Positions 1 through 64,000 of a stretch of DNA of 64,000 nucleotides are shown here, in pieces. The position numbers were made by a program, and so were the translations under genes. The notes under the pieces are model-generated. The model did no database searches. It was not told where the DNA came from and saw only the letters and a list, made by a program, of their open reading frames with translations. The DNA lies in contig CP064994.1 of assembly GCA_016699975.1 (NCBI GenBank), positions 647,828 to 711,827 of the forward strand, in the 5' to 3' direction. The stretch comes from Candidatus Moraniibacteriota bacterium (GTDB lineage Bacteria; Patescibacteriota; Minisyncoccia; Moranbacterales; UBA1568). Every line of letters starts with the position of its first letter. Position 1 is the first letter of the stretch.

Positions 1-1545
1 GGAGAGCACAGAAGAAGCATACTCACCGAATATGTGAGCCTGCTTCTTAAATCAGGAAAACAAGTTCTTTTTTTGACTTCAAATCCGGCCACTTTGTTGC
101 AGGAGCGATACTGGTATCACGCGGCCGGTATCACACAGGGCATCGCAGTGTATCTCCCCGGGATGAGCGAGAAGGAGCTCCGTCATGTGCGCGAGTCAGT
201 GCGTTGTGGAGAAACGCGCTTTGTTCTTGGAACAGAAGGCGCGCTCTTTCTTCCCTTTCGCTCGCTCGACGTCATCGTGGACAACCGAGGGGGCGACGCG
301 GGATCGTTCGGTCCGATTCTCCCCATTTCGACCGCAGTCGTACTTGACGTATTCCGCCAGATTTTCAAAGTCTCTTTGGTGCGTGTTTCTTCGACGCCTT
401 CTTTTTCGGAAATCTTTGAGGCAAAATCAAACAAAAATTTTGTCGCTCTTTCTCAGAAGAAGCATCCGAAACAAAGAAAATGGGAGATCGTGAACTTGCG
501 TCTTGAGCGATGGAAAAAAAATCGCTCTCCTTTTTCCGAAATACTTCGAACACTTCTGTGCACTACGCTTGCCGAAAAGCGACAAGCGATTCTTGTGGTC
601 GGACGCTCGGGCATGAGTGCCTTCTCTTTCTGCGCCGGATGTAAGACGCTCCTTCGTTGCAGCGATTGTGGAAAAATTCTCTCGTACGAAAAGAGTGGTG
701 AATACATTTGCAACGTGTGCCGAAAACGAACGGGAGCCACTCCTTCCTGTGCTTCGTGCGGGTCACTTGTCTTTTCTCAGGTGGGAATCGGAACGGAACG
801 AGTAGAGCGTGACCTGCGCCGCGCCTTTCCGGAATCAACCTTCGTCCGATATGACAAAAATTCGAGAAAACGACAGAAAACATTCTTAGAAATCGACGAA
901 TTCGTTCACGGAAACCGGGACATCTTTCTCACCACGCCGGAAGGTGCTTTTGGCTGGGACTTGCCGCGAATTTCCCTCGTTGCTATCATGGATGCGGATA
1001 CTCTTGTCGGACTTTCTCGGTGGGATGCCGATGAGTTTGTTTTTCATCTTGGCGCTTCACTCGTAAAAACGGTAGGCGAAAATGGAACCGCGCTGCTTCA
1101 GACGTTCCACCCGGAAAACCCGCTTTTTGACTTTCTGGCGCGCGAAGATCGAGACGGATTCTTTGCCCTGTGCACAGAAGAACGAGAAACGCTTCTCTAC
1201 CCGCCATTCGGACGAATAACGACGCTCACCTGTACTCTTCCCAGCTCACCAAAACTCTGTGAAGAAGTTGACCGAGTCCTCCTCCTCCTTCAGGCGGAAA
1301 AGCACCTCCTTGCCTCAAGGAGAAGAGTCGTTCTCACCGTTTCTCCTGTGCCGAGAAAGCGTTACGGCCGAAAATTTGAAAAAGATATTGTGATTCGAGA
1401 AGAATATTCTTCGACGCACAGAAAAAGAATGCGAGAGAAGGCGACTTCCTCGACACATCTCTTTTCGAAAAAATATTTCAATCACTCCCTTCATGTTGGA
1501 GGGTTGACCGATCGCCATAACGATCTTCACCGTTCTTCCTTTTGA
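1..1545 (+). CDS. priA: primosomal protein N' (PriA), C-terminal portion; 5' end lies outside the window
   Basis: Frame 1 is open from base 1. Four CxxC pairs (CAGC, CSDC, CNVC, CASC) match the PriA zinc-binding region, followed by a C-terminal domain. Located upstream of def-fmt. Confidence 0.7.
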   Translation, partial: GEHRRSILTEYVSLLLKSGKQVLFLTSNPATLLQERYWYHAAGITQGIAVYLPGMSEKELRHVRESVRCGETRFVLGTEGALFLPFRSLDVIVDNRGGDAGSFGPILPISTAVVLDVFRQIFKVSLVRVSSTPSFSEIFEAKSNKNFVALSQKKHPKQRKWEIVNLRLERWKKNRSPFSEILRTLLCTTLAEKRQAILVVGRSGMSAFSFCAGCKTLLRCSDCGKILSYEKSGEYICNVCRKRTGATPSCASCGSLVFSQVGIGTERVERDLRRAFPESTFVRYDKNSRKRQKTFLEIDEFVHGNRDIFLTTPEGAFGWDLPRISLVAIMDADTLVGLSRWDADEFVFHLGASLVKTVGENGTALLQTFHPENPLFDFLAREDRDGFFALCTEERETLLYPPFGRITTLTCTLPSSPKLCEEVDRVLLLLQAEKHLLASRRRVVLTVSPVPRKRYGRKFEKDIVIREEYSSTHRKRMREKATSSTHLFSKKYFNHSLHVGGLTDRHNDLHRSSF

Positions 1546-1548
1546 TTA

Positions 1549-2073
1549 TTGATTACCGATACGCCTCTTTCTTCCCGAGGAGTGTTCTCTTCCAAAGCTA
1601 TGCCGACCATACTCCCTATCGTCACTGGAAAAGACACGGACATTCTTCACCGATCAACCGATCGCGTGAAGGATCCGCTTCAGAGTGACATCCAAAATTT
1701 ATTGCCCGTCATGTTCGATTCGCTTCGCGCGGCAAATGGCATCGGTCTCGCTGCCCCACAGATTGATCAATCAATTCGTCTTGCCGTGGTCGAAGTTGAA
1801 AATGAACGACTTGTTTTGGTGAATCCAAAAATCACTTCTTTTTCTCGAGAAAAAATCCTGTTCGAAGAAGGATGTCTTAGTCTTCCGGGACAATTCTTTC
1901 TTATCGAGCGATCGGAGCGAATAACAGTTCGCTATCAAGACGAAACCGGAAAAGAAAAGAAAAGAAAGGCGACAGGACTTTTGGCAATCGTCATACAGCA
2001 CGAAGTTGATCACCTCGACGGTATTCTGATCGCTGACCGGTATGAGCGTGACAAGCGAAAGAGACGAACATAA
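1549..2073 (+). CDS. def: peptide deformylase
   Basis: Motifs GIGLAAPQ, EGCLS and HEVDHLDG (the three PDF signature boxes). The true start is probably an internal Met near 1603. Confidence 0.9.
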   Translation: MITDTPLSSRGVFSSKAMPTILPIVTGKDTDILHRSTDRVKDPLQSDIQNLLPVMFDSLRAANGIGLAAPQIDQSIRLAVVEVENERLVLVNPKITSFSREKILFEEGCLSLPGQFFLIERSERITVRYQDETGKEKKRKATGLLAIVIQHEVDHLDGILIADRYERDKRKRRT

Positions 2074-2093
2074 ATTTTGAGAGTCCTTTTCCT

Positions 2094-3068
2094 ATGTCTC
2101 AAGCCACGAAATTCGATTCGAAAAATATTCGAGTGGTATTCATGGGAACTCCCCACTTTGCGGAAGCTTCACTGACACTCCTCTTTGAGGCAGGATATCA
2201 CATCGTTGCTGTATTTACGCAACCCGACAAACCTTCCGGTAGAGATCAAACCTCGGTACAAAGCGCGGTAAAAATCTTCGCCGAAAAAAACACCATTCCT
2301 GTTATTCAGCCGCTCACGCTCAAACACGAAGCACTTGAGCAACTTCGCTCGTACCGACCCGACATTGTTGTTGTGGCCGCGTATGGAAAAATTCTCCCCG
2401 AATCGTTTCTTGGGGTTCCCCGATATGGATGCGTCAATGTGCACGCTTCCCTTCTGCCTCGCTGGCGCGGCGCTTCTCCGGTACAAAACGCGCTCCTTTC
2501 CGGAGATACCGAAACAGGAATAACCATTCTCAAAATGGATCGTGGCATGGATACGGGTCCCATTCTTTCAAAGCGCTCGATTCCTCTTCTTCCCGACGAC
2601 ACTACCGAAACCCTTCTTCCGAAGCTCGCCCAGGTCGGCGGAACGCTCCTTGTGGAAACGCTCCCTGATTGGATTGAGGGACGGATTACTCCGAGAGATC
2701 AGGACCAAACGGGAGTGACCCTGTGTCAGCTTATCGAACGTGAGGACGGAAAACTATTTTGGACTGAGAGCGCTGAGACACTCTACAACCGATTTCGAGC
2801 ATTGCAACCATGGCCCGGCGTCTTCTCCTTCTGGAAGCGCGGCGGATCGCTCCTCCGGTTGAAGCTTCATCACCTTTCCCTTCATCCGCATACTCCGGAA
2901 ACCCCTCATGATCTCGGAGAAGTATTCGAACTCGGCGAACATGTGGGCGTACAAACCGGAAACGGTGTCTTGTTTCTCCACACGGTACAGCTCGAAGGAA
3001 AGTCCGCTCTCCCTATTGCCGATTTCATCCGCGGTTACCCCGATTTTGTCGGGACGCGGCTCGAATGA
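2094..3068 (+). CDS. fmt: methionyl-tRNA formyltransferase
   Basis: N-terminal formyltransferase fold (VVFMGTPHFA, HASLLPRWRGASP) plus the C-terminal Fmt domain. Classic def-fmt pairing. Confidence 0.9.
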   Translation: MSQATKFDSKNIRVVFMGTPHFAEASLTLLFEAGYHIVAVFTQPDKPSGRDQTSVQSAVKIFAEKNTIPVIQPLTLKHEALEQLRSYRPDIVVVAAYGKILPESFLGVPRYGCVNVHASLLPRWRGASPVQNALLSGDTETGITILKMDRGMDTGPILSKRSIPLLPDDTTETLLPKLAQVGGTLLVETLPDWIEGRITPRDQDQTGVTLCQLIEREDGKLFWTESAETLYNRFRALQPWPGVFSFWKRGGSLLRLKLHHLSLHPHTPETPHDLGEVFELGEHVGVQTGNGVLFLHTVQLEGKSALPIADFIRGYPDFVGTRLE

Positions 3069-3139
3069 CAATCTTCATCACGATGTGTTGGAGAAATTTC
3101 CAGTCGTTCTTCTTATTGGTTTGATAAATTCATCTTGAC

Positions 3140-4018
3140 TTGGGAGAAGAAGGTGTTCTTGACATGCCTATGGGAGATACGGCTCGATCACGCGATATGT
3201 CTGTTGTCGGAGGAGGTATTCTCCTTATTCTTGCAATTGCCGGATGGTCGTTTTTTCGCTCGAACATGGAGGAAAAAAAAGACGATGCACTCAAAACTCC
3301 TGATTCGGAAATGACTCTCCCGAACGATGCCCAACGTATCTCAATTGATGACCTCCGTCCACTCGTTCTCGGAAAAGTAAGCTCAAACAATACTGTCATT
3401 CTCGACACAAGGCCGCGCTCGCTCTTCGAAGAAGAGCATGGCATTGGTTTTCGAAGCATGCCCCTTGAGGACTTGAAGAAAAACCTTTCTCTTCCGACCG
3501 AAATAAAAGATCCCACCATTATTCTTCTCTCGGAAAACGATCAAGCGGCCGCACAGGCGTTTCGTTCGCTTGAAGAGCGTGGAGTTTCGAAAGACCGTGT
3601 GCGCATTTTCGATGGCACCTTCGAAACGTGGAAAAAAGAAACGGGACTTACCGTAAAGAAAGCGGACCCAACTTCCCCGATTGATGCAACCAAGGTGCGC
3701 CTGGTTACTCCAGAACAAGCAAAAGAAAAAATAGGGAGCGGCGGATCGTGGTTTCTTCTTGATATTCGGGATCCACATCAGTTTGATCGTGGCCATATTG
3801 CAGGCGCCACAAATATTCCGTTCACACGACTCGAGGAATATCGTTTCAACATTCCTTCTCTCGGGACGATTCTGGTCTATGGCGACAACGATCGAGAAAG
3901 TTTTTCGGGCGGAGTACTTCTCTTCGACCTCGGGTTTTTCAATACCTTTACTCTTTCTTCGGGATTCGATGAATGGGAAAAGAAAAATTTTCCAACACAA
4001 AAGAAAGCAGAAAAATGA
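3140..4018 (+). CDS. membrane-anchored tandem rhodanese-like domain protein; both active-site Cys positions are substituted
   Basis: N-terminal TM helix (ILLILAIAGWSFF) and two rhodanese-like repeats. The catalytic-loop positions read LSENDQ and YGDNDRES, with no Cys in either. Confidence 0.6.
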   Translation: MGEEGVLDMPMGDTARSRDMSVVGGGILLILAIAGWSFFRSNMEEKKDDALKTPDSEMTLPNDAQRISIDDLRPLVLGKVSSNNTVILDTRPRSLFEEEHGIGFRSMPLEDLKKNLSLPTEIKDPTIILLSENDQAAAQAFRSLEERGVSKDRVRIFDGTFETWKKETGLTVKKADPTSPIDATKVRLVTPEQAKEKIGSGGSWFLLDIRDPHQFDRGHIAGATNIPFTRLEEYRFNIPSLGTILVYGDNDRESFSGGVLLFDLGFFNTFTLSSGFDEWEKKNFPTQKKAEK

Positions 4019-4109
4019 AGAGAGGGCTCGTCTTCTCTTCTGGAGAAAAAAGCATACCATTCACTTTTTGAAAGCTCATCATTGTCCAACAAAAGAAAAG
4101 AAAGGAAAG

Positions 4110-4136
4110 AAAAAATGGCCGAGAGGGCCATTTTTT
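4110..4136. terminator. bidirectional rho-independent terminator between convergent rhodanese and groES genes
   Basis: Perfect hairpin AAAAAATGGCC-GAGAG-GGCCATTTTTT, with an A-run on one side and a T-run on the other. Confidence 0.75.
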
Positions 4137-4152
4137 GGTACCGGGAAAGAAG

Positions 4153-4182
4153 AGAGAATACTCTATTAGAGAATACTCTATT
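4153..4182. repeat. 15-bp perfect tandem direct repeat x2 (AGAGAATACTCTATT)
   Basis: Read directly from the sequence, immediately downstream of the groES stop. Confidence 0.6.
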
Positions 4183-4190
4183 ATTGATAT

Positions 4191-4472
4191 CTATTCAGTA
4201 ATTACAGCGAGGATATCCTCATTTTTCACGATCGAATATTCCATGCCGGAAATTTTGATATCTGTACCGCCGTAGCGGGTGTAAATGATATCTTGTCCGG
4301 GCTTGACTCGAATCTTTTCACTCTCGCCCACAGCAACGACACAACCGCGCTTCGAAGATCGGTCTTCGGTCGCATTCTCCGGCAAAAAAATTCCAGACTC
4401 AGTTTTCTTTTCTGGCTTCTCGAAAGAAACAAGCACATTTTCGCCGAGCGGCATAACATTCACTTTTTTCAT
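4191..4472 (-). CDS. groES: co-chaperonin GroES (10 kDa chaperonin)
   Basis: MKKVNVMPLGENVLV...GIFLPE...GCVVAVGE...DIIYTRYGGTDIKI matches GroES throughout. The ORF-track start at 4529 overlaps the CIRCE element, so the internal Met was chosen as the start. Confidence 0.9.
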   Translation of the reverse strand: MKKVNVMPLGENVLVSFEKPEKKTESGIFLPENATEDRSSKRGCVVAVGESEKIRVKPGQDIIYTRYGGTDIKISGMEYSIVKNEDILAVITE

Positions 4473-4522
4473 AGCGGTTTTCTTAGAAAGCGAATTATTC
4501 TGTTTCCAGTGTAGGGAAGAAA

Positions 4523-4549
4523 TTAGCACTCGTCAAGTATGAGTGCCAA
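4523..4549. promoter_or_regulatory. CIRCE (HrcA operator) inverted repeat upstream of groES
   Basis: TTAGCACTC-N9-GAGTGCCAA versus the consensus TTAGCACTC-N9-GAGTGCTAA (one mismatch), about 50 nt upstream of the groES start. Confidence 0.75.
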
Positions 4550-4570
4550 CTCTCTTGCCTTCACAAAAAG

Positions 4571-5635
4571 TTAAAGATTCACCACTACCTCTTGTTCCGA
4601 GTTTTCCCGAAGAATACGGAGAGTGACCGATTCGCCCCGCTTCATATCCCCAATCGCAACAGAGAGTGGAAGATCCAGATTTATTTCCTTGCCGTTTACA
4701 GCAATGATGATATCACCCATCAAGAGCCCCGCTCGCTCGGCAGGAGAGCCGGAGAGGACTGCGAGGCCTTGTTTCCCTGAAGGAGTGAAGAGAAGTGCTC
4801 CGCGATCTCTCGCAATGCTATGTGCCGCCGCATAGGCTTTCGTCAGAGAGAGATAGGACACTCCCAGGCGAGGACGACTTCCAAGAGTTCCCTGAAGAGC
4901 CTGTTCCAAAGATTCCCGAACTGCAGAAGCAGGAAGAAGAAATGACTGACTCCCGCGCGCACTGGAAACAATTCCTACAATACCAACGAGTTTTCCCTGA
5001 TAGTCAATCGCTGGCCCTCCCACATACGGCTCAAGCGTTGCTGCGTCAACCGTAAATACACCTTCCCACTTTTCGGACGATGCTCCTCCAGCACCAGAAA
5101 TATTAAACGTCTTATCCGCATTCCCGAGGAGTCCCGTCGAATAGCGATTTCGGTATTCTTCAGAAGTATTCGCAATGAGAATGAGCTTTTCTCCCGCATG
5201 AATACTTTCGGGATCCGCAAAGGAAATAGCGGGCACCGCATTCACCGCTATTTTCAGAAAGGAGAGTCCCGTCAACGAGTCGTTTCCGACAAAGGTGGCA
5301 GGATAGCTGGTTCCGTTGTACAGAAAAACCGTATACGTAGCATCTTCGAGCAAAGCAGCCTGAAAGGTGGCAATGAGTCCATCATTCGTCATGAGGACAC
5401 CGCTTCCCTGCAGCATATCTTGAGGTTTTTCGGACGATGTTCCTGCTCGGCTTATTTGAGTGCCGACACGTTTCACTGAAAGAATGTTGACAACGCTGGG
5501 AGAAGCAGGGGCTGCGAGGGTGTTGACTGAATCGTCTTCTCTCACGATCACCTGCTCCGTTTTATTGATAATAACTGTATTTTCGGACGCCTTCTGAAAA
5601 ATCCCCCATCGCGAGAATATGGGGTGCGTTACCAT
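4571..5635 (-). CDS. HtrA/DegP-family protein with PDZ domain, predicted catalytically inactive (H->Q, D->G, S->V)
   Basis: Aligns to the canonical HtrA at 7164-8228. GSGVLMTNDGLIATFQAAL corresponds to GSGFFVSSDGTIVTNKHVV, TGLSFLKI to QDIALLKI, and EPYVGGPA to NPGNSGGPL. The C-terminal PDZ is intact (RPRLGVSYLSL...). In-frame upstream sequence to about 5740 encodes a TM anchor (LVSGIGILGIAVIGGIGGIV) but has no ATG. Confidence 0.7.
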   Translation of the reverse strand: MVTHPIFSRWGIFQKASENTVIINKTEQVIVREDDSVNTLAAPASPSVVNILSVKRVGTQISRAGTSSEKPQDMLQGSGVLMTNDGLIATFQAALLEDATYTVFLYNGTSYPATFVGNDSLTGLSFLKIAVNAVPAISFADPESIHAGEKLILIANTSEEYRNRYSTGLLGNADKTFNISGAGGASSEKWEGVFTVDAATLEPYVGGPAIDYQGKLVGIVGIVSSARGSQSFLLPASAVRESLEQALQGTLGSRPRLGVSYLSLTKAYAAAHSIARDRGALLFTPSGKQGLAVLSGSPAERAGLLMGDIIIAVNGKEINLDLPLSVAIGDMKRGESVTLRILRENSEQEVVVNL

Positions 5636-6089
5636 GTCCGGAAGAAGAACGCGATCAGCGACGATTCCTCCGATTCCTCCGATAACGGCGATACCAAGAA
5701 TCCCTATTCCGGAAACGAGTGTTTTTTGAGTGAACCATTCATAAAACGTATCTCAAGTTTTTTTCAAACAGTCTCTTCAGAGACAATAAAAATATTTTCA
5801 AGAAGGGGTTGCGAAGGAGTAGTAAACGTTTCTCAAAGGGAAAATAAAGTATTCAGGAAATATGCTTACCATTTACGAAATTGATTCTCGGCCTTCCGTT
5901 CTCCTTGGGATCCAAGAAGATTGGGATCCAAGAAAAGAAATCTTTCAATTGAGAAAAGTTTCGGAAAGAGTTCTCTCTGTGGTCTTATCAGGAACTCTTT
6001 CTTTTCTCTCTTTCAAAAAATCCGAGGAAACAATGAGGAAGGAGAAAAACATTCTTACCAGAAAAATCCCAAAGAGGACTTTGAATGCA

Positions 6090-6491
6090 TTATACCACCG
6101 GACGCCATATCGAGCTTGAAAGCACGAGACCGAGAAACAGGACGAGCACCGAAAGTTGAACCAAAAGGCGGCGAAGCGTTATCGTCCTTTGGAGGGAAAG
6201 AAGAAGCGTGTCCCACAAAACTGACAAAAAAAGGAGCGAAACAGCTCCCACGGTGAGATAGCCAAATGGCCAGAAAGAACTGACCCATGCCATTTCTCCC
6301 GAAAAAAGAGCAAGAAAGAAAGCGAAAAACCGAGCTTTTTCGGGAGCGTTTCGAAAGTACTGCAAGAAAATATTGCGTCCAACAAGAAAAACACTTCCCG
6401 CCGAAGAGAGCATAAGAAACGGTTCCGAAAAGAATTGAAAGTTGAGAAAAAGACCATAAATTCCACTCAAGAAAAAGAAGAGAGTTGTCAT
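6090..6491 (-). CDS. hypothetical polytopic membrane protein
   Basis: 133-aa ORF with several hydrophobic helices; no recognisable motif. Confidence 0.3.
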   Translation of the reverse strand: MTTLFFFLSGIYGLFLNFQFFSEPFLMLSSAGSVFLVGRNIFLQYFRNAPEKARFFAFFLALFSGEMAWVSSFWPFGYLTVGAVSLLFLSVLWDTLLLSLQRTITLRRLLVQLSVLVLFLGLVLSSSIWRPVV

Positions 6492-6586
6492 GGAAACAAG
6501 GGAGAGAATGCCTCTCGCTGTTTCATCTTTCCCGTAGCTGCGCCGCCTATAGATACCGAGGAGCGAGAGATAAAAAACACCGGAAC

Positions 6587-6832
6587 TTAAAAAGTAAAAA
6601 TTTGTTTCTGTTGTGGAAGACTCACAAAAAAGAAGAGGAGGAGCACGGAAAACGTAAAAAGAGTCGGAAGCACTGTTCCCTCAAAAGATCCGCCGAGCTT
6701 TTTTGAGATCCAAAAGGCGGCAAAGAGAAGACTCCCTGAAAAGAAGAAGAACTGTTCAGGAAAGGCAATGGCCCCTTGGAGCATCCCCCAAAAAAAGAGA
6801 GCAGAGACAAAGAGAGATCCGTGAAAAAACAT
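6587..6832 (-). CDS. hypothetical small membrane protein; may be part of the preceding gene
   Basis: Hydrophobic 81-aa ORF adjacent to 6090-6491 in another frame. Confidence 0.2.
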   Translation of the reverse strand: MFFHGSLFVSALFFWGMLQGAIAFPEQFFFFSGSLLFAAFWISKKLGGSFEGTVLPTLFTFSVLLLFFFVSLPQQKQIFTF

Positions 6833-6895
6833 ACAAGTGAACGAAAAAAGGGCCCTCTTATCCTAGAGGGTTTCCTTTTTTCTTTCAACTTCTCT

Positions 6896-8228
6896 TCATT
6901 CTTTTTTCGTGCGATCTTCCAGTGTGACGCGAATCTCTTTCGTCTCCCCTTTGTGCCAAATTTTCATGAGAATCGTGTCTCCCGCACGTTTCCTTCCGAC
7001 GACATCCCCCAACTGATTGTCGGCATTCATCTTTGTGCCATCGATTTCAAGAATTATATCGTTTTCCACGATTCCCGCTTTGTCCGCGGGACTTCCGGGA
7101 ACGACTGCGAGATCGGTTATCCTCTCACCGCGAATAACCAGAGCGCCAAAATCGAAAGGGAGACTATTTTCTTTCTGGATCTCCGGCGTGATAATAGCGT
7201 AGCGAACTCCCAAAAATGGTGCTGAAATTTTTCCAGTTTCTTTCACTTCGCTCAGTGCATTTTTTGATATTGTTGACCGGTATCGCAAATCCGATATTCT
7301 GAGCGCCCTGAGCCATAGCAACATTGACACCGATCACTTTTCCCGAAAGATCGAGAAGTGGCCCGCCGGAATTTCCGGGATTGATGGCAGCATCGGTTTG
7401 AATAATCCCTGAGAGGCGTTCAGGCATCTCGAATCGGGATCCCGAAGCAACCAGATTTCTCTTGAGTCCTGATACGATGCCTCGACTCACCGTGTTCGAG
7501 AATTCTCCCAGTGAGTTTCCAATGGCAACTGCCGTTTGTCCCACTCTCACTTCATCGGAATTTGCGAGCTCGAGTGCAGGAAATTCCCCGCCCGATATTT
7601 TGAGAAGCGCAATATCTTGGATCGGATCGCGCGCAAGTACCGTTGCGGAGTATTCTTTTTTGTCGGACGTAATCACGGTGTATTCCGCATTCGTTTCTCC
7701 CACGACATGTTTGTTGGTAACAATAGTGCCGTCCGACGAGACAAAAAATCCCGATCCTTCACCGATACGTTGTTTCTCGGTTTCTTGCGGAATCCCACGC
7801 TCCCCACTCATTGGCCCGCCGAAAAAGAAGGGGAAATCAGAATCATCGAAAAAGTTGCGATATTTCGGAACGTCTTGACTGATAACAATACTGACGACCG
7901 CTTTCGAACTCTTTTCCACCAAGTTTACGAGGAGCGCCTCTTCCGAAGAAGAAGTGATGATGGGTTGTTTCTCAGGATTTTGAGGAGACTCGCTTCCCTT
8001 AGTTCTCAAGAGTGGTGGGAGGGGTATACGGAGATCTTCGGCCATGCGAGGCGCCATCCACCATCCGAGGATTCCTCCCAAGAGTCCGGCCAAAAAGCCA
8101 ACCAGAAGAGCGTGAGCGCTTTTTTGAGAGCGACTCGAACGCATCGATTCTTCTTTTTCCGATACGGAGAATTCTGGCGATACTCCTCCAGGTATGTCCG
8201 TTTTTTCCATACGCGTTTTATCAATCAT
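6896..8228 (-). CDS. htrA: serine protease HtrA/DegP/DegQ (trypsin-like domain + PDZ), interrupted by a single frameshift in an A6 run near 7255-7266
   Basis: Catalytic triad present (TNKHVV, DIALLK, GNSGGPL) with an N-terminal TM anchor. The protease ORF 7164-8228 and the PDZ ORF 6896-7330 overlap in different frames. Both frames read through ATCAAAAAATGC, giving NNIKKCTE in one and ISKNALSEVKETGKI in the other. Confidence 0.8.
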
Positions 8229-9304
8229 TAGAAGATGAGCGAGGGATCACCCTCTGACTTTTCGAGAGATCGCTTTTCAAAGTCTCTGAAGCTCTCTTCT
8301 CGAAATACCACTCCACCTTGTTGAGGATCCCAGGTATACCGTCGAGACAGAATCCACACATTCCTCTTCTCCTTTTCTTTCGCGAGCCATTCCGGAAAAG
8401 CGGGTTTTCGAACAAATACTTGGCGCACACGAATAAGTTCCGATCCAGATTCGTTTTTTCGTCCCAAAACAGAAGCAATATGAAATCCGAGACGACTCTC
8501 AATAACAGGACCGATCTCGTCTCTCTTCTGTTTTTCGAGCGCCGCAACGAGCTCCGGTACCAAAGCGCTTGTTTGAACCCACCCCAGATCTCCACCATTT
8601 TTTGCGGAATCCCCGTCCGAAAATTCTCGAGCGACCCTCTCCAAGCTCTCCCCCGTTTTCAATTTTCGAGCGGCCTCTTCTATCGTTTCTTTCGCTTTCG
8701 AAGAGTCCCGTTCTTTTTCGAACCATTGATTCATGGCATCCCGAAAGAGCGAGGGCCGAACGACGCGTGACTCAAAAATCCGAAAGATTCCATCCATAGA
8801 GCCTTTCGAGTTTCTGTTCAAGACGATCACGACTTCCTCCCTCTTGGTCAAGAGCGGATTGAACCGCACTTTTACTTCTCCTTCGGAGAAAGCAATGTGG
8901 CGCTCCGAGGCAAGAGAAAGAAGAATGCGATCCTCAATCAATTTTCCCAAAATATCTTTTTCGCGGATGAGCAACCGATTTTTTCCTTCCGGCGTATCGA
9001 AATCGACTCGAAATCCTTTTTTCGCGAGATCATCGGATTGAGATTGATAAAACCTTCGCAGAGATTCGCGGTTTCGAACAAGTTCTCGAAATGAGAGAGG
9101 CTCTCCGTCGACTATGGCAACAGGAAATGGAAATATTCGTCGCAAAACGGCACTCATTGCGCTTTCAGGAAACCACACCACTATTCCAAATGTCACCACA
9201 AAAAGAAGTGCGACGAAGAGAAGCGATCCGAAAAGGACCGAGAAAACAGAAACGAATGTTCGTCGTTTCGGGCGCTGCTTCTGTGCGGAGGTCGAGATCG
9301 TCAT
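8228..9304 (-). CDS. membrane-anchored parvulin-type peptidyl-prolyl cis-trans isomerase (PpiC/PrsA/SurA-like)
   Basis: N-terminal TM helix; parvulin rotamase motifs (GGDLGWV, GFHIASVLGRK). Confidence 0.75.
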   Translation of the reverse strand: MTISTSAQKQRPKRRTFVSVFSVLFGSLLFVALLFVVTFGIVVWFPESAMSAVLRRIFPFPVAIVDGEPLSFRELVRNRESLRRFYQSQSDDLAKKGFRVDFDTPEGKNRLLIREKDILGKLIEDRILLSLASERHIAFSEGEVKVRFNPLLTKREEVVIVLNRNSKGSMDGIFRIFESRVVRPSLFRDAMNQWFEKERDSSKAKETIEEAARKLKTGESLERVAREFSDGDSAKNGGDLGWVQTSALVPELVAALEKQKRDEIGPVIESRLGFHIASVLGRKNESGSELIRVRQVFVRKPAFPEWLAKEKEKRNVWILSRRYTWDPQQGGVVFREESFRDFEKRSLEKSEGDPSLIF

Positions 9305-9315
9305 ATCATGAGTAG

Positions 9316-9759
9316 CTACAATGTATTCTGACCCTTTTCTTCAAAACGCGCCTTCCCTTTGAAGAGAAAATTCCACCACTTTCTGTAGTTTGAAATGGAC
9401 GTCGTCTCCGACGAAGGAAGGAATCCCGGTTGCGAAAAGGTATCTTTTTTTTCGTCGCCGGAAAAAAGAGAGGATCGCTCTCGAATAAACACGACTTTCT
9501 CTCCCGTTTTCTGATATTCAAGCATTCGTTTTGCCTCTTGTTCCCGAAACGTGTCGGACTGGAGGTATTCGATACGGTCTCGAAGATTACGATTTTCCTG
9601 ATCAATGCGACTCGCTTCCTCTACGAGACTGCGTATCTCGGCATGTATGCGTTCGTTTCGTTTCGCTTCCTGATGAGCGCGATAGCCGAGAAAGAGGCTT
9701 ACTCCTACTCCCACCCCTACGAGAATGCCGGGAATGATTCGCAAAAAAATCCTTTTCAT
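9316..9759 (-). CDS. septum-formation initiator family protein (FtsB/DivIC-like)
   Basis: Single N-terminal TM helix followed by a heptad coiled coil (RNLRDRIEYLQSD). The size and architecture are typical of FtsB/DivIC. Confidence 0.45.
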   Translation of the reverse strand: MKRIFLRIIPGILVGVGVGVSLFLGYRAHQEAKRNERIHAEIRSLVEEASRIDQENRNLRDRIEYLQSDTFREQEAKRMLEYQKTGEKVVFIRERSSLFSGDEKKDTFSQPGFLPSSETTSISNYRKWWNFLFKGKARFEEKGQNTL

Positions 9760-10082
9760 ACAGTGAAGCTCCGAACGTTTCCCCTTTCAATCCTCTTTGC
9801 ATGCAGCAGGTACAAAACCCATTTTTCCAAGGACAGACCGCGCTTTTAAGAAAAAGAAAAAATCGGAAGAATAAGAAAGAAAAGCATGGAGATGACCGCA
9901 AGCACAGAAACGATAACCCATGCGATATATAGTCGTCGATGACGTTTTTTGAATGAGGTCATACGCGGAAACAAGAGAAATGAAGAAGCGAAGCGAGTAT
10001 ATCAAAAATTTCCATGGCTGTGAATGTCTCAGTCTCCCCCTTTTTCGGACGAGAGAAGGATCACCGGAGAAAGAGTTCCCCG

Positions 10083-12098
10083 CTATTTTTCAGGGTGATT
10101 CGAAGAGCTTGCTCCGTTCTCGAGAGAACTTCGCTCTGAAGAAAGGATAGTTCTCACTTCTCCAAGGTCAATCCGATCTCGGATGCGCTGAAAGGATTTT
10201 GGGGCGATGTGAGTCATTTGCCCCAAAGAAAGCGGGGTTTCTCGCGGAGAATACGCCTGAGGCGTGGAAGAGGTGGTACCACGAGACGACAATTTTCTCT
10301 CGGGCTCGCGATCAGCAATGCCGCCTGTATTTCCCGAAGAAGGAGGTGGCGATTGAACACCCTCATTCCCCATTAGCTCGGAATCTCCCCGCGCACGAGC
10401 GAGCGTTTTCTGAAAACTCTTAAAATGCTCACGACAAAATGTTGGGCGTTTTCCATCCGGTTCGAACGGAACTTCTATTTCGAGGTCGCAAACGGCACAG
10501 CGCGCTTTATGAAGTTCTCGATTTTCACGAGGAGGTGTTTCTTTCGATCGAAAACTTTCCCGATGCCCCTCGTATCTTTCGGAATTTGAAGAAATGACAA
10601 ACTCGTTCGATTCCCGTCTCGGTGGAGGAGGTGGAGAGAAAGAGTCAGAGTCATCCGATCGTATATTTCTGTAAGACGAAGGAGGAGCACTTCTGAACGA
10701 GGAGGGTTCTGCGGGAAGAGAAGTTCGCGACACAAAAGAAGACGGGGGTGATTTCCGTTCAGAAATCGCTTCGTTTGCTCGAGTGCGCATACGTTCTTCA
10801 AAAACCTGCCGCTCTTCTTCCGTGAGCATTCCCGTCCAACGCCGAATTTTGTCTTCGACATCTTGTTTCTTGGTAGCGTAGCGCTCGCGGGAAATGCGAA
10901 TCACTTTTTGAGCATTTTCTTCGCTTTCCGGGAGTTTGATAGGAGGGAGTGTTGTCGCACTAAAAGCATCCCCCGCAATCCCGTCGATCATGAGTTTGAG
11001 GTAGATATTGTACTTTTCGAGATTCACAATATCCGTCGCCAGAAAAATCGGCGAAAATTCTTTTTCAAGGAACTCTGCGTCCGTTGCGCCAACCCGAAAA
11101 CTCACAATGCTTCCAGCGTTTCCGAAAATCGCATCACGAACGGTTTCTTCCAATTGCAAAATATATTGGTTGGCAAGTACCAGATTCAGACGGTACTTCC
11201 TCGCTTCCGAGAGAATATTTGCAAAGGACTCGGTAGCGAAATTTTGGAACTCGTCCACGTAGAGATAAAAATCTTTTCGTTCGTCTTCCGGTGTGTCGAC
11301 TCGGCCCATGGCAGCCAGTTGGATTTTCGTGATCATCATGGCGCCGATAAGCGCGCTGTTATCTTCCCCGATTCTTCCCTTCGAGAGATTCATAATGAGA
11401 ATCTTTCGATTGTCCATTACATTGCGCACATCAAACGACGAAACCGTTTGCCCCACAATATTGCGAATCAGCGAACTCGAAAGAAATTGTCCCACCTTGT
11501 TTTGGATTGGAGCAATCACTTCCTGAAGCACTCGATCATTCCATTTTGTGTATTCGTCGACCCAAAAAGATTTTACGACCGGATCGCTCACGCGATCGAC
11601 GACTCGTTTTCGATATTCTTTGTCAACCAAAAGTCGCATAACACCAAGAAGCGTGCTCCCGGGATACTCAAGAAGCGCGAGAATAGCGTTTCGAAGAATA
11701 TATTCAAGACGCGGTCCCCACGAATCGGCCCAGATTTTTTTAAACACTCCAACCAATCCCGAAGCGACGAGATGTCGATACTCTCCCGAAACATGCTCCA
11801 TGACATTGAAGGCGACTGGATACTCTTGATCGGATGGATTGAAATAAATGACATCATTGATACGAGAGGGCGGGATCGCGCGAATCAATTTTTCGGCCGT
11901 GTCCCCATGAGGATCAATATAGGCGACCCCCGAACCATGTTGAATATCTTGAATGACGAGATTCTCGAGAAGATTCGTTTTTCCCATGCCGGTCTTCCCG
12001 ATGATATACATATGACGTCGCCGGTCATCGGCTTTAATCCCGAAGACACGGTCTTCGTTGCGAAAATTCGTCTTCGCAAAATAGGTCACTTCATTCAT
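10083..12098 (-). CDS. VirD4/TraD-like (coupling-protein-type) P-loop NTPase with Pro/Ser-rich linker and C-terminal C4 zinc ribbon; no TM segment
   Basis: Walker A (IIGKTGMGKTNL), IDPHGD, Walker B (FYLYVDEFQNF); the overall pattern matches the TraD/TrwB/VirD4 AAA-like fold. Residues ~470-560 are low-complexity P/S/R-rich. The C-terminus reads CAVCDLEIEVPFEPDGKRPTFCREHF (CxxC...PFxPxxxRPxxC). Confidence 0.7.
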   Translation of the reverse strand: MNEVTYFAKTNFRNEDRVFGIKADDRRRHMYIIGKTGMGKTNLLENLVIQDIQHGSGVAYIDPHGDTAEKLIRAIPPSRINDVIYFNPSDQEYPVAFNVMEHVSGEYRHLVASGLVGVFKKIWADSWGPRLEYILRNAILALLEYPGSTLLGVMRLLVDKEYRKRVVDRVSDPVVKSFWVDEYTKWNDRVLQEVIAPIQNKVGQFLSSSLIRNIVGQTVSSFDVRNVMDNRKILIMNLSKGRIGEDNSALIGAMMITKIQLAAMGRVDTPEDERKDFYLYVDEFQNFATESFANILSEARKYRLNLVLANQYILQLEETVRDAIFGNAGSIVSFRVGATDAEFLEKEFSPIFLATDIVNLEKYNIYLKLMIDGIAGDAFSATTLPPIKLPESEENAQKVIRISRERYATKKQDVEDKIRRWTGMLTEEERQVFEERMRTRANEAISERKSPPSSFVSRTSLPAEPSSFRSAPPSSYRNIRSDDSDSFSPPPPPRRESNEFVISSNSERYEGHRESFRSKETPPRENRELHKARCAVCDLEIEVPFEPDGKRPTFCREHFKSFQKTLARARGDSELMGNEGVQSPPPSSGNTGGIADREPERKLSSRGTTSSTPQAYSPRETPLSLGQMTHIAPKSFQRIRDRIDLGEVRTILSSERSSLENGASSSNHPEK

Positions 12099-12124
12099 AA
12101 GTATGGCGATCGCGATAAGAAATG

Positions 12125-13423
12125 TTACTGAAGCGGCAAATTGGAGGGCGCGGAACCTCGCTTTGCAGCGACTCTCGTGAGAGACGGGGCAACTACATTC
12201 ATATCGGGAATGTGAAACAGCGTCGCGAGTTCTGCGGTACTCAAAGCAAGCATCGGTACCGGCGAATCGGGATCTCGAAATTTATATCGTCGGAGAATTT
12301 TTCGTTGCCGATATCGGAGGCGCGATTGCGTAAAAAGATAATTTGCGTACGTTTTGGACGCGTCATTTGGCTTGAAGCCGTTGAGATTGAAATCGTTGAA
12401 TTGCTTGAGTCCTCCAAAGAAGGCCGAAATGAATGAACGATCGAAACCTTTCTTTTTTCCGAGGTAGAGCACTCGCAAGCGACATCCAAAAACGTTTCTT
12501 CCGATATTTGCTTCCAGAGCTTTCACGACTTCCTTTTCGATGGGCGTCAACTGATATTCGAGAAAGTCTTTCTTTTCAGGTTTCACTTCGGCCGAAGAGA
12601 GATCAATCGGCTCTCCCGCAATCGCTTTTGGAATCGCGCTCACCATGGTGCCGATCCCTGAAGTTATATCTCCCAAGAGAGTCGTCGGTTTTACCTTCGG
12701 TGTTCGCCCAATAATTTCATTGAGAAGCGCTTTCCCGGTATTGTAATAGTCGGGACGCAAAGGAGTAATGATGATCTGAAACCAGAGTTTTTGTCCGAGA
12801 GGAAGTTTCCCAAATGATTCAAGAAGGCCCGCGAGCGGATCAATCATCTTTCCCGTTACATCTTCCTCGTAGTAGTGATAGGTCTTTATGGGATACGGAT
12901 CGGGCTTCGTAAATTCGACATCGGCGCCGAATAAGTCCCATTCCTTGTTGGGGGCACCCTTCGGAATTTCTTCCACGTAGTCCGGCACCTCCAAAATTTC
13001 AACGTCCGCATATTGGGCGTAAAAGTACGCCTCGATCAGATTGCGGAATGAGGCAGGAGTACGAACATAGAGATGCGATCCTGTTGCCCCGTCCCCAGTA
13101 AGTTCGAAACTAATAAAGGGAGGGAGGTACCCCTGAACAAACGACTCGACGGTCGTTGGTGATTTGTCGACTCCCGCAATGCCATCAAAAATCGTTTCCA
13201 TCACCTTCGGACTCTTTTCGACGTTTCGAGGGGGAATGATTTCCAGGAGAACCGTTTTTATATTCCCGATATACTGATCCTGGATATAATCCATCCAGAG
13301 AAATTTGAAGACAAAATAAAGCGCGGGAGGAAAAACAAAAAACCACACGTGTCCGATAACACCAAAAATATCGGAAAGTGCTTGAAATATATCGTGGGGC
13401 GCCTGAGAGAAGAACGTGCTCAT
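12125..13423 (-). CDS. hypothetical membrane protein with two N-terminal TM helices and a large soluble domain; co-operonic with the ATPase
   Basis: Hydrophobic N-terminus (VWFFVFPPALYFVFKFLW). Its 26-nt gap to the ATPase gene suggests one operon. No recognisable catalytic motif. Confidence 0.45.
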   Translation of the reverse strand: MSTFFSQAPHDIFQALSDIFGVIGHVWFFVFPPALYFVFKFLWMDYIQDQYIGNIKTVLLEIIPPRNVEKSPKVMETIFDGIAGVDKSPTTVESFVQGYLPPFISFELTGDGATGSHLYVRTPASFRNLIEAYFYAQYADVEILEVPDYVEEIPKGAPNKEWDLFGADVEFTKPDPYPIKTYHYYEEDVTGKMIDPLAGLLESFGKLPLGQKLWFQIIITPLRPDYYNTGKALLNEIIGRTPKVKPTTLLGDITSGIGTMVSAIPKAIAGEPIDLSSAEVKPEKKDFLEYQLTPIEKEVVKALEANIGRNVFGCRLRVLYLGKKKGFDRSFISAFFGGLKQFNDFNLNGFKPNDASKTYANYLFTQSRLRYRQRKILRRYKFRDPDSPVPMLALSTAELATLFHIPDMNVVAPSLTRVAAKRGSAPSNLPLQ

Positions 13424-13558
13424 GGGATAATTCGTTGAAAACCCCGATCCTCGAAAAGAAGTCGATTCAAAAGTTCAAGAAAATAAAAAGAAAGTCCGGC
13501 GCTCTGCCTTTCAGCTTTCGGGAATCAAAGAGAACCATTCCCAAGAGCTGTCAATTCT

Positions 13559-14362
13559 TTATTCAAAACGAAGCGGTTCCTTCAAAAAATACCGATTCTC
13601 TCCGACTCGCGCAAAAAAGGAGTTGAGATTGATGACAATGGTTGATTCTTTGACGTCGCGCACCTTCAGCACTTCGGCGATAAGTTCTTCGCGCTTGAGC
13701 GGCTTTTTCTTTTCCCGGAGAACTTCTTCCAGAACTTCTCGTACGGTACCGCGGCGATATCCCCATTCGACGAGCGCATATGTTCCGCGGCCCACCAGGA
13801 CAAAACGCTTGTCTTTGATGAGTTCGTTGTGAACCGTTTGAGGATGCGTAGTGCGACCTGGCTTTTGGAGTCCTTTCGCATCAATCCGTTCGGCGATTTC
13901 TCGAAAATGAAGTGGTTTTCCTTCAGCTTCAACCACAAGATAGGCTCGCTCTTTCGTACCGCGCGGACAAATATCACTCCAGGAAGGAAATCCCCATCGA
14001 TCAAACGGATTTTTTTGGACCCCTTTCGAAACTGACAGAAAGCCTCGCATTTCTTCCTCGCTCATCTCCTCTGAAGGCGAGCGTTTTTTAAGAGCATGGA
14101 GGAGTTCCTTTTCAGCGATTGATGTCTTTCGGTCCGTAAAAAACTGGAGGACCGATTCGTTGAAGGATTCCCATTTCGAAAGATCGAATGACGAGAGAAG
14201 AACCGAAGGACGAAGTGATGGCGTTTCTTTCAAAAAAAATCGATCGGATAGAACCGCAAGAAAAAAACGAACAGCGCCCCGCTCTTTGGAATTGTCTCCT
14301 GCAATCGCTTCGAAAAACGCTTCTTTTTTTCGAGTATACCATGCGACTTTTTGAGCGTCCAT
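13559..14362 (-). CDS. tandem HARE-HTH domain DNA-binding protein; possibly the C-terminal part of the overlapping upstream ORF
   Basis: Two copies of the HARE-HTH signature (KPLHFREIAERI...RFVLVGRGTYALVEWGY and KPLKREELIAEVL...FFARVGENRYFL). Confidence 0.55.
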   Translation of the reverse strand: MDAQKVAWYTRKKEAFFEAIAGDNSKERGAVRFFLAVLSDRFFLKETPSLRPSVLLSSFDLSKWESFNESVLQFFTDRKTSIAEKELLHALKKRSPSEEMSEEEMRGFLSVSKGVQKNPFDRWGFPSWSDICPRGTKERAYLVVEAEGKPLHFREIAERIDAKGLQKPGRTTHPQTVHNELIKDKRFVLVGRGTYALVEWGYRRGTVREVLEEVLREKKKPLKREELIAEVLKVRDVKESTIVINLNSFFARVGENRYFLKEPLRFE

Positions 14363-14664
14363 TCGATTCGTTTCGCTACTTCTTCAAGCGGAGAAGAGGT
14401 GCGTTTCCCACGAACATCACGCAAAAGACCAGAAACGATCTGGCGAATACGCTCCCGCGTAATGCCATATGTCTTCCCGATTTCTTCAAGTGTCATCGGC
14501 GGCTTTCCCGTCGCCCCATAACGCGCCGATACAATCGCCAAAGCCCTCGGTGAGATCGAATGGAGAAACCGGCGAAATGCGGCGGAATAAAACGGAGAGA
14601 GAGAAGAACCATCTTTCTTTGGAGCCTTCCCGATACCGAGAGGCAGAGATCGCGAGGGAGTCAT
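14230..14664 (-). CDS. sigma-70 region-4-like HTH protein; overlaps the HARE-HTH ORF by 133 nt in another frame with an A7 run in the overlap
   Basis: MTLEEIGKTYGITRERIRQIV matches the sigma-70 region 4 HTH. The overlap contains CGAAAAAAAGAA. Confidence 0.45.
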   Translation of the reverse strand: MTPSRSLPLGIGKAPKKDGSSLSPFYSAAFRRFLHSISPRALAIVSARYGATGKPPMTLEEIGKTYGITRERIRQIVSGLLRDVRGKRTSSPLEEVAKRIEWTLKKSHGILEKKKRFSKRLQETIPKSGALFVFFLRFYPIDFF

Positions 14665-14797
14665 AGGAAAATGAAACAGAAAGAATACAAGACAACGTGT
14701 CCCGGCATATTAGCGCACATTCCATTTTTTTGTCAAGATTAAAGAAAGAGAGGCTCTTCCCTCCCTCACTTTTCGCGAAGAAATCGAGGGAGGAGTT

Positions 14798-17107
14798 CTA
14801 CAGGGAAAACGTTCCTTCCTTTTCAACATCATCAAGCCGCACAGAGAGTACTTTCGAAATGCCATCGTCTCCCATAGTGACACCGTAGAGCAGTGCGGCG
14901 CGGCGCATTGTTTCCCGATTATGAGTAATCGCCACAAACTGAGTCTTTTGAGAAAGTTCGCGGAGCAAGTCGCCGAAGCGTTTCGAATTCGATTCGTCGA
15001 GCGCTGCTTCGACCTCGTCGAGCACCGCGAAAGGAGGCGGGTTATGCGAAATAATAGCAAAGAGAAGGGCGAGGGCGACGAGGGAGCGCTCCCCGCCCGA
15101 AAGCATTGAGAGATTCGCGATTCTTTTGCCCGGAGGCGTCGCGACAATATCGATTCCTGCTTCGCGCTCACCAAAGTCACTGTCTTCACCAGCTTCACCA
15201 GTGAATCGGTCGCCTTCCGAAACGCCAGTCTCATCGGTATTCTCCCCGAGAGATCGAGACAGTTCTCTTTTTCGAAGAGACGCGCTTCCCCCGCCAAAAA
15301 TAATTTTAAAGTAACGGTCAAATTCTTTGTTTACCTCCTTCCATGCCGACTCGAATGCGGTCTCGGTCTTCGTTTCCATTTCCCGAATAACCGATCGGAG
15401 CGATTCAACCGCTCGCTTCAAGTCTTCCGACTCGGAAGTAAGGAAGGAGAAACGTTTTTCTGTTTCTTCACATTCCTCGACCACCGTTTTGTCGATGCCA
15501 CCAATGTGCTCGAGCTCCACTTTGAGGCGGAGGATGTCGCGTTCGAGTTTCTCAGGATCAATTTCGTCATCTTCCGCGGGAAGAGGAGGAAGCTCGTCGG
15601 GCACCACGTGAAGCTCCTCGAATATTTCAGCTGCAAGATCTTCTTCGCGAACCTCGACTCGGGCCATACGAACTTTCCATTCGCTCGCTCGCTCTTTCTC
15701 ATTCGAAAGTTGGTGCTCCGCTTCCCGAGAAGATCGTTCCAGCTCAAAAAATTTCTTGCGACTTTGTTCCATGTCCGCAGCGAAACGCTCGAGCAGTCTC
15801 TCGTTTTCTGCAATTCGCTCTTTGAGACGATCTCGCTCTCCTTGTGTGTGCCCCTGTTTGGATATGAGCAAACGAAGGTGTTCATCACTTTTTTCTTTTT
15901 CTTCGGGAGAGAGTGAAACTGTGTGCGTCGTGACAATCGAGTCCTTGCCCGCTTGCTCGTGAAGCTCGAACAATCGCGTTGCGACGACGCGAGCGAGTTC
16001 GCGAAGTTCTTGAAGTTCTTCGAGCGATTCGACATGCGAGATTCGATCGATGAGTTTTTCTTGGTGCACTCGGATTTCTTCAAGAATACTCCGCACGAAA
16101 GTGCGATCAACGGGAACCGATTCGGTCACGGTGCGCGGTTTTCGACGTTCTTCTTCGGTTTCGATTCTTCCAAGAAGAAGAGCGAGTTCCCGCTCAAGTT
16201 GGTAAAGATTCTCCCGCGCGAGACGATTCTCTTCTTCCGATTTCTTTCGGGGAGTTTCGTCGGTCGAACGCTGTGATTCGAACGAGAGTTCCTCGTGAAT
16301 TTTTTGAACGCGCTCCTCCAGGGTTCGAATGCGCTCCTCCATGATTTCTTTCTCTCTGAAAAAATTTGCTCGCTCGGCACGATATTTTTTTCGAAGAAAG
16401 GAAAAACGTCGCTCCTGTTTGGTTCGAAGCGTCTTCTCGAGCTCTTGCCCCCGACTTGCTCGCTCGGCTTGCTTCCTGAGGTGTTTGAGGTGCGGTTCAA
16501 TTTCACGAAGCAATGCTTCGACCTGAGCAATATTTTGTTTGGTTGACTCGAGTTTTCGAATCGCTCGCTCCTTCTCGAGACGATACTGCTTCACGCCAGC
16601 CGCTTCCTCGAGGAAGATTCGTCGTTCGGCGGGAGAAGCGGAAAGAACCGCGTCCGACATGCCCTGCGTAATAACAGAGTAGCTGTCCCGACCAATCGAC
16701 GCTCGTGCCAAGAGATCCGTAATATCAAGAAGTCGTACCCGCGCACCGTTTAAAAGGTATTCGCTCTCGCCGCTTCGGAAAAGACGTCTTGTAACCGTCA
16801 CTTCTTCGTATTCGATCGGGATACGCTTATCTTTGTTTTCAAAAAAGAGAGAGACGGATGCGCTCCCGAGGCGTGCCTTTTTATCCGTCCCCGCAAATAT
16901 CACATCCTCCCCCTTCTTTCCGCGCAGGTGTTTAGCAGACTGCTCGCCAATCGCCCAGCGAATCGCATCTGCCACATTTGATTTTCCCGATCCATTTGGG
17001 CCCACGATTGCCGTAATAGGAAACCCTCCGCTCGATCCGGAGAATTCCAACACTGTTTTTCGTGCAAACGATTTAAATCCCGAAATTTCGATTCGCTTGA
17101 GAAACAT
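14798..17107 (-). CDS. SMC-family coiled-coil ATPase (769 aa, no recognisable hinge domain)
   Basis: N-terminal Walker A (GPNGSGKSN); C-terminal signature and Walker B (LSGGERSLVALALLFAI, AVLDEVEAALD). Long Glu/Arg-rich coiled coil between the two ends. Confidence 0.8.
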   Translation of the reverse strand: MFLKRIEISGFKSFARKTVLEFSGSSGGFPITAIVGPNGSGKSNVADAIRWAIGEQSAKHLRGKKGEDVIFAGTDKKARLGSASVSLFFENKDKRIPIEYEEVTVTRRLFRSGESEYLLNGARVRLLDITDLLARASIGRDSYSVITQGMSDAVLSASPAERRIFLEEAAGVKQYRLEKERAIRKLESTKQNIAQVEALLREIEPHLKHLRKQAERASRGQELEKTLRTKQERRFSFLRKKYRAERANFFREKEIMEERIRTLEERVQKIHEELSFESQRSTDETPRKKSEEENRLARENLYQLERELALLLGRIETEEERRKPRTVTESVPVDRTFVRSILEEIRVHQEKLIDRISHVESLEELQELRELARVVATRLFELHEQAGKDSIVTTHTVSLSPEEKEKSDEHLRLLISKQGHTQGERDRLKERIAENERLLERFAADMEQSRKKFFELERSSREAEHQLSNEKERASEWKVRMARVEVREEDLAAEIFEELHVVPDELPPLPAEDDEIDPEKLERDILRLKVELEHIGGIDKTVVEECEETEKRFSFLTSESEDLKRAVESLRSVIREMETKTETAFESAWKEVNKEFDRYFKIIFGGGSASLRKRELSRSLGENTDETGVSEGDRFTGEAGEDSDFGEREAGIDIVATPPGKRIANLSMLSGGERSLVALALLFAIISHNPPPFAVLDEVEAALDESNSKRFGDLLRELSQKTQFVAITHNRETMRRAALLYGVTMGDDGISKVLSVRLDDVEKEGTFSL

Positions 17108-17168
17108 AAAAAAGCATGTCGAAAAGAAGACGTGACGCCAGTATACATGTTTTCTCTCCCCTTTTCAC

Positions 17169-18635
17169 CTATTGCGCAAGGCTTCCAGCAAAAGAAATAC
17201 CATTTCGTTCAAAAACAGCTTCCCGAACCGAAGTCGGCGCAAAGCGAATCGGATACCCTGGTTCCCCAAGAAGGAGTGACGGAAAAAGGCGAAGCTCCTC
17301 CCCGCGAAAAGAAAAGCCGACAACGAGCACGCCTCTCGGAGACGACAAAGCGGGATCGGAGGCTGTATTGAGAGAAAAGAAAAGAGGAACTCCGCGATAT
17401 GTTTCGAAAAGAGGGGCGGCGGGAGAAGGGGTTCCTTCTCCCAGTATGAGATCAGCTCCCCGATCGACGAGCGCCCTCGCTTTTTCTCGTCGGGAAAAGT
17501 GGGTGTCACCCGCTCCCCATTCGAGAAAGACAACAAGCGGAATATCGGAATCATTCGGGATACTTTTCATGAGGCGATCGAATCGATCCTCATCGGTCAA
17601 TTGCTCGGCAACAAATCGAACGCCCTCTCGGGTATATCCACTCCTCAATTCCGAAGAAATCGGATTGTCTTGAAAAAAGTTCTCTTCCTGACTCCACCAG
17701 AGTCTTTGAAGCATTTCTTCTTTCTGGAGAGACTGTCGGCCCGTCTTCCCGACCGCCAGAAAGTGTACAGGAGATTTTTCAGGCGCGCTCTCAAAGGAAG
17801 ATGCTTTCGAGAAGAAGCCTGTGATGTAACTCGTCGTCTCACCGGCAACATCGTTCCTCAGGATATATCCAGAATTGGAATTTTTACGAAGTGTAAACGA
17901 TGATGCTCCAGAGAGCTGCGCATACGAAGAGAGAAGCGCAAGCCCCGGAACACAATCTGTATCAAGCGCAGAAAATTTTTCCACGGAAAAAGTGCGGAGC
18001 GCCGCAATGGTCGCTTCGTCGTGAAACGATGCAAGAATCGGATCCAATGTATGAGAAAAATCGGAAGAGAGAATAAGGAGGCTCTCCCCCGGAAGAGCAT
18101 GAAGCGCCCGCGCAAGTGAGACGCTCTCTCTCAGACTCATTTCGTCTCGCACTACAATGGGAAGAAGAGGAATACCCGGAAAGTACTCCTTCACAAAAGG
18201 GAGAAGGTTCTTTATTCCATGTTCGGGACGAAGGACGCTTGGCTCGTTCGAGAGCTGCCCTTCCCGTTCCAACACTTCGATCGATCGAGTGTCGACAAGG
18301 ATTTCGGATTGTCCCAGGCCTTGAATCCGATCGGCCGTGATCGCACGCCCCACCCCATTCGAAAAATGATTCGGGCTCACGAGAATGATTCTCGCAGGGA
18401 GAGACGAAGCAGTGGAATGCGCAGCCTGGGAGAACATATCATGAATCATGTCCTCCGCCACAAGATGGTGCGGCACCAGAAAAACACGAATTGGGGAGAC
18501 TGACTGGTTCGAGGGTATCTCGGTCGATCGTATTTCTGGAAGAGGCGCGCTTCTTTCCGCTCGTTCTTTTGTCGCAGGAACAGCACACAGCGCCCCCGTA
18601 AGAAACACCGCCGCGAAAACAAGATTCCGGTTCAT
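17169..18635 (-). CDS. secreted MEMO1/AmmeMemoRadiSam-B-like protein fused to an uncharacterised C-terminal domain
   Basis: Signal peptide; VFLVPHH...SPNHF...SSDFSH pattern typical of the Memo family. The C-terminal ~180 aa are unassigned. Confidence 0.5.
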   Translation of the reverse strand: MNRNLVFAAVFLTGALCAVPATKERAERSAPLPEIRSTEIPSNQSVSPIRVFLVPHHLVAEDMIHDMFSQAAHSTASSLPARIILVSPNHFSNGVGRAITADRIQGLGQSEILVDTRSIEVLEREGQLSNEPSVLRPEHGIKNLLPFVKEYFPGIPLLPIVVRDEMSLRESVSLARALHALPGESLLILSSDFSHTLDPILASFHDEATIAALRTFSVEKFSALDTDCVPGLALLSSYAQLSGASSFTLRKNSNSGYILRNDVAGETTSYITGFFSKASSFESAPEKSPVHFLAVGKTGRQSLQKEEMLQRLWWSQEENFFQDNPISSELRSGYTREGVRFVAEQLTDEDRFDRLMKSIPNDSDIPLVVFLEWGAGDTHFSRREKARALVDRGADLILGEGTPSPAAPLFETYRGVPLFFSLNTASDPALSSPRGVLVVGFSFRGEELRLFPSLLLGEPGYPIRFAPTSVREAVFERNGISFAGSLAQ

Positions 18636-18647
18636 GAGAGCGCCATA

Positions 18648-19910
18648 TCATTTGAGCATACCTCCCCACACCACTACCGTAAAACCCTTTCGCTCGGGAG
18701 TCCGGACTGAAAACGAAGGAGCGGGCTCATTCGAAGTGCGACCTTCATAATCAAGAAGGATGCGAATGACCGTATCGGGCGTTGGATGAATGCGAAGAGG
18801 CGCCACGCGATCGATAAAATCACGCGACAGAAAAGTCACAAAGAAAAACGGCGACGGATCATCTTGCATTTTCGGGATCCAAAATTCTTTAAAGTCAGTC
18901 ACTTCTTTTCCACGAAGACCAAGTTCTGCAAGCTTCTCGTCAAAAAACGAATTGAGTTGGTTTCGATCCACGACGAATCCTTCTTTGGGCATCCTATAGG
19001 GGATGTCGCTCGATCCTTCCCAGAAAAGCGAATCGTATGTTTTTCCGTCCCGAAGATCGGTCAGGAGACCCGTGGGAGTCGCCCGTACCTTCCAACCGTT
19101 TCCGTAATCGGGATCCGAAATACGCACGCCTTCACTCGGAAAAACGCGGACCGATACTGTTGTCGGTCTCTCGGGATAGAGGTACAAAACGGGTTTCCCG
19201 CATTCGGCGAGCGGCCGCTGTGTCGAATTGTAAAACGCAAGTATTCGACCAAACGGATCTTTCCAAAAAACTTTAAAGTGATTTTCGAGGAGCTCTTCCG
19301 CCTGAAGCGGCTCTTTCGATCGGTATGCAACCATAGCTTTGAATTCCTGCACGAATCCGGGTCGACTCACATTTTTGTATCCGTAGAGCGGGTCCCCTTT
19401 CGAAGTTTTGCCGACGAGAACGAGGTCTTTTTTTATATCAACCTCTTTCGTTTCGTTGTAAGCGTACACTCTTCTGCCACATCCTCCAGGCGAAATCTCG
19501 TACACATCGGAGTTCACGGTGCCATCGTTCCATATGGCGTCAAGTACGCCGGAATCATAGTTATTCTCAGTAACCACATCGGGAATGAATCGATAGGCAA
19601 CCGAAGTGCCGTCCGGCGCTTTGAAAAAAAATCGCTCAGTGAGGAAGACATTGTTTTCATCACAATATCCTTTTCCTTCTTTGCCGATAAAGCGGTTCGC
19701 CGGGAGACATGCCGAGAACGAAGTCTCGGGGGCGTTAGGAGAGGTCATCCAAACAGGGCCGTACTCCGGATGAGAAAACGCCGGAACAAGACTCTTCGAA
19801 GAAAAGAGAATTGGAATTTCATAGTCATCTTGCAGCAAGAATCGTTCCCGCTCATTTCTTCCCGTCAGCTCTTTTGGGAAAGACAATTCCTCAAAGGCGA
19901 CGTCAGACAC
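18648..19910 (-). CDS. hypothetical protein (420 aa)
   Basis: Long ORF with consistent codon usage and no recognised motif. Its start overlaps the next ORF by 46 nt. Confidence 0.4.
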   Translation of the reverse strand: MSDVAFEELSFPKELTGRNERERFLLQDDYEIPILFSSKSLVPAFSHPEYGPVWMTSPNAPETSFSACLPANRFIGKEGKGYCDENNVFLTERFFFKAPDGTSVAYRFIPDVVTENNYDSGVLDAIWNDGTVNSDVYEISPGGCGRRVYAYNETKEVDIKKDLVLVGKTSKGDPLYGYKNVSRPGFVQEFKAMVAYRSKEPLQAEELLENHFKVFWKDPFGRILAFYNSTQRPLAECGKPVLYLYPERPTTVSVRVFPSEGVRISDPDYGNGWKVRATPTGLLTDLRDGKTYDSLFWEGSSDIPYRMPKEGFVVDRNQLNSFFDEKLAELGLRGKEVTDFKEFWIPKMQDDPSPFFFVTFLSRDFIDRVAPLRIHPTPDTVIRILLDYEGRTSNEPAPSFSVRTPERKGFTVVVWGGMLK

Positions 19911-20527
19911 ATACGAAATTTTTCACCCTCCTTTTCTCGGAAGACAGTCTCGCGAAGCGTTTTTTCTTGGAGAGAACTCCCTTCGGACGGGAGAAGTATC
20001 CACGATTCATTCCCTTTTCGGAGTATGCGAAAAAAATAGCGAAACGGCCCCGGGAAGTCCGACTGCATATGTGCCACAAAAAGAAGCACTTCCGCATCGA
20101 GGAACGCACCACTCGTCACCGTCCCGACACGAAAGTAATGTGCCCCGAACGAAGTATCTGTGTCAGAGATTTTTCCGCCACGATAGAATACTTTTTCGGT
20201 CATGCCGATGTCGCCAATCTCTTTCGGCGCCTGCCACAGAACTTCTCCCTTTTTGATCACTCTGCGGGACTCAGTTTTCGCATCTTCATTTTGAGATTCT
20301 TCGCGCACCTTCTGGTCGTTCAATTTTTCTTGAGGAATTGTTCCCTTTTCATCCTCTCCTGTTTGAGATGTTTTCAACGGCAGAAGATTTGTTTTTCGGA
20401 AAAGGTCAGGAAGATCGGTATGACGAAAAAGAGTAAAGAAAACGAGGAGAGCGAGGATGCCATACATCACTCCGAGAAGCGCAATGAGTCTTCTTTGACC
20501 AGATGTTTCTTCCCGATCCTTTTCCAT
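19865..20527 (-). CDS. hypothetical membrane-anchored protein (220 aa)
   Basis: N-terminal TM helix (LIALLGVMYGILALLVFFTLF). May be contiguous with 18648-19910. Confidence 0.35.
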   Translation of the reverse strand: MEKDREETSGQRRLIALLGVMYGILALLVFFTLFRHTDLPDLFRKTNLLPLKTSQTGEDEKGTIPQEKLNDQKVREESQNEDAKTESRRVIKKGEVLWQAPKEIGDIGMTEKVFYRGGKISDTDTSFGAHYFRVGTVTSGAFLDAEVLLFVAHMQSDFPGPFRYFFRILRKGNESWILLPSEGSSLQEKTLRETVFREKEGEKFRMCLTSPLRNCLSQKS

Positions 20528-20873
20528 AAAATTGTATTTTACGAGTAAATTTTAGTATGAAGATTCGAAATTTCCGAGAACTTCTTTCAAAAATATTCGT
20601 CAATTGAAATGAGAATCCTTCGAGCAAGGGGGGCACGACGCCGCAAGAGATTGAGAAGCGAGAGGAGTCAACTTAAAATGAAGTATGCGCTCTTTGAAGT
20701 TGGAAAAATCGAGCACAGAGTCATGGAAAATATGTGGAAGAATTTTTCTTTCAGAAAACGAGCATTCGCAGTGACTCTCTCCGTATATTCTCGCCGAGCA
20801 CCCGAAAAAAGAAGAGGGAAAGAAGCCGAATGGGAATGCTTTTTTGGGCGAGAAAAACCGTGTGAACAGAGTA

Positions 20874-21587
20874 TCACCAGCCCTTTTTTTCGAGAGCATT
20901 CTTCGCGGCAAATCGCTGCGCTTCTTGCTTGGAATTGCCCATACCTTCAGCGATAAGTTCTTCTCCCAAATAGGCGCCCGCCGTAAATTGTTTGTCATGA
21001 TCGGGACCGGATTCGAAGAGGACACGGTACGATGGCGTAATGCCAAGACGCGTCTGCGCCTGTTCTTGGAAGAGACTTTTGGGATCGGCGTAGAGCTTCT
21101 GATCGAAAACGTGAGGGAGGCGACTCACGATGACCCGCAGAATAAAATTTTTCGCCGCCTCATATCCTTGATCCAGGTAGAGCGCCCCGATAATCGCTTC
21201 CATCGCATTTGCTATAAGGTATTGTCGGGATCGACCAGTATCCTTCGCTTCCCCGCGACTCATAAGGAGAAAAGGTTCGATACCAAGATCACCTCCTACT
21301 CGCGATAACATTTCTCCGTTTACCAAAGCAGCTCTCCAGCTCGTTAACTCTCCTTCAGGGTTCGGAAAATGGTGATAGAGATACTCGGTAACGACAAGTT
21401 CGAGAACCGCATCTCCCAAAAATTCCAGGCGCTCGTTATGGTCGAGGGTATATCCGCGATGCTCATTGAGGTATGAACGGTGAGTGAGAGCAGTTTGAAA
21501 GAAGTCCGCGTTCGAAAAAGGAACACCGAGAATGCGAGAAACGGAAGAGGCGTCGAATGGTTGCATAGCGAAAACTTCCCCGGACAA
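20874..21587 (-). CDS. rnc: ribonuclease III
   Basis: RNase III signature ERLEFLGDAVLELVVTEYLY plus a C-terminal dsRBD. Confidence 0.9.
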   Translation of the reverse strand: MSGEVFAMQPFDASSVSRILGVPFSNADFFQTALTHRSYLNEHRGYTLDHNERLEFLGDAVLELVVTEYLYHHFPNPEGELTSWRAALVNGEMLSRVGGDLGIEPFLLMSRGEAKDTGRSRQYLIANAMEAIIGALYLDQGYEAAKNFILRVIVSRLPHVFDQKLYADPKSLFQEQAQTRLGITPSYRVLFESGPDHDKQFTAGAYLGEELIAEGMGNSKQEAQRFAAKNALEKKGW

Positions 21588-21678
21588 AGAAGACCCTCAA
21601 AAAGTTTCGAGTGCCCCTCGTGTCCGCGGGGAAAGAAAAAGAAAATAGTCGCGGTTGTCCGCGTCTTCAATTATTTAT

Positions 21679-22206
21679 TTATTCATGAGAAGTCCCCGGG
21701 GAAGATTCAGAATGAATGGGTAGCGTTTCGGACTCTTTCAGTTCGAGAGCCGCCCGACGCTTCTCACTCGAATCATCTTTCATGGGTTCCCCCATTTCAC
21801 GGTAAATCGTTCCCAAAACACCATTTACAAATCGAGGCGAACTGTCACTCCCGAATGTTTTGGAAAGTTCGATTGATTCATTGATTGCTACCTTGGGCGG
21901 GACTTCGTCGTAGTTGCCGTAGAGGAGTTCAAAGATGCCGAGACGCAAAATATTGCGGTCGATCGCCGTAATCTGATCAAGCGGCCATTCGGGTGCACAC
22001 TTTTCAATTAATCGATCAATCGTGGAGCGGTGAGAGAGCACTCCTTCGATGAGGAGCCGCGTAAAGGAGGCGTCCTCGAGACCGGGGGCGAATTCGGAAA
22101 GATTGCGAGTTACGATGTCGGGCATGGATTCATCGGTTCTCTTTCCGAAGTCCCACTCAAAAAGAGACTGCATCGCAATCGATCGTTGAAGGTGCCGATT
22201 CGCCAT
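21679..22206 (-). CDS. nusB: transcription antitermination factor NusB
   Basis: RRSARELAMQALF-like N-terminus (RHLQRSIAMQSLFEWDF) and NusB fold length, with an acidic tail. Confidence 0.8.
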   Translation of the reverse strand: MANRHLQRSIAMQSLFEWDFGKRTDESMPDIVTRNLSEFAPGLEDASFTRLLIEGVLSHRSTIDRLIEKCAPEWPLDQITAIDRNILRLGIFELLYGNYDEVPPKVAINESIELSKTFGSDSSPRFVNGVLGTIYREMGEPMKDDSSEKRRAALELKESETLPIHSESSPGTSHE

Positions 22207-22287
22207 AATAAAAAACGAAGTCCAAACGTTTGTCGCTCACCATGTTTCTCATTTCAAGCAAACCAGAAAAAGAAACAAGAACACGAC

Positions 22288-22509
22288 TTATTGTACGCTC
22301 TCCGCCCTTTTCTTCTTTGGAGGAACAGATTCTTTCGAGGAGCTGCCATATTTACGGCCACGATAGGTGTGACACACCGGGCAGGCGCGATGCAAAAGCA
22401 TGGGCGATGAGCAGCTCGGACAGACAGAAAGATTTTTTGGCTTCTTGACATATCGAGTTCTGCCACGCGCTTGACGGCGATTCGAGTGACGTTGCTTTGG
22501 TACCGACAT
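22288..22509 (-). CDS. rpmF: 50S ribosomal protein L32
   Basis: MSVPKQRHSNRRQ... N-terminus and a CxxC...CxxC zinc ribbon (CPSC...CPVC). Confidence 0.8.
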   Translation of the reverse strand: MSVPKQRHSNRRQARGRTRYVKKPKNLSVCPSCSSPMLLHRACPVCHTYRGRKYGSSSKESVPPKKKRAESVQ

Positions 22510-22542
22510 AGAAAAACAGAAATATGGTTTGAGATCACTGTA

Positions 22543-23304
22543 TCAGTTTTTTTTCTCGGTGGCAAATGTGGGTTCGATCACTGTCAGCATGGGACTCCTG
22601 TGGCGATTTTTCCTCAAGAGAACAGGCCGGAAAGACTCTCGGTGCTCGGGACACGGACCATAGTGTTCGAGCGCATTTCGATGAAGCAAGGTTCCATATC
22701 CTTTGTGTTTGGCAAACCCGAATTGAGGATAGCGCCGATCAATATCGATCATAAGCCGATCCCTCGTCACCTTTGCCAAAATGGATGCTGCCGCAATGGA
22801 GAAAGAACTTCCGTCACCGCGAATGATCGCGTGCTGCCTCACTCCCTCGGGAAGTCCAGGGATCGTGGCATTCCCATCGACCAATACCGCAACCGACGAC
22901 AATTCTCCACCATACTTCTCCGAAAAGTTTAATTGATGAAAAAGCGATTGAAGCGCTCGCCTCATCGAAAGAAAGGTGGCCTCTCGAATATTCATTCGAT
23001 CGATATCGAGAGAGGAAACCATGCCAATACTCCACAGAAAATGTTGTTTGACGAATTCGTACGAACGCTCACGACGTTCTTCGGACAACGACTTCGAATC
23101 GCGCACATGGCGCTCAAGCTCTTCGAAAAGAGCACTCCCCCTCTGGGGAAAATCGCCAAGAAACACTGCTGCTGCGGAAACTACGGGTCCAGCCCACGGA
23201 CCACGACCTGCTTCGTCGACTCCGACCATCAACCGAGACCCGTTTTCACTCCATCGTTTTTCATGCTCCCACGTAGGAAGGGATGAATGTATACTGATCG
23301 TCAT
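22543..23304 (-). CDS. rnhB: ribonuclease HII
   Basis: VGVDEAGRGPWAGPVV (the RNase HII DEAGRG motif) and a full ~225-aa RNase HII body. The start codon overlaps the upstream gene's stop (ATGA). Confidence 0.8.
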   Translation of the reverse strand: MTISIHSSLPTWEHEKRWSENGSRLMVGVDEAGRGPWAGPVVSAAAVFLGDFPQRGSALFEELERHVRDSKSLSEERRERSYEFVKQHFLWSIGMVSSLDIDRMNIREATFLSMRRALQSLFHQLNFSEKYGGELSSVAVLVDGNATIPGLPEGVRQHAIIRGDGSSFSIAAASILAKVTRDRLMIDIDRRYPQFGFAKHKGYGTLLHRNALEHYGPCPEHRESFRPVLLRKNRHRSPMLTVIEPTFATEKKN

Positions 23305-24423
23305 TGCCGCTTGGGTGATTTCAGTGTTATCTCGACAATTTCCGGACGGTTTCCCGTGCGCATGGGAGGGCCCCACGTTCCCACCCCGTTTGACACAAAC
23401 AAAGTATAGTTTCCTCTCTGAAGAGGCATCTCCAGAGCCTCGATAAATCATGCTCGTTATGAAATTGAAAGGAAACATTTGTCCGCGGTGCGTATGTCCC
23501 GAGAGTTGAAGGTTCACACCGAGAGATCGAAATTTTTCGATATGAGTCGGCGCGTGGTAAAGAAGGATGAGGGGTTCCTCCGAGCTTGAAGCAATAATTC
23601 TCCGCGCCACATCAGCCACGTCTTTCTCGTCACCACGATCGGGGTATTCTATTCCGAGAAGACGAAGCCCGTCGATCGGAACCATTTCGTCATCCAAAAT
23701 ACGAATGCCTGTTTCCTTGAGGAGAGCGTATGTTTTTTCGATACCGAGATACGTCTCATGGTTTCCAGCAACGAAGAACACTCCGTGCGGCGCATGAAGT
23801 GAAGAAATTGCCCCGATCGTTTTTTCAATTCCACCGTCGACGCCATCGAAGAGGTCGCCGGTTATGACGATGAGGTCAGGCTCAAGTCTCTTCGTTGTTT
23901 CGGAAACCTGTCGCATGAAAGACGCGCCATAGACAGCGCCAAGATGAATATCCGAAAGTTGGACAATGCGTTTTCCTTCCCAGGAGAGAGGAAGGTTCGG
24001 AATCGAAACATCGATACGACGAAGAGCAGGATGAAATGAATTCCACACGCCGAAAGCGGAAACAAGGAGTGCCAACGCAAAAAAGAAACTTGCAAGACCT
24101 TTCGCCGAGAGCGGGAGTGACAGAGCACGAAATACGAAGAGCGTTACCCACACTGCAGACGCCGCAAAAACAAGCTGCGTTCCCGTGCCGAGCACTACCG
24201 CGGAGACCGTATAAAAATTCCTTCCCCATTCATTTTCCACAGAAACCAGGAAAGAAGCGACGATGAAAATGAGTGGGATACAGGCAGTTCCGAAAAAGAT
24301 CATTCGTTTTCGAGAAATGCTTCTCACCGAGAAAAAACGAATGAACGAAAAAGCAAGAAAAGATGATCCTCCAAAGAGAATCGTAAGCGCGATCAGAAAA
24401 AAGATGAGGAAGAATATCGTCAT
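23301..24423 (-). CDS. membrane-anchored metallophosphoesterase (YkuE-like calcineurin-fold), interrupted by a frameshift in a C4/G4 run near 23384-23387
   Basis: N-terminal TM helices; GDLFDG, GNHE and GHTHRGQ phosphoesterase motifs. The canonical C-terminus VGTWGPPMRTGNRPEIVEITL is recovered in the +1 frame and ends at a TGA overlapping the rnhB ATG. Confidence 0.7.
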
Positions 24424-25568
24424 ACGGCACCCCGAAGAATGGTATTCGCATTTTCCTTGTCGCTTCGATTGTCCTCAAGGGAGAGCGCTGGCACAAGCGA
24501 GAGAAAAAGAAGGGCGGCTGGCAAGAAGAATACCAGAGAGAGCGGGACAAAGAAAAGCGCGATACCAAGAATGACGGCCGCGAGTATATTGCCGACAGGA
24601 GAGGCTGTTCGAAAAAATGCAATGAGATCGGCGTCATTACTTCCGATCCGTTTATAGAAGTATGAGTCGCGCAACACTTCGATCGCAGCAATGCCCAGCC
24701 GCGTCGAGAAAAGCACTCCCGCCCACAAGACGACATTCGAACTCTCGAGAAATCCGACGAGCGCCGTTGAAACTGCGGCGAGAAAAATTGATCCGAGCAG
24801 TAATTCTTTTTCACCGGTCTTTCGGTCCGCGAGGAGGCCAAGCGGATACTGAATCACTACGAAAGGAAGAAGCATAATGGTAAAGACGATACCGATATCA
24901 CTCCAGTCCATACTGAGCTCGCGAAGACGAAGGGGCATATAGACGATCATCACCGCATAAAAAAATTCCATGGCACACGAAATCGCATAAATACGGAGAA
25001 TGTCAGGCCGCCGAAACGCGCGTCCGAAGAAGGAGAATGAGGAAATATCTTTCTTTCTCCCAAGAGGAACACGAGAAAAGAATACTAAAAAGAGTGTAAA
25101 GAGGAGTGAAAAAAGAATGAGACTTGCCGAGAACACACCCGAGAAACCATACCGAGTGAGAAGCTGTGTCGACAAAAATGGAGCAATCAGGAGTCCCAGA
25201 TTCATTGCTGAGAGATGGATACTCCGAATCCTTCCAGAAAAACGATCTTCCGAAAAGTTTTCGAGAATGGTATCGAGAATGGTCCACCCCACCGTCACCA
25301 AAAGAAAGTACCAAACCAAAAAAAATGCGCCGGCATGTGAAACCGGAAAAAAGAGAAGCGGCGCATGAACAAGTCCCACCCCAAAAAGCAATACCAAAAA
25401 AAGTGAAATGCCCGAAAAATATCGAAAGGCTCTCGGAAGAAGGAGAAGCGCTCCAAAGACGCCTCCAAAGATAAGAAGGTAAAAAATACTTACATTCTCA
25501 TGGCCGATCGCTTCTTCGAAATACGACGAAGCAACATAGAGCGGGAAGGCGCTTGCAAAACCAAACAA
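24420..25568 (-). CDS. MFS-type transporter
   Basis: About 12 predicted TM helices in two halves, with basic inter-helix loops. Confidence 0.5.
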   Translation of the reverse strand: MFGFASAFPLYVASSYFEEAIGHENVSIFYLLIFGGVFGALLLLPRAFRYFSGISLFLVLLFGVGLVHAPLLFFPVSHAGAFFLVWYFLLVTVGWTILDTILENFSEDRFSGRIRSIHLSAMNLGLLIAPFLSTQLLTRYGFSGVFSASLILFSLLFTLFLVFFSRVPLGRKKDISSFSFFGRAFRRPDILRIYAISCAMEFFYAVMIVYMPLRLRELSMDWSDIGIVFTIMLLPFVVIQYPLGLLADRKTGEKELLLGSIFLAAVSTALVGFLESSNVVLWAGVLFSTRLGIAAIEVLRDSYFYKRIGSNDADLIAFFRTASPVGNILAAVILGIALFFVPLSLVFFLPAALLFLSLVPALSLEDNRSDKENANTILRGAV

Positions 25569-25716
25569 AAAAGAAAAAAAACCGAGTTCTTTGGTACGAA
25601 TGGGGTCGTAGTGTTCTGGATGGAATGGTTACGGAGAAAGATCCTACTCCGGAAGAGGAGAGGACATGAAGACATTATCCCAGAAAAAGAAACCGCTGTC
25701 GAAAGCGGCGCGAGAC

Positions 25717-26385
25717 TTACTTGAGACATCCGGGTGTATACCCTTTCGATCGCGCGTCTTCTTCCGAAGAAAAACAGACTCGATTCGCCGGTTTGATGCG
25801 ACGCGCCCACGAACACGTTGGCAAATGGTATTTGTCGGAATTTTTGCTCCCCACAAATACACAGGAGGAAGCTCCCTTCTCAGGAGAAGACGAGGCCTCG
25901 ATTTTTTGAGAAGATTCTTCTGTCGCCCCGGTCTTCTGGGGAACGATTTCCGAAATGAGTGTTGCTGTGGAAGCGGCGCCCGCTCCCTTGCGAGCAAGAT
26001 TACTCGCCTCATTTCCTGATGCGGGCAGATTGGAAAGCGGATTCGAGGAAGCCGTATTCATCTCACGGGAAGCAGTTTCCATGGGGAGCGTAACGACAAC
26101 CGGATCAACTGTTCGATCGCGACCGTACAAAAATCCCCCCTCGAAAGAAAGAGCCAATGAGACGACAAATCCGATTGAGAAAAGCATCTGCTTGCCAAAT
26201 CTTTTTGCAAGACGAGCAACTCGTTCCGGAACTTGTGCAAAAAAGTTGTGCAGTATTTTCTTCATAATGCGCCATAGTAGCGCGCATACCCAAAGAGCGC
26301 AATACGAAAAAGCAAACCATATTGACAGGGAGTATAAAAAGTAATATCCTGCCCCTGTTACCCTTTTTTTGCATGTATGGCACAC
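25717..26385 (-). CDS. hypothetical membrane-anchored protein with a C-terminal Cys/His-rich motif ([12 protein letters not shown]...CF...GYTPGC); true start probably internal (~26265)
   Basis: TM segment, a low-complexity Ser/Ala linker, and a conserved-looking C-terminal motif. The ORF start overlaps rpmA. Confidence 0.3.
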
Positions 26386-26649
26386 AGGAAAGCTGGAGGC
26401 TCAACAAATCTCGGACGCGATTCCATATCAAAGCGTCTCGGCGTCAAAGCGTTTGGCGGTGAAAAAGTTCGTCCTGGAGAAATTATCATTCGCCAGCGTG
26501 GGACAAAGTTTCATCCGGGCAAAAACGTGCGACAAGGTGCCGATGACACACTCTTCTCGATTGCGGAAGGCACAGTGTCTTTTACGCACAAGAAAGTAAT
26601 TTCTTTCACCGGAAAACTCGCGAAACGAAGATTCGTGAATGTTGTTTGA
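26377..26649 (+). CDS. rpmA: 50S ribosomal protein L27
   Basis: [29 protein letters not shown]...[12 protein letters not shown] matches bL27 end to end. Confidence 0.9.
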
Positions 26650-26710
26650 TTGTATTGGTATTGGAGGCAATGAAATCGAAATAGATAAAGATATAAGTAG
26701 AAGCAAAAGA

Positions 26711-26739
26711 AAAGAGTCTGAATGGTTTTCAGACTCTTT
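26711..26739. terminator. rho-independent terminator after rpmA; bidirectional with the convergent hydrolase gene
   Basis: AAAGAGTCTGAA-TGGTT-TTCAGACTCTTT perfect 12-bp stem followed by TTTTTG. Confidence 0.7.
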
Positions 26740-26756
26740 TTGTTGATACATTTAAC

Positions 26757-27695
26757 TTACCCACCTTCCTCTCCAGGAAGAGGGGGCTCTATTAATCGAA
26801 AAGAACTCATGACTGCCTTAAAGATGATACTCCCTTCATCAGCAAGACGATCATTAAATTCCTGATGGGTATAACCCGGAGGTGAAATGATAGAAACCTC
26901 CGTAACCGTTGCGAGAGCCGAGGCAAATTGCAAGGATTGCTGAATTGCTCGGTCTTTATCCCGGTATGCCACCAGAAATTTTGGAATTGAATCTCCCTCT
27001 TGCTCTCTCTGGCTTTTTTCGGGTTTCTTCTCAGCCTGAGCTTTCATTTCCTCCGCCGATTTCACGGGAGAAATATGATAGAGGTACTCTGCATTCAGCT
27101 GATCACCAAAAACAGGACCAAAATTTTCTGACCACGTTTTGGAATCAACATTTTGGGCCACCTCACTCATGTTCATTGGCCCATCCAAAAGTACCACCCG
27201 AGAGATTCTTTCAATGACCTTGCGATCAAGGACATTATTCTTCGAATCCAGTATAGCCTTTGCAACAATATTGGCTCCGAAGCTATGACTGGAAACCACT
27301 ATTGGTTTCCCCACAACACTAAAGAAGAAACGTGTGTCAATGAAGTCAAGGGCGGCTTTGATTGCTACCGCCACGTCATTAACTTGCTCCTCATAAGAAG
27401 CGCGTGGGAAAAGTCTATAGTTGGCGGACATGAAAATCACGCCATTTTTATTGAAGACCTCGGCTATTTCCCTGTAGATCTTATTCCCTTTATCCCCCTC
27501 GATTCCGTATCCTCCATGAAAATGTATTATAAACCCATTGATCTCTATCTTCTTTTTAGGAAGATAAACATCAACTTCTTGTTCTGCCGAGGGCCCATAA
27601 GAAAAAACATCGTCGGGACTTAATGGGCCTCCCCATGAAGAATAAGGGAGTGAGAAAAGAATAATTACCAAAAAAAATATTTTTTTCATGTTCAT
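26757..27695 (-). CDS. secreted alpha/beta-hydrolase (esterase/lipase-like)
   Basis: GGAGG RBS 5 nt upstream of the ATG at 27695. Signal peptide MNMKKIFFLVIILFSL; HGGYG oxyanion-hole-like motif; SHSFG nucleophile elbow (GxSxG). Confidence 0.6.
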   Translation of the reverse strand: MNMKKIFFLVIILFSLPYSSWGGPLSPDDVFSYGPSAEQEVDVYLPKKKIEINGFIIHFHGGYGIEGDKGNKIYREIAEVFNKNGVIFMSANYRLFPRASYEEQVNDVAVAIKAALDFIDTRFFFSVVGKPIVVSSHSFGANIVAKAILDSKNNVLDRKVIERISRVVLLDGPMNMSEVAQNVDSKTWSENFGPVFGDQLNAEYLYHISPVKSAEEMKAQAEKKPEKSQREQEGDSIPKFLVAYRDKDRAIQQSLQFASALATVTEVSIISPPGYTHQEFNDRLADEGSIIFKAVMSSFRLIEPPLPGEEGG

Positions 27696-27977
27696 GACTT
27701 CCTCCGGGGATTTCCCCGAAAAAGAATTGGATACAAAAACAGAGGGCTTCTTTGATAAATTGTCAAAGAACGTCCCCCTGTTTCTTCTGGTGGGCACACT
27801 ACAACACTTTTGTGTAAAAGTCAATATTATTTGTCTTCTATTACTGACACTTTAAGAAATTTTAATCAGAAATTGGCTCAAGAGAGCCTTGAGAAAAATA
27901 CTTTTTTTGTAAAGGTTCGTAAAATCATCCTTCCTGTACCCCCAGGAAAGCCCCTTCTCTTCATATCAAGAGCTTCT

Positions 27978-28514
27978 CTAGTGGGTCGACGAACTTTCCG
28001 CCTGAGACGCTTCCCACTCCATTGCTACCTGCTGAGCGAAAGGCGAAAAAAGTTTCTTCAATTCTTCTTCAATATTTCCTGCTTCCATCTTTTCCGATCG
28101 CCCCTCGCTTTCCTTCTCTTTGAGATACATTGAATGAATTTCTTCGATCGAACGAAAAGGGAGTTCCTCGAGTATCCTCTCGGAGATTTTGCAGTCCCTA
28201 TACCATGCAGAAAAACCTCCCATAATAATTCCAAGCCTGAGTTTTTCTCTCTCTTGTTTGGTCTGTGCTTCTTGCTTCCTCCTCTCAACTCCGTCCCATT
28301 CCTCTCCTTCCTCCACGAGCTGAGGGGTATCTTCCGTATTCTTGTTCAAAAAAGAAAGCTGCCTCTCAGCAAGCGCTTCTATAGCAAATGCTTGCACTTT
28401 TAAGTCAAACCAGTCGGAAACAATTTCTGACAGATGATCTTCTTGTTCACTCTGCTTTTCTCCGGTATTACCCCTCCGCTCTGTGTTTGCACTGCTGTAC
28501 GTTTCTTGTCTCAT
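27978..28514 (-). CDS. hypothetical acidic protein
   Basis: 178-aa Glu-rich ORF with no motif. Confidence 0.3.
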   Translation of the reverse strand: MRQETYSSANTERRGNTGEKQSEQEDHLSEIVSDWFDLKVQAFAIEALAERQLSFLNKNTEDTPQLVEEGEEWDGVERRKQEAQTKQEREKLRLGIIMGGFSAWYRDCKISERILEELPFRSIEEIHSMYLKEKESEGRSEKMEAGNIEEELKKLFSPFAQQVAMEWEASQAESSSTH

Positions 28515-28529
28515 ACAATTCTCAAAAAA

Positions 28530-30196
28530 TTATTTTCGACTCGAGCGCGCAATGCTCGCCAGAAGGAAGGCTCGAAACAATGGGTGTGGCGAAAACGGCG
28601 TTGAACAAAATTCGGGGTGAAACTGCGTTCCTACGAAAAACGGATGCGCTTCCTGAGAAAGCTCCACGATTTCCATGAGTCGCTTGTCGGGCGATGTCCC
28701 TGAGAAAATGAGTCCCGCCTTCTCAAGCTGCTCAACGTAATCCGGATTTACTTCATAGCGGTGGCGGTGCCGTTCGGAAATTTCTTTTTTCCCATATGCC
28801 GCATGTGCAATCGTATCATTTTGAGGAGCGCGGGAAATAACCCAAGACGCATGGTGGCACCATACTCTTTTTTTGCGAGGCGCGCCTTCTGCTCTGGGAG
28901 AAGATCGATAACGGGATGCAAAGTCTGAGGATCAATTTCTACCGTATTTGCTCCCGAAAGGCGCGCCACATGACGCGCATACTCAATAACGGCAAGCTGC
29001 ATTCCATAGCACAATCCAAAGTACGGGAGACGTTCTTCGCGACAAAACCGAATGGCCGAAATTTTTCCCTCTATTCCTCGCGAACCAAACCCTCCCGGAA
29101 TAAGGATTCCATGAAAGTTCCGCAGGGACCGAAGCGATTCTTTCTTTTTTTCATACTCTTCACTGTCGAGCCAGGTGAGAATCGGTTTTCGATTGAGCGC
29201 GTACGCGGCATGCTTCATCGCCTCAATCACGCTTATATAAACATCCGAAAGAACAAAATCGCCGGTCTTGAAATACTTGCCGACAACGCCAATCTCCACA
29301 GTTTTTTCGAGGCGCCTGATTCGTTCCGAAAGTCCCTCCCATTTTTTCATGTCTCTTTTTTTGGGACGAAGATTCAACTTTTTGAGAAGAATTGAACTCA
29401 AGTTATCCTTCTCAAAATTGACCGGGACATCATAAATACTCTCGACATCCGGCGCACTAATGACATCCTCCTTTCTTACATTACAAAAAGTGGCAATTTT
29501 CTCTTTGCGCTTTTCATCGAGCGAGTGATCACTGCGCGCAATAATAATGTCCGGCTGAATACCGGCGCTATTTAGTGTCCGGGCGGCATATTGAGTCGGC
29601 TTGGTTTTCATTTCACCAACTTTGTTGGGAACCGGAAGATAGCTGACAAGAATGAAAGCGACGCGTCCCGGATACCGAATATTCATCATGCGCGCCGCCT
29701 CCAGAAAAAGAATATTTTGATACTCCCCGATCGTGCCACCGATTTCGATAATCGCAATGTCGGCATCACTTTTTCTCGCGGCGCGCTCTATTCGAGTGAT
29801 CACCTCAAGCGGAATATGAGGCACCACCTCGACACACTGCCCGTGATACTCGAGATTCCGTTCCCGCGTAATAACCGATTGATACACACTTCCCGTCGTC
29901 ATGTAGTGATCCCGAGAAAGACTTTTTTCCAAAAATCGTTCATAGTTCCCCATATCCTGATCCGTTTCATACCCGTCCTCGAGAACGAATACTTCACCGT
30001 GCTCAGTCGGATTCATGGTGCCCGCATCAACATTGATATATGGATCGATTTTGAGGGCCGTCACTTCGAACCCGCGCGATTCGAGAAGCGAGCCGATGGA
30101 AGAGGTGGCAATTCCTTTTCCCACCCCGCTCATCACTCCTCCCACAACAAATATGAATCGCGTTTCTTTCTTTTTCGATTTTTTTATTCGCGCCAT
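28530..30196 (-). CDS. pyrG: CTP synthase, with a single frameshift near 28818-28826 (T4/A4 run)
   Basis: N-terminal synthetase domain ([13 protein letters not shown]) and GATase domain ([15 protein letters not shown]). The ORF-track product stops at 482 aa. The canonical C-terminus [23 protein letters not shown]...VGTQFHPEF is read in the +1 frame down to a TAA near 28530. Confidence 0.85.
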
Positions 30197-30315
30197 ACGA
30201 AAGGGAAAAACGACAAATTACGAAACGAACGATGAGAGTTTCAACTCAGTTTCTCGCAAAGACAAAGAGCCCCACATCGGCGGGACTCTCCTTCTGGTGG
30301 AAAAGTGCACGTTTC

Positions 30316-30762
30316 TTATTCTCCCTTCAAGACTACCACAAACGGGACAAGAATGCCATGCCCGAAATCCGCTTCGAGTTCGTGCGTTCCAAGCTTTTTG
30401 AGAGGTTTTTCCAAGAGAATATATTCTTCCGCAATAACAACACCGTCTTTCGCGAGCGCTTTCACGATGTCTTTTGACGTGACGGAGCCAAACATGATGC
30501 CGTCCTTTTCTTTCACGCCGATTCTCACTTCGCGTTCTCGCAGTGCCTGGGCCTCTTCCGTCAACTTCGAACGCTCCTCCTGTGCTTTTTTCTCCTCTCG
30601 TTTTCGAGTTGACTCGGCGCGAAGAAGAGCTTCCTTCGTTCCGGGTTCGGCAATACGTTTTGGAAACAGAAAATTGCGCGCATACCCGCCGGAAACAGTT
30701 TTCACTTCCCCCTTTTTGGCAACTCCCGCCACCGTTTCGAGAAATACGACCGATGTTTGCAT
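30316..30762 (-). CDS. rplI: 50S ribosomal protein L9
   Basis: MQTSVVFLETVAGVAKKGEVKTVSGGYARNFLFPKRIA matches the bL9 N-terminal domain; the length is appropriate. Confidence 0.85.
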   Translation of the reverse strand: MQTSVVFLETVAGVAKKGEVKTVSGGYARNFLFPKRIAEPGTKEALLRAESTRKREEKKAQEERSKLTEEAQALREREVRIGVKEKDGIMFGSVTSKDIVKALAKDGVVIAEEYILLEKPLKKLGTHELEADFGHGILVPFVVVLKGE

Positions 30763-30877
30763 AATGCCTAGTGTCTATCGAATTATAAAACAGGGAATCC
30801 TTCGAAAATTCATCCCGACTCCAATTGAACGCACCGTTTTCCCAAAAAGAGGAAAGGGAGCCGAGGGAAGCTTCTCA

Positions 30878-30954
30878 GTGGACAATGCTGGACTCGAACC
30901 AGCGACCCCTGCAATGTGAATGCAGTGCTCTAACCAACTGAGCTAATTGTCCAC
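30878..30954 (-). tRNA. tRNA-Val (anticodon CAC)
   Basis: Cloverleaf folded by hand from the reverse-complement GTGGACAATTAGCTCAGTTGGTTAGAGCACTGCATTCACATTGCAGGGGTCGCTGGTTCGAGTCCAGCATTGTCCAC. Acceptor stem is 7 bp; the anticodon loop TTCACAT gives anticodon CAC. No CCA is encoded. Confidence 0.75.
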
Positions 30955-31313
30955 GAACGGACAGACGATCCGACTTCTTCTCAATCGGAGCTATCTTACC
31001 AGGGAATCCCCTGTGTGGCAACTCCTATTTCCCCCGTCCCACTCCTTCCTACAGACTCATTGAGGAGGAGCATATTCAAAACAAAGAGAGCAATAAAAAT
31101 AGGCTCACTCTATTCTCAGAGCAAGAACTGCAGAAGCGAAATACTGAAAATCTCAACTCATGAAACAGATACGCGAGAGACTCAAGAGAAGAAAGATCTC
31201 GCCTCCTTTGATTCGGACAGAGCGACTGATTCTGCCTCTTCATGAGAAGGAGTCCGCAGAAAAATATGAGCGAGCTTCGAAGTGAAATTTCGAGAGGAAT
31301 GCCATTTGCTTTG

Positions 31314-31760
31314 TTACTTCTTACTCTCGTACTGCTTCAGATTACCGAAATCTCCGAACAAACAAATCGGATCCATGGCTTCGATCTCATCCATATACGA
31401 GAGTCCCACCGGCATATCGTTCAGAAAAAATATTTTTTTGTAATGAACATATGCTTGTCCCATTTCTATAAGCACATTTCCACCAATATAATTTTTTATG
31501 CCATGTTTTTCACTATTCACAATGAGTACGGCATCGCTTTCACAAATATGTTTGTAGTGCTCATGGAGATAATTATTTTCTCGTTTCAATGCAGCCCTTT
31601 CCCCATTTTGCCACCTTGCTACATGCTCTTGTTTCTCTCCTCGAACGAATGCTTCGTAGTGAGGATGTATCCAACTGTTATATCCCAAAGCGCGGAGTTT
31701 ATTTTTCACTTGAACCATCTCTTCCATGAAGCTCGTACTCCCTAACACATATATTTTCAT
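31314..31760 (-). CDS. nucleoside 2-deoxyribosyltransferase-like (Rossmann-like) protein
   Basis: MKIYVLGSTS...LIVNSEKHG...IGGNVLIEMGQAYVHYKKIFFL resembles the NDT / nucleoside-deoxyribosyltransferase-like family pattern. Confidence 0.45.
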   Translation of the reverse strand: MKIYVLGSTSFMEEMVQVKNKLRALGYNSWIHPHYEAFVRGEKQEHVARWQNGERAALKRENNYLHEHYKHICESDAVLIVNSEKHGIKNYIGGNVLIEMGQAYVHYKKIFFLNDMPVGLSYMDEIEAMDPICLFGDFGNLKQYESKK

Positions 31761-32245
31761 AATAAAGTGGTTTCATCTTACTTCTAATGAAGCTTACATG
31801 CGACTATGCGACACGCCTCTCAAGCCGTAGCTAAAGATACTCTCGGTGTATGGATGCTGAATGGGCGGCTCGCGGAAAAAGTCGTCTGCAAAATTTGCCG
31901 CATTCACCTCTTCCCAATCTCAGTGTATCAAAAGATAAAAAAATTGAGAAAAGAAAAACCCCGCACTCCCCTTCGGTATAATGCGGGGCTCAAAGGACTT
32001 GGTATTATATTAAAGAGTTTAAAAAAACTATCCCAATTCTTCCGTCCCTCGCATTCTCCCCCAAAACCCGCACGAAAGCCTCAGTGATTTGAAAGAGAAT
32101 TATCCCTCAATTAATTAATGAGAGTTTCGTTTAGTCTGACAGAAAACGAATAAATAATTTTTAGTAGGAATAGAAGAAGTAATAAACCTCCCTGCGCTCT
32201 TGGCACAGGGTATATGTGGTATGAACTAGAACAAGCTAAAATAAA

Positions 32246-32282
32246 AGACCCGCGTAATCATCCTCAGAAGATCTACGCGGGT
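32246..32282. other. 10-bp perfect-stem hairpin (GACCCGCGTA-N17-TACGCGGGTC) in an ORF-free region
   Basis: Read directly from the sequence. No T-tract follows, so it is not a canonical terminator. Confidence 0.4.
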
Positions 32283-32768
32283 CGAGGATGCGTCACTACT
32301 GTGAACACTGCTCATGCATGGAAGTGTCTTTCTGATAAAAGAACTGAAAGGCTAGCAGGAGTGAGGATAGCTATTAAGTAAATAGTTTTTGTAAAGCAGA
32401 GTCTTGTATCACTGCGTGACTTCCTCCATAGACGATAAAAATTCTTTTATGAATCTTTTTCGCTTCTGCTATGTCACTGACAATCTTTCTGTCACAAAAG
32501 TAAGTTGAGGGTGCACCAATACGATTCACGATGGTTTATTTTTCCCTTTTTCCTTCCCAGGGTATGGGATCAATATGATCTTTAACTTTTGAATCATTAA
32601 GAGTAAGGCTCCCCGTCCCCTGATTTCAGTTCAAAAAAACATGAGGAACTGAATGTTTCGTACGGCTCTATTCTTCCGCCGCGACATGATGCTCGACAAG
32701 ACGGGCTCAAGTGACCCCTGCTTTCTTTCCACTGGTGTAAACTTTGGCTCGTGCTCCAGTGTCTATAT

Positions 32769-33036
32769 TTTGTGGTGTTTGTTTGAAAAAGTTAGAACCC
32801 ATTTCGAGCAGAACCCTGATTGACTTCGCACGCGCGGAGCGCGTGGTGGCTCTATACTGCATTGTACGCTCCGATTGCGTGGTGATGCGAACTAATGCGC
32901 CTCGGACACGCTCGCGGACTCGCGTGTGCAAAAACCAAAAAATTTCCTTGCATTTTTCTCGCGTCTCCTCCCCCCACCCCTCCACCGCGAAGCGGAAAAA
33001 GAAATGGAAAGGAAATTTTTGGTTTTGCTTCGCCGT
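32769..33036. repeat. left copy of ~267-bp inverted repeat pair A
   Basis: Reverse-complement of 34644-34910. Differences are limited to one substitution and the length of a poly-C tract. Confidence 0.85.
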
Positions 33037-33323
33037 TTCAGTCTCCGAAAAGAGCAATCTTATTTTAACATTTTTGTTTGCTCTTTTCTCCACCCTCACG
33101 GCGACCGAGGCGCACCCATATCCGCGTTTGGTGGTAGCTCTAAACTTTATGGCTTCGACGGCGGACAGCGGTAACTCAATAAGTGGATTGTGCTCGGCAC
33201 AAACAAATCTGTATGTGCTTGCCCCGCCCACCCAGGCGCGCACAACAATCTCCACCGTTTTTAGGAAAAATTATAAAACGGCGGGGATTGCTCCCTAGAA
33301 TCAAAGAACTCGATTTCGAATTC

Positions 33324-33626
33324 CTATTTTGTATCTTTCCAATTCCACCACTTCAATTTTTCAGGGTCTGGATTTTTACATTCAGCAAAATATACAGCAC
33401 AGCGAAATACATACAAGACACAGCGGTCAATATGTGCACCTCTTTGTCGTTCCAAATTCTTGTACAACGTCTCTGGATTTTTCCCGACTAAATTAGAGAC
33501 GGAAAGTATTCCGAGGTCATTCAAATCTTTAGACAATGACGGCCCAACGCCTGGTATTGTCTGGAGATTTTTATTGCCCACCCTCTTAATTTTCTTTTGG
33601 TTGGGAAAACGCGAGTACATAGCCAT
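33324..33626 (-). CDS. TfoX C-terminal-domain-like helix-hairpin-helix protein
   Basis: LQTIPGVGPSLSKDLNDLGILSVSNLVGKNPETLYKNL is the TfoX_C / HhH DNA-binding pattern. An internal Met was chosen as the start. Confidence 0.5.
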   Translation of the reverse strand: MAMYSRFPNQKKIKRVGNKNLQTIPGVGPSLSKDLNDLGILSVSNLVGKNPETLYKNLERQRGAHIDRCVLYVFRCAVYFAECKNPDPEKLKWWNWKDTK

Positions 33627-33963
33627 TGCAGTCTTTGATTGCAAACTCTTGTGAACCATAAAAAGTAGTGTGCATCTTTTGAACAATCTCCGTTTTGTCC
33701 TTCAAGTTATTGTGGAGTTCTTGGATATCTTCTACTTCGATGTATAGCGTGAACGAACCACCAATAGGAACACCTTTAAGTATCGCAGTTTCTTCTTCCA
33801 ATGAGGCACGAAGTTGAAACATAAATCTCCGCTTCACAGGCTCGTGATTTTGAAGGATTTTTTGTGTATGGAATTTTGACGATTTCCTGAGCACCAAGAG
33901 CTTTTGTAACTCAAGTGTTGCGTCAACATCTTCAACCATTAAGTTTGTGGTAAGTTTTTTCAT
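33586..33963 (-). CDS. VOC/glyoxalase-bleomycin-resistance-fold protein
   Basis: TTNLMVEDVD...YIEVEDIQELH...EFAIKDCNGYVL matches the paired beta-alpha-beta-beta-beta modules of VOC proteins. Confidence 0.5.
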   Translation of the reverse strand: MKKLTTNLMVEDVDATLELQKLLVLRKSSKFHTQKILQNHEPVKRRFMFQLRASLEEETAILKGVPIGGSFTLYIEVEDIQELHNNLKDKTEIVQKMHTTFYGSQEFAIKDCNGYVLAFSQPKEN

Positions 33964-34011
33964 AGGTTAATCTTAGCAAATTTATGGTCAATCACAAAAA
34001 AATTGAGAATC

Positions 34012-34344
34012 TTATTTTCTCAGTTTTTTCTTTTTTGGCGGCAATATGTTTTCGGCAGTAATACGAATTAATTCACTCAACCATTCGCGGTCTTCAATCC
34101 GATCTTCGTCAATCTCCATTGACGGCTTGGCACCTGGATAAGGGATTCCTTCCTTGTAAAATTTACTAACAAATTCTTTTCCAGCATCAGTGATTTTTAT
34201 GAAAAGAATATCATCACAAATCACGCCGACAACTTTGTTGTTGCAATATAGCGCATACTCACCAAACATTTTTCGAGCTGAAACATTACCGATTGATATC
34301 AGTTGGTCTTGAATATAATCAATAGTTGATTGTTTTGTTGCCAT
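34012..34344 (-). CDS. TfoX N-terminal-domain protein
   Basis: RKMFGEYALYCNNKVVGVICDDILFIKI matches the TfoX_N core. Confidence 0.55.
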   Translation of the reverse strand: MATKQSTIDYIQDQLISIGNVSARKMFGEYALYCNNKVVGVICDDILFIKITDAGKEFVSKFYKEGIPYPGAKPSMEIDEDRIEDREWLSELIRITAENILPPKKKKLRK

Positions 34345-34364
34345 AATTGTTCACTTGATTAGAT

Positions 34365-34571
34365 TTATTTCAACAGTTCATCTACCGAAACACCGAGAGC
34401 TTTGGCGATTCGCTCAATCGTTGAAAGTGTCGGATTTTGTTTCCCCGATTCGATAGTGCTGATATACGCACGGTCAACGCCAAGCTCTCGGCATATATCG
34501 CCCTGCGACATATGCTTTCGTGCTCTGATTTTCTTCATATTTGCGGCAAGTTTTTTCGATGTTTCGGACAT
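34365..34571 (-). CDS. XRE-family helix-turn-helix transcriptional regulator (68 aa)
   Basis: MSQGDICRELGVDRAYISTIESGKQNPTLSTIERIAKALGVSVDELL is the classic Cro/C1 HTH. The rest of the 233-aa ORF-track entry lies inside repeat A. Confidence 0.7.
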   Translation of the reverse strand: MSETSKKLAANMKKIRARKHMSQGDICRELGVDRAYISTIESGKQNPTLSTIERIAKALGVSVDELLK

Positions 34572-34643
34572 AGTGATATTTGAAGTATAACCAATGTTGT
34601 GTCTTGACTCAATGGTGTGATAAAATACAATATATCTATGACT

Positions 34644-34910
34644 ACGGCGAAGCAAAACCAAAAATTTCCTTTCCATTTCTTTTTCCGCTTCGCGGTGGAG
34701 GGGGGGGGAGGAGACGCGAGAAAAATGCAAGGAAATTTTTTGGTTTTTGCACACGCGAGTCCGCGAGCGTGTCCGAGGCGCATTAGTTCGCATCACCACG
34801 CAATCGGAGCGTACAATGCAGTATAGAGCCACCACGCGCTCCGCGCGTGCGAAGTCAGTCAGGGTTCTGCTCGAAATGGGTTCTAACTTTTTCAAACAAA
34901 CACCACCAAA
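34644..34910. repeat. right copy of inverted repeat pair A
   Basis: Reverse-complement of 32769-33036. Confidence 0.85.
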
Positions 34911-35035
34911 TTTGATTTGCATCAGAATTGACCGCGCCCGCGCCAAAGGCGCGGGCTTGGGCTGGCATTTCCGCCAAGAAATTCCAAGGGGTTTTAAATT
35001 CCGCCAAAAGCATTCCCGCCGAAAGTCGGCGGTTC
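34904..35035. repeat. left copy of 132-bp inverted repeat pair B; abuts repeat A
   Basis: Reverse-complement of 36514-36645. Begins with CCACCAAATTTG. Confidence 0.85.
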
Positions 35036-35139
35036 CACAAGCTAACGCTTGTTCTGTGCTTCGCACAGAAGCCGATGCGGAGAGATTACAAATTATCGGT
35101 GTAATGCAAAACCTTTTATCAATTTAATTCCCGAAGCTC

Positions 35140-36204
35140 ATGATCAAATATTTTATATATTGTAGAAAATCTAGTGAGGATGAAGAACGCCAAGTTTTGA
35201 GTATTGAGGCACAACTTCATGAGCTTCGGGAATACGCCAAGCAAAATGGTTTGTTTGTTGTTCGTGAGTATTATGAAAGTAAAACTGCCAAAGAGCCTGG
35301 TCGTGAAGTATTTAACGAAATGCTTGGCGAAATTGAAAAAGGTTCTGCACAGGGAATTTTAGCGTGGAATCCAGACCGTTTGGCGAGAAATAGCATTGAT
35401 GGTGGCAAGGTCATCTATTTTGTGGACACGCTAAAAATCGTTGCGCTCAAATGCCCGACATTTTGGTTCGAAGCGACACCGCAAGCACAAATTATGTTGA
35501 GTGTCGCTTTCGGACAGGCAAAATATTACACCGATAATTTAAGAGAAAACATTTTGCGTGGAATACGGCAAAAGATACGCCGTGGTGAATTATCGGCAAA
35601 AGCTCCAATCGGTTATTTTAACGAACCGAGACTTCGCACGATTGAACCTGACAAAAAAACATTTCGTAAAGTAAAGGAGTGTTTGGAGGCTTTTGCTTCT
35701 GGGCAATATACGCTCACTGGTATTCAGCGCAAAATGTTTTCTGTCGGCTTGGTTGGCAAGACCGGCAAACCACTGCACCTCGCCAGTATTGAACATATTT
35801 TGACTAATCCTTTTTATTACGGACATTTTCAATATCGTGGCGAGGTGCATGTGGGTTCGCATAAGCCAATGATTGCAAAGAAACTTTTTGACGAGATACA
35901 AATAGCACTTGTTCAGAATGGTAAGCCCCGCAAAAAGCGAGGACCAAAGAATTTTCAGTTTTTAGGTTTTGCTACTTGTGGGGTATGTGGATATGCCATA
36001 ACCGCCGAGCGACACATCAAGAAAAGTGGTTTGAAATTTATATACTATCGTTGCACCCACAAGAGCAAAACTATTTCGTGTACTGAAAATCGCTTTTTGC
36101 GGGAGGAAGTTTTAACCGAGCAAGTGAAAAATCTCTGTCAAAAAGTTTCTTTGCCCGATGAGTGGCGGGAAAATATCTTGCTCGTCTTGAAAGCGAGCAA
36201 GTGA
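35140..36204 (+). CDS. large serine recombinase (resolvase catalytic domain + recombinase domain + zinc ribbon), N-terminal 354 aa
   Basis: [19 protein letters not shown] contains the catalytic Ser. A recombinase domain follows, then [13 protein letters not shown]...YYRCTHK as the zinc ribbon. Confidence 0.8.
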
Positions 36205-36694
36205 ACTCCGCCAATCATCAGACCTTTTCGCTCAAAATCTCCGCAATAGTATTTCCGCCCTTAAAACACGCACAGAGCGACTGACAGACGCATATCTTGG
36301 CGAAGTGTTGGAACTTAGCGAGTATCAAGAAAATAAAAATGTTTTAATGGCGGAAAAGAAAACATTGGAGGAGAAATTATCGGATTTTGAGCGAAAAGGT
36401 AATCATTGGCTCGAACTCATGCGAAACTGGATTATTGAGGCCAACCAAGCCGAAAATCTCTCTAAACAAGAAAATCCCTCACGGATGAGAGATTTTCTTG
36501 TTTCCATCGGCTCGAACCGCCGACTTTCGGCGGGAATGCTTTTGGCGGAATTTAAAACCCCTTGGAATTTCTTGGCGGAAATGCCAGCCCAAGCCCGCGC
36601 CTTTGGCGCGGGCGCGGTCAATTCTGATGCAAATCAAATTTGGTGGACCTGGGGAGAATCGAACTCCCGACTCAGCAATGCGAATGCTGCGTAA
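36191..36694 (+). CDS. C-terminal coiled-coil segment of the same serine recombinase in the +1 frame (frameshift/disruption at ~36190-36205); distal part runs into repeat B
   Basis: The +1 frame opens at 36191 and reads [40 protein letters not shown], the typical C-terminal coiled coil of a large serine recombinase. Confidence 0.5.
36514..36645. repeat. right copy of inverted repeat pair B, ending at the tRNA-Ala 3' terminus
   Basis: Reverse-complement of 34904-35035. Its outer edge, TTTGGTGG, is the complement of the tRNA's CCACCA. Confidence 0.85.
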
Positions 36695-36714
36695 TACCAC
36701 TTTACTACAGGCCC
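36641..36714 (-). tRNA. tRNA-Ala (anticodon CGC), CCA encoded
   Basis: Reverse-complement GGGCCTGTAGTAAAGTGGTATTACGCAGCATTCGCATTGCTGAGTCGGGAGTTCGATTCTCCCCAGGTCCACCA. G3:U70 Ala identity pair present; anticodon loop TTCGCAT. Confidence 0.8.
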
Positions 36715-36892
36715 GCTTCCAAAGAATTGCATTCATCAAAAAAACAGCTCGTCCGTCCGAGCACTCCTCCCGCTTTCCTTTTCTTCGAATATAGCGGCAG
36801 TGTATCGATATTTCTTGAAAAATACAAGGGTTACTCCGCTTCCGAAGTAACCCCGCACCGCCCTTCTCTTCACCCTTTCGTCGTACAAAGTA

Positions 36893-48566: not shown

Positions 48567-49274
48567 ATGAATCCGATTTCCCAAACCCCCAAAAAAAATG
48601 ATGATGTTTTTATCGTCATTCCCGCCTACAACGAAGCGTCCGTCATTGCCTCGGTCGTTCTTGGAGTACATGCCGAAGAATTCCCACATGTCCTTGTCGT
48701 TGATGACGGCAGTCCCGACAACACCGCAGAAGAAGCAAAAAAGGCAGGCGCCCACGTTGTTCGCCACTCTGTAAACCGCGGCAAAGGCGCTGCTACGAAA
48801 ACCGGCATAGAAGCTGCCAAAATTTTGAAGGCGAATATTATCGTTACCTTCGACGGAGACGGGCAGCACGACCCCAAGGATCTTCCCGCGATGATCGAGC
48901 CGATACGCCGCGGTCGCGCCCATGTCGTACTCGGCACGCGCCTCAGAGATCCGTCGGGAATGCCCCTCTACAAAATTCTTCATAATCAACTGGGAAATCT
49001 GTTTGTGTGGATGCTCTATGGCTTGTGGGTGTCGGACAGCCAATCGGGCTTTCGCGCCTACTCACGTATCGCGGCGCACACGATCGACACGAAAACCGAC
49101 CGATATGAGTATGAGAGCGAAGTCATTTATGAAATCCGAAAACATCGTCTCAAATTCTGTGAAGTGCCCATTCAAGTTCGATATACCGAATATTCTCTCG
49201 GAAAAGTCCAGAAACAAAGTTTCCTTGTGGGAATAAAGACTGCTCTCCGTCTCCTTTTTCACACTCTTAAGTAA
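48567..49274 (+). CDS. GT2 polyprenyl-phosphate glycosyltransferase (DPM1/GtrB/ArnC-like)
   Basis: VIPAYNE...VVDDGSPDNT...DGDGQHDP motifs. Confidence 0.85.
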   Translation: MNPISQTPKKNDDVFIVIPAYNEASVIASVVLGVHAEEFPHVLVVDDGSPDNTAEEAKKAGAHVVRHSVNRGKGAATKTGIEAAKILKANIIVTFDGDGQHDPKDLPAMIEPIRRGRAHVVLGTRLRDPSGMPLYKILHNQLGNLFVWMLYGLWVSDSQSGFRAYSRIAAHTIDTKTDRYEYESEVIYEIRKHRLKFCEVPIQVRYTEYSLGKVQKQSFLVGIKTALRLLFHTLK

Positions 49275-49291
49275 TTAATATAAAGAAGCTT

Positions 49292-49681
49292 ATGGTGTTT
49301 TTCTCCACGTCATTTCAGTTGTATCAAGTCGGTGTAGCTTTGCTCGCCCTCTTTATGATTTGGCAAGGTGTACGAAAATACCTTCGCCGAGAAGGCGGTC
49401 AAACATTCCTCAAATTTTTTGTGCGCCTCATTGTCTGGGGCGGCATGGCATTGATAGCACTCTTCCCTCGAATGAGTAATTCGATCGCCTCCATGATCGG
49501 TATCGAAGGAAATGTAAACGCCGTCATCATGATCGGATTCATCCTCGTCTTCCTCATGCTCTTCAAACTCCTCTCAGCAATCGAGCGACTGGAAGAACAA
49601 ATCACGCTCCTCATACGAGCAAGCGCCGTCTCGGACCTGCGAAAGAAGGAGCACAACAACTCCGAAACAATTTCTTCATGA
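49292..49681 (+). CDS. small 3-4 TM membrane protein, DUF2304-like GT2 partner
   Basis: Size, topology and immediate GT2 adjacency. Confidence 0.4.
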   Translation: MVFFSTSFQLYQVGVALLALFMIWQGVRKYLRREGGQTFLKFFVRLIVWGGMALIALFPRMSNSIASMIGIEGNVNAVIMIGFILVFLMLFKLLSAIERLEEQITLLIRASAVSDLRKKEHNNSETISS

Positions 49682-51279
49682 AACGGTTCCTCATTGCCAA
49701 TAGCACACTTCTCCTCATTTCCGCCCTCGGTTTCTGGACAATCGAAACGGATTCGTTTTTTGTCCTCCGCGTCGCAAGTTCGATAGCGATTCTGGTTTCC
49801 ACTTTTATTCTTCCCGGAGTATATGGAACGCTCATTCTCGAGAGGCTGCGGAAGAAACGTTTCTCCTTTTTCGAATACGCCACCGTTTCGATTCTTCTCT
49901 CGCTGTGCCTTCCTCCGCTCCTCCTCTCGATCGAATATCGACTCTTTGGAAGTGTTTTCCCGACGCTCCCCCTCATAAATTCTTTCCTCCTCTTTGGAGG
50001 AGCCGCACTCCTCTTATTTTTTGGAGAAAAGCAACTTCCGCCACTTCCTGATCGCACGCCGATCTTTCCGAATGAGAAGAGAAGCGTGATCGAACTCGTC
50101 CTCTCGTTTCTCTTCTTTGTGGGGATAGCCCTTCTTTTCACTACAGCATACTTCCCGCTTCCTGATCTCGATCCCTACTACTGGCTCATGAAATTCGAAA
50201 AGCTCTTCGTAAACGGAGCGCTTCTCCCGCTTTCTTATCGCCCGCTTTTTTCTTCGCTCGTCTATATATTTACAGTCGGGGCGCATATTGACTTCTATTC
50301 TTTTTTCAAATATCTCCTTCCTTCGTTTTTTCTCCTCCTCCTCGCCCCCACCTTTCTCATCGCACAGACATTTCGCCGCCTTGATGAGCGAGCGGTTCTC
50401 ATCCTTTCTCCGTTTTCAAGCGGTATCTCGATTATTTTTTTAATGCTTCCTATTCCTCAGGCGCTCGCAAGTCTCTTCCTTTTTTCTTCGTCAGCCCTCC
50501 TTTTCCATTCACTTCGTTCAAAAGATCCCTTTTTCTTTTTTGCGGGAGGCTTACTTCTCTTCTTTGGTTCCTTCTATCACGAATCGCTCGCGCTCCCATT
50601 TACTCTCTGGGGATTTTTCACGGCTCTTTCGTTTCGAAAGGAACTCCTCCTTTTGTCCGAAAGAATCCTCTCCTCGTTTCTCCTTCTCCTTCTTCTCGCG
50701 CCACGCGTCCTTTCTCCGCTTTCATTTTTGGTTGAGCGCCTCGGAGCTTTCCTCCCCGCATTCCTTCATTTTCACCCCAACTTTCAGTTTCCTCTCTCCT
50801 ATGTAAATGTCGACGGAGCACAAATGGGATGGGGCACGTGGACAGAGATGCTCCTCTACTATGCTTTCTATGTGGGACCCGTTTTATCTCTTCTCCTCGG
50901 ACTGATCACCGTTTCACTCTTTCGAAAACGACAGACGAGACACACTCTTTGGGCAGCTCTTCCCAAAGAAACGCTCGTTGTGGGAAGCATCTTTCTGGCA
51001 TTCTTTTCGATCGCGGAAATTTTGCCGAGAATAGTTGGTATCGCCTATCTGCCGGATCGCGCCTGGGTCTTCTGCGCGCTCTTGTCCCCATTTTTCCTCG
51101 CCATCTTTCTCCATTCTTTCCGCCGCATATCGAAAATTTTGACCAGTCTTTTTCTGGTGGGACTCCTCATCAATCTCGGGGCAGCGATCTTTATCAATGA
51201 AAAAAAGCAGTATGTTATCACGGAAGCAGAATTGCGCTCGGCGGAGTGGATACGAAAAATCTTCCCGAAAATCGTGTAA
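49678..51279 (+). CDS. polytopic GT-C-fold-like membrane glycosyltransferase (ArnT/PMT-like)
   Basis: More than ten TM helices, and it follows a DPM1-like GT2. The call rests on this architecture only. Confidence 0.4.
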   Translation: MKRFLIANSTLLLISALGFWTIETDSFFVLRVASSIAILVSTFILPGVYGTLILERLRKKRFSFFEYATVSILLSLCLPPLLLSIEYRLFGSVFPTLPLINSFLLFGGAALLLFFGEKQLPPLPDRTPIFPNEKRSVIELVLSFLFFVGIALLFTTAYFPLPDLDPYYWLMKFEKLFVNGALLPLSYRPLFSSLVYIFTVGAHIDFYSFFKYLLPSFFLLLLAPTFLIAQTFRRLDERAVLILSPFSSGISIIFLMLPIPQALASLFLFSSSALLFHSLRSKDPFFFFAGGLLLFFGSFYHESLALPFTLWGFFTALSFRKELLLLSERILSSFLLLLLLAPRVLSPLSFLVERLGAFLPAFLHFHPNFQFPLSYVNVDGAQMGWGTWTEMLLYYAFYVGPVLSLLLGLITVSLFRKRQTRHTLWAALPKETLVVGSIFLAFFSIAEILPRIVGIAYLPDRAWVFCALLSPFFLAIFLHSFRRISKILTSLFLVGLLINLGAAIFINEKKQYVITEAELRSAEWIRKIFPKIV

Positions 51280-51762
51280 TTTTTTCTCTCAATAATGAAA
51301 ATCTCATCGCTTTTTTCTCAGAGAGCGGGCTCATACGTGTTGAGAATCCCAAATTTTCTTTCAAGAAGATGCTTTCCGCTTTGAAGTCGCGCGAGCCTCG
51401 CTCGAAAACGAGCTGCTTGATACCGAAGATAAGCAGACACTTCAGGAACTTTCGCTCTCTATACAAAAAAATCTGTTATCAACCCAAGCGCTTACCTATC
51501 GCAATGTCTTCGAGTCATCCCAAGCATCGTCAGCTCTCCTCGAACACTTCCGAGACTCGCTTCACGCGAAACTCTCCTCCACAACGCCCCCGCGTCGCTA
51601 CATTTACTTTTCCATGACCGATCCGCAGGATCCTTACAAAGAGAGGCCGTATCAAAAACGCATTTCAGGTACACTGTCCGACACGATTTTCGATCGTTCA
51701 CCCACTCAGTTTCGACGCCTTTACTTCGACCAGGAACACGGTATTGCCCTCTGGGAAATTTT

Positions 51763-52998
51763 ATGAACCTTCTTGTTTTCTCTCCCTACTATCCGCCACA
51801 TATCGGAGGACTCGAGTCCCATGCCGACGAATTCAACAAGCACCTCTCGGCGCGCGGCGTCCGTATTACGGTTTTTACGCCGCGCCTGCCAGAAACAGCG
51901 CTTCCTCAAGAAACCAGGCACGAATCAGTGCGAGTACTCCGCTTTCCAGCAGTAGAGCCGATACCCAATTATCCGCTTCCCGCAGTGTGGCTTCCTTTAT
52001 TCTGGAAGTTGCTTCAAGCAGCATCAACCCCGAAGCCAGACGTGATCATCTCGCGAACGCGCTTCTTCAGTACCTCTCTCTTCGCACTCCTCTATGCAAA
52101 AATTCGCCGCGTGCCACTCCTTCATATCGAACACGGCTCCGACTTTGCAAGCTTTCGCGAACCGTGGAAAACAACGCTCGGAAAATGGTATGATCGAATT
52201 TTCGGAGTTCTCGTCCTTCGATATGCGGATGTCGTCATTGCGAATTCTCTCGCTTCGTCGGCATTCGTGAAGCGGCTCTCGGGAACCGAAGCACGAGCGC
52301 TTTACCGAGGAGTCGATCAAAAAAATTTTTCTCCACACCCCCTCATCGAAGTATTCCTCGGAGAGAGAAAAGATCGGATGATTATCGGTTTTATCGGGCG
52401 CCTTATCGATGGGAAAGGCGTGAACGATCTCCTCGCGGCGATTATTCCCCTTCTTCATACAAGAGATGATTTTGTCGTGTTCCTCTTGGGCGATGGCCCC
52501 GAACGCTCTCGCATCGAAGCCACCATTTCCCATTCGGAATACTCATCGCGCATTTTCTCGGTGGGGCAAAAGGAGCACGATGAAGCAATGCGTTTTCTCC
52601 AAGCGTTCGATATCTTTGTTCATCCGAGTTATACTGAAGGCCTCCCCACGGGCGTCGTTGAGGCGGCCCTTGCCAAAAAAGCAATCATTGCGACCGATGT
52701 CGGAGGGACGTGCGAGATCATTTCCGGAAAAGGAGATGGGTTTCTCATTCCCCCCAAAAGCCCGGAAGTACTCCGAGAAAAAATTGAATACCTGCTCGAG
52801 CACCCAGAAGTGCGAAAAGAATTTGGGGAAGCAGCGCAAAGAAGTGTCGCCACAAAGTTCGACTGGAACACGACCGCAGCACGCTCTCTCGAGCTCCTCG
52901 AAACGCTTGCTGAGAAACGACTGCTTGGTAAAAATCTCTCACAAAGACGCGCCGAAAATCGTGAGGCAAGCGATTCTTCGGAGGCGCTTCGAAAATAA
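51763..52998 (+). CDS. GT4 (glycosyl transferase group 1) glycosyltransferase
   Basis: GT-B C-terminal motif EGLPTGVVEAALAKKAIIATDVGG. Confidence 0.8.
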   Translation: MNLLVFSPYYPPHIGGLESHADEFNKHLSARGVRITVFTPRLPETALPQETRHESVRVLRFPAVEPIPNYPLPAVWLPLFWKLLQAASTPKPDVIISRTRFFSTSLFALLYAKIRRVPLLHIEHGSDFASFREPWKTTLGKWYDRIFGVLVLRYADVVIANSLASSAFVKRLSGTEARALYRGVDQKNFSPHPLIEVFLGERKDRMIIGFIGRLIDGKGVNDLLAAIIPLLHTRDDFVVFLLGDGPERSRIEATISHSEYSSRIFSVGQKEHDEAMRFLQAFDIFVHPSYTEGLPTGVVEAALAKKAIIATDVGGTCEIISGKGDGFLIPPKSPEVLREKIEYLLEHPEVRKEFGEAAQRSVATKFDWNTTAARSLELLETLAEKRLLGKNLSQRRAENREASDSSEALRK

Positions 52999-53010
52999 TC
53001 CTTTCTTCCT

Positions 53011-54898
53011 ATGTGCGGCATTGCCGGAAAAATTTCTCTCAGTGGAAAAGAAGTCTCGCCAAAAGCGATCGAGTCGATGAACCGCGCGCTCATCCACCGC
53101 GGACCCGATGACGGCGGCATCTATATTTCACCCGACCGATCGGTCGGTTTGGGACACCGTCGCCTCTCGATTATCGATCTCTCCCCGCTCGGCCACCAAC
53201 CGATGCGCTACCTCGATCGATACGAAATAGTCTTTAACGGTGAAATATACAATTTTCAAGAGAAGCGCGATCTCCTTGAAAAGGAAGGGTACACATTTCG
53301 TTCTCACTCGGATACCGAAGTCATTCTCGCGCTTTACGATCGCTACCGCGAGCACTGCCTCGATCATCTGCGGGGCATGTTCGCGTTCGCAATTTACGAT
53401 GAGCAGGAAAAAATTCTCTTCGCCGCGCGGGATCGTATCGGAAAAAAACCATTCAAATATTTTTTTGATGGACAAACTTTTCTTTTCGCGTCCGAACTCA
53501 AAGCAATTCTCACTCAGCCCGAATACGTGCGCGAACCCGATTTCGAAGCGATTCACCACTTCCTCACGCTTCAATATGTCCCTGCGCCGATGACAGGATT
53601 TGTCGGAATCCGAAAACTCGAACCCGCACATTTCCTCATGCTCAATCTCCAAACACGCGACCTCAAAAAACACCGCTACTGGAAACTCGATTATTCCCAA
53701 AAACTCGAACTCTCCGAAAAGAGTGGTCGAAAAAAATCTTGAGGCGCTCGACGAATCGGTGCGACTCCGTATGATTTCCGATGTGCCGATCGGCGCGTTT
53801 CTTTCGGGAGGGATTGATTCGAGCGCCGTCGTGGCCCTCATGGCAAGACACTGCGACCGACCTGTCAAAACGTTTTCTATCGGGTTCGAGGAAGAGCGAT
53901 TTAATGAGCTTCCCTATGCGCGAATGATCGCGAAACGATTTCACACCGATCATACCGAATTCATCGTAAAGCCAGACGCGATGGATATACTTCCCTTTCT
54001 CGTTCGGCAGTATGAAGAGCCCTACGCCGACTCAAGCGCACTCCCCACCTACTTCCTTTCCAAAATGACAAGGGAGCACGTCACTGTCGCCCTAAACGGT
54101 GACGGCGGCGACGAAAACTTTGCAGGATACTATTCGTCCCAGATTTTGAAAGCAACTCTCATGCAAGAGTCGCTCCGATCAATACATCGGCTTTTCACGG
54201 TTCCGATAAGCCGTTTCCTCGCTCAACATTCCCGATCGAACTTTTTGAATAAAATTTTCAAATTTTCTCTCATGCTCTCAGAGCCATTTCCTCGTCGATT
54301 CGGTCGTCTCATGTCCCATTTCGACTCTTCTCTGAAATCCCATCTCGAAACGACTTTCTTCAAGAACCAGGGGGCACACGGCGATACTCTCGAGCTCTTT
54401 TCAAGACTTTCCGAAGAATCAGGCGTAAGCGATCCGCTTGATTCCATACTGTTTACGGATATCAACTCATACCTCCCGGGATGCCTTATGCCGAAAGTCG
54501 ATATTGCTACAATGTCCGTTGGACTGGAAGGCCGCTCTCCCCTCCTCGATCATCGATTCCTCGAACTTACTGCCACTCTCCCGAGTTCCCTCAAGCTCAA
54601 AGGGCTAACACAAAAAAAATATATTTTTAAAGAAGCGCTGCGAGACATCCTTCCGCCGGACATTCTCTTTCGAAAGAAAAAGGGGTTTGGCATACCGCTC
54701 GATAGCTGGTTTCGAAAAGAATTGAAATCTTTTACATTCGATGTACTCCTCTGTGACCGCGCCAAAAGAAGAAACCTCTTCGTTCCCAAGGAAGTCCGCA
54801 CTCTTCTTACGGATCATGTAGAAGGTATACGAAATAATGGTGCTCTCCTATGGGACCTCCTTCTTCTTGAACTTTGGTTTCGAGAATATTTTGACTAA
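53011..54898 (+). CDS. asnB: asparagine synthetase (glutamine-hydrolysing) family amidotransferase, with a frameshift near 53700-53745
   Basis: MCGIAG N-terminal nucleophile and GATase-II domain in ORF 53011-53742. The PP-loop LSGGIDSS and synthetase domain lie in ORF 53600-54898. A7/A4 runs sit in the overlap. Confidence 0.85.
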
Positions 54899-54904
54899 CT
54901 CCCC

Positions 54905-55996
54905 ATGACTCGTCCGAAAATCCTTCATCTGATAACTGGTCTCGGAACAGGCGGTGCAGAAGAATCCCTCCTCAAGATACTTCCGAATCTTGAAGATCGA
55001 TTTGAAAACCGAGTGTGCTGCATTCGAGGACGCGGACCAACCGCTCAGAAACTTCAAAAGGCTGGGATTCCTGTTAGTTTCCTTGATCTCAGAAACCCCG
55101 GGGACCTGAGGATACTGTTTCGATTTCAAAAGATCGTTCAAGAGTTTCATCCTTCACTTCTCGTTACTTATCTTATCCATGCAGATATTTTCGGAAGAAT
55201 TATGGGACGGTGTTTTGGTATCCCAAAGATTCTCTCGAGTCGTCGAGGCTTCTATAAAAATTGGAAATCGCTATCCTGGTTTGACCGCATGACCGCTCCG
55301 CTTGCTGATTCCTTCTTTGTCCAAACGGAATATGCTAGACAAGTTCTTCACACAGAATTCAAAATTCCAAAAGAAAAAATCAACGTCATTCCAAATGCGG
55401 TCGATACCGAGAGATTCTCAGGCTCAGAAATATATCGTACGGATATGCTCCGAGAAGCGCTTCGGATTCCGAAGCATCACATTGTGATTATCTGTGTTGC
55501 CACACTCAAAACAGGAAAAGGATATCCCGAACTTTTCTCAGTCTTCGAGAAGCTCTTCCTCAAAAATCCATCGCTTACACTGGTCGTTGTGGGTGATGGA
55601 CCCGAGCGATCAACATATCATCATCAGATCGAAAAATTCCAATCGCGCCCACAGATTCTTTTTCTGGGAGAACGAAGCGATATTCCAGAACTCCTTGCAA
55701 TGAGCGACATCTTCCTTCTGCCGACACATTCCGAAGGAATGTCTAATGCTCTTCTTGAAGCCATGTCATCGTCGCTCCCAGTCATCACCACTGATATCGA
55801 AGTAAATCGGGAAGTGATCGAAGAGAATGTTTCAGGACTTCTCGTGCCCGTCAAAAATGAGGATGCTCTCGAAAAAGCAGCCCGCCTCCTCATAGATGAC
55901 CCAAAAAAGAATGCTTCTCGGGAAGTTGGCGAGAGGGAGAGCTCTCAATTCTTTCTCGCTTTCAAAGGTAACAGAACTTCTCAAAATTCATTATGA
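54905..55996 (+). CDS. GT4 glycosyltransferase
   Basis: ILHLITGLGTGGAEE N-terminus and C-terminal EGMSNALLEAMSSSLPVITTD motif. Confidence 0.75.
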   Translation: MTRPKILHLITGLGTGGAEESLLKILPNLEDRFENRVCCIRGRGPTAQKLQKAGIPVSFLDLRNPGDLRILFRFQKIVQEFHPSLLVTYLIHADIFGRIMGRCFGIPKILSSRRGFYKNWKSLSWFDRMTAPLADSFFVQTEYARQVLHTEFKIPKEKINVIPNAVDTERFSGSEIYRTDMLREALRIPKHHIVIICVATLKTGKGYPELFSVFEKLFLKNPSLTLVVVGDGPERSTYHHQIEKFQSRPQILFLGERSDIPELLAMSDIFLLPTHSEGMSNALLEAMSSSLPVITTDIEVNREVIEENVSGLLVPVKNEDALEKAARLLIDDPKKNASREVGERESSQFFLAFKGNRTSQNSL

Positions 55997-56760
55997 AACG
56001 ATTCTCTCTCGGTGATCCAATATTCCTTTTTCGTATTGATGATCTCTGCCCAACCATGGATTGGGGTCGACTGACCCGTCTCATTGAACTTTTCGACTTC
56101 TCTCACGTTCGAAGTATTCTCGGAGTGATTCCGGAAAATCAGGATCCCAAATTACAGAACTTCCCCGCTCGAGCTGATTTCTGGGAACAGATTCGAGACT
56201 TCTCCGGTCGAGGACACTGTATCGCGCAACATGGCTATCGTCATCTCTACGAAAGTCATTCCGGCGGCCTCCTTGACATACACCAGAAAAGTGAATTTGC
56301 AGGACTTCCTTACGAAATACAGCTTGAAAAAATCCAAAAGGGGAAATCCATCATGGAAGAACATCTCAGGGAGAGAATAACCTGGTTCATGCCACCGGCA
56401 CACAGCTTTGATCAAATCACATGCCGTGCCCTCACACGTTCTGGGTTCACTCACCTCACGGATGGCATAGCCCTTTTTCCTTTTTCTCGATACGGTCTCA
56501 CATGGATCCCACAACAACTCTGGAGACCGCGTCACTTTCCATTTGGCGTGTGGACGATATGTCTTCACCCGGACACCATGAGCGAGAGTGCTTTTCAAGA
56601 GATTCAATCTTTTCTCCAAAAGCATGCCGCATTTTGTTCATCAGACCCGAGAACACTGGCGTCCACTCGATCTCCCCTCAACCCTTTCTTTCAATCCGCT
56701 TGGAAATTGAGCCTCTCCTTTTCGCGACTCAGCAAGAAGTGGAATAACCCAAAAAATTAA
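55993..56760 (+). CDS. putative polysaccharide deacetylase-like protein (DUF2334/NodB-like)
   Basis: RIDDLCPTMDW start and a conserved His pattern (HGYRH); weak. Confidence 0.3.
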   Translation: MKRFSLGDPIFLFRIDDLCPTMDWGRLTRLIELFDFSHVRSILGVIPENQDPKLQNFPARADFWEQIRDFSGRGHCIAQHGYRHLYESHSGGLLDIHQKSEFAGLPYEIQLEKIQKGKSIMEEHLRERITWFMPPAHSFDQITCRALTRSGFTHLTDGIALFPFSRYGLTWIPQQLWRPRHFPFGVWTICLHPDTMSESAFQEIQSFLQKHAAFCSSDPRTLASTRSPLNPFFQSAWKLSLSFSRLSKKWNNPKN

Positions 56761-56778
56761 TCTCCGAGTGCCTCTTTT

Positions 56779-57522
56779 ATGAAGAAGTTGAAATACACCG
56801 ATACTGATTTTCGGTATACCGATCCTGATGCTTATGATCGACGAGTGCGCCGACCTCTCGAAAAGTTTGTTGCTGAAGCGTGGGACCCCATTCTCTTCCG
56901 TCTCCTTGATACCGAAATCCAACCAGGCATGATTGTTGCCGACCTCGGATGTGGAACTTTCGTTCATACCAAGCATATGGGACGGGCCGAACACATTTAT
57001 GCGGTCGACATCAACCAAAAAATGCTCGAGTATGGGAAACCGAAAATTACACACCTGAAAGATAAAATTACTATTCTTTGCGAAAGCGGAACGCAAACGA
57101 GCATTCCGAGCGAAAGCTGCGATCTTGTTTGGATCGACGGACTCTCGGAATTTCTATCTCTTCCTGAACTTTTTTCGGAAGTTGATCGCATTTTGAAACC
57201 AGGAGGGTCGTTTATTATTCTGTATCAAAATAAATTCCATCCCGAGAATCTTTTAGCAGCTCTTTACTATTGGATGAAGAAAAGACCGGGAAAGACATTT
57301 CGTTCTCTCAGGGACTTTACTCGAGCAGGACGCCTCCAAGGATTCCAATACATTCGCCACTTTAGTAAAGGCTTTTTTATAACCGCCCCTGCCTTCCTCC
57401 AAAAATATTTGATACCAATCTGGAGAAGAGTTGACAGACTCTCCGAGCCTCTTACTCCTTTCTTCCCGATTGGAAATAACATTTTATGTATATTCAAAAA
57501 ACCTCATCGAGAGAATTTGTGA
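56779..57522 (+). CDS. class I SAM-dependent methyltransferase
   Basis: Motif I VADLGCGTF and post-I acidic residue (VDIN); motif ILKPGGSFII. Confidence 0.7.
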   Translation: MKKLKYTDTDFRYTDPDAYDRRVRRPLEKFVAEAWDPILFRLLDTEIQPGMIVADLGCGTFVHTKHMGRAEHIYAVDINQKMLEYGKPKITHLKDKITILCESGTQTSIPSESCDLVWIDGLSEFLSLPELFSEVDRILKPGGSFIILYQNKFHPENLLAALYYWMKKRPGKTFRSLRDFTRAGRLQGFQYIRHFSKGFFITAPAFLQKYLIPIWRRVDRLSEPLTPFFPIGNNILCIFKKPHRENL

Positions 57523-58618
57523 ATATCGTAATCCATTTTTGAATATTCTTTTCAATATCGTGATATTCATGAACATACTGGTAGGCCCGACTTGATCGAG
57601 TGTCCCATACTCCCTTATCGTGGAGAAACAAACGAACGTGATCGACAAATGCTTCCCATGAACCGTTCGCGCAGAATCCTATTCCATGACTTTCAAAAAT
57701 ATGATCGGGATTCACCCGATAACTTATAATGGGCGTGGCACCAAGACACGCTTGGATATACGTATTTGGAAATCCCTCGTATTCAGAGGTACCCACAAAT
57801 ACTTTCGCTTCATCGAAATATGTTTGAATCGAAGAAAATGGAACAAAATCGAGAAAACGAAGATTGGGAATCAGACTCGATTGTTTTCGTATCATTTCAA
57901 AAAATTCTTCACCATACTTTTGCGGCGGACAAATCATTACGAATGATTCTTCCGGGAAAGCTTGCGCGAGTTGCAAAAAAAGTTCCGGGTGTTTCCACGG
58001 TTCACACCGCGATACCCACAAGAGAGAAGCTCTTTGTGAAAATTGCCGAGGAGCATTCGCATTCGAGGGCATGACAAACGAATTTCGTATAACTATCGAG
58101 GAAAGCCCTTTTTTCTTCAAAAGTGTTCTCTGCTCTTCACTCTGAGCAACTCTCACATCTGCTCCTCGAAGTCCCCATTCAAAAAAAATACCACGAAAAA
58201 AATATCGTTTCGCATACTCACCACTACAATCCCATTCGTGCGCAACGCGATAGATGAACCTCCGTCTTCTTCCCAAGCGACAAAATGCAAAGACAATTCC
58301 CGTCTCTATACCAGCGGAAGATGCAATGACGATATCCGGATCGATTTTTCGAAAGTCGCGCCACATGCGAAAGGGCGCGAGAAATGTATTGAGGATTGTT
58401 GGCTGCATGGTCGTCGATCCGAAAAGATCAATCGATCCGCATCGTTCTTGTTTTGGTTGTCCAAAGTTTCCAAGAAGAAAAGCCACATATGTATCGGGAT
58501 CTTCTGCGAGTTTCTCCGCAAGGACGCGCATCTGAATGAGTGTCCCGCCAATGGGAGCATCGCTCTTCTCTTCAAAGGCCGCGTGCGCCTTCATGTGACA
58601 CAAGCAAATACGTTTCAT
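57494..58618 (-). CDS. GT4 glycosyltransferase
   Basis: GT-B C-terminal motif VGTSEYEGFPNTYIQACLGATPII. Confidence 0.6.
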   Translation of the reverse strand: MKRICLCHMKAHAAFEEKSDAPIGGTLIQMRVLAEKLAEDPDTYVAFLLGNFGQPKQERCGSIDLFGSTTMQPTILNTFLAPFRMWRDFRKIDPDIVIASSAGIETGIVFAFCRLGRRRRFIYRVAHEWDCSGEYAKRYFFRGIFFEWGLRGADVRVAQSEEQRTLLKKKGLSSIVIRNSFVMPSNANAPRQFSQRASLLWVSRCEPWKHPELFLQLAQAFPEESFVMICPPQKYGEEFFEMIRKQSSLIPNLRFLDFVPFSSIQTYFDEAKVFVGTSEYEGFPNTYIQACLGATPIISYRVNPDHIFESHGIGFCANGSWEAFVDHVRLFLHDKGVWDTRSSRAYQYVHEYHDIEKNIQKWITIFTNSLDEVF

Positions 58619-58686
58619 GGGTAAAAATCTATGAGATTCGGAAACAATATCATGAGAGCAACGAGTCAGGTACCAATATTACAACT

Positions 58687-59529
58687 TCACAAACAAATAC
58701 TCACTGCAACCAATCCCACGCGCAAAGAAAATTTTCGACAGAGAAAACCCCGGTCTCCGAAAAAGTTGATGATGGCATCAGGGGGAGCATACTCATACGG
58801 ATATCCTCCAATCCAATCAATCCGATCGTGATACCAATCCATACCGCGCGAAGATACATGGTTTCGAATATAGGTGAAAGGATTTCGAAAAAGGATGAGT
58901 GATCCAACAAAATAGTAGGCCAGAAACACAGCAAGATATATTCGCTTCAAAAACGCAGGCGAATGATTGTATAATCGCTTTACACGAAGCCAAAACTTTG
59001 ATGTCCCCTCTCTCCAATGGGAAATATTTTCATTGTAGAGCGCTACATAGAAAATTCCACCAGAGCGAACAAGTCCCAGAACATTCTGAAGGGCGCGATA
59101 CATATCTCCAGTATGATGAAGCACTCCCCACGAATACACGACATCAAAAGTTCCCAGGCTCTTAATACCCTCTGCGTCAAGTGCCGAAACTTTTTGAATG
59201 TGCCACTGTTTTGGATTGCCGAGTGTTTCGCGAAGATGAGTGGCACATGCAATTGAAAAATCGTCGATATCAACACTCACCACTCGCGAGGCGCCCAATT
59301 CGTATGCAGCGAGCGAAAAGAGGCCGCTTCCGCAACCAACATCAATAAATGTTTTTCCTTGAATCGATTCAGATCCTCCCAGAAATTTCAGAAGCGATTT
59401 TTTCGCCTCCTCCTTTCGCTGACCGTTCACGGTTTTTAAAAAATCCAGCCAATTTTTTCCGAAGCTGAAATGATGACTCTCCTTATAGGTCGATTCGTAG
59501 GTTTCTTGCGGCATAGGAAACACTTTCAT
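58687..59529 (-). CDS. class I SAM-dependent methyltransferase
   Basis: FIDVGCGSGLFSLAA...VVSVDIDD. Confidence 0.7.
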   Translation of the reverse strand: MKVFPMPQETYESTYKESHHFSFGKNWLDFLKTVNGQRKEEAKKSLLKFLGGSESIQGKTFIDVGCGSGLFSLAAYELGASRVVSVDIDDFSIACATHLRETLGNPKQWHIQKVSALDAEGIKSLGTFDVVYSWGVLHHTGDMYRALQNVLGLVRSGGIFYVALYNENISHWREGTSKFWLRVKRLYNHSPAFLKRIYLAVFLAYYFVGSLILFRNPFTYIRNHVSSRGMDWYHDRIDWIGGYPYEYAPPDAIINFFGDRGFLCRKFSLRVGLVAVSICL

Positions 59530-59530
59530 T

Positions 59531-64000: not shown

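Follow-up and report, generated by a model that had tools for sequence, protein, structure and literature searches.

A triad-less HtrA paralogue and its gene linkage to a DUF5656 membrane protein in Moranbacteria

In the 64,000-nucleotide stretch of DNA analysed here (the window; GenBank assembly GCA_016699975.1, contig CP064994.1, positions 647,828 to 711,827, from a Candidatus Moraniibacteriota bacterium), two HtrA paralogues are encoded on the minus strand, and one of them, referred to below as pseudo-HtrA, lacks the catalytic triad. The features at this locus, all on the minus strand, are as follows.

4191..4472 (minus): groES (Cpn10), with a terminator-like hairpin after it (4110-4136) and no groEL following
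4523..4549 (minus): CIRCE operator, TTAGCACTC-N9-GAGTGCCAA, with one mismatch and with the groES -35 box TTGACG inside the spacer
4571..5635 (minus): pseudo-HtrA ORF as annotated, with the same protein sequence as the NCBI entry 'MAG: serine protease' from Candidatus Moraniibacteriota
4574..4879 (minus): PDZ domain, with the carboxylate-binding loop RPRLGVSYL intact at 4850-4876 (Pfam, phmmer, conservation)
4979..5407 (minus): Trypsin_2 protease-like domain with a dead active site (Pfam, phmmer, BLASTP, MAFFT, hmmalign)
5060..5080 (minus): SSEKWEG loop, directly ahead of the 'xxTDA' strand
5525..5566 (minus): nearly invariant linker motif NKTEQVxVREDDSV
5636..5742 (minus): true N-terminal part of the gene, with its ATG at 5740-5742, giving MNGSLKK and the transmembrane anchor once a 1-nt frameshift is corrected
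5660..5719 (minus): signal-anchor transmembrane helix, LVSGIGILGIAVIGGIGGIV (helix 2-41 in the AF2 model)
5722..5727 (minus): A6 homopolymer, one A short; in relatives this site is an A7 or A8 run coding KK
6093..6862 (minus): DUF5656 nine-transmembrane protein, the conserved upstream partner, split at a T-run into two frames (6590..6862 and 6093..6680)
6896..8228 (minus): active-type HtrA paralogue with His-Asp-Ser and a transmembrane anchor; its PDZ domain lies in a second frame (6896..7330)
8228..9304 (minus): PrsA/SurA-like peptidyl-prolyl isomerase (PpiC type), also part of the conserved cluster

As annotated, pseudo-HtrA is a 354-aa protein that starts at its own ATG (4571..5635), with the frame remaining open to 5752. 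The in-frame N-terminal transmembrane segment described in the earlier note is real, but the lack of an upstream ATG, which had been taken as a feature of the gene, results instead from a homopolymer frameshift of a single base, and the window has at least five such shifts in all. In fact, no in-frame ATG, GTG, or TTG for this segment was found upstream of the 5635 ORF, while the ATG at 5740-5742 is out of frame; inserting a seventh A at 5722-5727 yields a 390-aa protein starting MNGSLKKTLVSG. This corrected ORF matches the orthologues, which are 380-395 aa long and begin M..KK-TM-ADRVLLP. We considered an alternative start and rejected it, as the sole candidate ATA/ATT codons lie inside the helix and the A-run correction fits both the length and the N-terminus of the orthologues. 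Because lysines precede the transmembrane helix, the N-terminus is predicted to lie inside and the body of the protein to be extracytoplasmic. No RNA genes were found in or close to the gap of 345 nt that precedes the gene (Rfam over 3500-10500; tRNA scan over the whole window).

This frameshift has company: besides pseudo-HtrA, at least four further genes, pyrG and asnB among them, are split at A/T runs. Three of the affected genes are consecutive, with shifts at 5722-5727 (pseudo-HtrA), about 6600-6660 (DUF5656), and 7260-7265 (active HtrA), and at the two HtrA sites the relatives have A7/A8 and A5 runs, respectively. Elsewhere in the window, two more such sites fall at about 28790-28874 and about 53665-53736. 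The A6 run at 7260-7265 is one A too long, which puts the PDZ domain of the active HtrA in a second frame, and so the canonical HtrA that had served as the earlier reference is itself split in the assembly. Since further genes, among them the essential pyrG, are split at A/T homopolymers, assembly error is the likely cause; were the shifts in pseudo-HtrA, DUF5656, and active HtrA real, this copy could be non-functional. With about one homopolymer frameshift per 10 kb, any claim of an odd start codon or a split gene in this assembly needs that check first.

Profile searches place pseudo-HtrA within the HtrA fold. Pfam Trypsin_2 matches it at 57.4 bits (E 3.6e-15, cut-off 27.6), as compared with 122.9 bits for the neighbouring HtrA (7164..8228), and its single PDZ domain is recovered by PDZ_2 (45.7 bits) and PDZ_6 (41.9 bits). 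The best NCBIfam match, TIGR02037, reaches 124.3 bits against a cut-off of 416.2, and other HtrA models likewise fall far below theirs. Moreover, a Foldseek search with the AF2 model (pLDDT 90.8) returned DegP, DegQ, MucD, DegS, and Mycobacterium tuberculosis (Mtb) HtrA at E values of 1e-23 to 1e-19. Two hallmarks of the S1C family are thereby found, namely the chymotrypsin-like two-barrel domain and the C-terminal PDZ domain, whose retention had been claimed previously and is borne out by the Pfam matches and a conserved carboxylate-binding loop (R-P-x-L-G kept, G297 invariant). The Y-x-G-G-P backbone of loop L1 is also preserved. Most conserved in the family is the SSEKWEG loop, in which E227 and E230 are invariant and whose position we take, from DegP and DegS structures, to be that of the HtrA sensor loop L3. 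The linker motif also ranks among the three most conserved stretches, and the linker is predicted to be disordered (pLDDT below 50 at residues 58-70).

More conspicuously, the third hallmark of HtrA/DegP (MEROPS S1C) endopeptidases, the His-Asp-Ser triad, is absent. We placed the triad columns by four independent alignments (BLASTP against the paralogue, phmmer against solved HtrAs, MAFFT, and hmmalign), and all four gave non-catalytic residues at each column: Ala132 for His (codon 5357-5359, minus strand), Gly162 for Asp (5267-5269, minus strand), and Val244 for Ser (5021-5023, minus strand). Thus, the claim that all three catalytic residues are replaced holds in four of four alignments, with neither hmmalign nor the other three placing His, Asp, or Ser at a catalytic column. 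As for the individual substitutions, D to G and S to V stand as first described, though H to Q was off by one, given that Gln131 sits one residue before the Ala132 that fills the His column. In the MAFFT alignment of homologues, the oxyanion-loop Asn has become Tyr, and L, V, or I occupies the column of the classical nucleophile. A shifted catalytic His was also considered, as a His directly precedes the column in some close orthologues (TFHT), but was rejected because the Asp and Ser columns in those orthologues are G and L/V, and because mostly Arg is found there across the family. No invariant or near-invariant His occurs in the 72-sequence family alignment. With nucleophile, base, and acid all gone and no conserved replacement, pseudo-HtrA should be unable to cut peptide bonds; to judge from its sequence, it is a fold homologue of HtrA and not an active peptidase.

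This loss is common to every close and distant orthologue examined, and hence is not specific to the assembly, as had been left to be checked. Among the 120 best homologues, from 100% down to 44% identity, none has a complete triad or a His at the His column, and in all but one (P0069) the Ser column is L, V, I, or M. In a filter-free profile search of 1.84 billion representative proteins (50%-identity clusters), about 40 of the best clusters (the first 41, 584 to 297 bits) are all without the triad, whose columns are hypervariable there. Relatives occur in at least 164 GTDB species. In the window, the 354 codons show no disruption and the protein shares 74% identity with its nearest orthologue. 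For the family, dN/dS at unsaturated dS is 0.03-0.10 overall, with 0.02-0.05 for the protease-like domain. Family-wide triad loss together with such strong purifying selection upholds the original view of a pseudo-protease rather than a decaying gene. By the evidence of these homologues, the loss is ancient and family-wide, and the gene is strongly conserved across Moranbacteria, which are tiny bacteria of the candidate phyla radiation (CPR).

Where the earlier view finds no support is in the weight placed on the heat-shock operator and on groES as the neighbour. The only CIRCE in the window sits between the pseudo-HtrA stop and groES, and is therefore downstream of pseudo-HtrA; this position, along with its overlap of the groES -35 box, speaks against it as a regulator of pseudo-HtrA in the window. 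The element belongs to groES, and just 8 of 78 related loci have groES next downstream. The conserved partner is instead DUF5656, which immediately precedes pseudo-HtrA in the same orientation at 74 of the 78 (median gap about 40 nt) and is lacking as an adjacent gene in the subclade L005/L006 and at loci L010 and L066. Two very divergent members, P0222 and P0261, share the order clpB-DUF5656-pseudo-HtrA (gaps of 12-55 nt), and a divergent triad-less cluster, P0236, has a different gene context. Given strong conservation across Moranbacteria and this near-constant neighbour, pseudo-HtrA is better read as a working non-enzyme than as a broken protease. Among 62 loci with enough flank, the canonical HtrA is found in 43, the isomerase in 50, and ClpB in 36; 19 lack a canonical HtrA within 5.5-8 kb upstream and keep DUF5656. 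In relatives, 12 of 33 loci have a CIRCE no more than 300 nt ahead of clpB (0 of 200 shuffles), where it precedes the clpB-DUF5656-pseudo-HtrA series. ClpB was not found by tblastn within the window, its usual position included, and no anti-sigma or site-2 protease gene occurs in the conserved cluster.

The DUF5656 model consists of nine helices (pLDDT 93), for which Foldseek found no match among solved PDB structures, and the positive-inside rule gives a topology with the N-terminus in and the C-terminus out. PF18900 (DUF5656) is present in the intact orthologues. The window fragment that was scanned (6093-6491, 133 aa) has no Pfam match at E<=0.01, and the 196-aa open frame of 6093-6680 is 45-51% identical to PF18900-carrying members. 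At the C-terminus (...SSSIWRPVV-COOH in the window), an invariant Trp lies exactly four residues from the end in 57 of 57 database homologues and at all 74 loci. One might speculate that the pseudo-HtrA PDZ domain captures this fixed-length extracytoplasmic tail, W-x-x-x-V/I/A-COOH. However, two distant tails have Q or S as the last residue, which makes them poor PDZ ligands, and normalised mutual information between the tail and pseudo-HtrA columns (72 pairs, 193 control DUF5656 columns) gave no covariation signal (z<2) and no PDZ enrichment; with this null result, the idea stays speculative.

From what was observed (loss of the triad, the fold, conservation throughout the family, purifying selection, and gene linkage) and from the predicted topology, we regard it as fairly probable that pseudo-HtrA belongs, as its Moranbacterial member, to an old, strongly constrained, dead family of S1C paralogues, and that it acts as a membrane-anchored extracytoplasmic binding or sensing subunit and works with DUF5656 in envelope quality control. 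A single N-terminal helix would anchor the protein in the cytoplasmic membrane, with the HtrA-fold body and the PDZ domain outside, and the parts suited to binding and sensing (the L1 backbone, the SSEKWEG loop, and the carboxylate-binding loop) would have been kept. Its most likely role is then that of a non-catalytic, membrane-tethered binding or regulatory subunit that may form, as the gene linkage suggests, a physical complex with DUF5656. Such a complex may belong to an envelope folding and quality-control cluster with the PrsA-like isomerase and active HtrA; in many relatives clpB is found directly upstream, in some (12/33 loci) with CIRCE ahead of it. Binding of unfolded proteins or peptides and a part in stress regulation may likewise be supposed. 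A much bolder and rather improbable extension is that DUF5656 and pseudo-HtrA make up an unrecognised two-protein transmembrane device of CPR bacteria, co-transcribed with ClpB under HrcA/CIRCE in many lineages. Here, the PDZ domain and the L3-like loop would sense unfolded secreted proteins, and engagement or release of the DUF5656 tail would switch the activity of DUF5656, which might serve as transporter, insertase, or signal relay; if true, protein quality control would be coupled across both sides of the membrane.

Alternatively, pseudo-HtrA might serve the active HtrA next to it as a regulatory subunit, through mixed oligomers or non-catalytic activation, which we deem unlikely as the main account, albeit compatible with a DUF5656 partnership. 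An active, membrane-anchored HtrA of the same architecture shares the cluster in 43 of 62 loci, the HtrA fold with its N-terminal segment is retained in the AF2 model, and MamO offers a precedent as a pseudo-HtrA needed for MamE proteolysis that requires a membrane-transporter domain (PMC4794232). Yet the 19 loci without a canonical HtrA nearby still keep DUF5656, and the two window paralogues are only 29% identical (BLASTP).

A decaying pseudogene, in which a real frameshift removes the membrane anchor and DUF5656 and HtrA are truly broken as well, could explain the three consecutive shifted genes and the missing clpB. We find this very unlikely, since every shift falls at an A/T homopolymer, pyrG and asnB show the same type of shift, as expected from assembly error, and the corresponding sites in relatives are A7/A8 and A5 runs, while the 354 intact codons, the 74% identity to the nearest orthologue, and the strong purifying selection on the family also speak against decay. 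Scarcely credible is an active protease with a non-canonical catalytic set drawn from the SSEKWEG loop, where near-invariant Ser225/Ser226 and invariant Glu227/Glu230 cluster, because the family has no invariant His or Lys (position 228 is K or R), L, V, or I at the nucleophile column, and Tyr for the oxyanion-loop Asn; nor do we know of any precedent for catalysis from L3 in a chymotrypsin fold. A binding or regulatory subunit that partners DUF5656 remains our preferred reading.

Homologues are labelled 'serine protease', 'serine protease Do', or 'S1C family serine protease' in databases, and for this whole family (at least 164 species-level genomes) the protease label is functionally wrong. 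Genomes of about 1 Mb seldom retain dispensable genes, and CPR organisms of this kind are not yet cultivable alone. A dead enzyme held at a dN/dS of about 0.05 and tied to one membrane protein thus points to an important, unstudied part of the CPR envelope; its linkage provides a concrete functional handle on DUF5656, and pseudo-HtrA itself would be a natural experiment, an HtrA left with binding and sensing functions only. Our literature searches found no papers on DUF5656 and nothing relevant on HtrA, or on the catalytic triad, in Patescibacteria, and the family appears to be undescribed so far.

Inactive protease paralogues kept as subunits include ClpR with ClpP (ClpR sits inside the ClpP rings), FtsHi with FtsH, and the iRhoms. 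With these, pseudo-HtrA would share the condition of a duplicated protease retained without catalysis as a structural or regulatory partner, though they belong to other folds and families. Protease-dead Escherichia coli DegP S210A reportedly keeps chaperone activity, and a protein without a nucleophile that still binds and holds unfolded proteins is the basis for reading pseudo-HtrA, by analogy, as a plausible holdase or chaperone. In contrast, S210A was engineered by a single substitution in a soluble, cage-forming, two-PDZ protein, while pseudo-HtrA is natural, membrane-anchored, and single-PDZ, with three residues replaced.

DegS and Gram-positive-type HtrAs match pseudo-HtrA in domain order, predicted topology, and fold, having an N-terminal anchor, a protease domain, and one PDZ domain (Foldseek matches to DegS, AlgW, and Mtb HtrA at E values of about 1e-19 to 1e-20), and pseudo-HtrA likewise has a carboxylate-binding loop in its PDZ domain and a loop where the L3 sensor would lie. 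However, the NCBIfam DegS model gives pseudo-HtrA only 76 bits against a cut-off of 423, RseA-type (anti-sigma) cleavage should be impossible given the absent triad, and the L3-position loop, variable among active HtrAs, is hyper-conserved in the pseudo-HtrA family.

The closest counterpart is MamO, the HtrA-like magnetosome protein of Magnetospirillum, which has a dead triad yet is retained under selection beside the active HtrA MamE, works without catalysis, and depends on a polytopic membrane module (PMC4794232). It was the sole bacterial HtrA-family pseudoprotease that our literature search found, and also the sole match for 'degenerate catalytic triad'. While a degenerate-triad HtrA-like domain retained under selection is common to both, the NCBIfam MamO model gives pseudo-HtrA 26.7 bits against a cut-off of 800. 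MamO has a surface di-His metal site, whereas the pseudo-HtrA family lacks an invariant His, and no PDZ domain is described for MamO in PMC4794232, whereas pseudo-HtrA has one. Moreover, the membrane module of MamO is a fused TauE-like domain, while pseudo-HtrA has no TauE domain and its membrane partner, DUF5656, is a separate and unrelated nine-transmembrane protein, and the setting is biomineralisation for MamO but envelope proteostasis in CPR bacteria for pseudo-HtrA.

The open reading frame of the triad-less HtrA paralogue (here, dead HtrA) contains two domains recognised by Pfam, Trypsin_2 with 57.4 bits (E 3.6e-15) and a PDZ scoring 45.7 bits for PDZ_2, and in BLASTP it shares 29% identity across the protease domain with the active HtrA encoded 2 kb off (7164..8228), whose Trypsin_2 domain scores 122.9 bits.

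4571..5635, minus strand: dead HtrA ORF, 354 codons, frame open upstream to 5752
5525..5566, minus strand: nearly invariant linker motif NKTEQVxVREDDSV of dead HtrA, residues 63-76 of the 393-aa frame
4523-4549, minus strand: CIRCE, one mismatch to TTAGCACTC-N9-GAGTGCTAA
4191-4472, minus strand: groES

Four concordant alignments (BLASTP to the paralogue, phmmer to two proteins of solved structure, H. pylori HtrA and E. coli DegP, MAFFT with 120 homologues, and hmmalign to the family profile) put Ala132, Gly162, and Val244 at the His, Asp, and Ser columns, respectively. All three catalytic residues are thus absent, as the earlier note had claimed, but its H->Q exchange was one residue off, with Gln131 preceding the His column. 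The G-G-P backbone of the L1 loop is kept, with Y-[LVI]-G-G-P replacing N-S-G-G-P, and the PDZ domain, rightly described as retained, preserves its carboxylate-binding loop RPRLGVSYL, with G297 invariant in the dead-HtrA family. The AF2 model (pLDDT 90.8, pTM 0.78) has two beta-barrels and a single PDZ behind a long helix at the N-terminus; for this fold, Foldseek found DegP, DegQ, MucD, AlgW, DegS, and M. tuberculosis HtrA as matches (E 1e-23 to 1e-19, 21-26% identity). By homology and fold, dead HtrA belongs to the HtrA/S1C superfamily. It reaches none of the curated NCBIfam HtrA thresholds (best 124 bits vs 416), and, as the defining catalytic triad is absent, the name serine protease should give way to non-peptidase HtrA homologue.

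The strongest signatures of the family are three non-catalytic stretches. The NKTEQVxVREDDSV linker, of which residues 58-70 are disordered in the AlphaFold model (pLDDT <50), bears the predicted signature of a short docking motif. The strand xTNDGLIATY(R) runs into the former His position, and the loop SSEKWEGVF stands immediately before the 'xxTDA' strand, a position that we take from the DegP and DegS structures to be that of the L3 sensor loop. In HtrAs, this loop relays peptide binding at the PDZ to the active site. Given this motif conservation and the confident fold with its HtrA matches, dead HtrA retains what an HtrA needs to bind and sense ligands, while the catalytic chemistry is gone.

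The loss extends well beyond the window, whose dead HtrA has an identical counterpart at NCBI, from a Candidatus Moraniibacteriota MAG. The MAFFT alignment of the 120 best homologues (identity 100% down to 44%) shows no His at the His column and mainly Asn or Gly at the Asp column; the Ser column is occupied by Leu, Val, Ile, or Met in all but one sequence, which has Ser there and still lacks His. In a profile search of all 1.84 billion cluster representatives, the top 41 clusters (584 down to 297 bits) are triad-less, the first canonical His/Asp/Ser HtrA ranks after them, and the triad is absent from about 70 of the 148 top clusters. A cryptic protease is unlikely here, with the triad columns hypervariable and no conserved residues in place of the lost ones. 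A decaying gene is also unlikely, as the earlier note had argued, since the loss is family-wide and the overall dN/dS is 0.03-0.10 (Nei-Gojobori, species-level pairs with unsaturated dS of 0.11-0.56); the protease-like domain, at 0.02-0.05, lies below the PDZ value. The loss of the triad is old and maintained by selection, and dead HtrA is a functional pseudo-enzyme. Its relatives occur in at least 164 species (scan covering a single genome for each GTDB species), and where record titles are informative, these name Moraniibacteriota/Moranbacteria, or Patescibacteria and Parcubacteria groups. The title 'uncultured Bdellovibrionales bacterium' stands on many third-party-annotated (TPA) MAG records (L007, L008, L011, L013-L018, and many other loci); since these carry the Moranbacteria-type TraG-DivIC-PPIase-HtrA-DUF5656-dead HtrA cluster at 40-73% identity, that title would seem to be a placeholder or a taxonomic error.

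The earlier note had treated a TM anchor without an upstream ATG as a feature of the gene. The in-frame stretch upstream of the ORF does encode a TM helix (LVSGIGILGIAVIGGIGGIV-ADRVLLP), clearly homologous in the MAFFT alignment to the anchor that all orthologues have at the N-terminus (M..KK-TM-GGIAGIVADRVLLPKIAA), but the missing start reflects a homopolymer frameshift. If the A6 run at 5722-5727 is extended by one A, the frame connects to an ATG and gives a 390-aa protein starting MNGSLKKTLVSG..., within the orthologue range of 380-395 aa; close relatives have A7 or A8 at this site, coding the same Lys-Lys. Other genes of the window are similarly split.

5740-5742, minus strand: ATG in another frame than the dead HtrA ORF
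7164..8228 and 6896..7330, minus strand: protease domain and PDZ of active HtrA, split by one extra A in the A6 run 7260-7265
6590..6862 and 6093..6680, minus strand: DUF5656, split
28751..30217 and 28533..28931, minus strand: pyrG (CTP synthase), overlapping ORFs at an A-run
52999..53739 and 53594..54895, plus strand: asnB (asparagine synthase), overlapping ORFs at an A-run

At the active HtrA run, relatives read ...NSIK(N/S)AL... within a single ORF of 385-440 aa. Assembly error is the economical explanation, as the five shifts per 64 kb all fall at A/T runs and one is in an essential gene; the locus-tag prefix IPL87 presumably denotes a long-read MAG series. A real shift in dead HtrA, rescued by slippage, keeps some small probability. 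Together, pyrG, asnB, and the three shifts near dead HtrA indicate about one homopolymer indel error per 10 kb of assembly. Elsewhere, two overlapping ORFs (44932..48554, plus strand) have GH94 supersandwich domains, the second also with a GH94 catalytic domain, and may represent two genes or one large glycan phosphorylase or glucan synthase gene broken by a further frameshift. A Sigma70_r4 ORF overlaps a HARE-HTH-domain ORF by 151 nt (13562..14709, minus strand), which could again reflect a frameshift or else an unusual sigma/delta-like pair.

Neighbours were mapped by tblastn over 86 related loci, counting only those with enough flank. The conserved order is TraG/VirD4-like ATPase, DivIC, PrsA/SurA-like PPIase, active HtrA, (clpB), DUF5656 (PF18900, a nine-TM membrane protein), and dead HtrA. 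DUF5656 lies directly upstream of dead HtrA on the same strand in 74/78 loci, and the flanks hold the PPIase in 50/62, canonical HtrA (upstream) in 43/62, and ClpB in 36/62. No ClpB was found by tblastn within the 64-kb window; clpB is lost from its cluster position in this lineage. Between the DUF5656 stop and the first possible dead HtrA start, the median is ~40 nt in related loci vs ~345 nt in the window (5745..6089), a gap with no Rfam family or tRNA. Two very divergent triad-less members of the family share the clpB-DUF5656-dead HtrA array, 12 nt (P0222) and 54 nt (P0261, strongly diverged, with no Pfam hit on record) downstream of DUF5656, and a third (P0236) has a different genomic context. 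The window's TraG/VirD4/TraD-like coupling ATPase (10083..12098, minus strand) has a C-terminal CxxC-x17-CxxC zinc ribbon and adjoins a DivIC-like gene (9316..9759, minus strand), both being part of the conserved Moranbacterial PPIase/HtrA cluster.

As for the placement of dead HtrA beside CIRCE-groES, the CIRCE is real and lies between the dead HtrA stop and groES, but with the groES -35 box (TTGACG; the same TTGAC in relatives) inside its spacer, the operator serves groES, downstream of dead HtrA. Directly after dead HtrA, groES is found in only 8/78 loci, the window's nearest relatives, and CIRCE precedes groES wherever the latter is present. The window's groES is monocistronic (4110..4549, minus strand), with a promoter of its own, overlapped by CIRCE, and a strong hairpin resembling a terminator at 4110-4136; a rhodanese gene on the other strand follows, with no adjacent groEL, a layout also seen in the relatives L003 and L005. 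HrcA/CIRCE control of clpB is not the textbook arrangement. A CIRCE lies <=300 nt upstream of clpB in 12/33 loci, vs 0/200 shuffled windows. In the relatives L001, L014, L029, L038, L047, L050, L057, L069, L076, L077, and L079, CIRCE-clpB is followed by DUF5656 and dead HtrA at 17-330 nt.

DUF5656 homologues (~247 aa) are all annotated 'hypothetical', and those from named organisms are all from Moranbacteria/Moraniibacteriota. The AF2 model (pLDDT 93.1, pTM 0.90) shows nine helices with very short loops between, and in Foldseek it had no PDB match (best E = 1). Lys plus Arg per loop average 11.8 on one side vs 2.7 on the other (44 sequences), and the predicted topology is therefore N-in, C-out, with the invariant motifs Y-R-L-R-x-x-x-x-D-x-T-A on the cytoplasmic side and F-W-P-F-G-Y-L-T in an outer-side loop. 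An invariant Trp stands exactly four residues from the C-terminus (57/57 database homologues and 74/74 loci, also in the two distant examples, P0222 and P0261), and the chain ends in Val, Ile, or Ala in 52/57 database homologues (...SSSIWRPVV in the window). Such a fixed-length, hydrophobic, extracytoplasmic C-terminus beside a PDZ protein suggests that the dead HtrA PDZ might bind this tail as a tether; mutual information gave no covariation signal for it.

The analysis demonstrates fold, conservation, selection, and linkage as well as the lost catalysis and the predicted topology. Beyond this, dead HtrA is most likely a membrane-tethered, extracytoplasmic, non-catalytic HtrA that would bind or sense peptides and unfolded proteins via its cleft, L3-like loop, and PDZ. 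It would probably form a complex with DUF5656, within the envelope cluster for folding and quality control to which PPIase and active HtrA belong; in many lineages these genes lie directly downstream of clpB, with CIRCE ahead of clpB in 12/33 loci. We infer holdase, adaptor, or sensor activity. As a rival or complementary reading, dead HtrA might regulate the neighbouring active HtrA, by analogy with MamO, which regulates MamE (PMC4794232). The observation of the earlier note thus holds, and its interpretation is upheld in part. The finding corrects a systematic misannotation and provides a testable entry point into an uncharacterised envelope system of CPR bacteria.

In the searchable literature, we found no description of the dead-HtrA family or DUF5656. 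The dead protease paralogue is a known concept, and this family is a new, widespread HtrA pseudo-protease variant with a specific, uncharacterised membrane partner. As DegP S210A shows, an HtrA lacking its nucleophile can still act as a chaperone, and DegS has architecture, but not chemistry, in common with dead HtrA. The nearest described bacterial case is MamO, likewise a dead HtrA that has a membrane module and lies near an active HtrA, though dead HtrA lacks the di-His metal site and TauE domain, has a PDZ, and differs in its unrelated partner and biological setting.

Follow-up and report, generated by a model that had tools for sequence, protein, structure and literature searches.

A split, membrane-anchored ATPase of the VirB4/VirD4 superfamily in Candidatus Moraniibacteriota as a candidate T4SS-independent motor

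Natural gene fusions and strict conservation of the pair indicate that two adjacent genes in a 64-kb stretch of Candidatus Moraniibacteriota DNA (hereafter the window) each encode one half of a single membrane-anchored ATPase. At a rough probability of 55%, we read this pair as a split, membrane-anchored ATPase of the VirB4/VirD4 superfamily that has been exapted as a largely T4SS-independent motor, rather than as a classical conjugative coupling protein. It would most likely work as a hexameric translocase held at the membrane, with nucleic acid as the probable cargo and possibly no dependence on any T4SS.

An earlier note on this DNA had placed a two-gene module at 10083-13423, and both ORFs were recovered there on the minus strand: the gene of a 432-aa partner (12125..13423) lies upstream of the gene of a 671-aa ATPase (10083..12098). 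The two share a strand, only 26 nt separate them and the gap holds no terminator-like site, consistent with the co-operonic arrangement proposed. No second copy of either gene is present elsewhere in the 64-kb window. The features of the locus are as follows:

14707..14736, minus strand: putative promoter-like site, TTGACA-18-TAATAT, before the first gene of a three-gene unit (consensus scan; 10/12 matches, a consensus match only)
14230..14664, minus strand: Sigma70_r4 HTH, N-terminal part of a frameshifted Sigma70_r4+HARE-HTH gene (Pfam Sigma70_r4, 1.3e-11)
14324..14330, no strand given: T7 homopolymer (A7 on the coding strand), frame break of the Sigma70_r4+HARE-HTH gene (tblastn)
13559..14362, minus strand: HARE-HTH winged helix and further C-terminal region of the same gene (Pfam HARE-HTH, 2.5e-15)
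12125..13423, minus strand: DUF8128 (PF26449) membrane-anchor subunit, with one N-terminal TM helix and a predicted cytoplasmic, VirB4-NTD-like alpha/beta domain
13292..13369, minus strand: single TM segment of DUF8128, aa ~19-44 (Kyte-Doolittle maximum 1.67; AF2 helix 2-54)
12134..12250, minus strand: conserved C-terminal motif of DUF8128, LSTAELATLFHIP...AP.NLP (alignments; junction sequences of fused orthologues)
10809..12098, minus strand: ATPase core, aa 1-430, a VirD4/VirB4-superfamily RecA-like domain with putative helical insertion (Pfam and NCBIfam)
11976..11999, minus strand: Walker A, GKTGMGKT, aa 34-41, invariant in the family
11250..11267, minus strand: Walker B, YLYVDE, aa 278-283, followed by the family signature FQNF
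10521..10808, minus strand: low-complexity S/P/R-rich linker, aa 431-526 (composition)
10413..10520, minus strand: zinc ribbon of the zf_Tbcl_2 / CxxC-x17-CxxC type, here CAVC-x17-CREH (Pfam, NCBIfam)
10083..10412, minus strand: low-complexity C-terminal tail, aa 563-671, and stop codon (composition)

The two proteins are linked by relatives in which they are one polypeptide. Single-chain DUF8128-ATPase proteins occur in many Patescibacteria, where PF26449 and PF10412 are found together on many fused proteins, and in Bacillus phages, including gp156 of phage G. The DUF8128 profile aligned to residues 29-320 of gp156 (hhalign probability 98.3%, E 1.4e-14), the C-terminal half of gp156 is the match region of the ATPase, and phrog_5156 was matched at 5e-62. 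Likewise, aa 3-412 of the window ATPase are 53% identical to aa 318-725 of a fused protein (P0484), the N-terminus of which aligns with the window DUF8128. The same HARE-HTH gene also stands upstream of orthologous fusions (L095, L103, L151, L165 and L175), and junction sequences show that in fused relatives the DUF8128 C-terminal motif, in which A400, H404 and P406 are invariant across alignments, runs straight into the ATPase. By these fusions, the two window genes encode a single machine divided at a linker. Gene-neighbourhood analysis gave the same picture, with the pair adjacent and co-oriented in 79/79 related genome loci with room for both, far beyond chance. Thus, of the proposed split or re-purposed T4SS coupling system, the split and the supply of the anchor by the upstream gene stand, and the re-purposing is an interpretation. 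Fused homologues in phage G, SPO1-like and CP-51-like phages and in phrog_5156 would also fit a prophage or other mobile element, an origin that we find scarcely credible here: housekeeping synteny is kept on the chromosome in the 79 loci, the region of ~10-14 kb displays no compositional anomaly, no integrase or phage genes adjoin, and a viral-contig search with split-type patterns found no relative.

We then turn to the partner, which had been described as a large domain of unknown function carrying two TM helices. A Pfam family does exist for it: PF26449 (DUF8128) is carried, in precomputed annotation, by a 100% identical database protein (P0001) and by all close relatives, with no match in our local Pfam scan of the partner. 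It does supply the membrane anchor, albeit with one helix instead of two. Kyte-Doolittle analysis gave a single N-terminal hydrophobic helix at aa ~11-47 (maximum 1.67), and the AF2 model (pLDDT 89.4) has one long helix at residues 2-54. A weak second hydrophobic patch at aa 387-406 (1.11) was rejected as a TM helix, since it is conserved and modelled with high confidence within the globular domain. An excess of K/R on the C-terminal flank of the TM segment in 51/52 family members (positive-inside) points to an N-out/C-in orientation. Against the PDB, all 13 matches of the model at E <= 1e-3 were TrwK/VirB4 (E 4e-6 to 1e-3), and in BFVD it matched phage G gp156 (3e-18) and the VirB4-like gp155 (5e-7). 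The TM-scores against the VirB4 NTD are ~0.35 and the likeness is structural only: the DUF8128 profile gave a probability of 1.3% against CPR VirB4 in hhalign, no similarity to the small protein adjoining CPR VirB4, and no connection among PDB sequences. The large DUF8128 domain is thus placed in the cytoplasm, with a fold like that of the VirB4 N-terminal domain, and the architecture follows VirB4 more than the classical VirD4 with its two TM helices. The model of a fused homologue had full-length TrwK as its best match (E 5e-14, >820 aligned columns), while TrwB, Cag-beta and DotL matched its ATPase half only (TMt ~0.5-0.65). It also contains a helical block (residues 420-530) between Walker A and B, which does not discriminate between T4CP and VirB4 because VirB4 has a similar bundle.

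The ATPase subunit carries both Walker motifs intact and lacks a TM segment (no 19-aa window at Kyte-Doolittle >= 1.6), as the earlier note had read it. Its coupling-protein character is supported by Pfam models above cut-off, namely TrwB_AAD_bind (38.9 bits vs 20.5), TraG-D_C (26.2 vs 22) and DUF87 (27.7 vs 23.2), and its closest solved sequences are DotL and TrwB. AAA_10 stayed below cut-off (14.8 vs 27.5 bits, Pfam), TIGR00929 far below (12 vs 643, NCBIfam), CagE_TrbE_VirB gave no match in the Pfam and NCBIfam scans, and neither FtsK_SpoIIIE nor FtsK_gamma matched at E <= 0.1 (Pfam). The whole-protein NCBIfam cut-offs of named T4CPs were also missed (SXT_TraD 48.3 vs 366; CD1115 32.2 vs 250; TOL TraD 31.8 vs 647). 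The DUF87/HerA match, together with a PADLOC mad8 match (5.6e-16), weak HerA matches and the HerA structures matched in fold by the fused homologue, could suggest a HerA-type ATPase that serves in anti-phage defence or DNA repair (HerA-NurA, HerA-Sir2 or MADS mad8-like). We judge this very improbable, since T4CP profiles outscore HerA and TrwB superposes much better on the fused-homologue model (rmsd 5-6 Å, TMt 0.62-0.65) than HerA does (rmsd ~17 Å, TMt 0.49). Moreover, no NurA, Sir2, nuclease or other effector adjoins, no other MADS component was found in the four neighbouring proteins scanned, and the gene is near-universal, syntenic and single-copy-like among housekeeping genes, unlike defence islands. 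Neither a HerA-NurA assignment nor a loss of the pair in related genomes was thus seen.

Beyond the core, the ATPase ends in a modular tail. The linker is rich in S (22%), R (15%) and P (14%) and varies from 30 to 199 aa among relatives. The predicted zinc ribbon at aa 534-558 scored above cut-off for both zf_Tbcl_2 (37.3 vs 27 bits, Pfam) and the CxxC-x17-CxxC domain (TIGR04272, 38.3 vs 36 bits, NCBIfam). It is found in 72/79 related ATPases, the 7 others being without the pattern or cut by the locus end; the ligands are CxxC-x17-CxxC in 65 and, as in the window, CxxC-x17-CxxH in 7, and the tail that follows has a median of ~96 aa.

The pair belongs to a conserved three-gene unit. Directly upstream, where a dedicated HTH regulator had been proposed, lies a conserved Sigma70_r4+HARE-HTH gene that is frameshifted here and whose regulatory role is putative. 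Two overlapping ORFs (14230..14664 and 13559..14362) represent it, broken in an A7 run: tblastn with the intact orthologue of locus L004 switches frame at 14324..14330, and one extra A restores ILEKKEAFFEAIAGD. The gene is a single ORF in 74/79 related loci, and its HARE-HTH part scored 44.6 bits with the NCBIfam model of the RNAP delta N-terminal domain (cut-off 42). The unit of HARE-HTH gene, DUF8128 and ATPase recurs where DUF8128 identity is only ~31-32%, with genes 2 and 3 sometimes fused. It sits between smc and divIC in the window and in related Moraniibacteriota, in a dcw cluster at the end of murD-ftsW-murG-murC-murB in L089, by secA/secDF in L092, and elsewhere near pgk, topA or a DHH phosphoesterase. 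The smc-divIC and mur-fts settings, an ATPase core that is ~80% identical where DUF8128 is ~50%, and a superfamily that also holds FtsK and HerA would suit a housekeeping DNA pump like FtsK/SpoIIIE that segregates chromosomes or clears DNA from the division site and is loaded on DNA by the HARE-HTH protein. Yet the neighbourhood varies, the ATPase has no FtsK_SpoIIIE Pfam match, and Saccharibacteria TM7x at least already has an annotated ftsK (PMC10768705); the reported non-essentiality of a t4cp homologue in ML1 (PMC12102498) is neutral to weak evidence against it. Altogether, such a pump appears improbable.

Two types of paralogue exist. Walker B plus FQNF retrieved 120 further loci. The paralogues fall into an H-type, which includes the window pair, in every case comes after the Sigma70_r4+HARE-HTH gene and has a long tail bearing a zinc ribbon or a basic patch, and an F-type, which is fused and short-tailed. 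In fused H-type ATPases a K/R-rich patch at the tail end takes the place of the zinc ribbon; the F-type C-terminus has a median of 17.5 aa (fused forms without a HARE neighbour), with a zinc ribbon in 0/60 and 0/62. In the NJ tree, the clade of the 27 marked H-type tips comprises 41 sequences and leaves out 44/52 plain fused forms. Some F-type loci adjoin VirB4/T4SS genes or Xer-type recombinases; closely related F-type fusions thus do adjoin T4SS clusters, a counterpoint to T4SS independence.

Consistent with the earlier view that this is unlikely to be a conventional conjugation system, a Pfam scan of the 36 ORFs of the 64-kb window found no VirB4, relaxase or pilus gene. A VirB4-like gene was present in the flanks (usually searched up to ~6 kb) of 0/116 H-type and 4/55 F-type loci (Fisher p = 0.01), a statistic that overstates independence because 81 of the 116 H-type loci come mostly from closely related Moraniibacteriota. 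HARE-HTH linkage, housekeeping neighbours and the missing VirB4 linkage together lead us to favour an exapted, largely T4SS-independent motor. Missing linkage is not proof of independence, because even a genuine system often has its T4CP gene at a distance from virB4 (PMC12102498): a 2025 survey counted 5,713 VirD4-type (T4CP) homologues in Patescibacteria, only 148 of them near virB4, and raised their exaptation as a possibility (PMC12102498).

The pair could instead be the true T4CP of the Patescibacteria T4SS, encoded elsewhere in the genome. DUF8128 would then attach the motor to inner-membrane parts of the VirB3/VirB6 kind, and secretion substrates would be recruited by the zinc-ribbon tail. 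We hold this to be possible though doubtful. The T4CP Pfam matches, the proximity to DotL and TrwB and the VirB4-NTD-like fold of DUF8128 all agree with it, and VirB4-like NTDs are modules that dock onto T4SS inner-membrane parts. So do the fused relatives, 53% identical in the ATPase, that adjoin PrgI-like, VirB4-like and M23-peptidase genes. VirB4 itself is present in 2,417 of 3,035 Patescibacteria genomes (80%), but T4CP homologues are found in 2,918 (96%) at ~2 copies per genome (PMC12102498), and it may therefore be that only one of the paralogues works with the T4SS. The VirB4 count in H-type flanks also speaks against a true T4CP, as do the S. epibionticum t4cp homologue, reported non-essential where T4SS genes are essential (PMC12102498), the absence of a recognisable coupling protein at the T4SS locus reported by Wang et al., and the fact that the sole conserved partner of the pair is a DNA-binding-type protein.

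Under the favoured reading of an exapted motor, the DUF8128 subunit would cross the membrane once with its N-terminus out and place the VirB4-N-terminal-domain-like module in the cytoplasm. Its C-terminal segment (EELAT..H.P...AP.NLP) probably docks the soluble ATPase subunit, a role suggested by fused relatives, where it and the ATPase form one unbroken chain. The ATPase is probably a ring of six subunits, judged by its homologues TrwB, VirB4 and HerA, and with Walker A and B intact its NTP hydrolysis would move a polymer. The disordered tail with the zinc ribbon is probably a cargo- or adaptor-binding arm, and our guess is that it most plausibly binds nucleic acid. The role in DNA uptake or translocation that had been suggested stays putative. 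A broader and rather unlikely proposal is that Patescibacteria at large use the H-type unit as a motor in the cytoplasmic membrane that moves nucleic acids independently of the T4SS, with the Sigma70_r4+HARE-HTH protein as its nucleic-acid-recognising adaptor; such a motor could pull host-derived RNA/DNA into the cell or pass DNA to the envelope. If true, the VirB4/VirD4 superfamily would gain a third functional branch, exapted as a core housekeeping machine of the episymbiotic lifestyle. The pair is typical of Patescibacteria, in line with the expected small-genome episymbionts, and the conservation of the pair there makes a widespread motor open to direct testing. The module is not wholly undescribed, given that DUF8128 is in Pfam and VirD4-type homologues have been counted (PMC12102498); still, neither 'DUF8128' nor 'PF26449' was found in the literature searched, and the term DUF8128 is absent from PMC12102498.

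Compared with known systems, the pair combines features of several. It resembles the VirD4/TrwB/TraD T4CPs in its RecA-like ATPase with a putative helical insertion, its T4CP Pfam matches and the superposition of TrwB, Cag-beta and DotL on the ATPase half of the fused homologue; unlike them, the ATPase lacks its own two-TM domain, the anchor is a separate one-TM protein that adds a ~380-aa VirB4-NTD-like domain, and the pair has a zinc-ribbon tail and no relaxase or T4SS linkage. With VirB4/TrwK/TraC it shares, at the structural level only, an N-terminal alpha/beta domain and a C-terminal RecA-like ATPase, here spread over two genes; it differs in that DUF8128 has no sequence-profile similarity to CPR VirB4, the protein is split and has its own TM helix where VirB4 relies on VirB3, and the pair is not encoded with VirB3, VirB6 or VirB8. 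TrsD and TrsE of pGO1-type Gram-positive T4SSs offer a precedent for a separately encoded VirB4 N-terminal module, although TrsD, by its description, associates with VirB4 (its homologues being abundant in Patescibacteria; PMC12102498), whereas DUF8128 associates with a T4CP-like ATPase. The F-type and Bacillus phage fusions (gp156, phrog_5156) carry both modules in identical order, but as one polypeptide with a short C-terminus and without the zinc ribbon or HARE-HTH neighbour.

The ATPase gene and its DUF8128 (PF26449) neighbour encode separately the two modules of one protein, a reading that follows from their conservation, natural fusions, collinearity and orthologous fusions. The two genes and the parts of the ATPase are laid out as follows.

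Features of the split gene pair
10083..12098, minus strand: ATPase ORF, 671 aa
ATPase aa 1-430: core; behind it a linker rich in S, P and R, then the zinc ribbon and, last, another low-complexity tail
ATPase aa 534-558: zinc ribbon, CAVC-x17-CREH
12125..13423, minus strand: partner ORF (DUF8128), 432 aa

The earlier note described a coupling-type ATPase with Walker A and B motifs and no transmembrane domain, and this description holds. Walker A (GKTGMGKT, aa 34-41) and Walker B (YLYVDE, aa 278-283) are present, no membrane-spanning hydrophobic segment was found in the 671 residues, and four Pfam models exceeded their gathering cut-offs: TrwB_AAD_bind (38.9 bits against 20.5), TraG-D_C (26.2 against 22), DUF87 (27.7 against 23.2) and the zinc finger zf_Tbcl_2 (37.3 against 27). 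The NCBIfam CxxC-x17-CxxC domain model also scored above its cut-off, and among solved sequences the coupling proteins DotL and TrwB come closest. Among split proteins of the window's kind, which have a HARE-HTH gene upstream (H-type), the zinc ribbon is strongly kept (C..C...I.VPF.PDG.RPTFC[KR][DE][CH]; 72/79), with linkers of varying length on either side.

The partner had been described as a protein of unknown family with two transmembrane helices, and both points need correction. Local scans of it against Pfam, NCBIfam, PADLOC and PHROGs gave no match; precomputed annotations of its relatives, including an identical Candidatus Moraniibacteriota MAG entry, assign PF26449. There is one hydrophobic helix (aa ~11-47), and the second candidate (aa 387-406) was rejected because it is conserved and lies inside the globular domain. 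An AlphaFold2 model based on 69 diverse members (mean pLDDT 89.4, pTM 0.84) places one long N-terminal helix at residues 2-54, followed by an alpha/beta domain. DUF8128 members carry a single hydrophobic stretch of ~25 residues, and in 51 of 52 its C-terminal flank has an excess of K+R (mean 3.0 versus 0.6); the orientation is therefore N-out/C-in with a cytoplasmic large domain, and must be the same in the fused forms. The anchor subunit is thus single-pass with a cytoplasmic domain, and the catalytic motifs are intact and invariant.

At E <= 1e-3 the partner has 13 PDB matches, every one to TrwK/VirB4 from the type IV secretion system (T4SS) of R388 (E 3.7e-6 to 1e-3); the TM-score of ~0.35 is what a match to part of a two-domain target should give. 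The best-matching predicted viral structures were gp156 of Bacillus phage G (3e-18) and proteins of Bacillus phages JL and Slash; phage G gp155 also matched (5e-7). A DUF8128 profile search against PDB sequences returned nothing meaningful, and hhalign detected no similarity to one CPR VirB4 or to the 221-aa protein adjoining it, so the link to the VirB4 N-terminal domain is one of structure only. On these predicted models, the DUF8128 fold resembles that domain. Six DUF8128 residues (E107, D148, D195, A400, H404 and P406, numbered on the window gene 12125..13423) are invariant across the 69 members, mostly acidic plus one histidine, and their equivalents are invariant in fused forms; from sequence, metal binding, catalysis or contact with the ATPase are possible roles.

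Pair conservation and the proposal of a split, re-purposed ATPase with a membrane partner were both borne out. We retrieved 80 genome loci with the partner (closer alignment A2; mostly Moraniibacteriota, with a few other Patescibacteria), and DUF8128 is followed directly by the ATPase in 79 of the 79 that leave room for it; in the window the gap is 26 nt and holds no terminator-like signal. Across this set the ATPase core is the better conserved part, with about 80% identity against about 50% for DUF8128. The phage profile phrog_5156 matched the ATPase (5e-62) in the C-terminal half only of its 824 positions. The best phage relative, the 825-aa gp156, contains the ATPase within its C-terminal half; its residues 29-320 match the DUF8128 profile (98.3% probability, E 1.4e-14), and its own annotation is PF26449. 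With gp156 as query we recovered many Patescibacteria proteins of 725-1140 aa carrying PF26449 and PF10412. One of these fusions is P0484, of the short-tailed kind without a HARE-HTH neighbour (F-type): its residues 318-725 are 53% identical to window ATPase residues 3-412, and its N-terminus aligns with the window DUF8128. The split point lies precisely within the linker that comes next to the conserved DUF8128 end, "EELAT..H.P...AP.NLP". Fusions also occur at the same position, directly downstream of the Sigma70_r4+HARE-HTH gene, in five loci of the metagenome sample (L095, L103, L151, L165 and L175).

For the P0484 model (pLDDT 86.9) the top PDB match is TrwK over its full length (E 5e-14, >820 aligned columns); matches to TrwB, Cag-beta, DotL and the C-terminal domain of VirB4 are confined to the ATPase half (TMt about 0.5-0.68, rmsd 5-7 Å). 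HerA fits this model poorly (rmsd ~17 Å). Defence-system (mad8, HerA, MzaA) and prophage readings were rejected on context; FtsK-like, HerA/defence-like and mobile-element readings keep a small share of probability. In phage G (L084, NC_023719.1 87975-97114), gp155 (1220..2869) lies directly upstream of the DUF8128-T4CP fusion gp156 (2885..5362), and Pfam classes gp155 as a VirB4-like ATPase (P-loop_TraG, AAA_10, weak CagE_TrbE_VirB). Relatives in SPO1-like, CP-51-like and other Bacillus phages are annotated 'MsbA-like' or hypothetical; a search of viral contigs with the split-type patterns turned up no relatives.

The gene pair belongs to a deeply conserved three-gene unit. The gene upstream, claimed to be an HTH regulator, encodes Sigma70_r4 plus HARE-HTH; it is not intact in the window, where it spans 13559..14664 as a pair of overlapping ORFs (14230..14664 and 13559..14362) that lie in different frames. 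It is one ORF in 74 of 79 related loci, and the break lies at an A7 run of the coding strand (T7 at 14324..14330), where one added A would restore the orthologous sequence. A homopolymer error is the probable cause, the alternatives being a real pseudogene or a phase variant. Across the window there are 71 A/T runs of at least 7. Distant family members whose DUF8128 is only 31-32% identical still have Sigma70_r4+HARE-HTH, DUF8128 and the zinc-ribbon ATPase in this order. The wider setting varies by lineage: the end of the murD-ftsW-murG-murC-murB cluster, secA/secDF, or smc/divIC as in the window. A role tied to cell division (divIC, smc, dcw cluster) was set aside because other lineages place the unit by secA/secDF, pgk, topA or a DHH phosphoesterase.

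To avoid bias toward the window, metagenome contigs were scanned for the Walker-B signature Y[VI]DEFQNF, giving at least 120 loci, which we classified with HMMs from our own alignments. Among the matches listed, fusion to DUF8128 is seen in 62 ATPases, a separate DUF8128 gene directly upstream in 17, an ATPase alone despite upstream room in 17, and no upstream sequence in 31. Two paralogue types emerge.

Properties of the two paralogue types
HARE-HTH gene upstream: H-type, yes; F-type, no
DUF8128 HMM score: H-type, ~265 bits; F-type, ~137 bits
C-terminal tail: H-type, ~130-140 aa, low complexity; F-type, median 17.5 aa
Form: H-type, split with zinc ribbon, or fused with a K/R-rich end (e.g. 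KKKRKRTRKRK); F-type, fused
Zinc ribbon: H-type, in split forms; F-type, none

In a neighbour-joining tree of ATPase cores without bootstrap, all 27 HARE- or Zn-marked tips fall within a clade of 41 sequences, which leaves out 44 of 52 plain fusions. Among the matches listed, VirB4-like ORFs occur in the flanks of 4/55 F-type versus 0/116 H-type loci (Fisher p = 0.01), the latter being mostly closely related Moraniibacteriota. P0484 itself neighbours VirB4-like, PrgI-like and M23-peptidase genes, and F-type is the only paralogue seen beside T4SS genes; H-type lacks linkage to T4SS genes in the loci examined. Neighbour-ORF clustering revealed no further consistent H-type partner, with pgk, DHH phosphoesterase, topA and secDF seen. 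Near F-type fusions, among the matches listed, we observed a XerC/D-type tyrosine recombinase (8/55), gyrA (6/55) and a DUF11/PKD surface protein (6/55); neighbour examples from loci L094-L213 are L140 7291..8268, L131 9081..11777 and L134 7208..9211.

The Pfam scan detected no VirB4, relaxase or pilus gene among the 36 window ORFs, in agreement with the view that the pair does not form a conventional conjugation system. Genes for housekeeping and glycan functions surround it (HtrA, PpiC, DivIC, SMC, fmt, CTP synthase, GH94, glycosyltransferases). Two HtrA-like serine protease genes (Trypsin_2 + PDZ; 4571..5635 and 7164..8228) lie within 4 kb, and a short apparent ORF (6896..7330) overlapping the 3' end of the second may mark another frame break. 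At 40490..48557 (plus strand), three successive ORFs in three frames encode a 1503-aa protein with a Glycoamylase domain, a 431-aa GH94 supersandwich and a 791-aa GH94 catalytic protein, the last two overlapping by 184 nt, a stretch free of homopolymers >= 6; frameshifts seem to have broken up one or two very large genes of the cyclic-glucan-synthase/GH94 type. A low-GC stretch (~31200..36720; 0.42 versus ~0.47-0.50) between tRNA-Val (30878..30952) and tRNA-Ala (36641..36714) holds a Cro/C1-type HTH protein (34365..35066), a large serine recombinase (35140..36204) and a 16-nt imperfect direct repeat (31214..31229 and 36269..36284), and is possibly a small integrated element.

Already known are the superfamily, the DUF as a catalogue entry and the count of orphan T4CP homologues. 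VirB4 occurs in 2,417 of 3,035 Patescibacteria genomes, and 5,713 VirD4-type T4CP homologues occur in 2,918 genomes (96%, about two per genome), 148 of them near virB4 (Quiñonero-Coronel et al. 2025, PMC12102498); an H-type plus an F-type gene would match that copy number. Neither "DUF8128" nor "PF26449" appears in any paper among the literature searched, where the obligatory DUF8128 module with its VirB4-like fold, the fission/fusion, the H/F paralogy and the HARE-HTH three-gene unit appear undescribed. In the S. epibionticum T4SS locus, Wang et al. 2023 recognised neither a coupling protein nor a relaxase; the S. epibionticum T4CP homologue is reported to be non-essential, unlike its T4SS genes, and exaptation of such homologues "cannot be ruled out" (PMC12102498). 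That the window's ATPase is a remote coupling protein of the Patescibacteria T4SS is the main rival reading, which we regard as less likely.

We favour, with a probability of about 0.55, the following mechanism with a largely T4SS-independent function. The conserved C-terminal segment of DUF8128 would dock the ATPase N-terminus, as suggested by the contiguity of both segments in fusions. By analogy with TrwB, VirB4 and HerA, the ATPase would form a hexameric ring that translocates a polymer, and its disordered tail, with zinc ribbon or basic patch, may recruit cargo, for which nucleic acid is the most plausible candidate. The Sigma70_r4+HARE-HTH protein would act as a regulator or DNA-recognising adaptor. 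The family may also be relevant to host nucleic acid uptake by episymbionts; as context for this speculative reading, host-RNA uptake has been described in a cultivated Patescibacterium, its route left open (2026 preprint).

The orphan VirD4-like genes of Patescibacteria thus gain an anatomy of DUF8128 module, two paralogue types and three-gene unit. A vague "possible exaptation" becomes a set of testable predictions (subunit complex, docking interface, nucleic-acid binding by the tail, VirB4 independence) in organisms now open to Tn-seq and transformation, and the cargo question becomes testable for a family nearly universal in a major bacterial radiation. The family also bears on VirB4/VirD4 kinship because it joins a VirB4-like architecture with VirD4-like sequence signatures.
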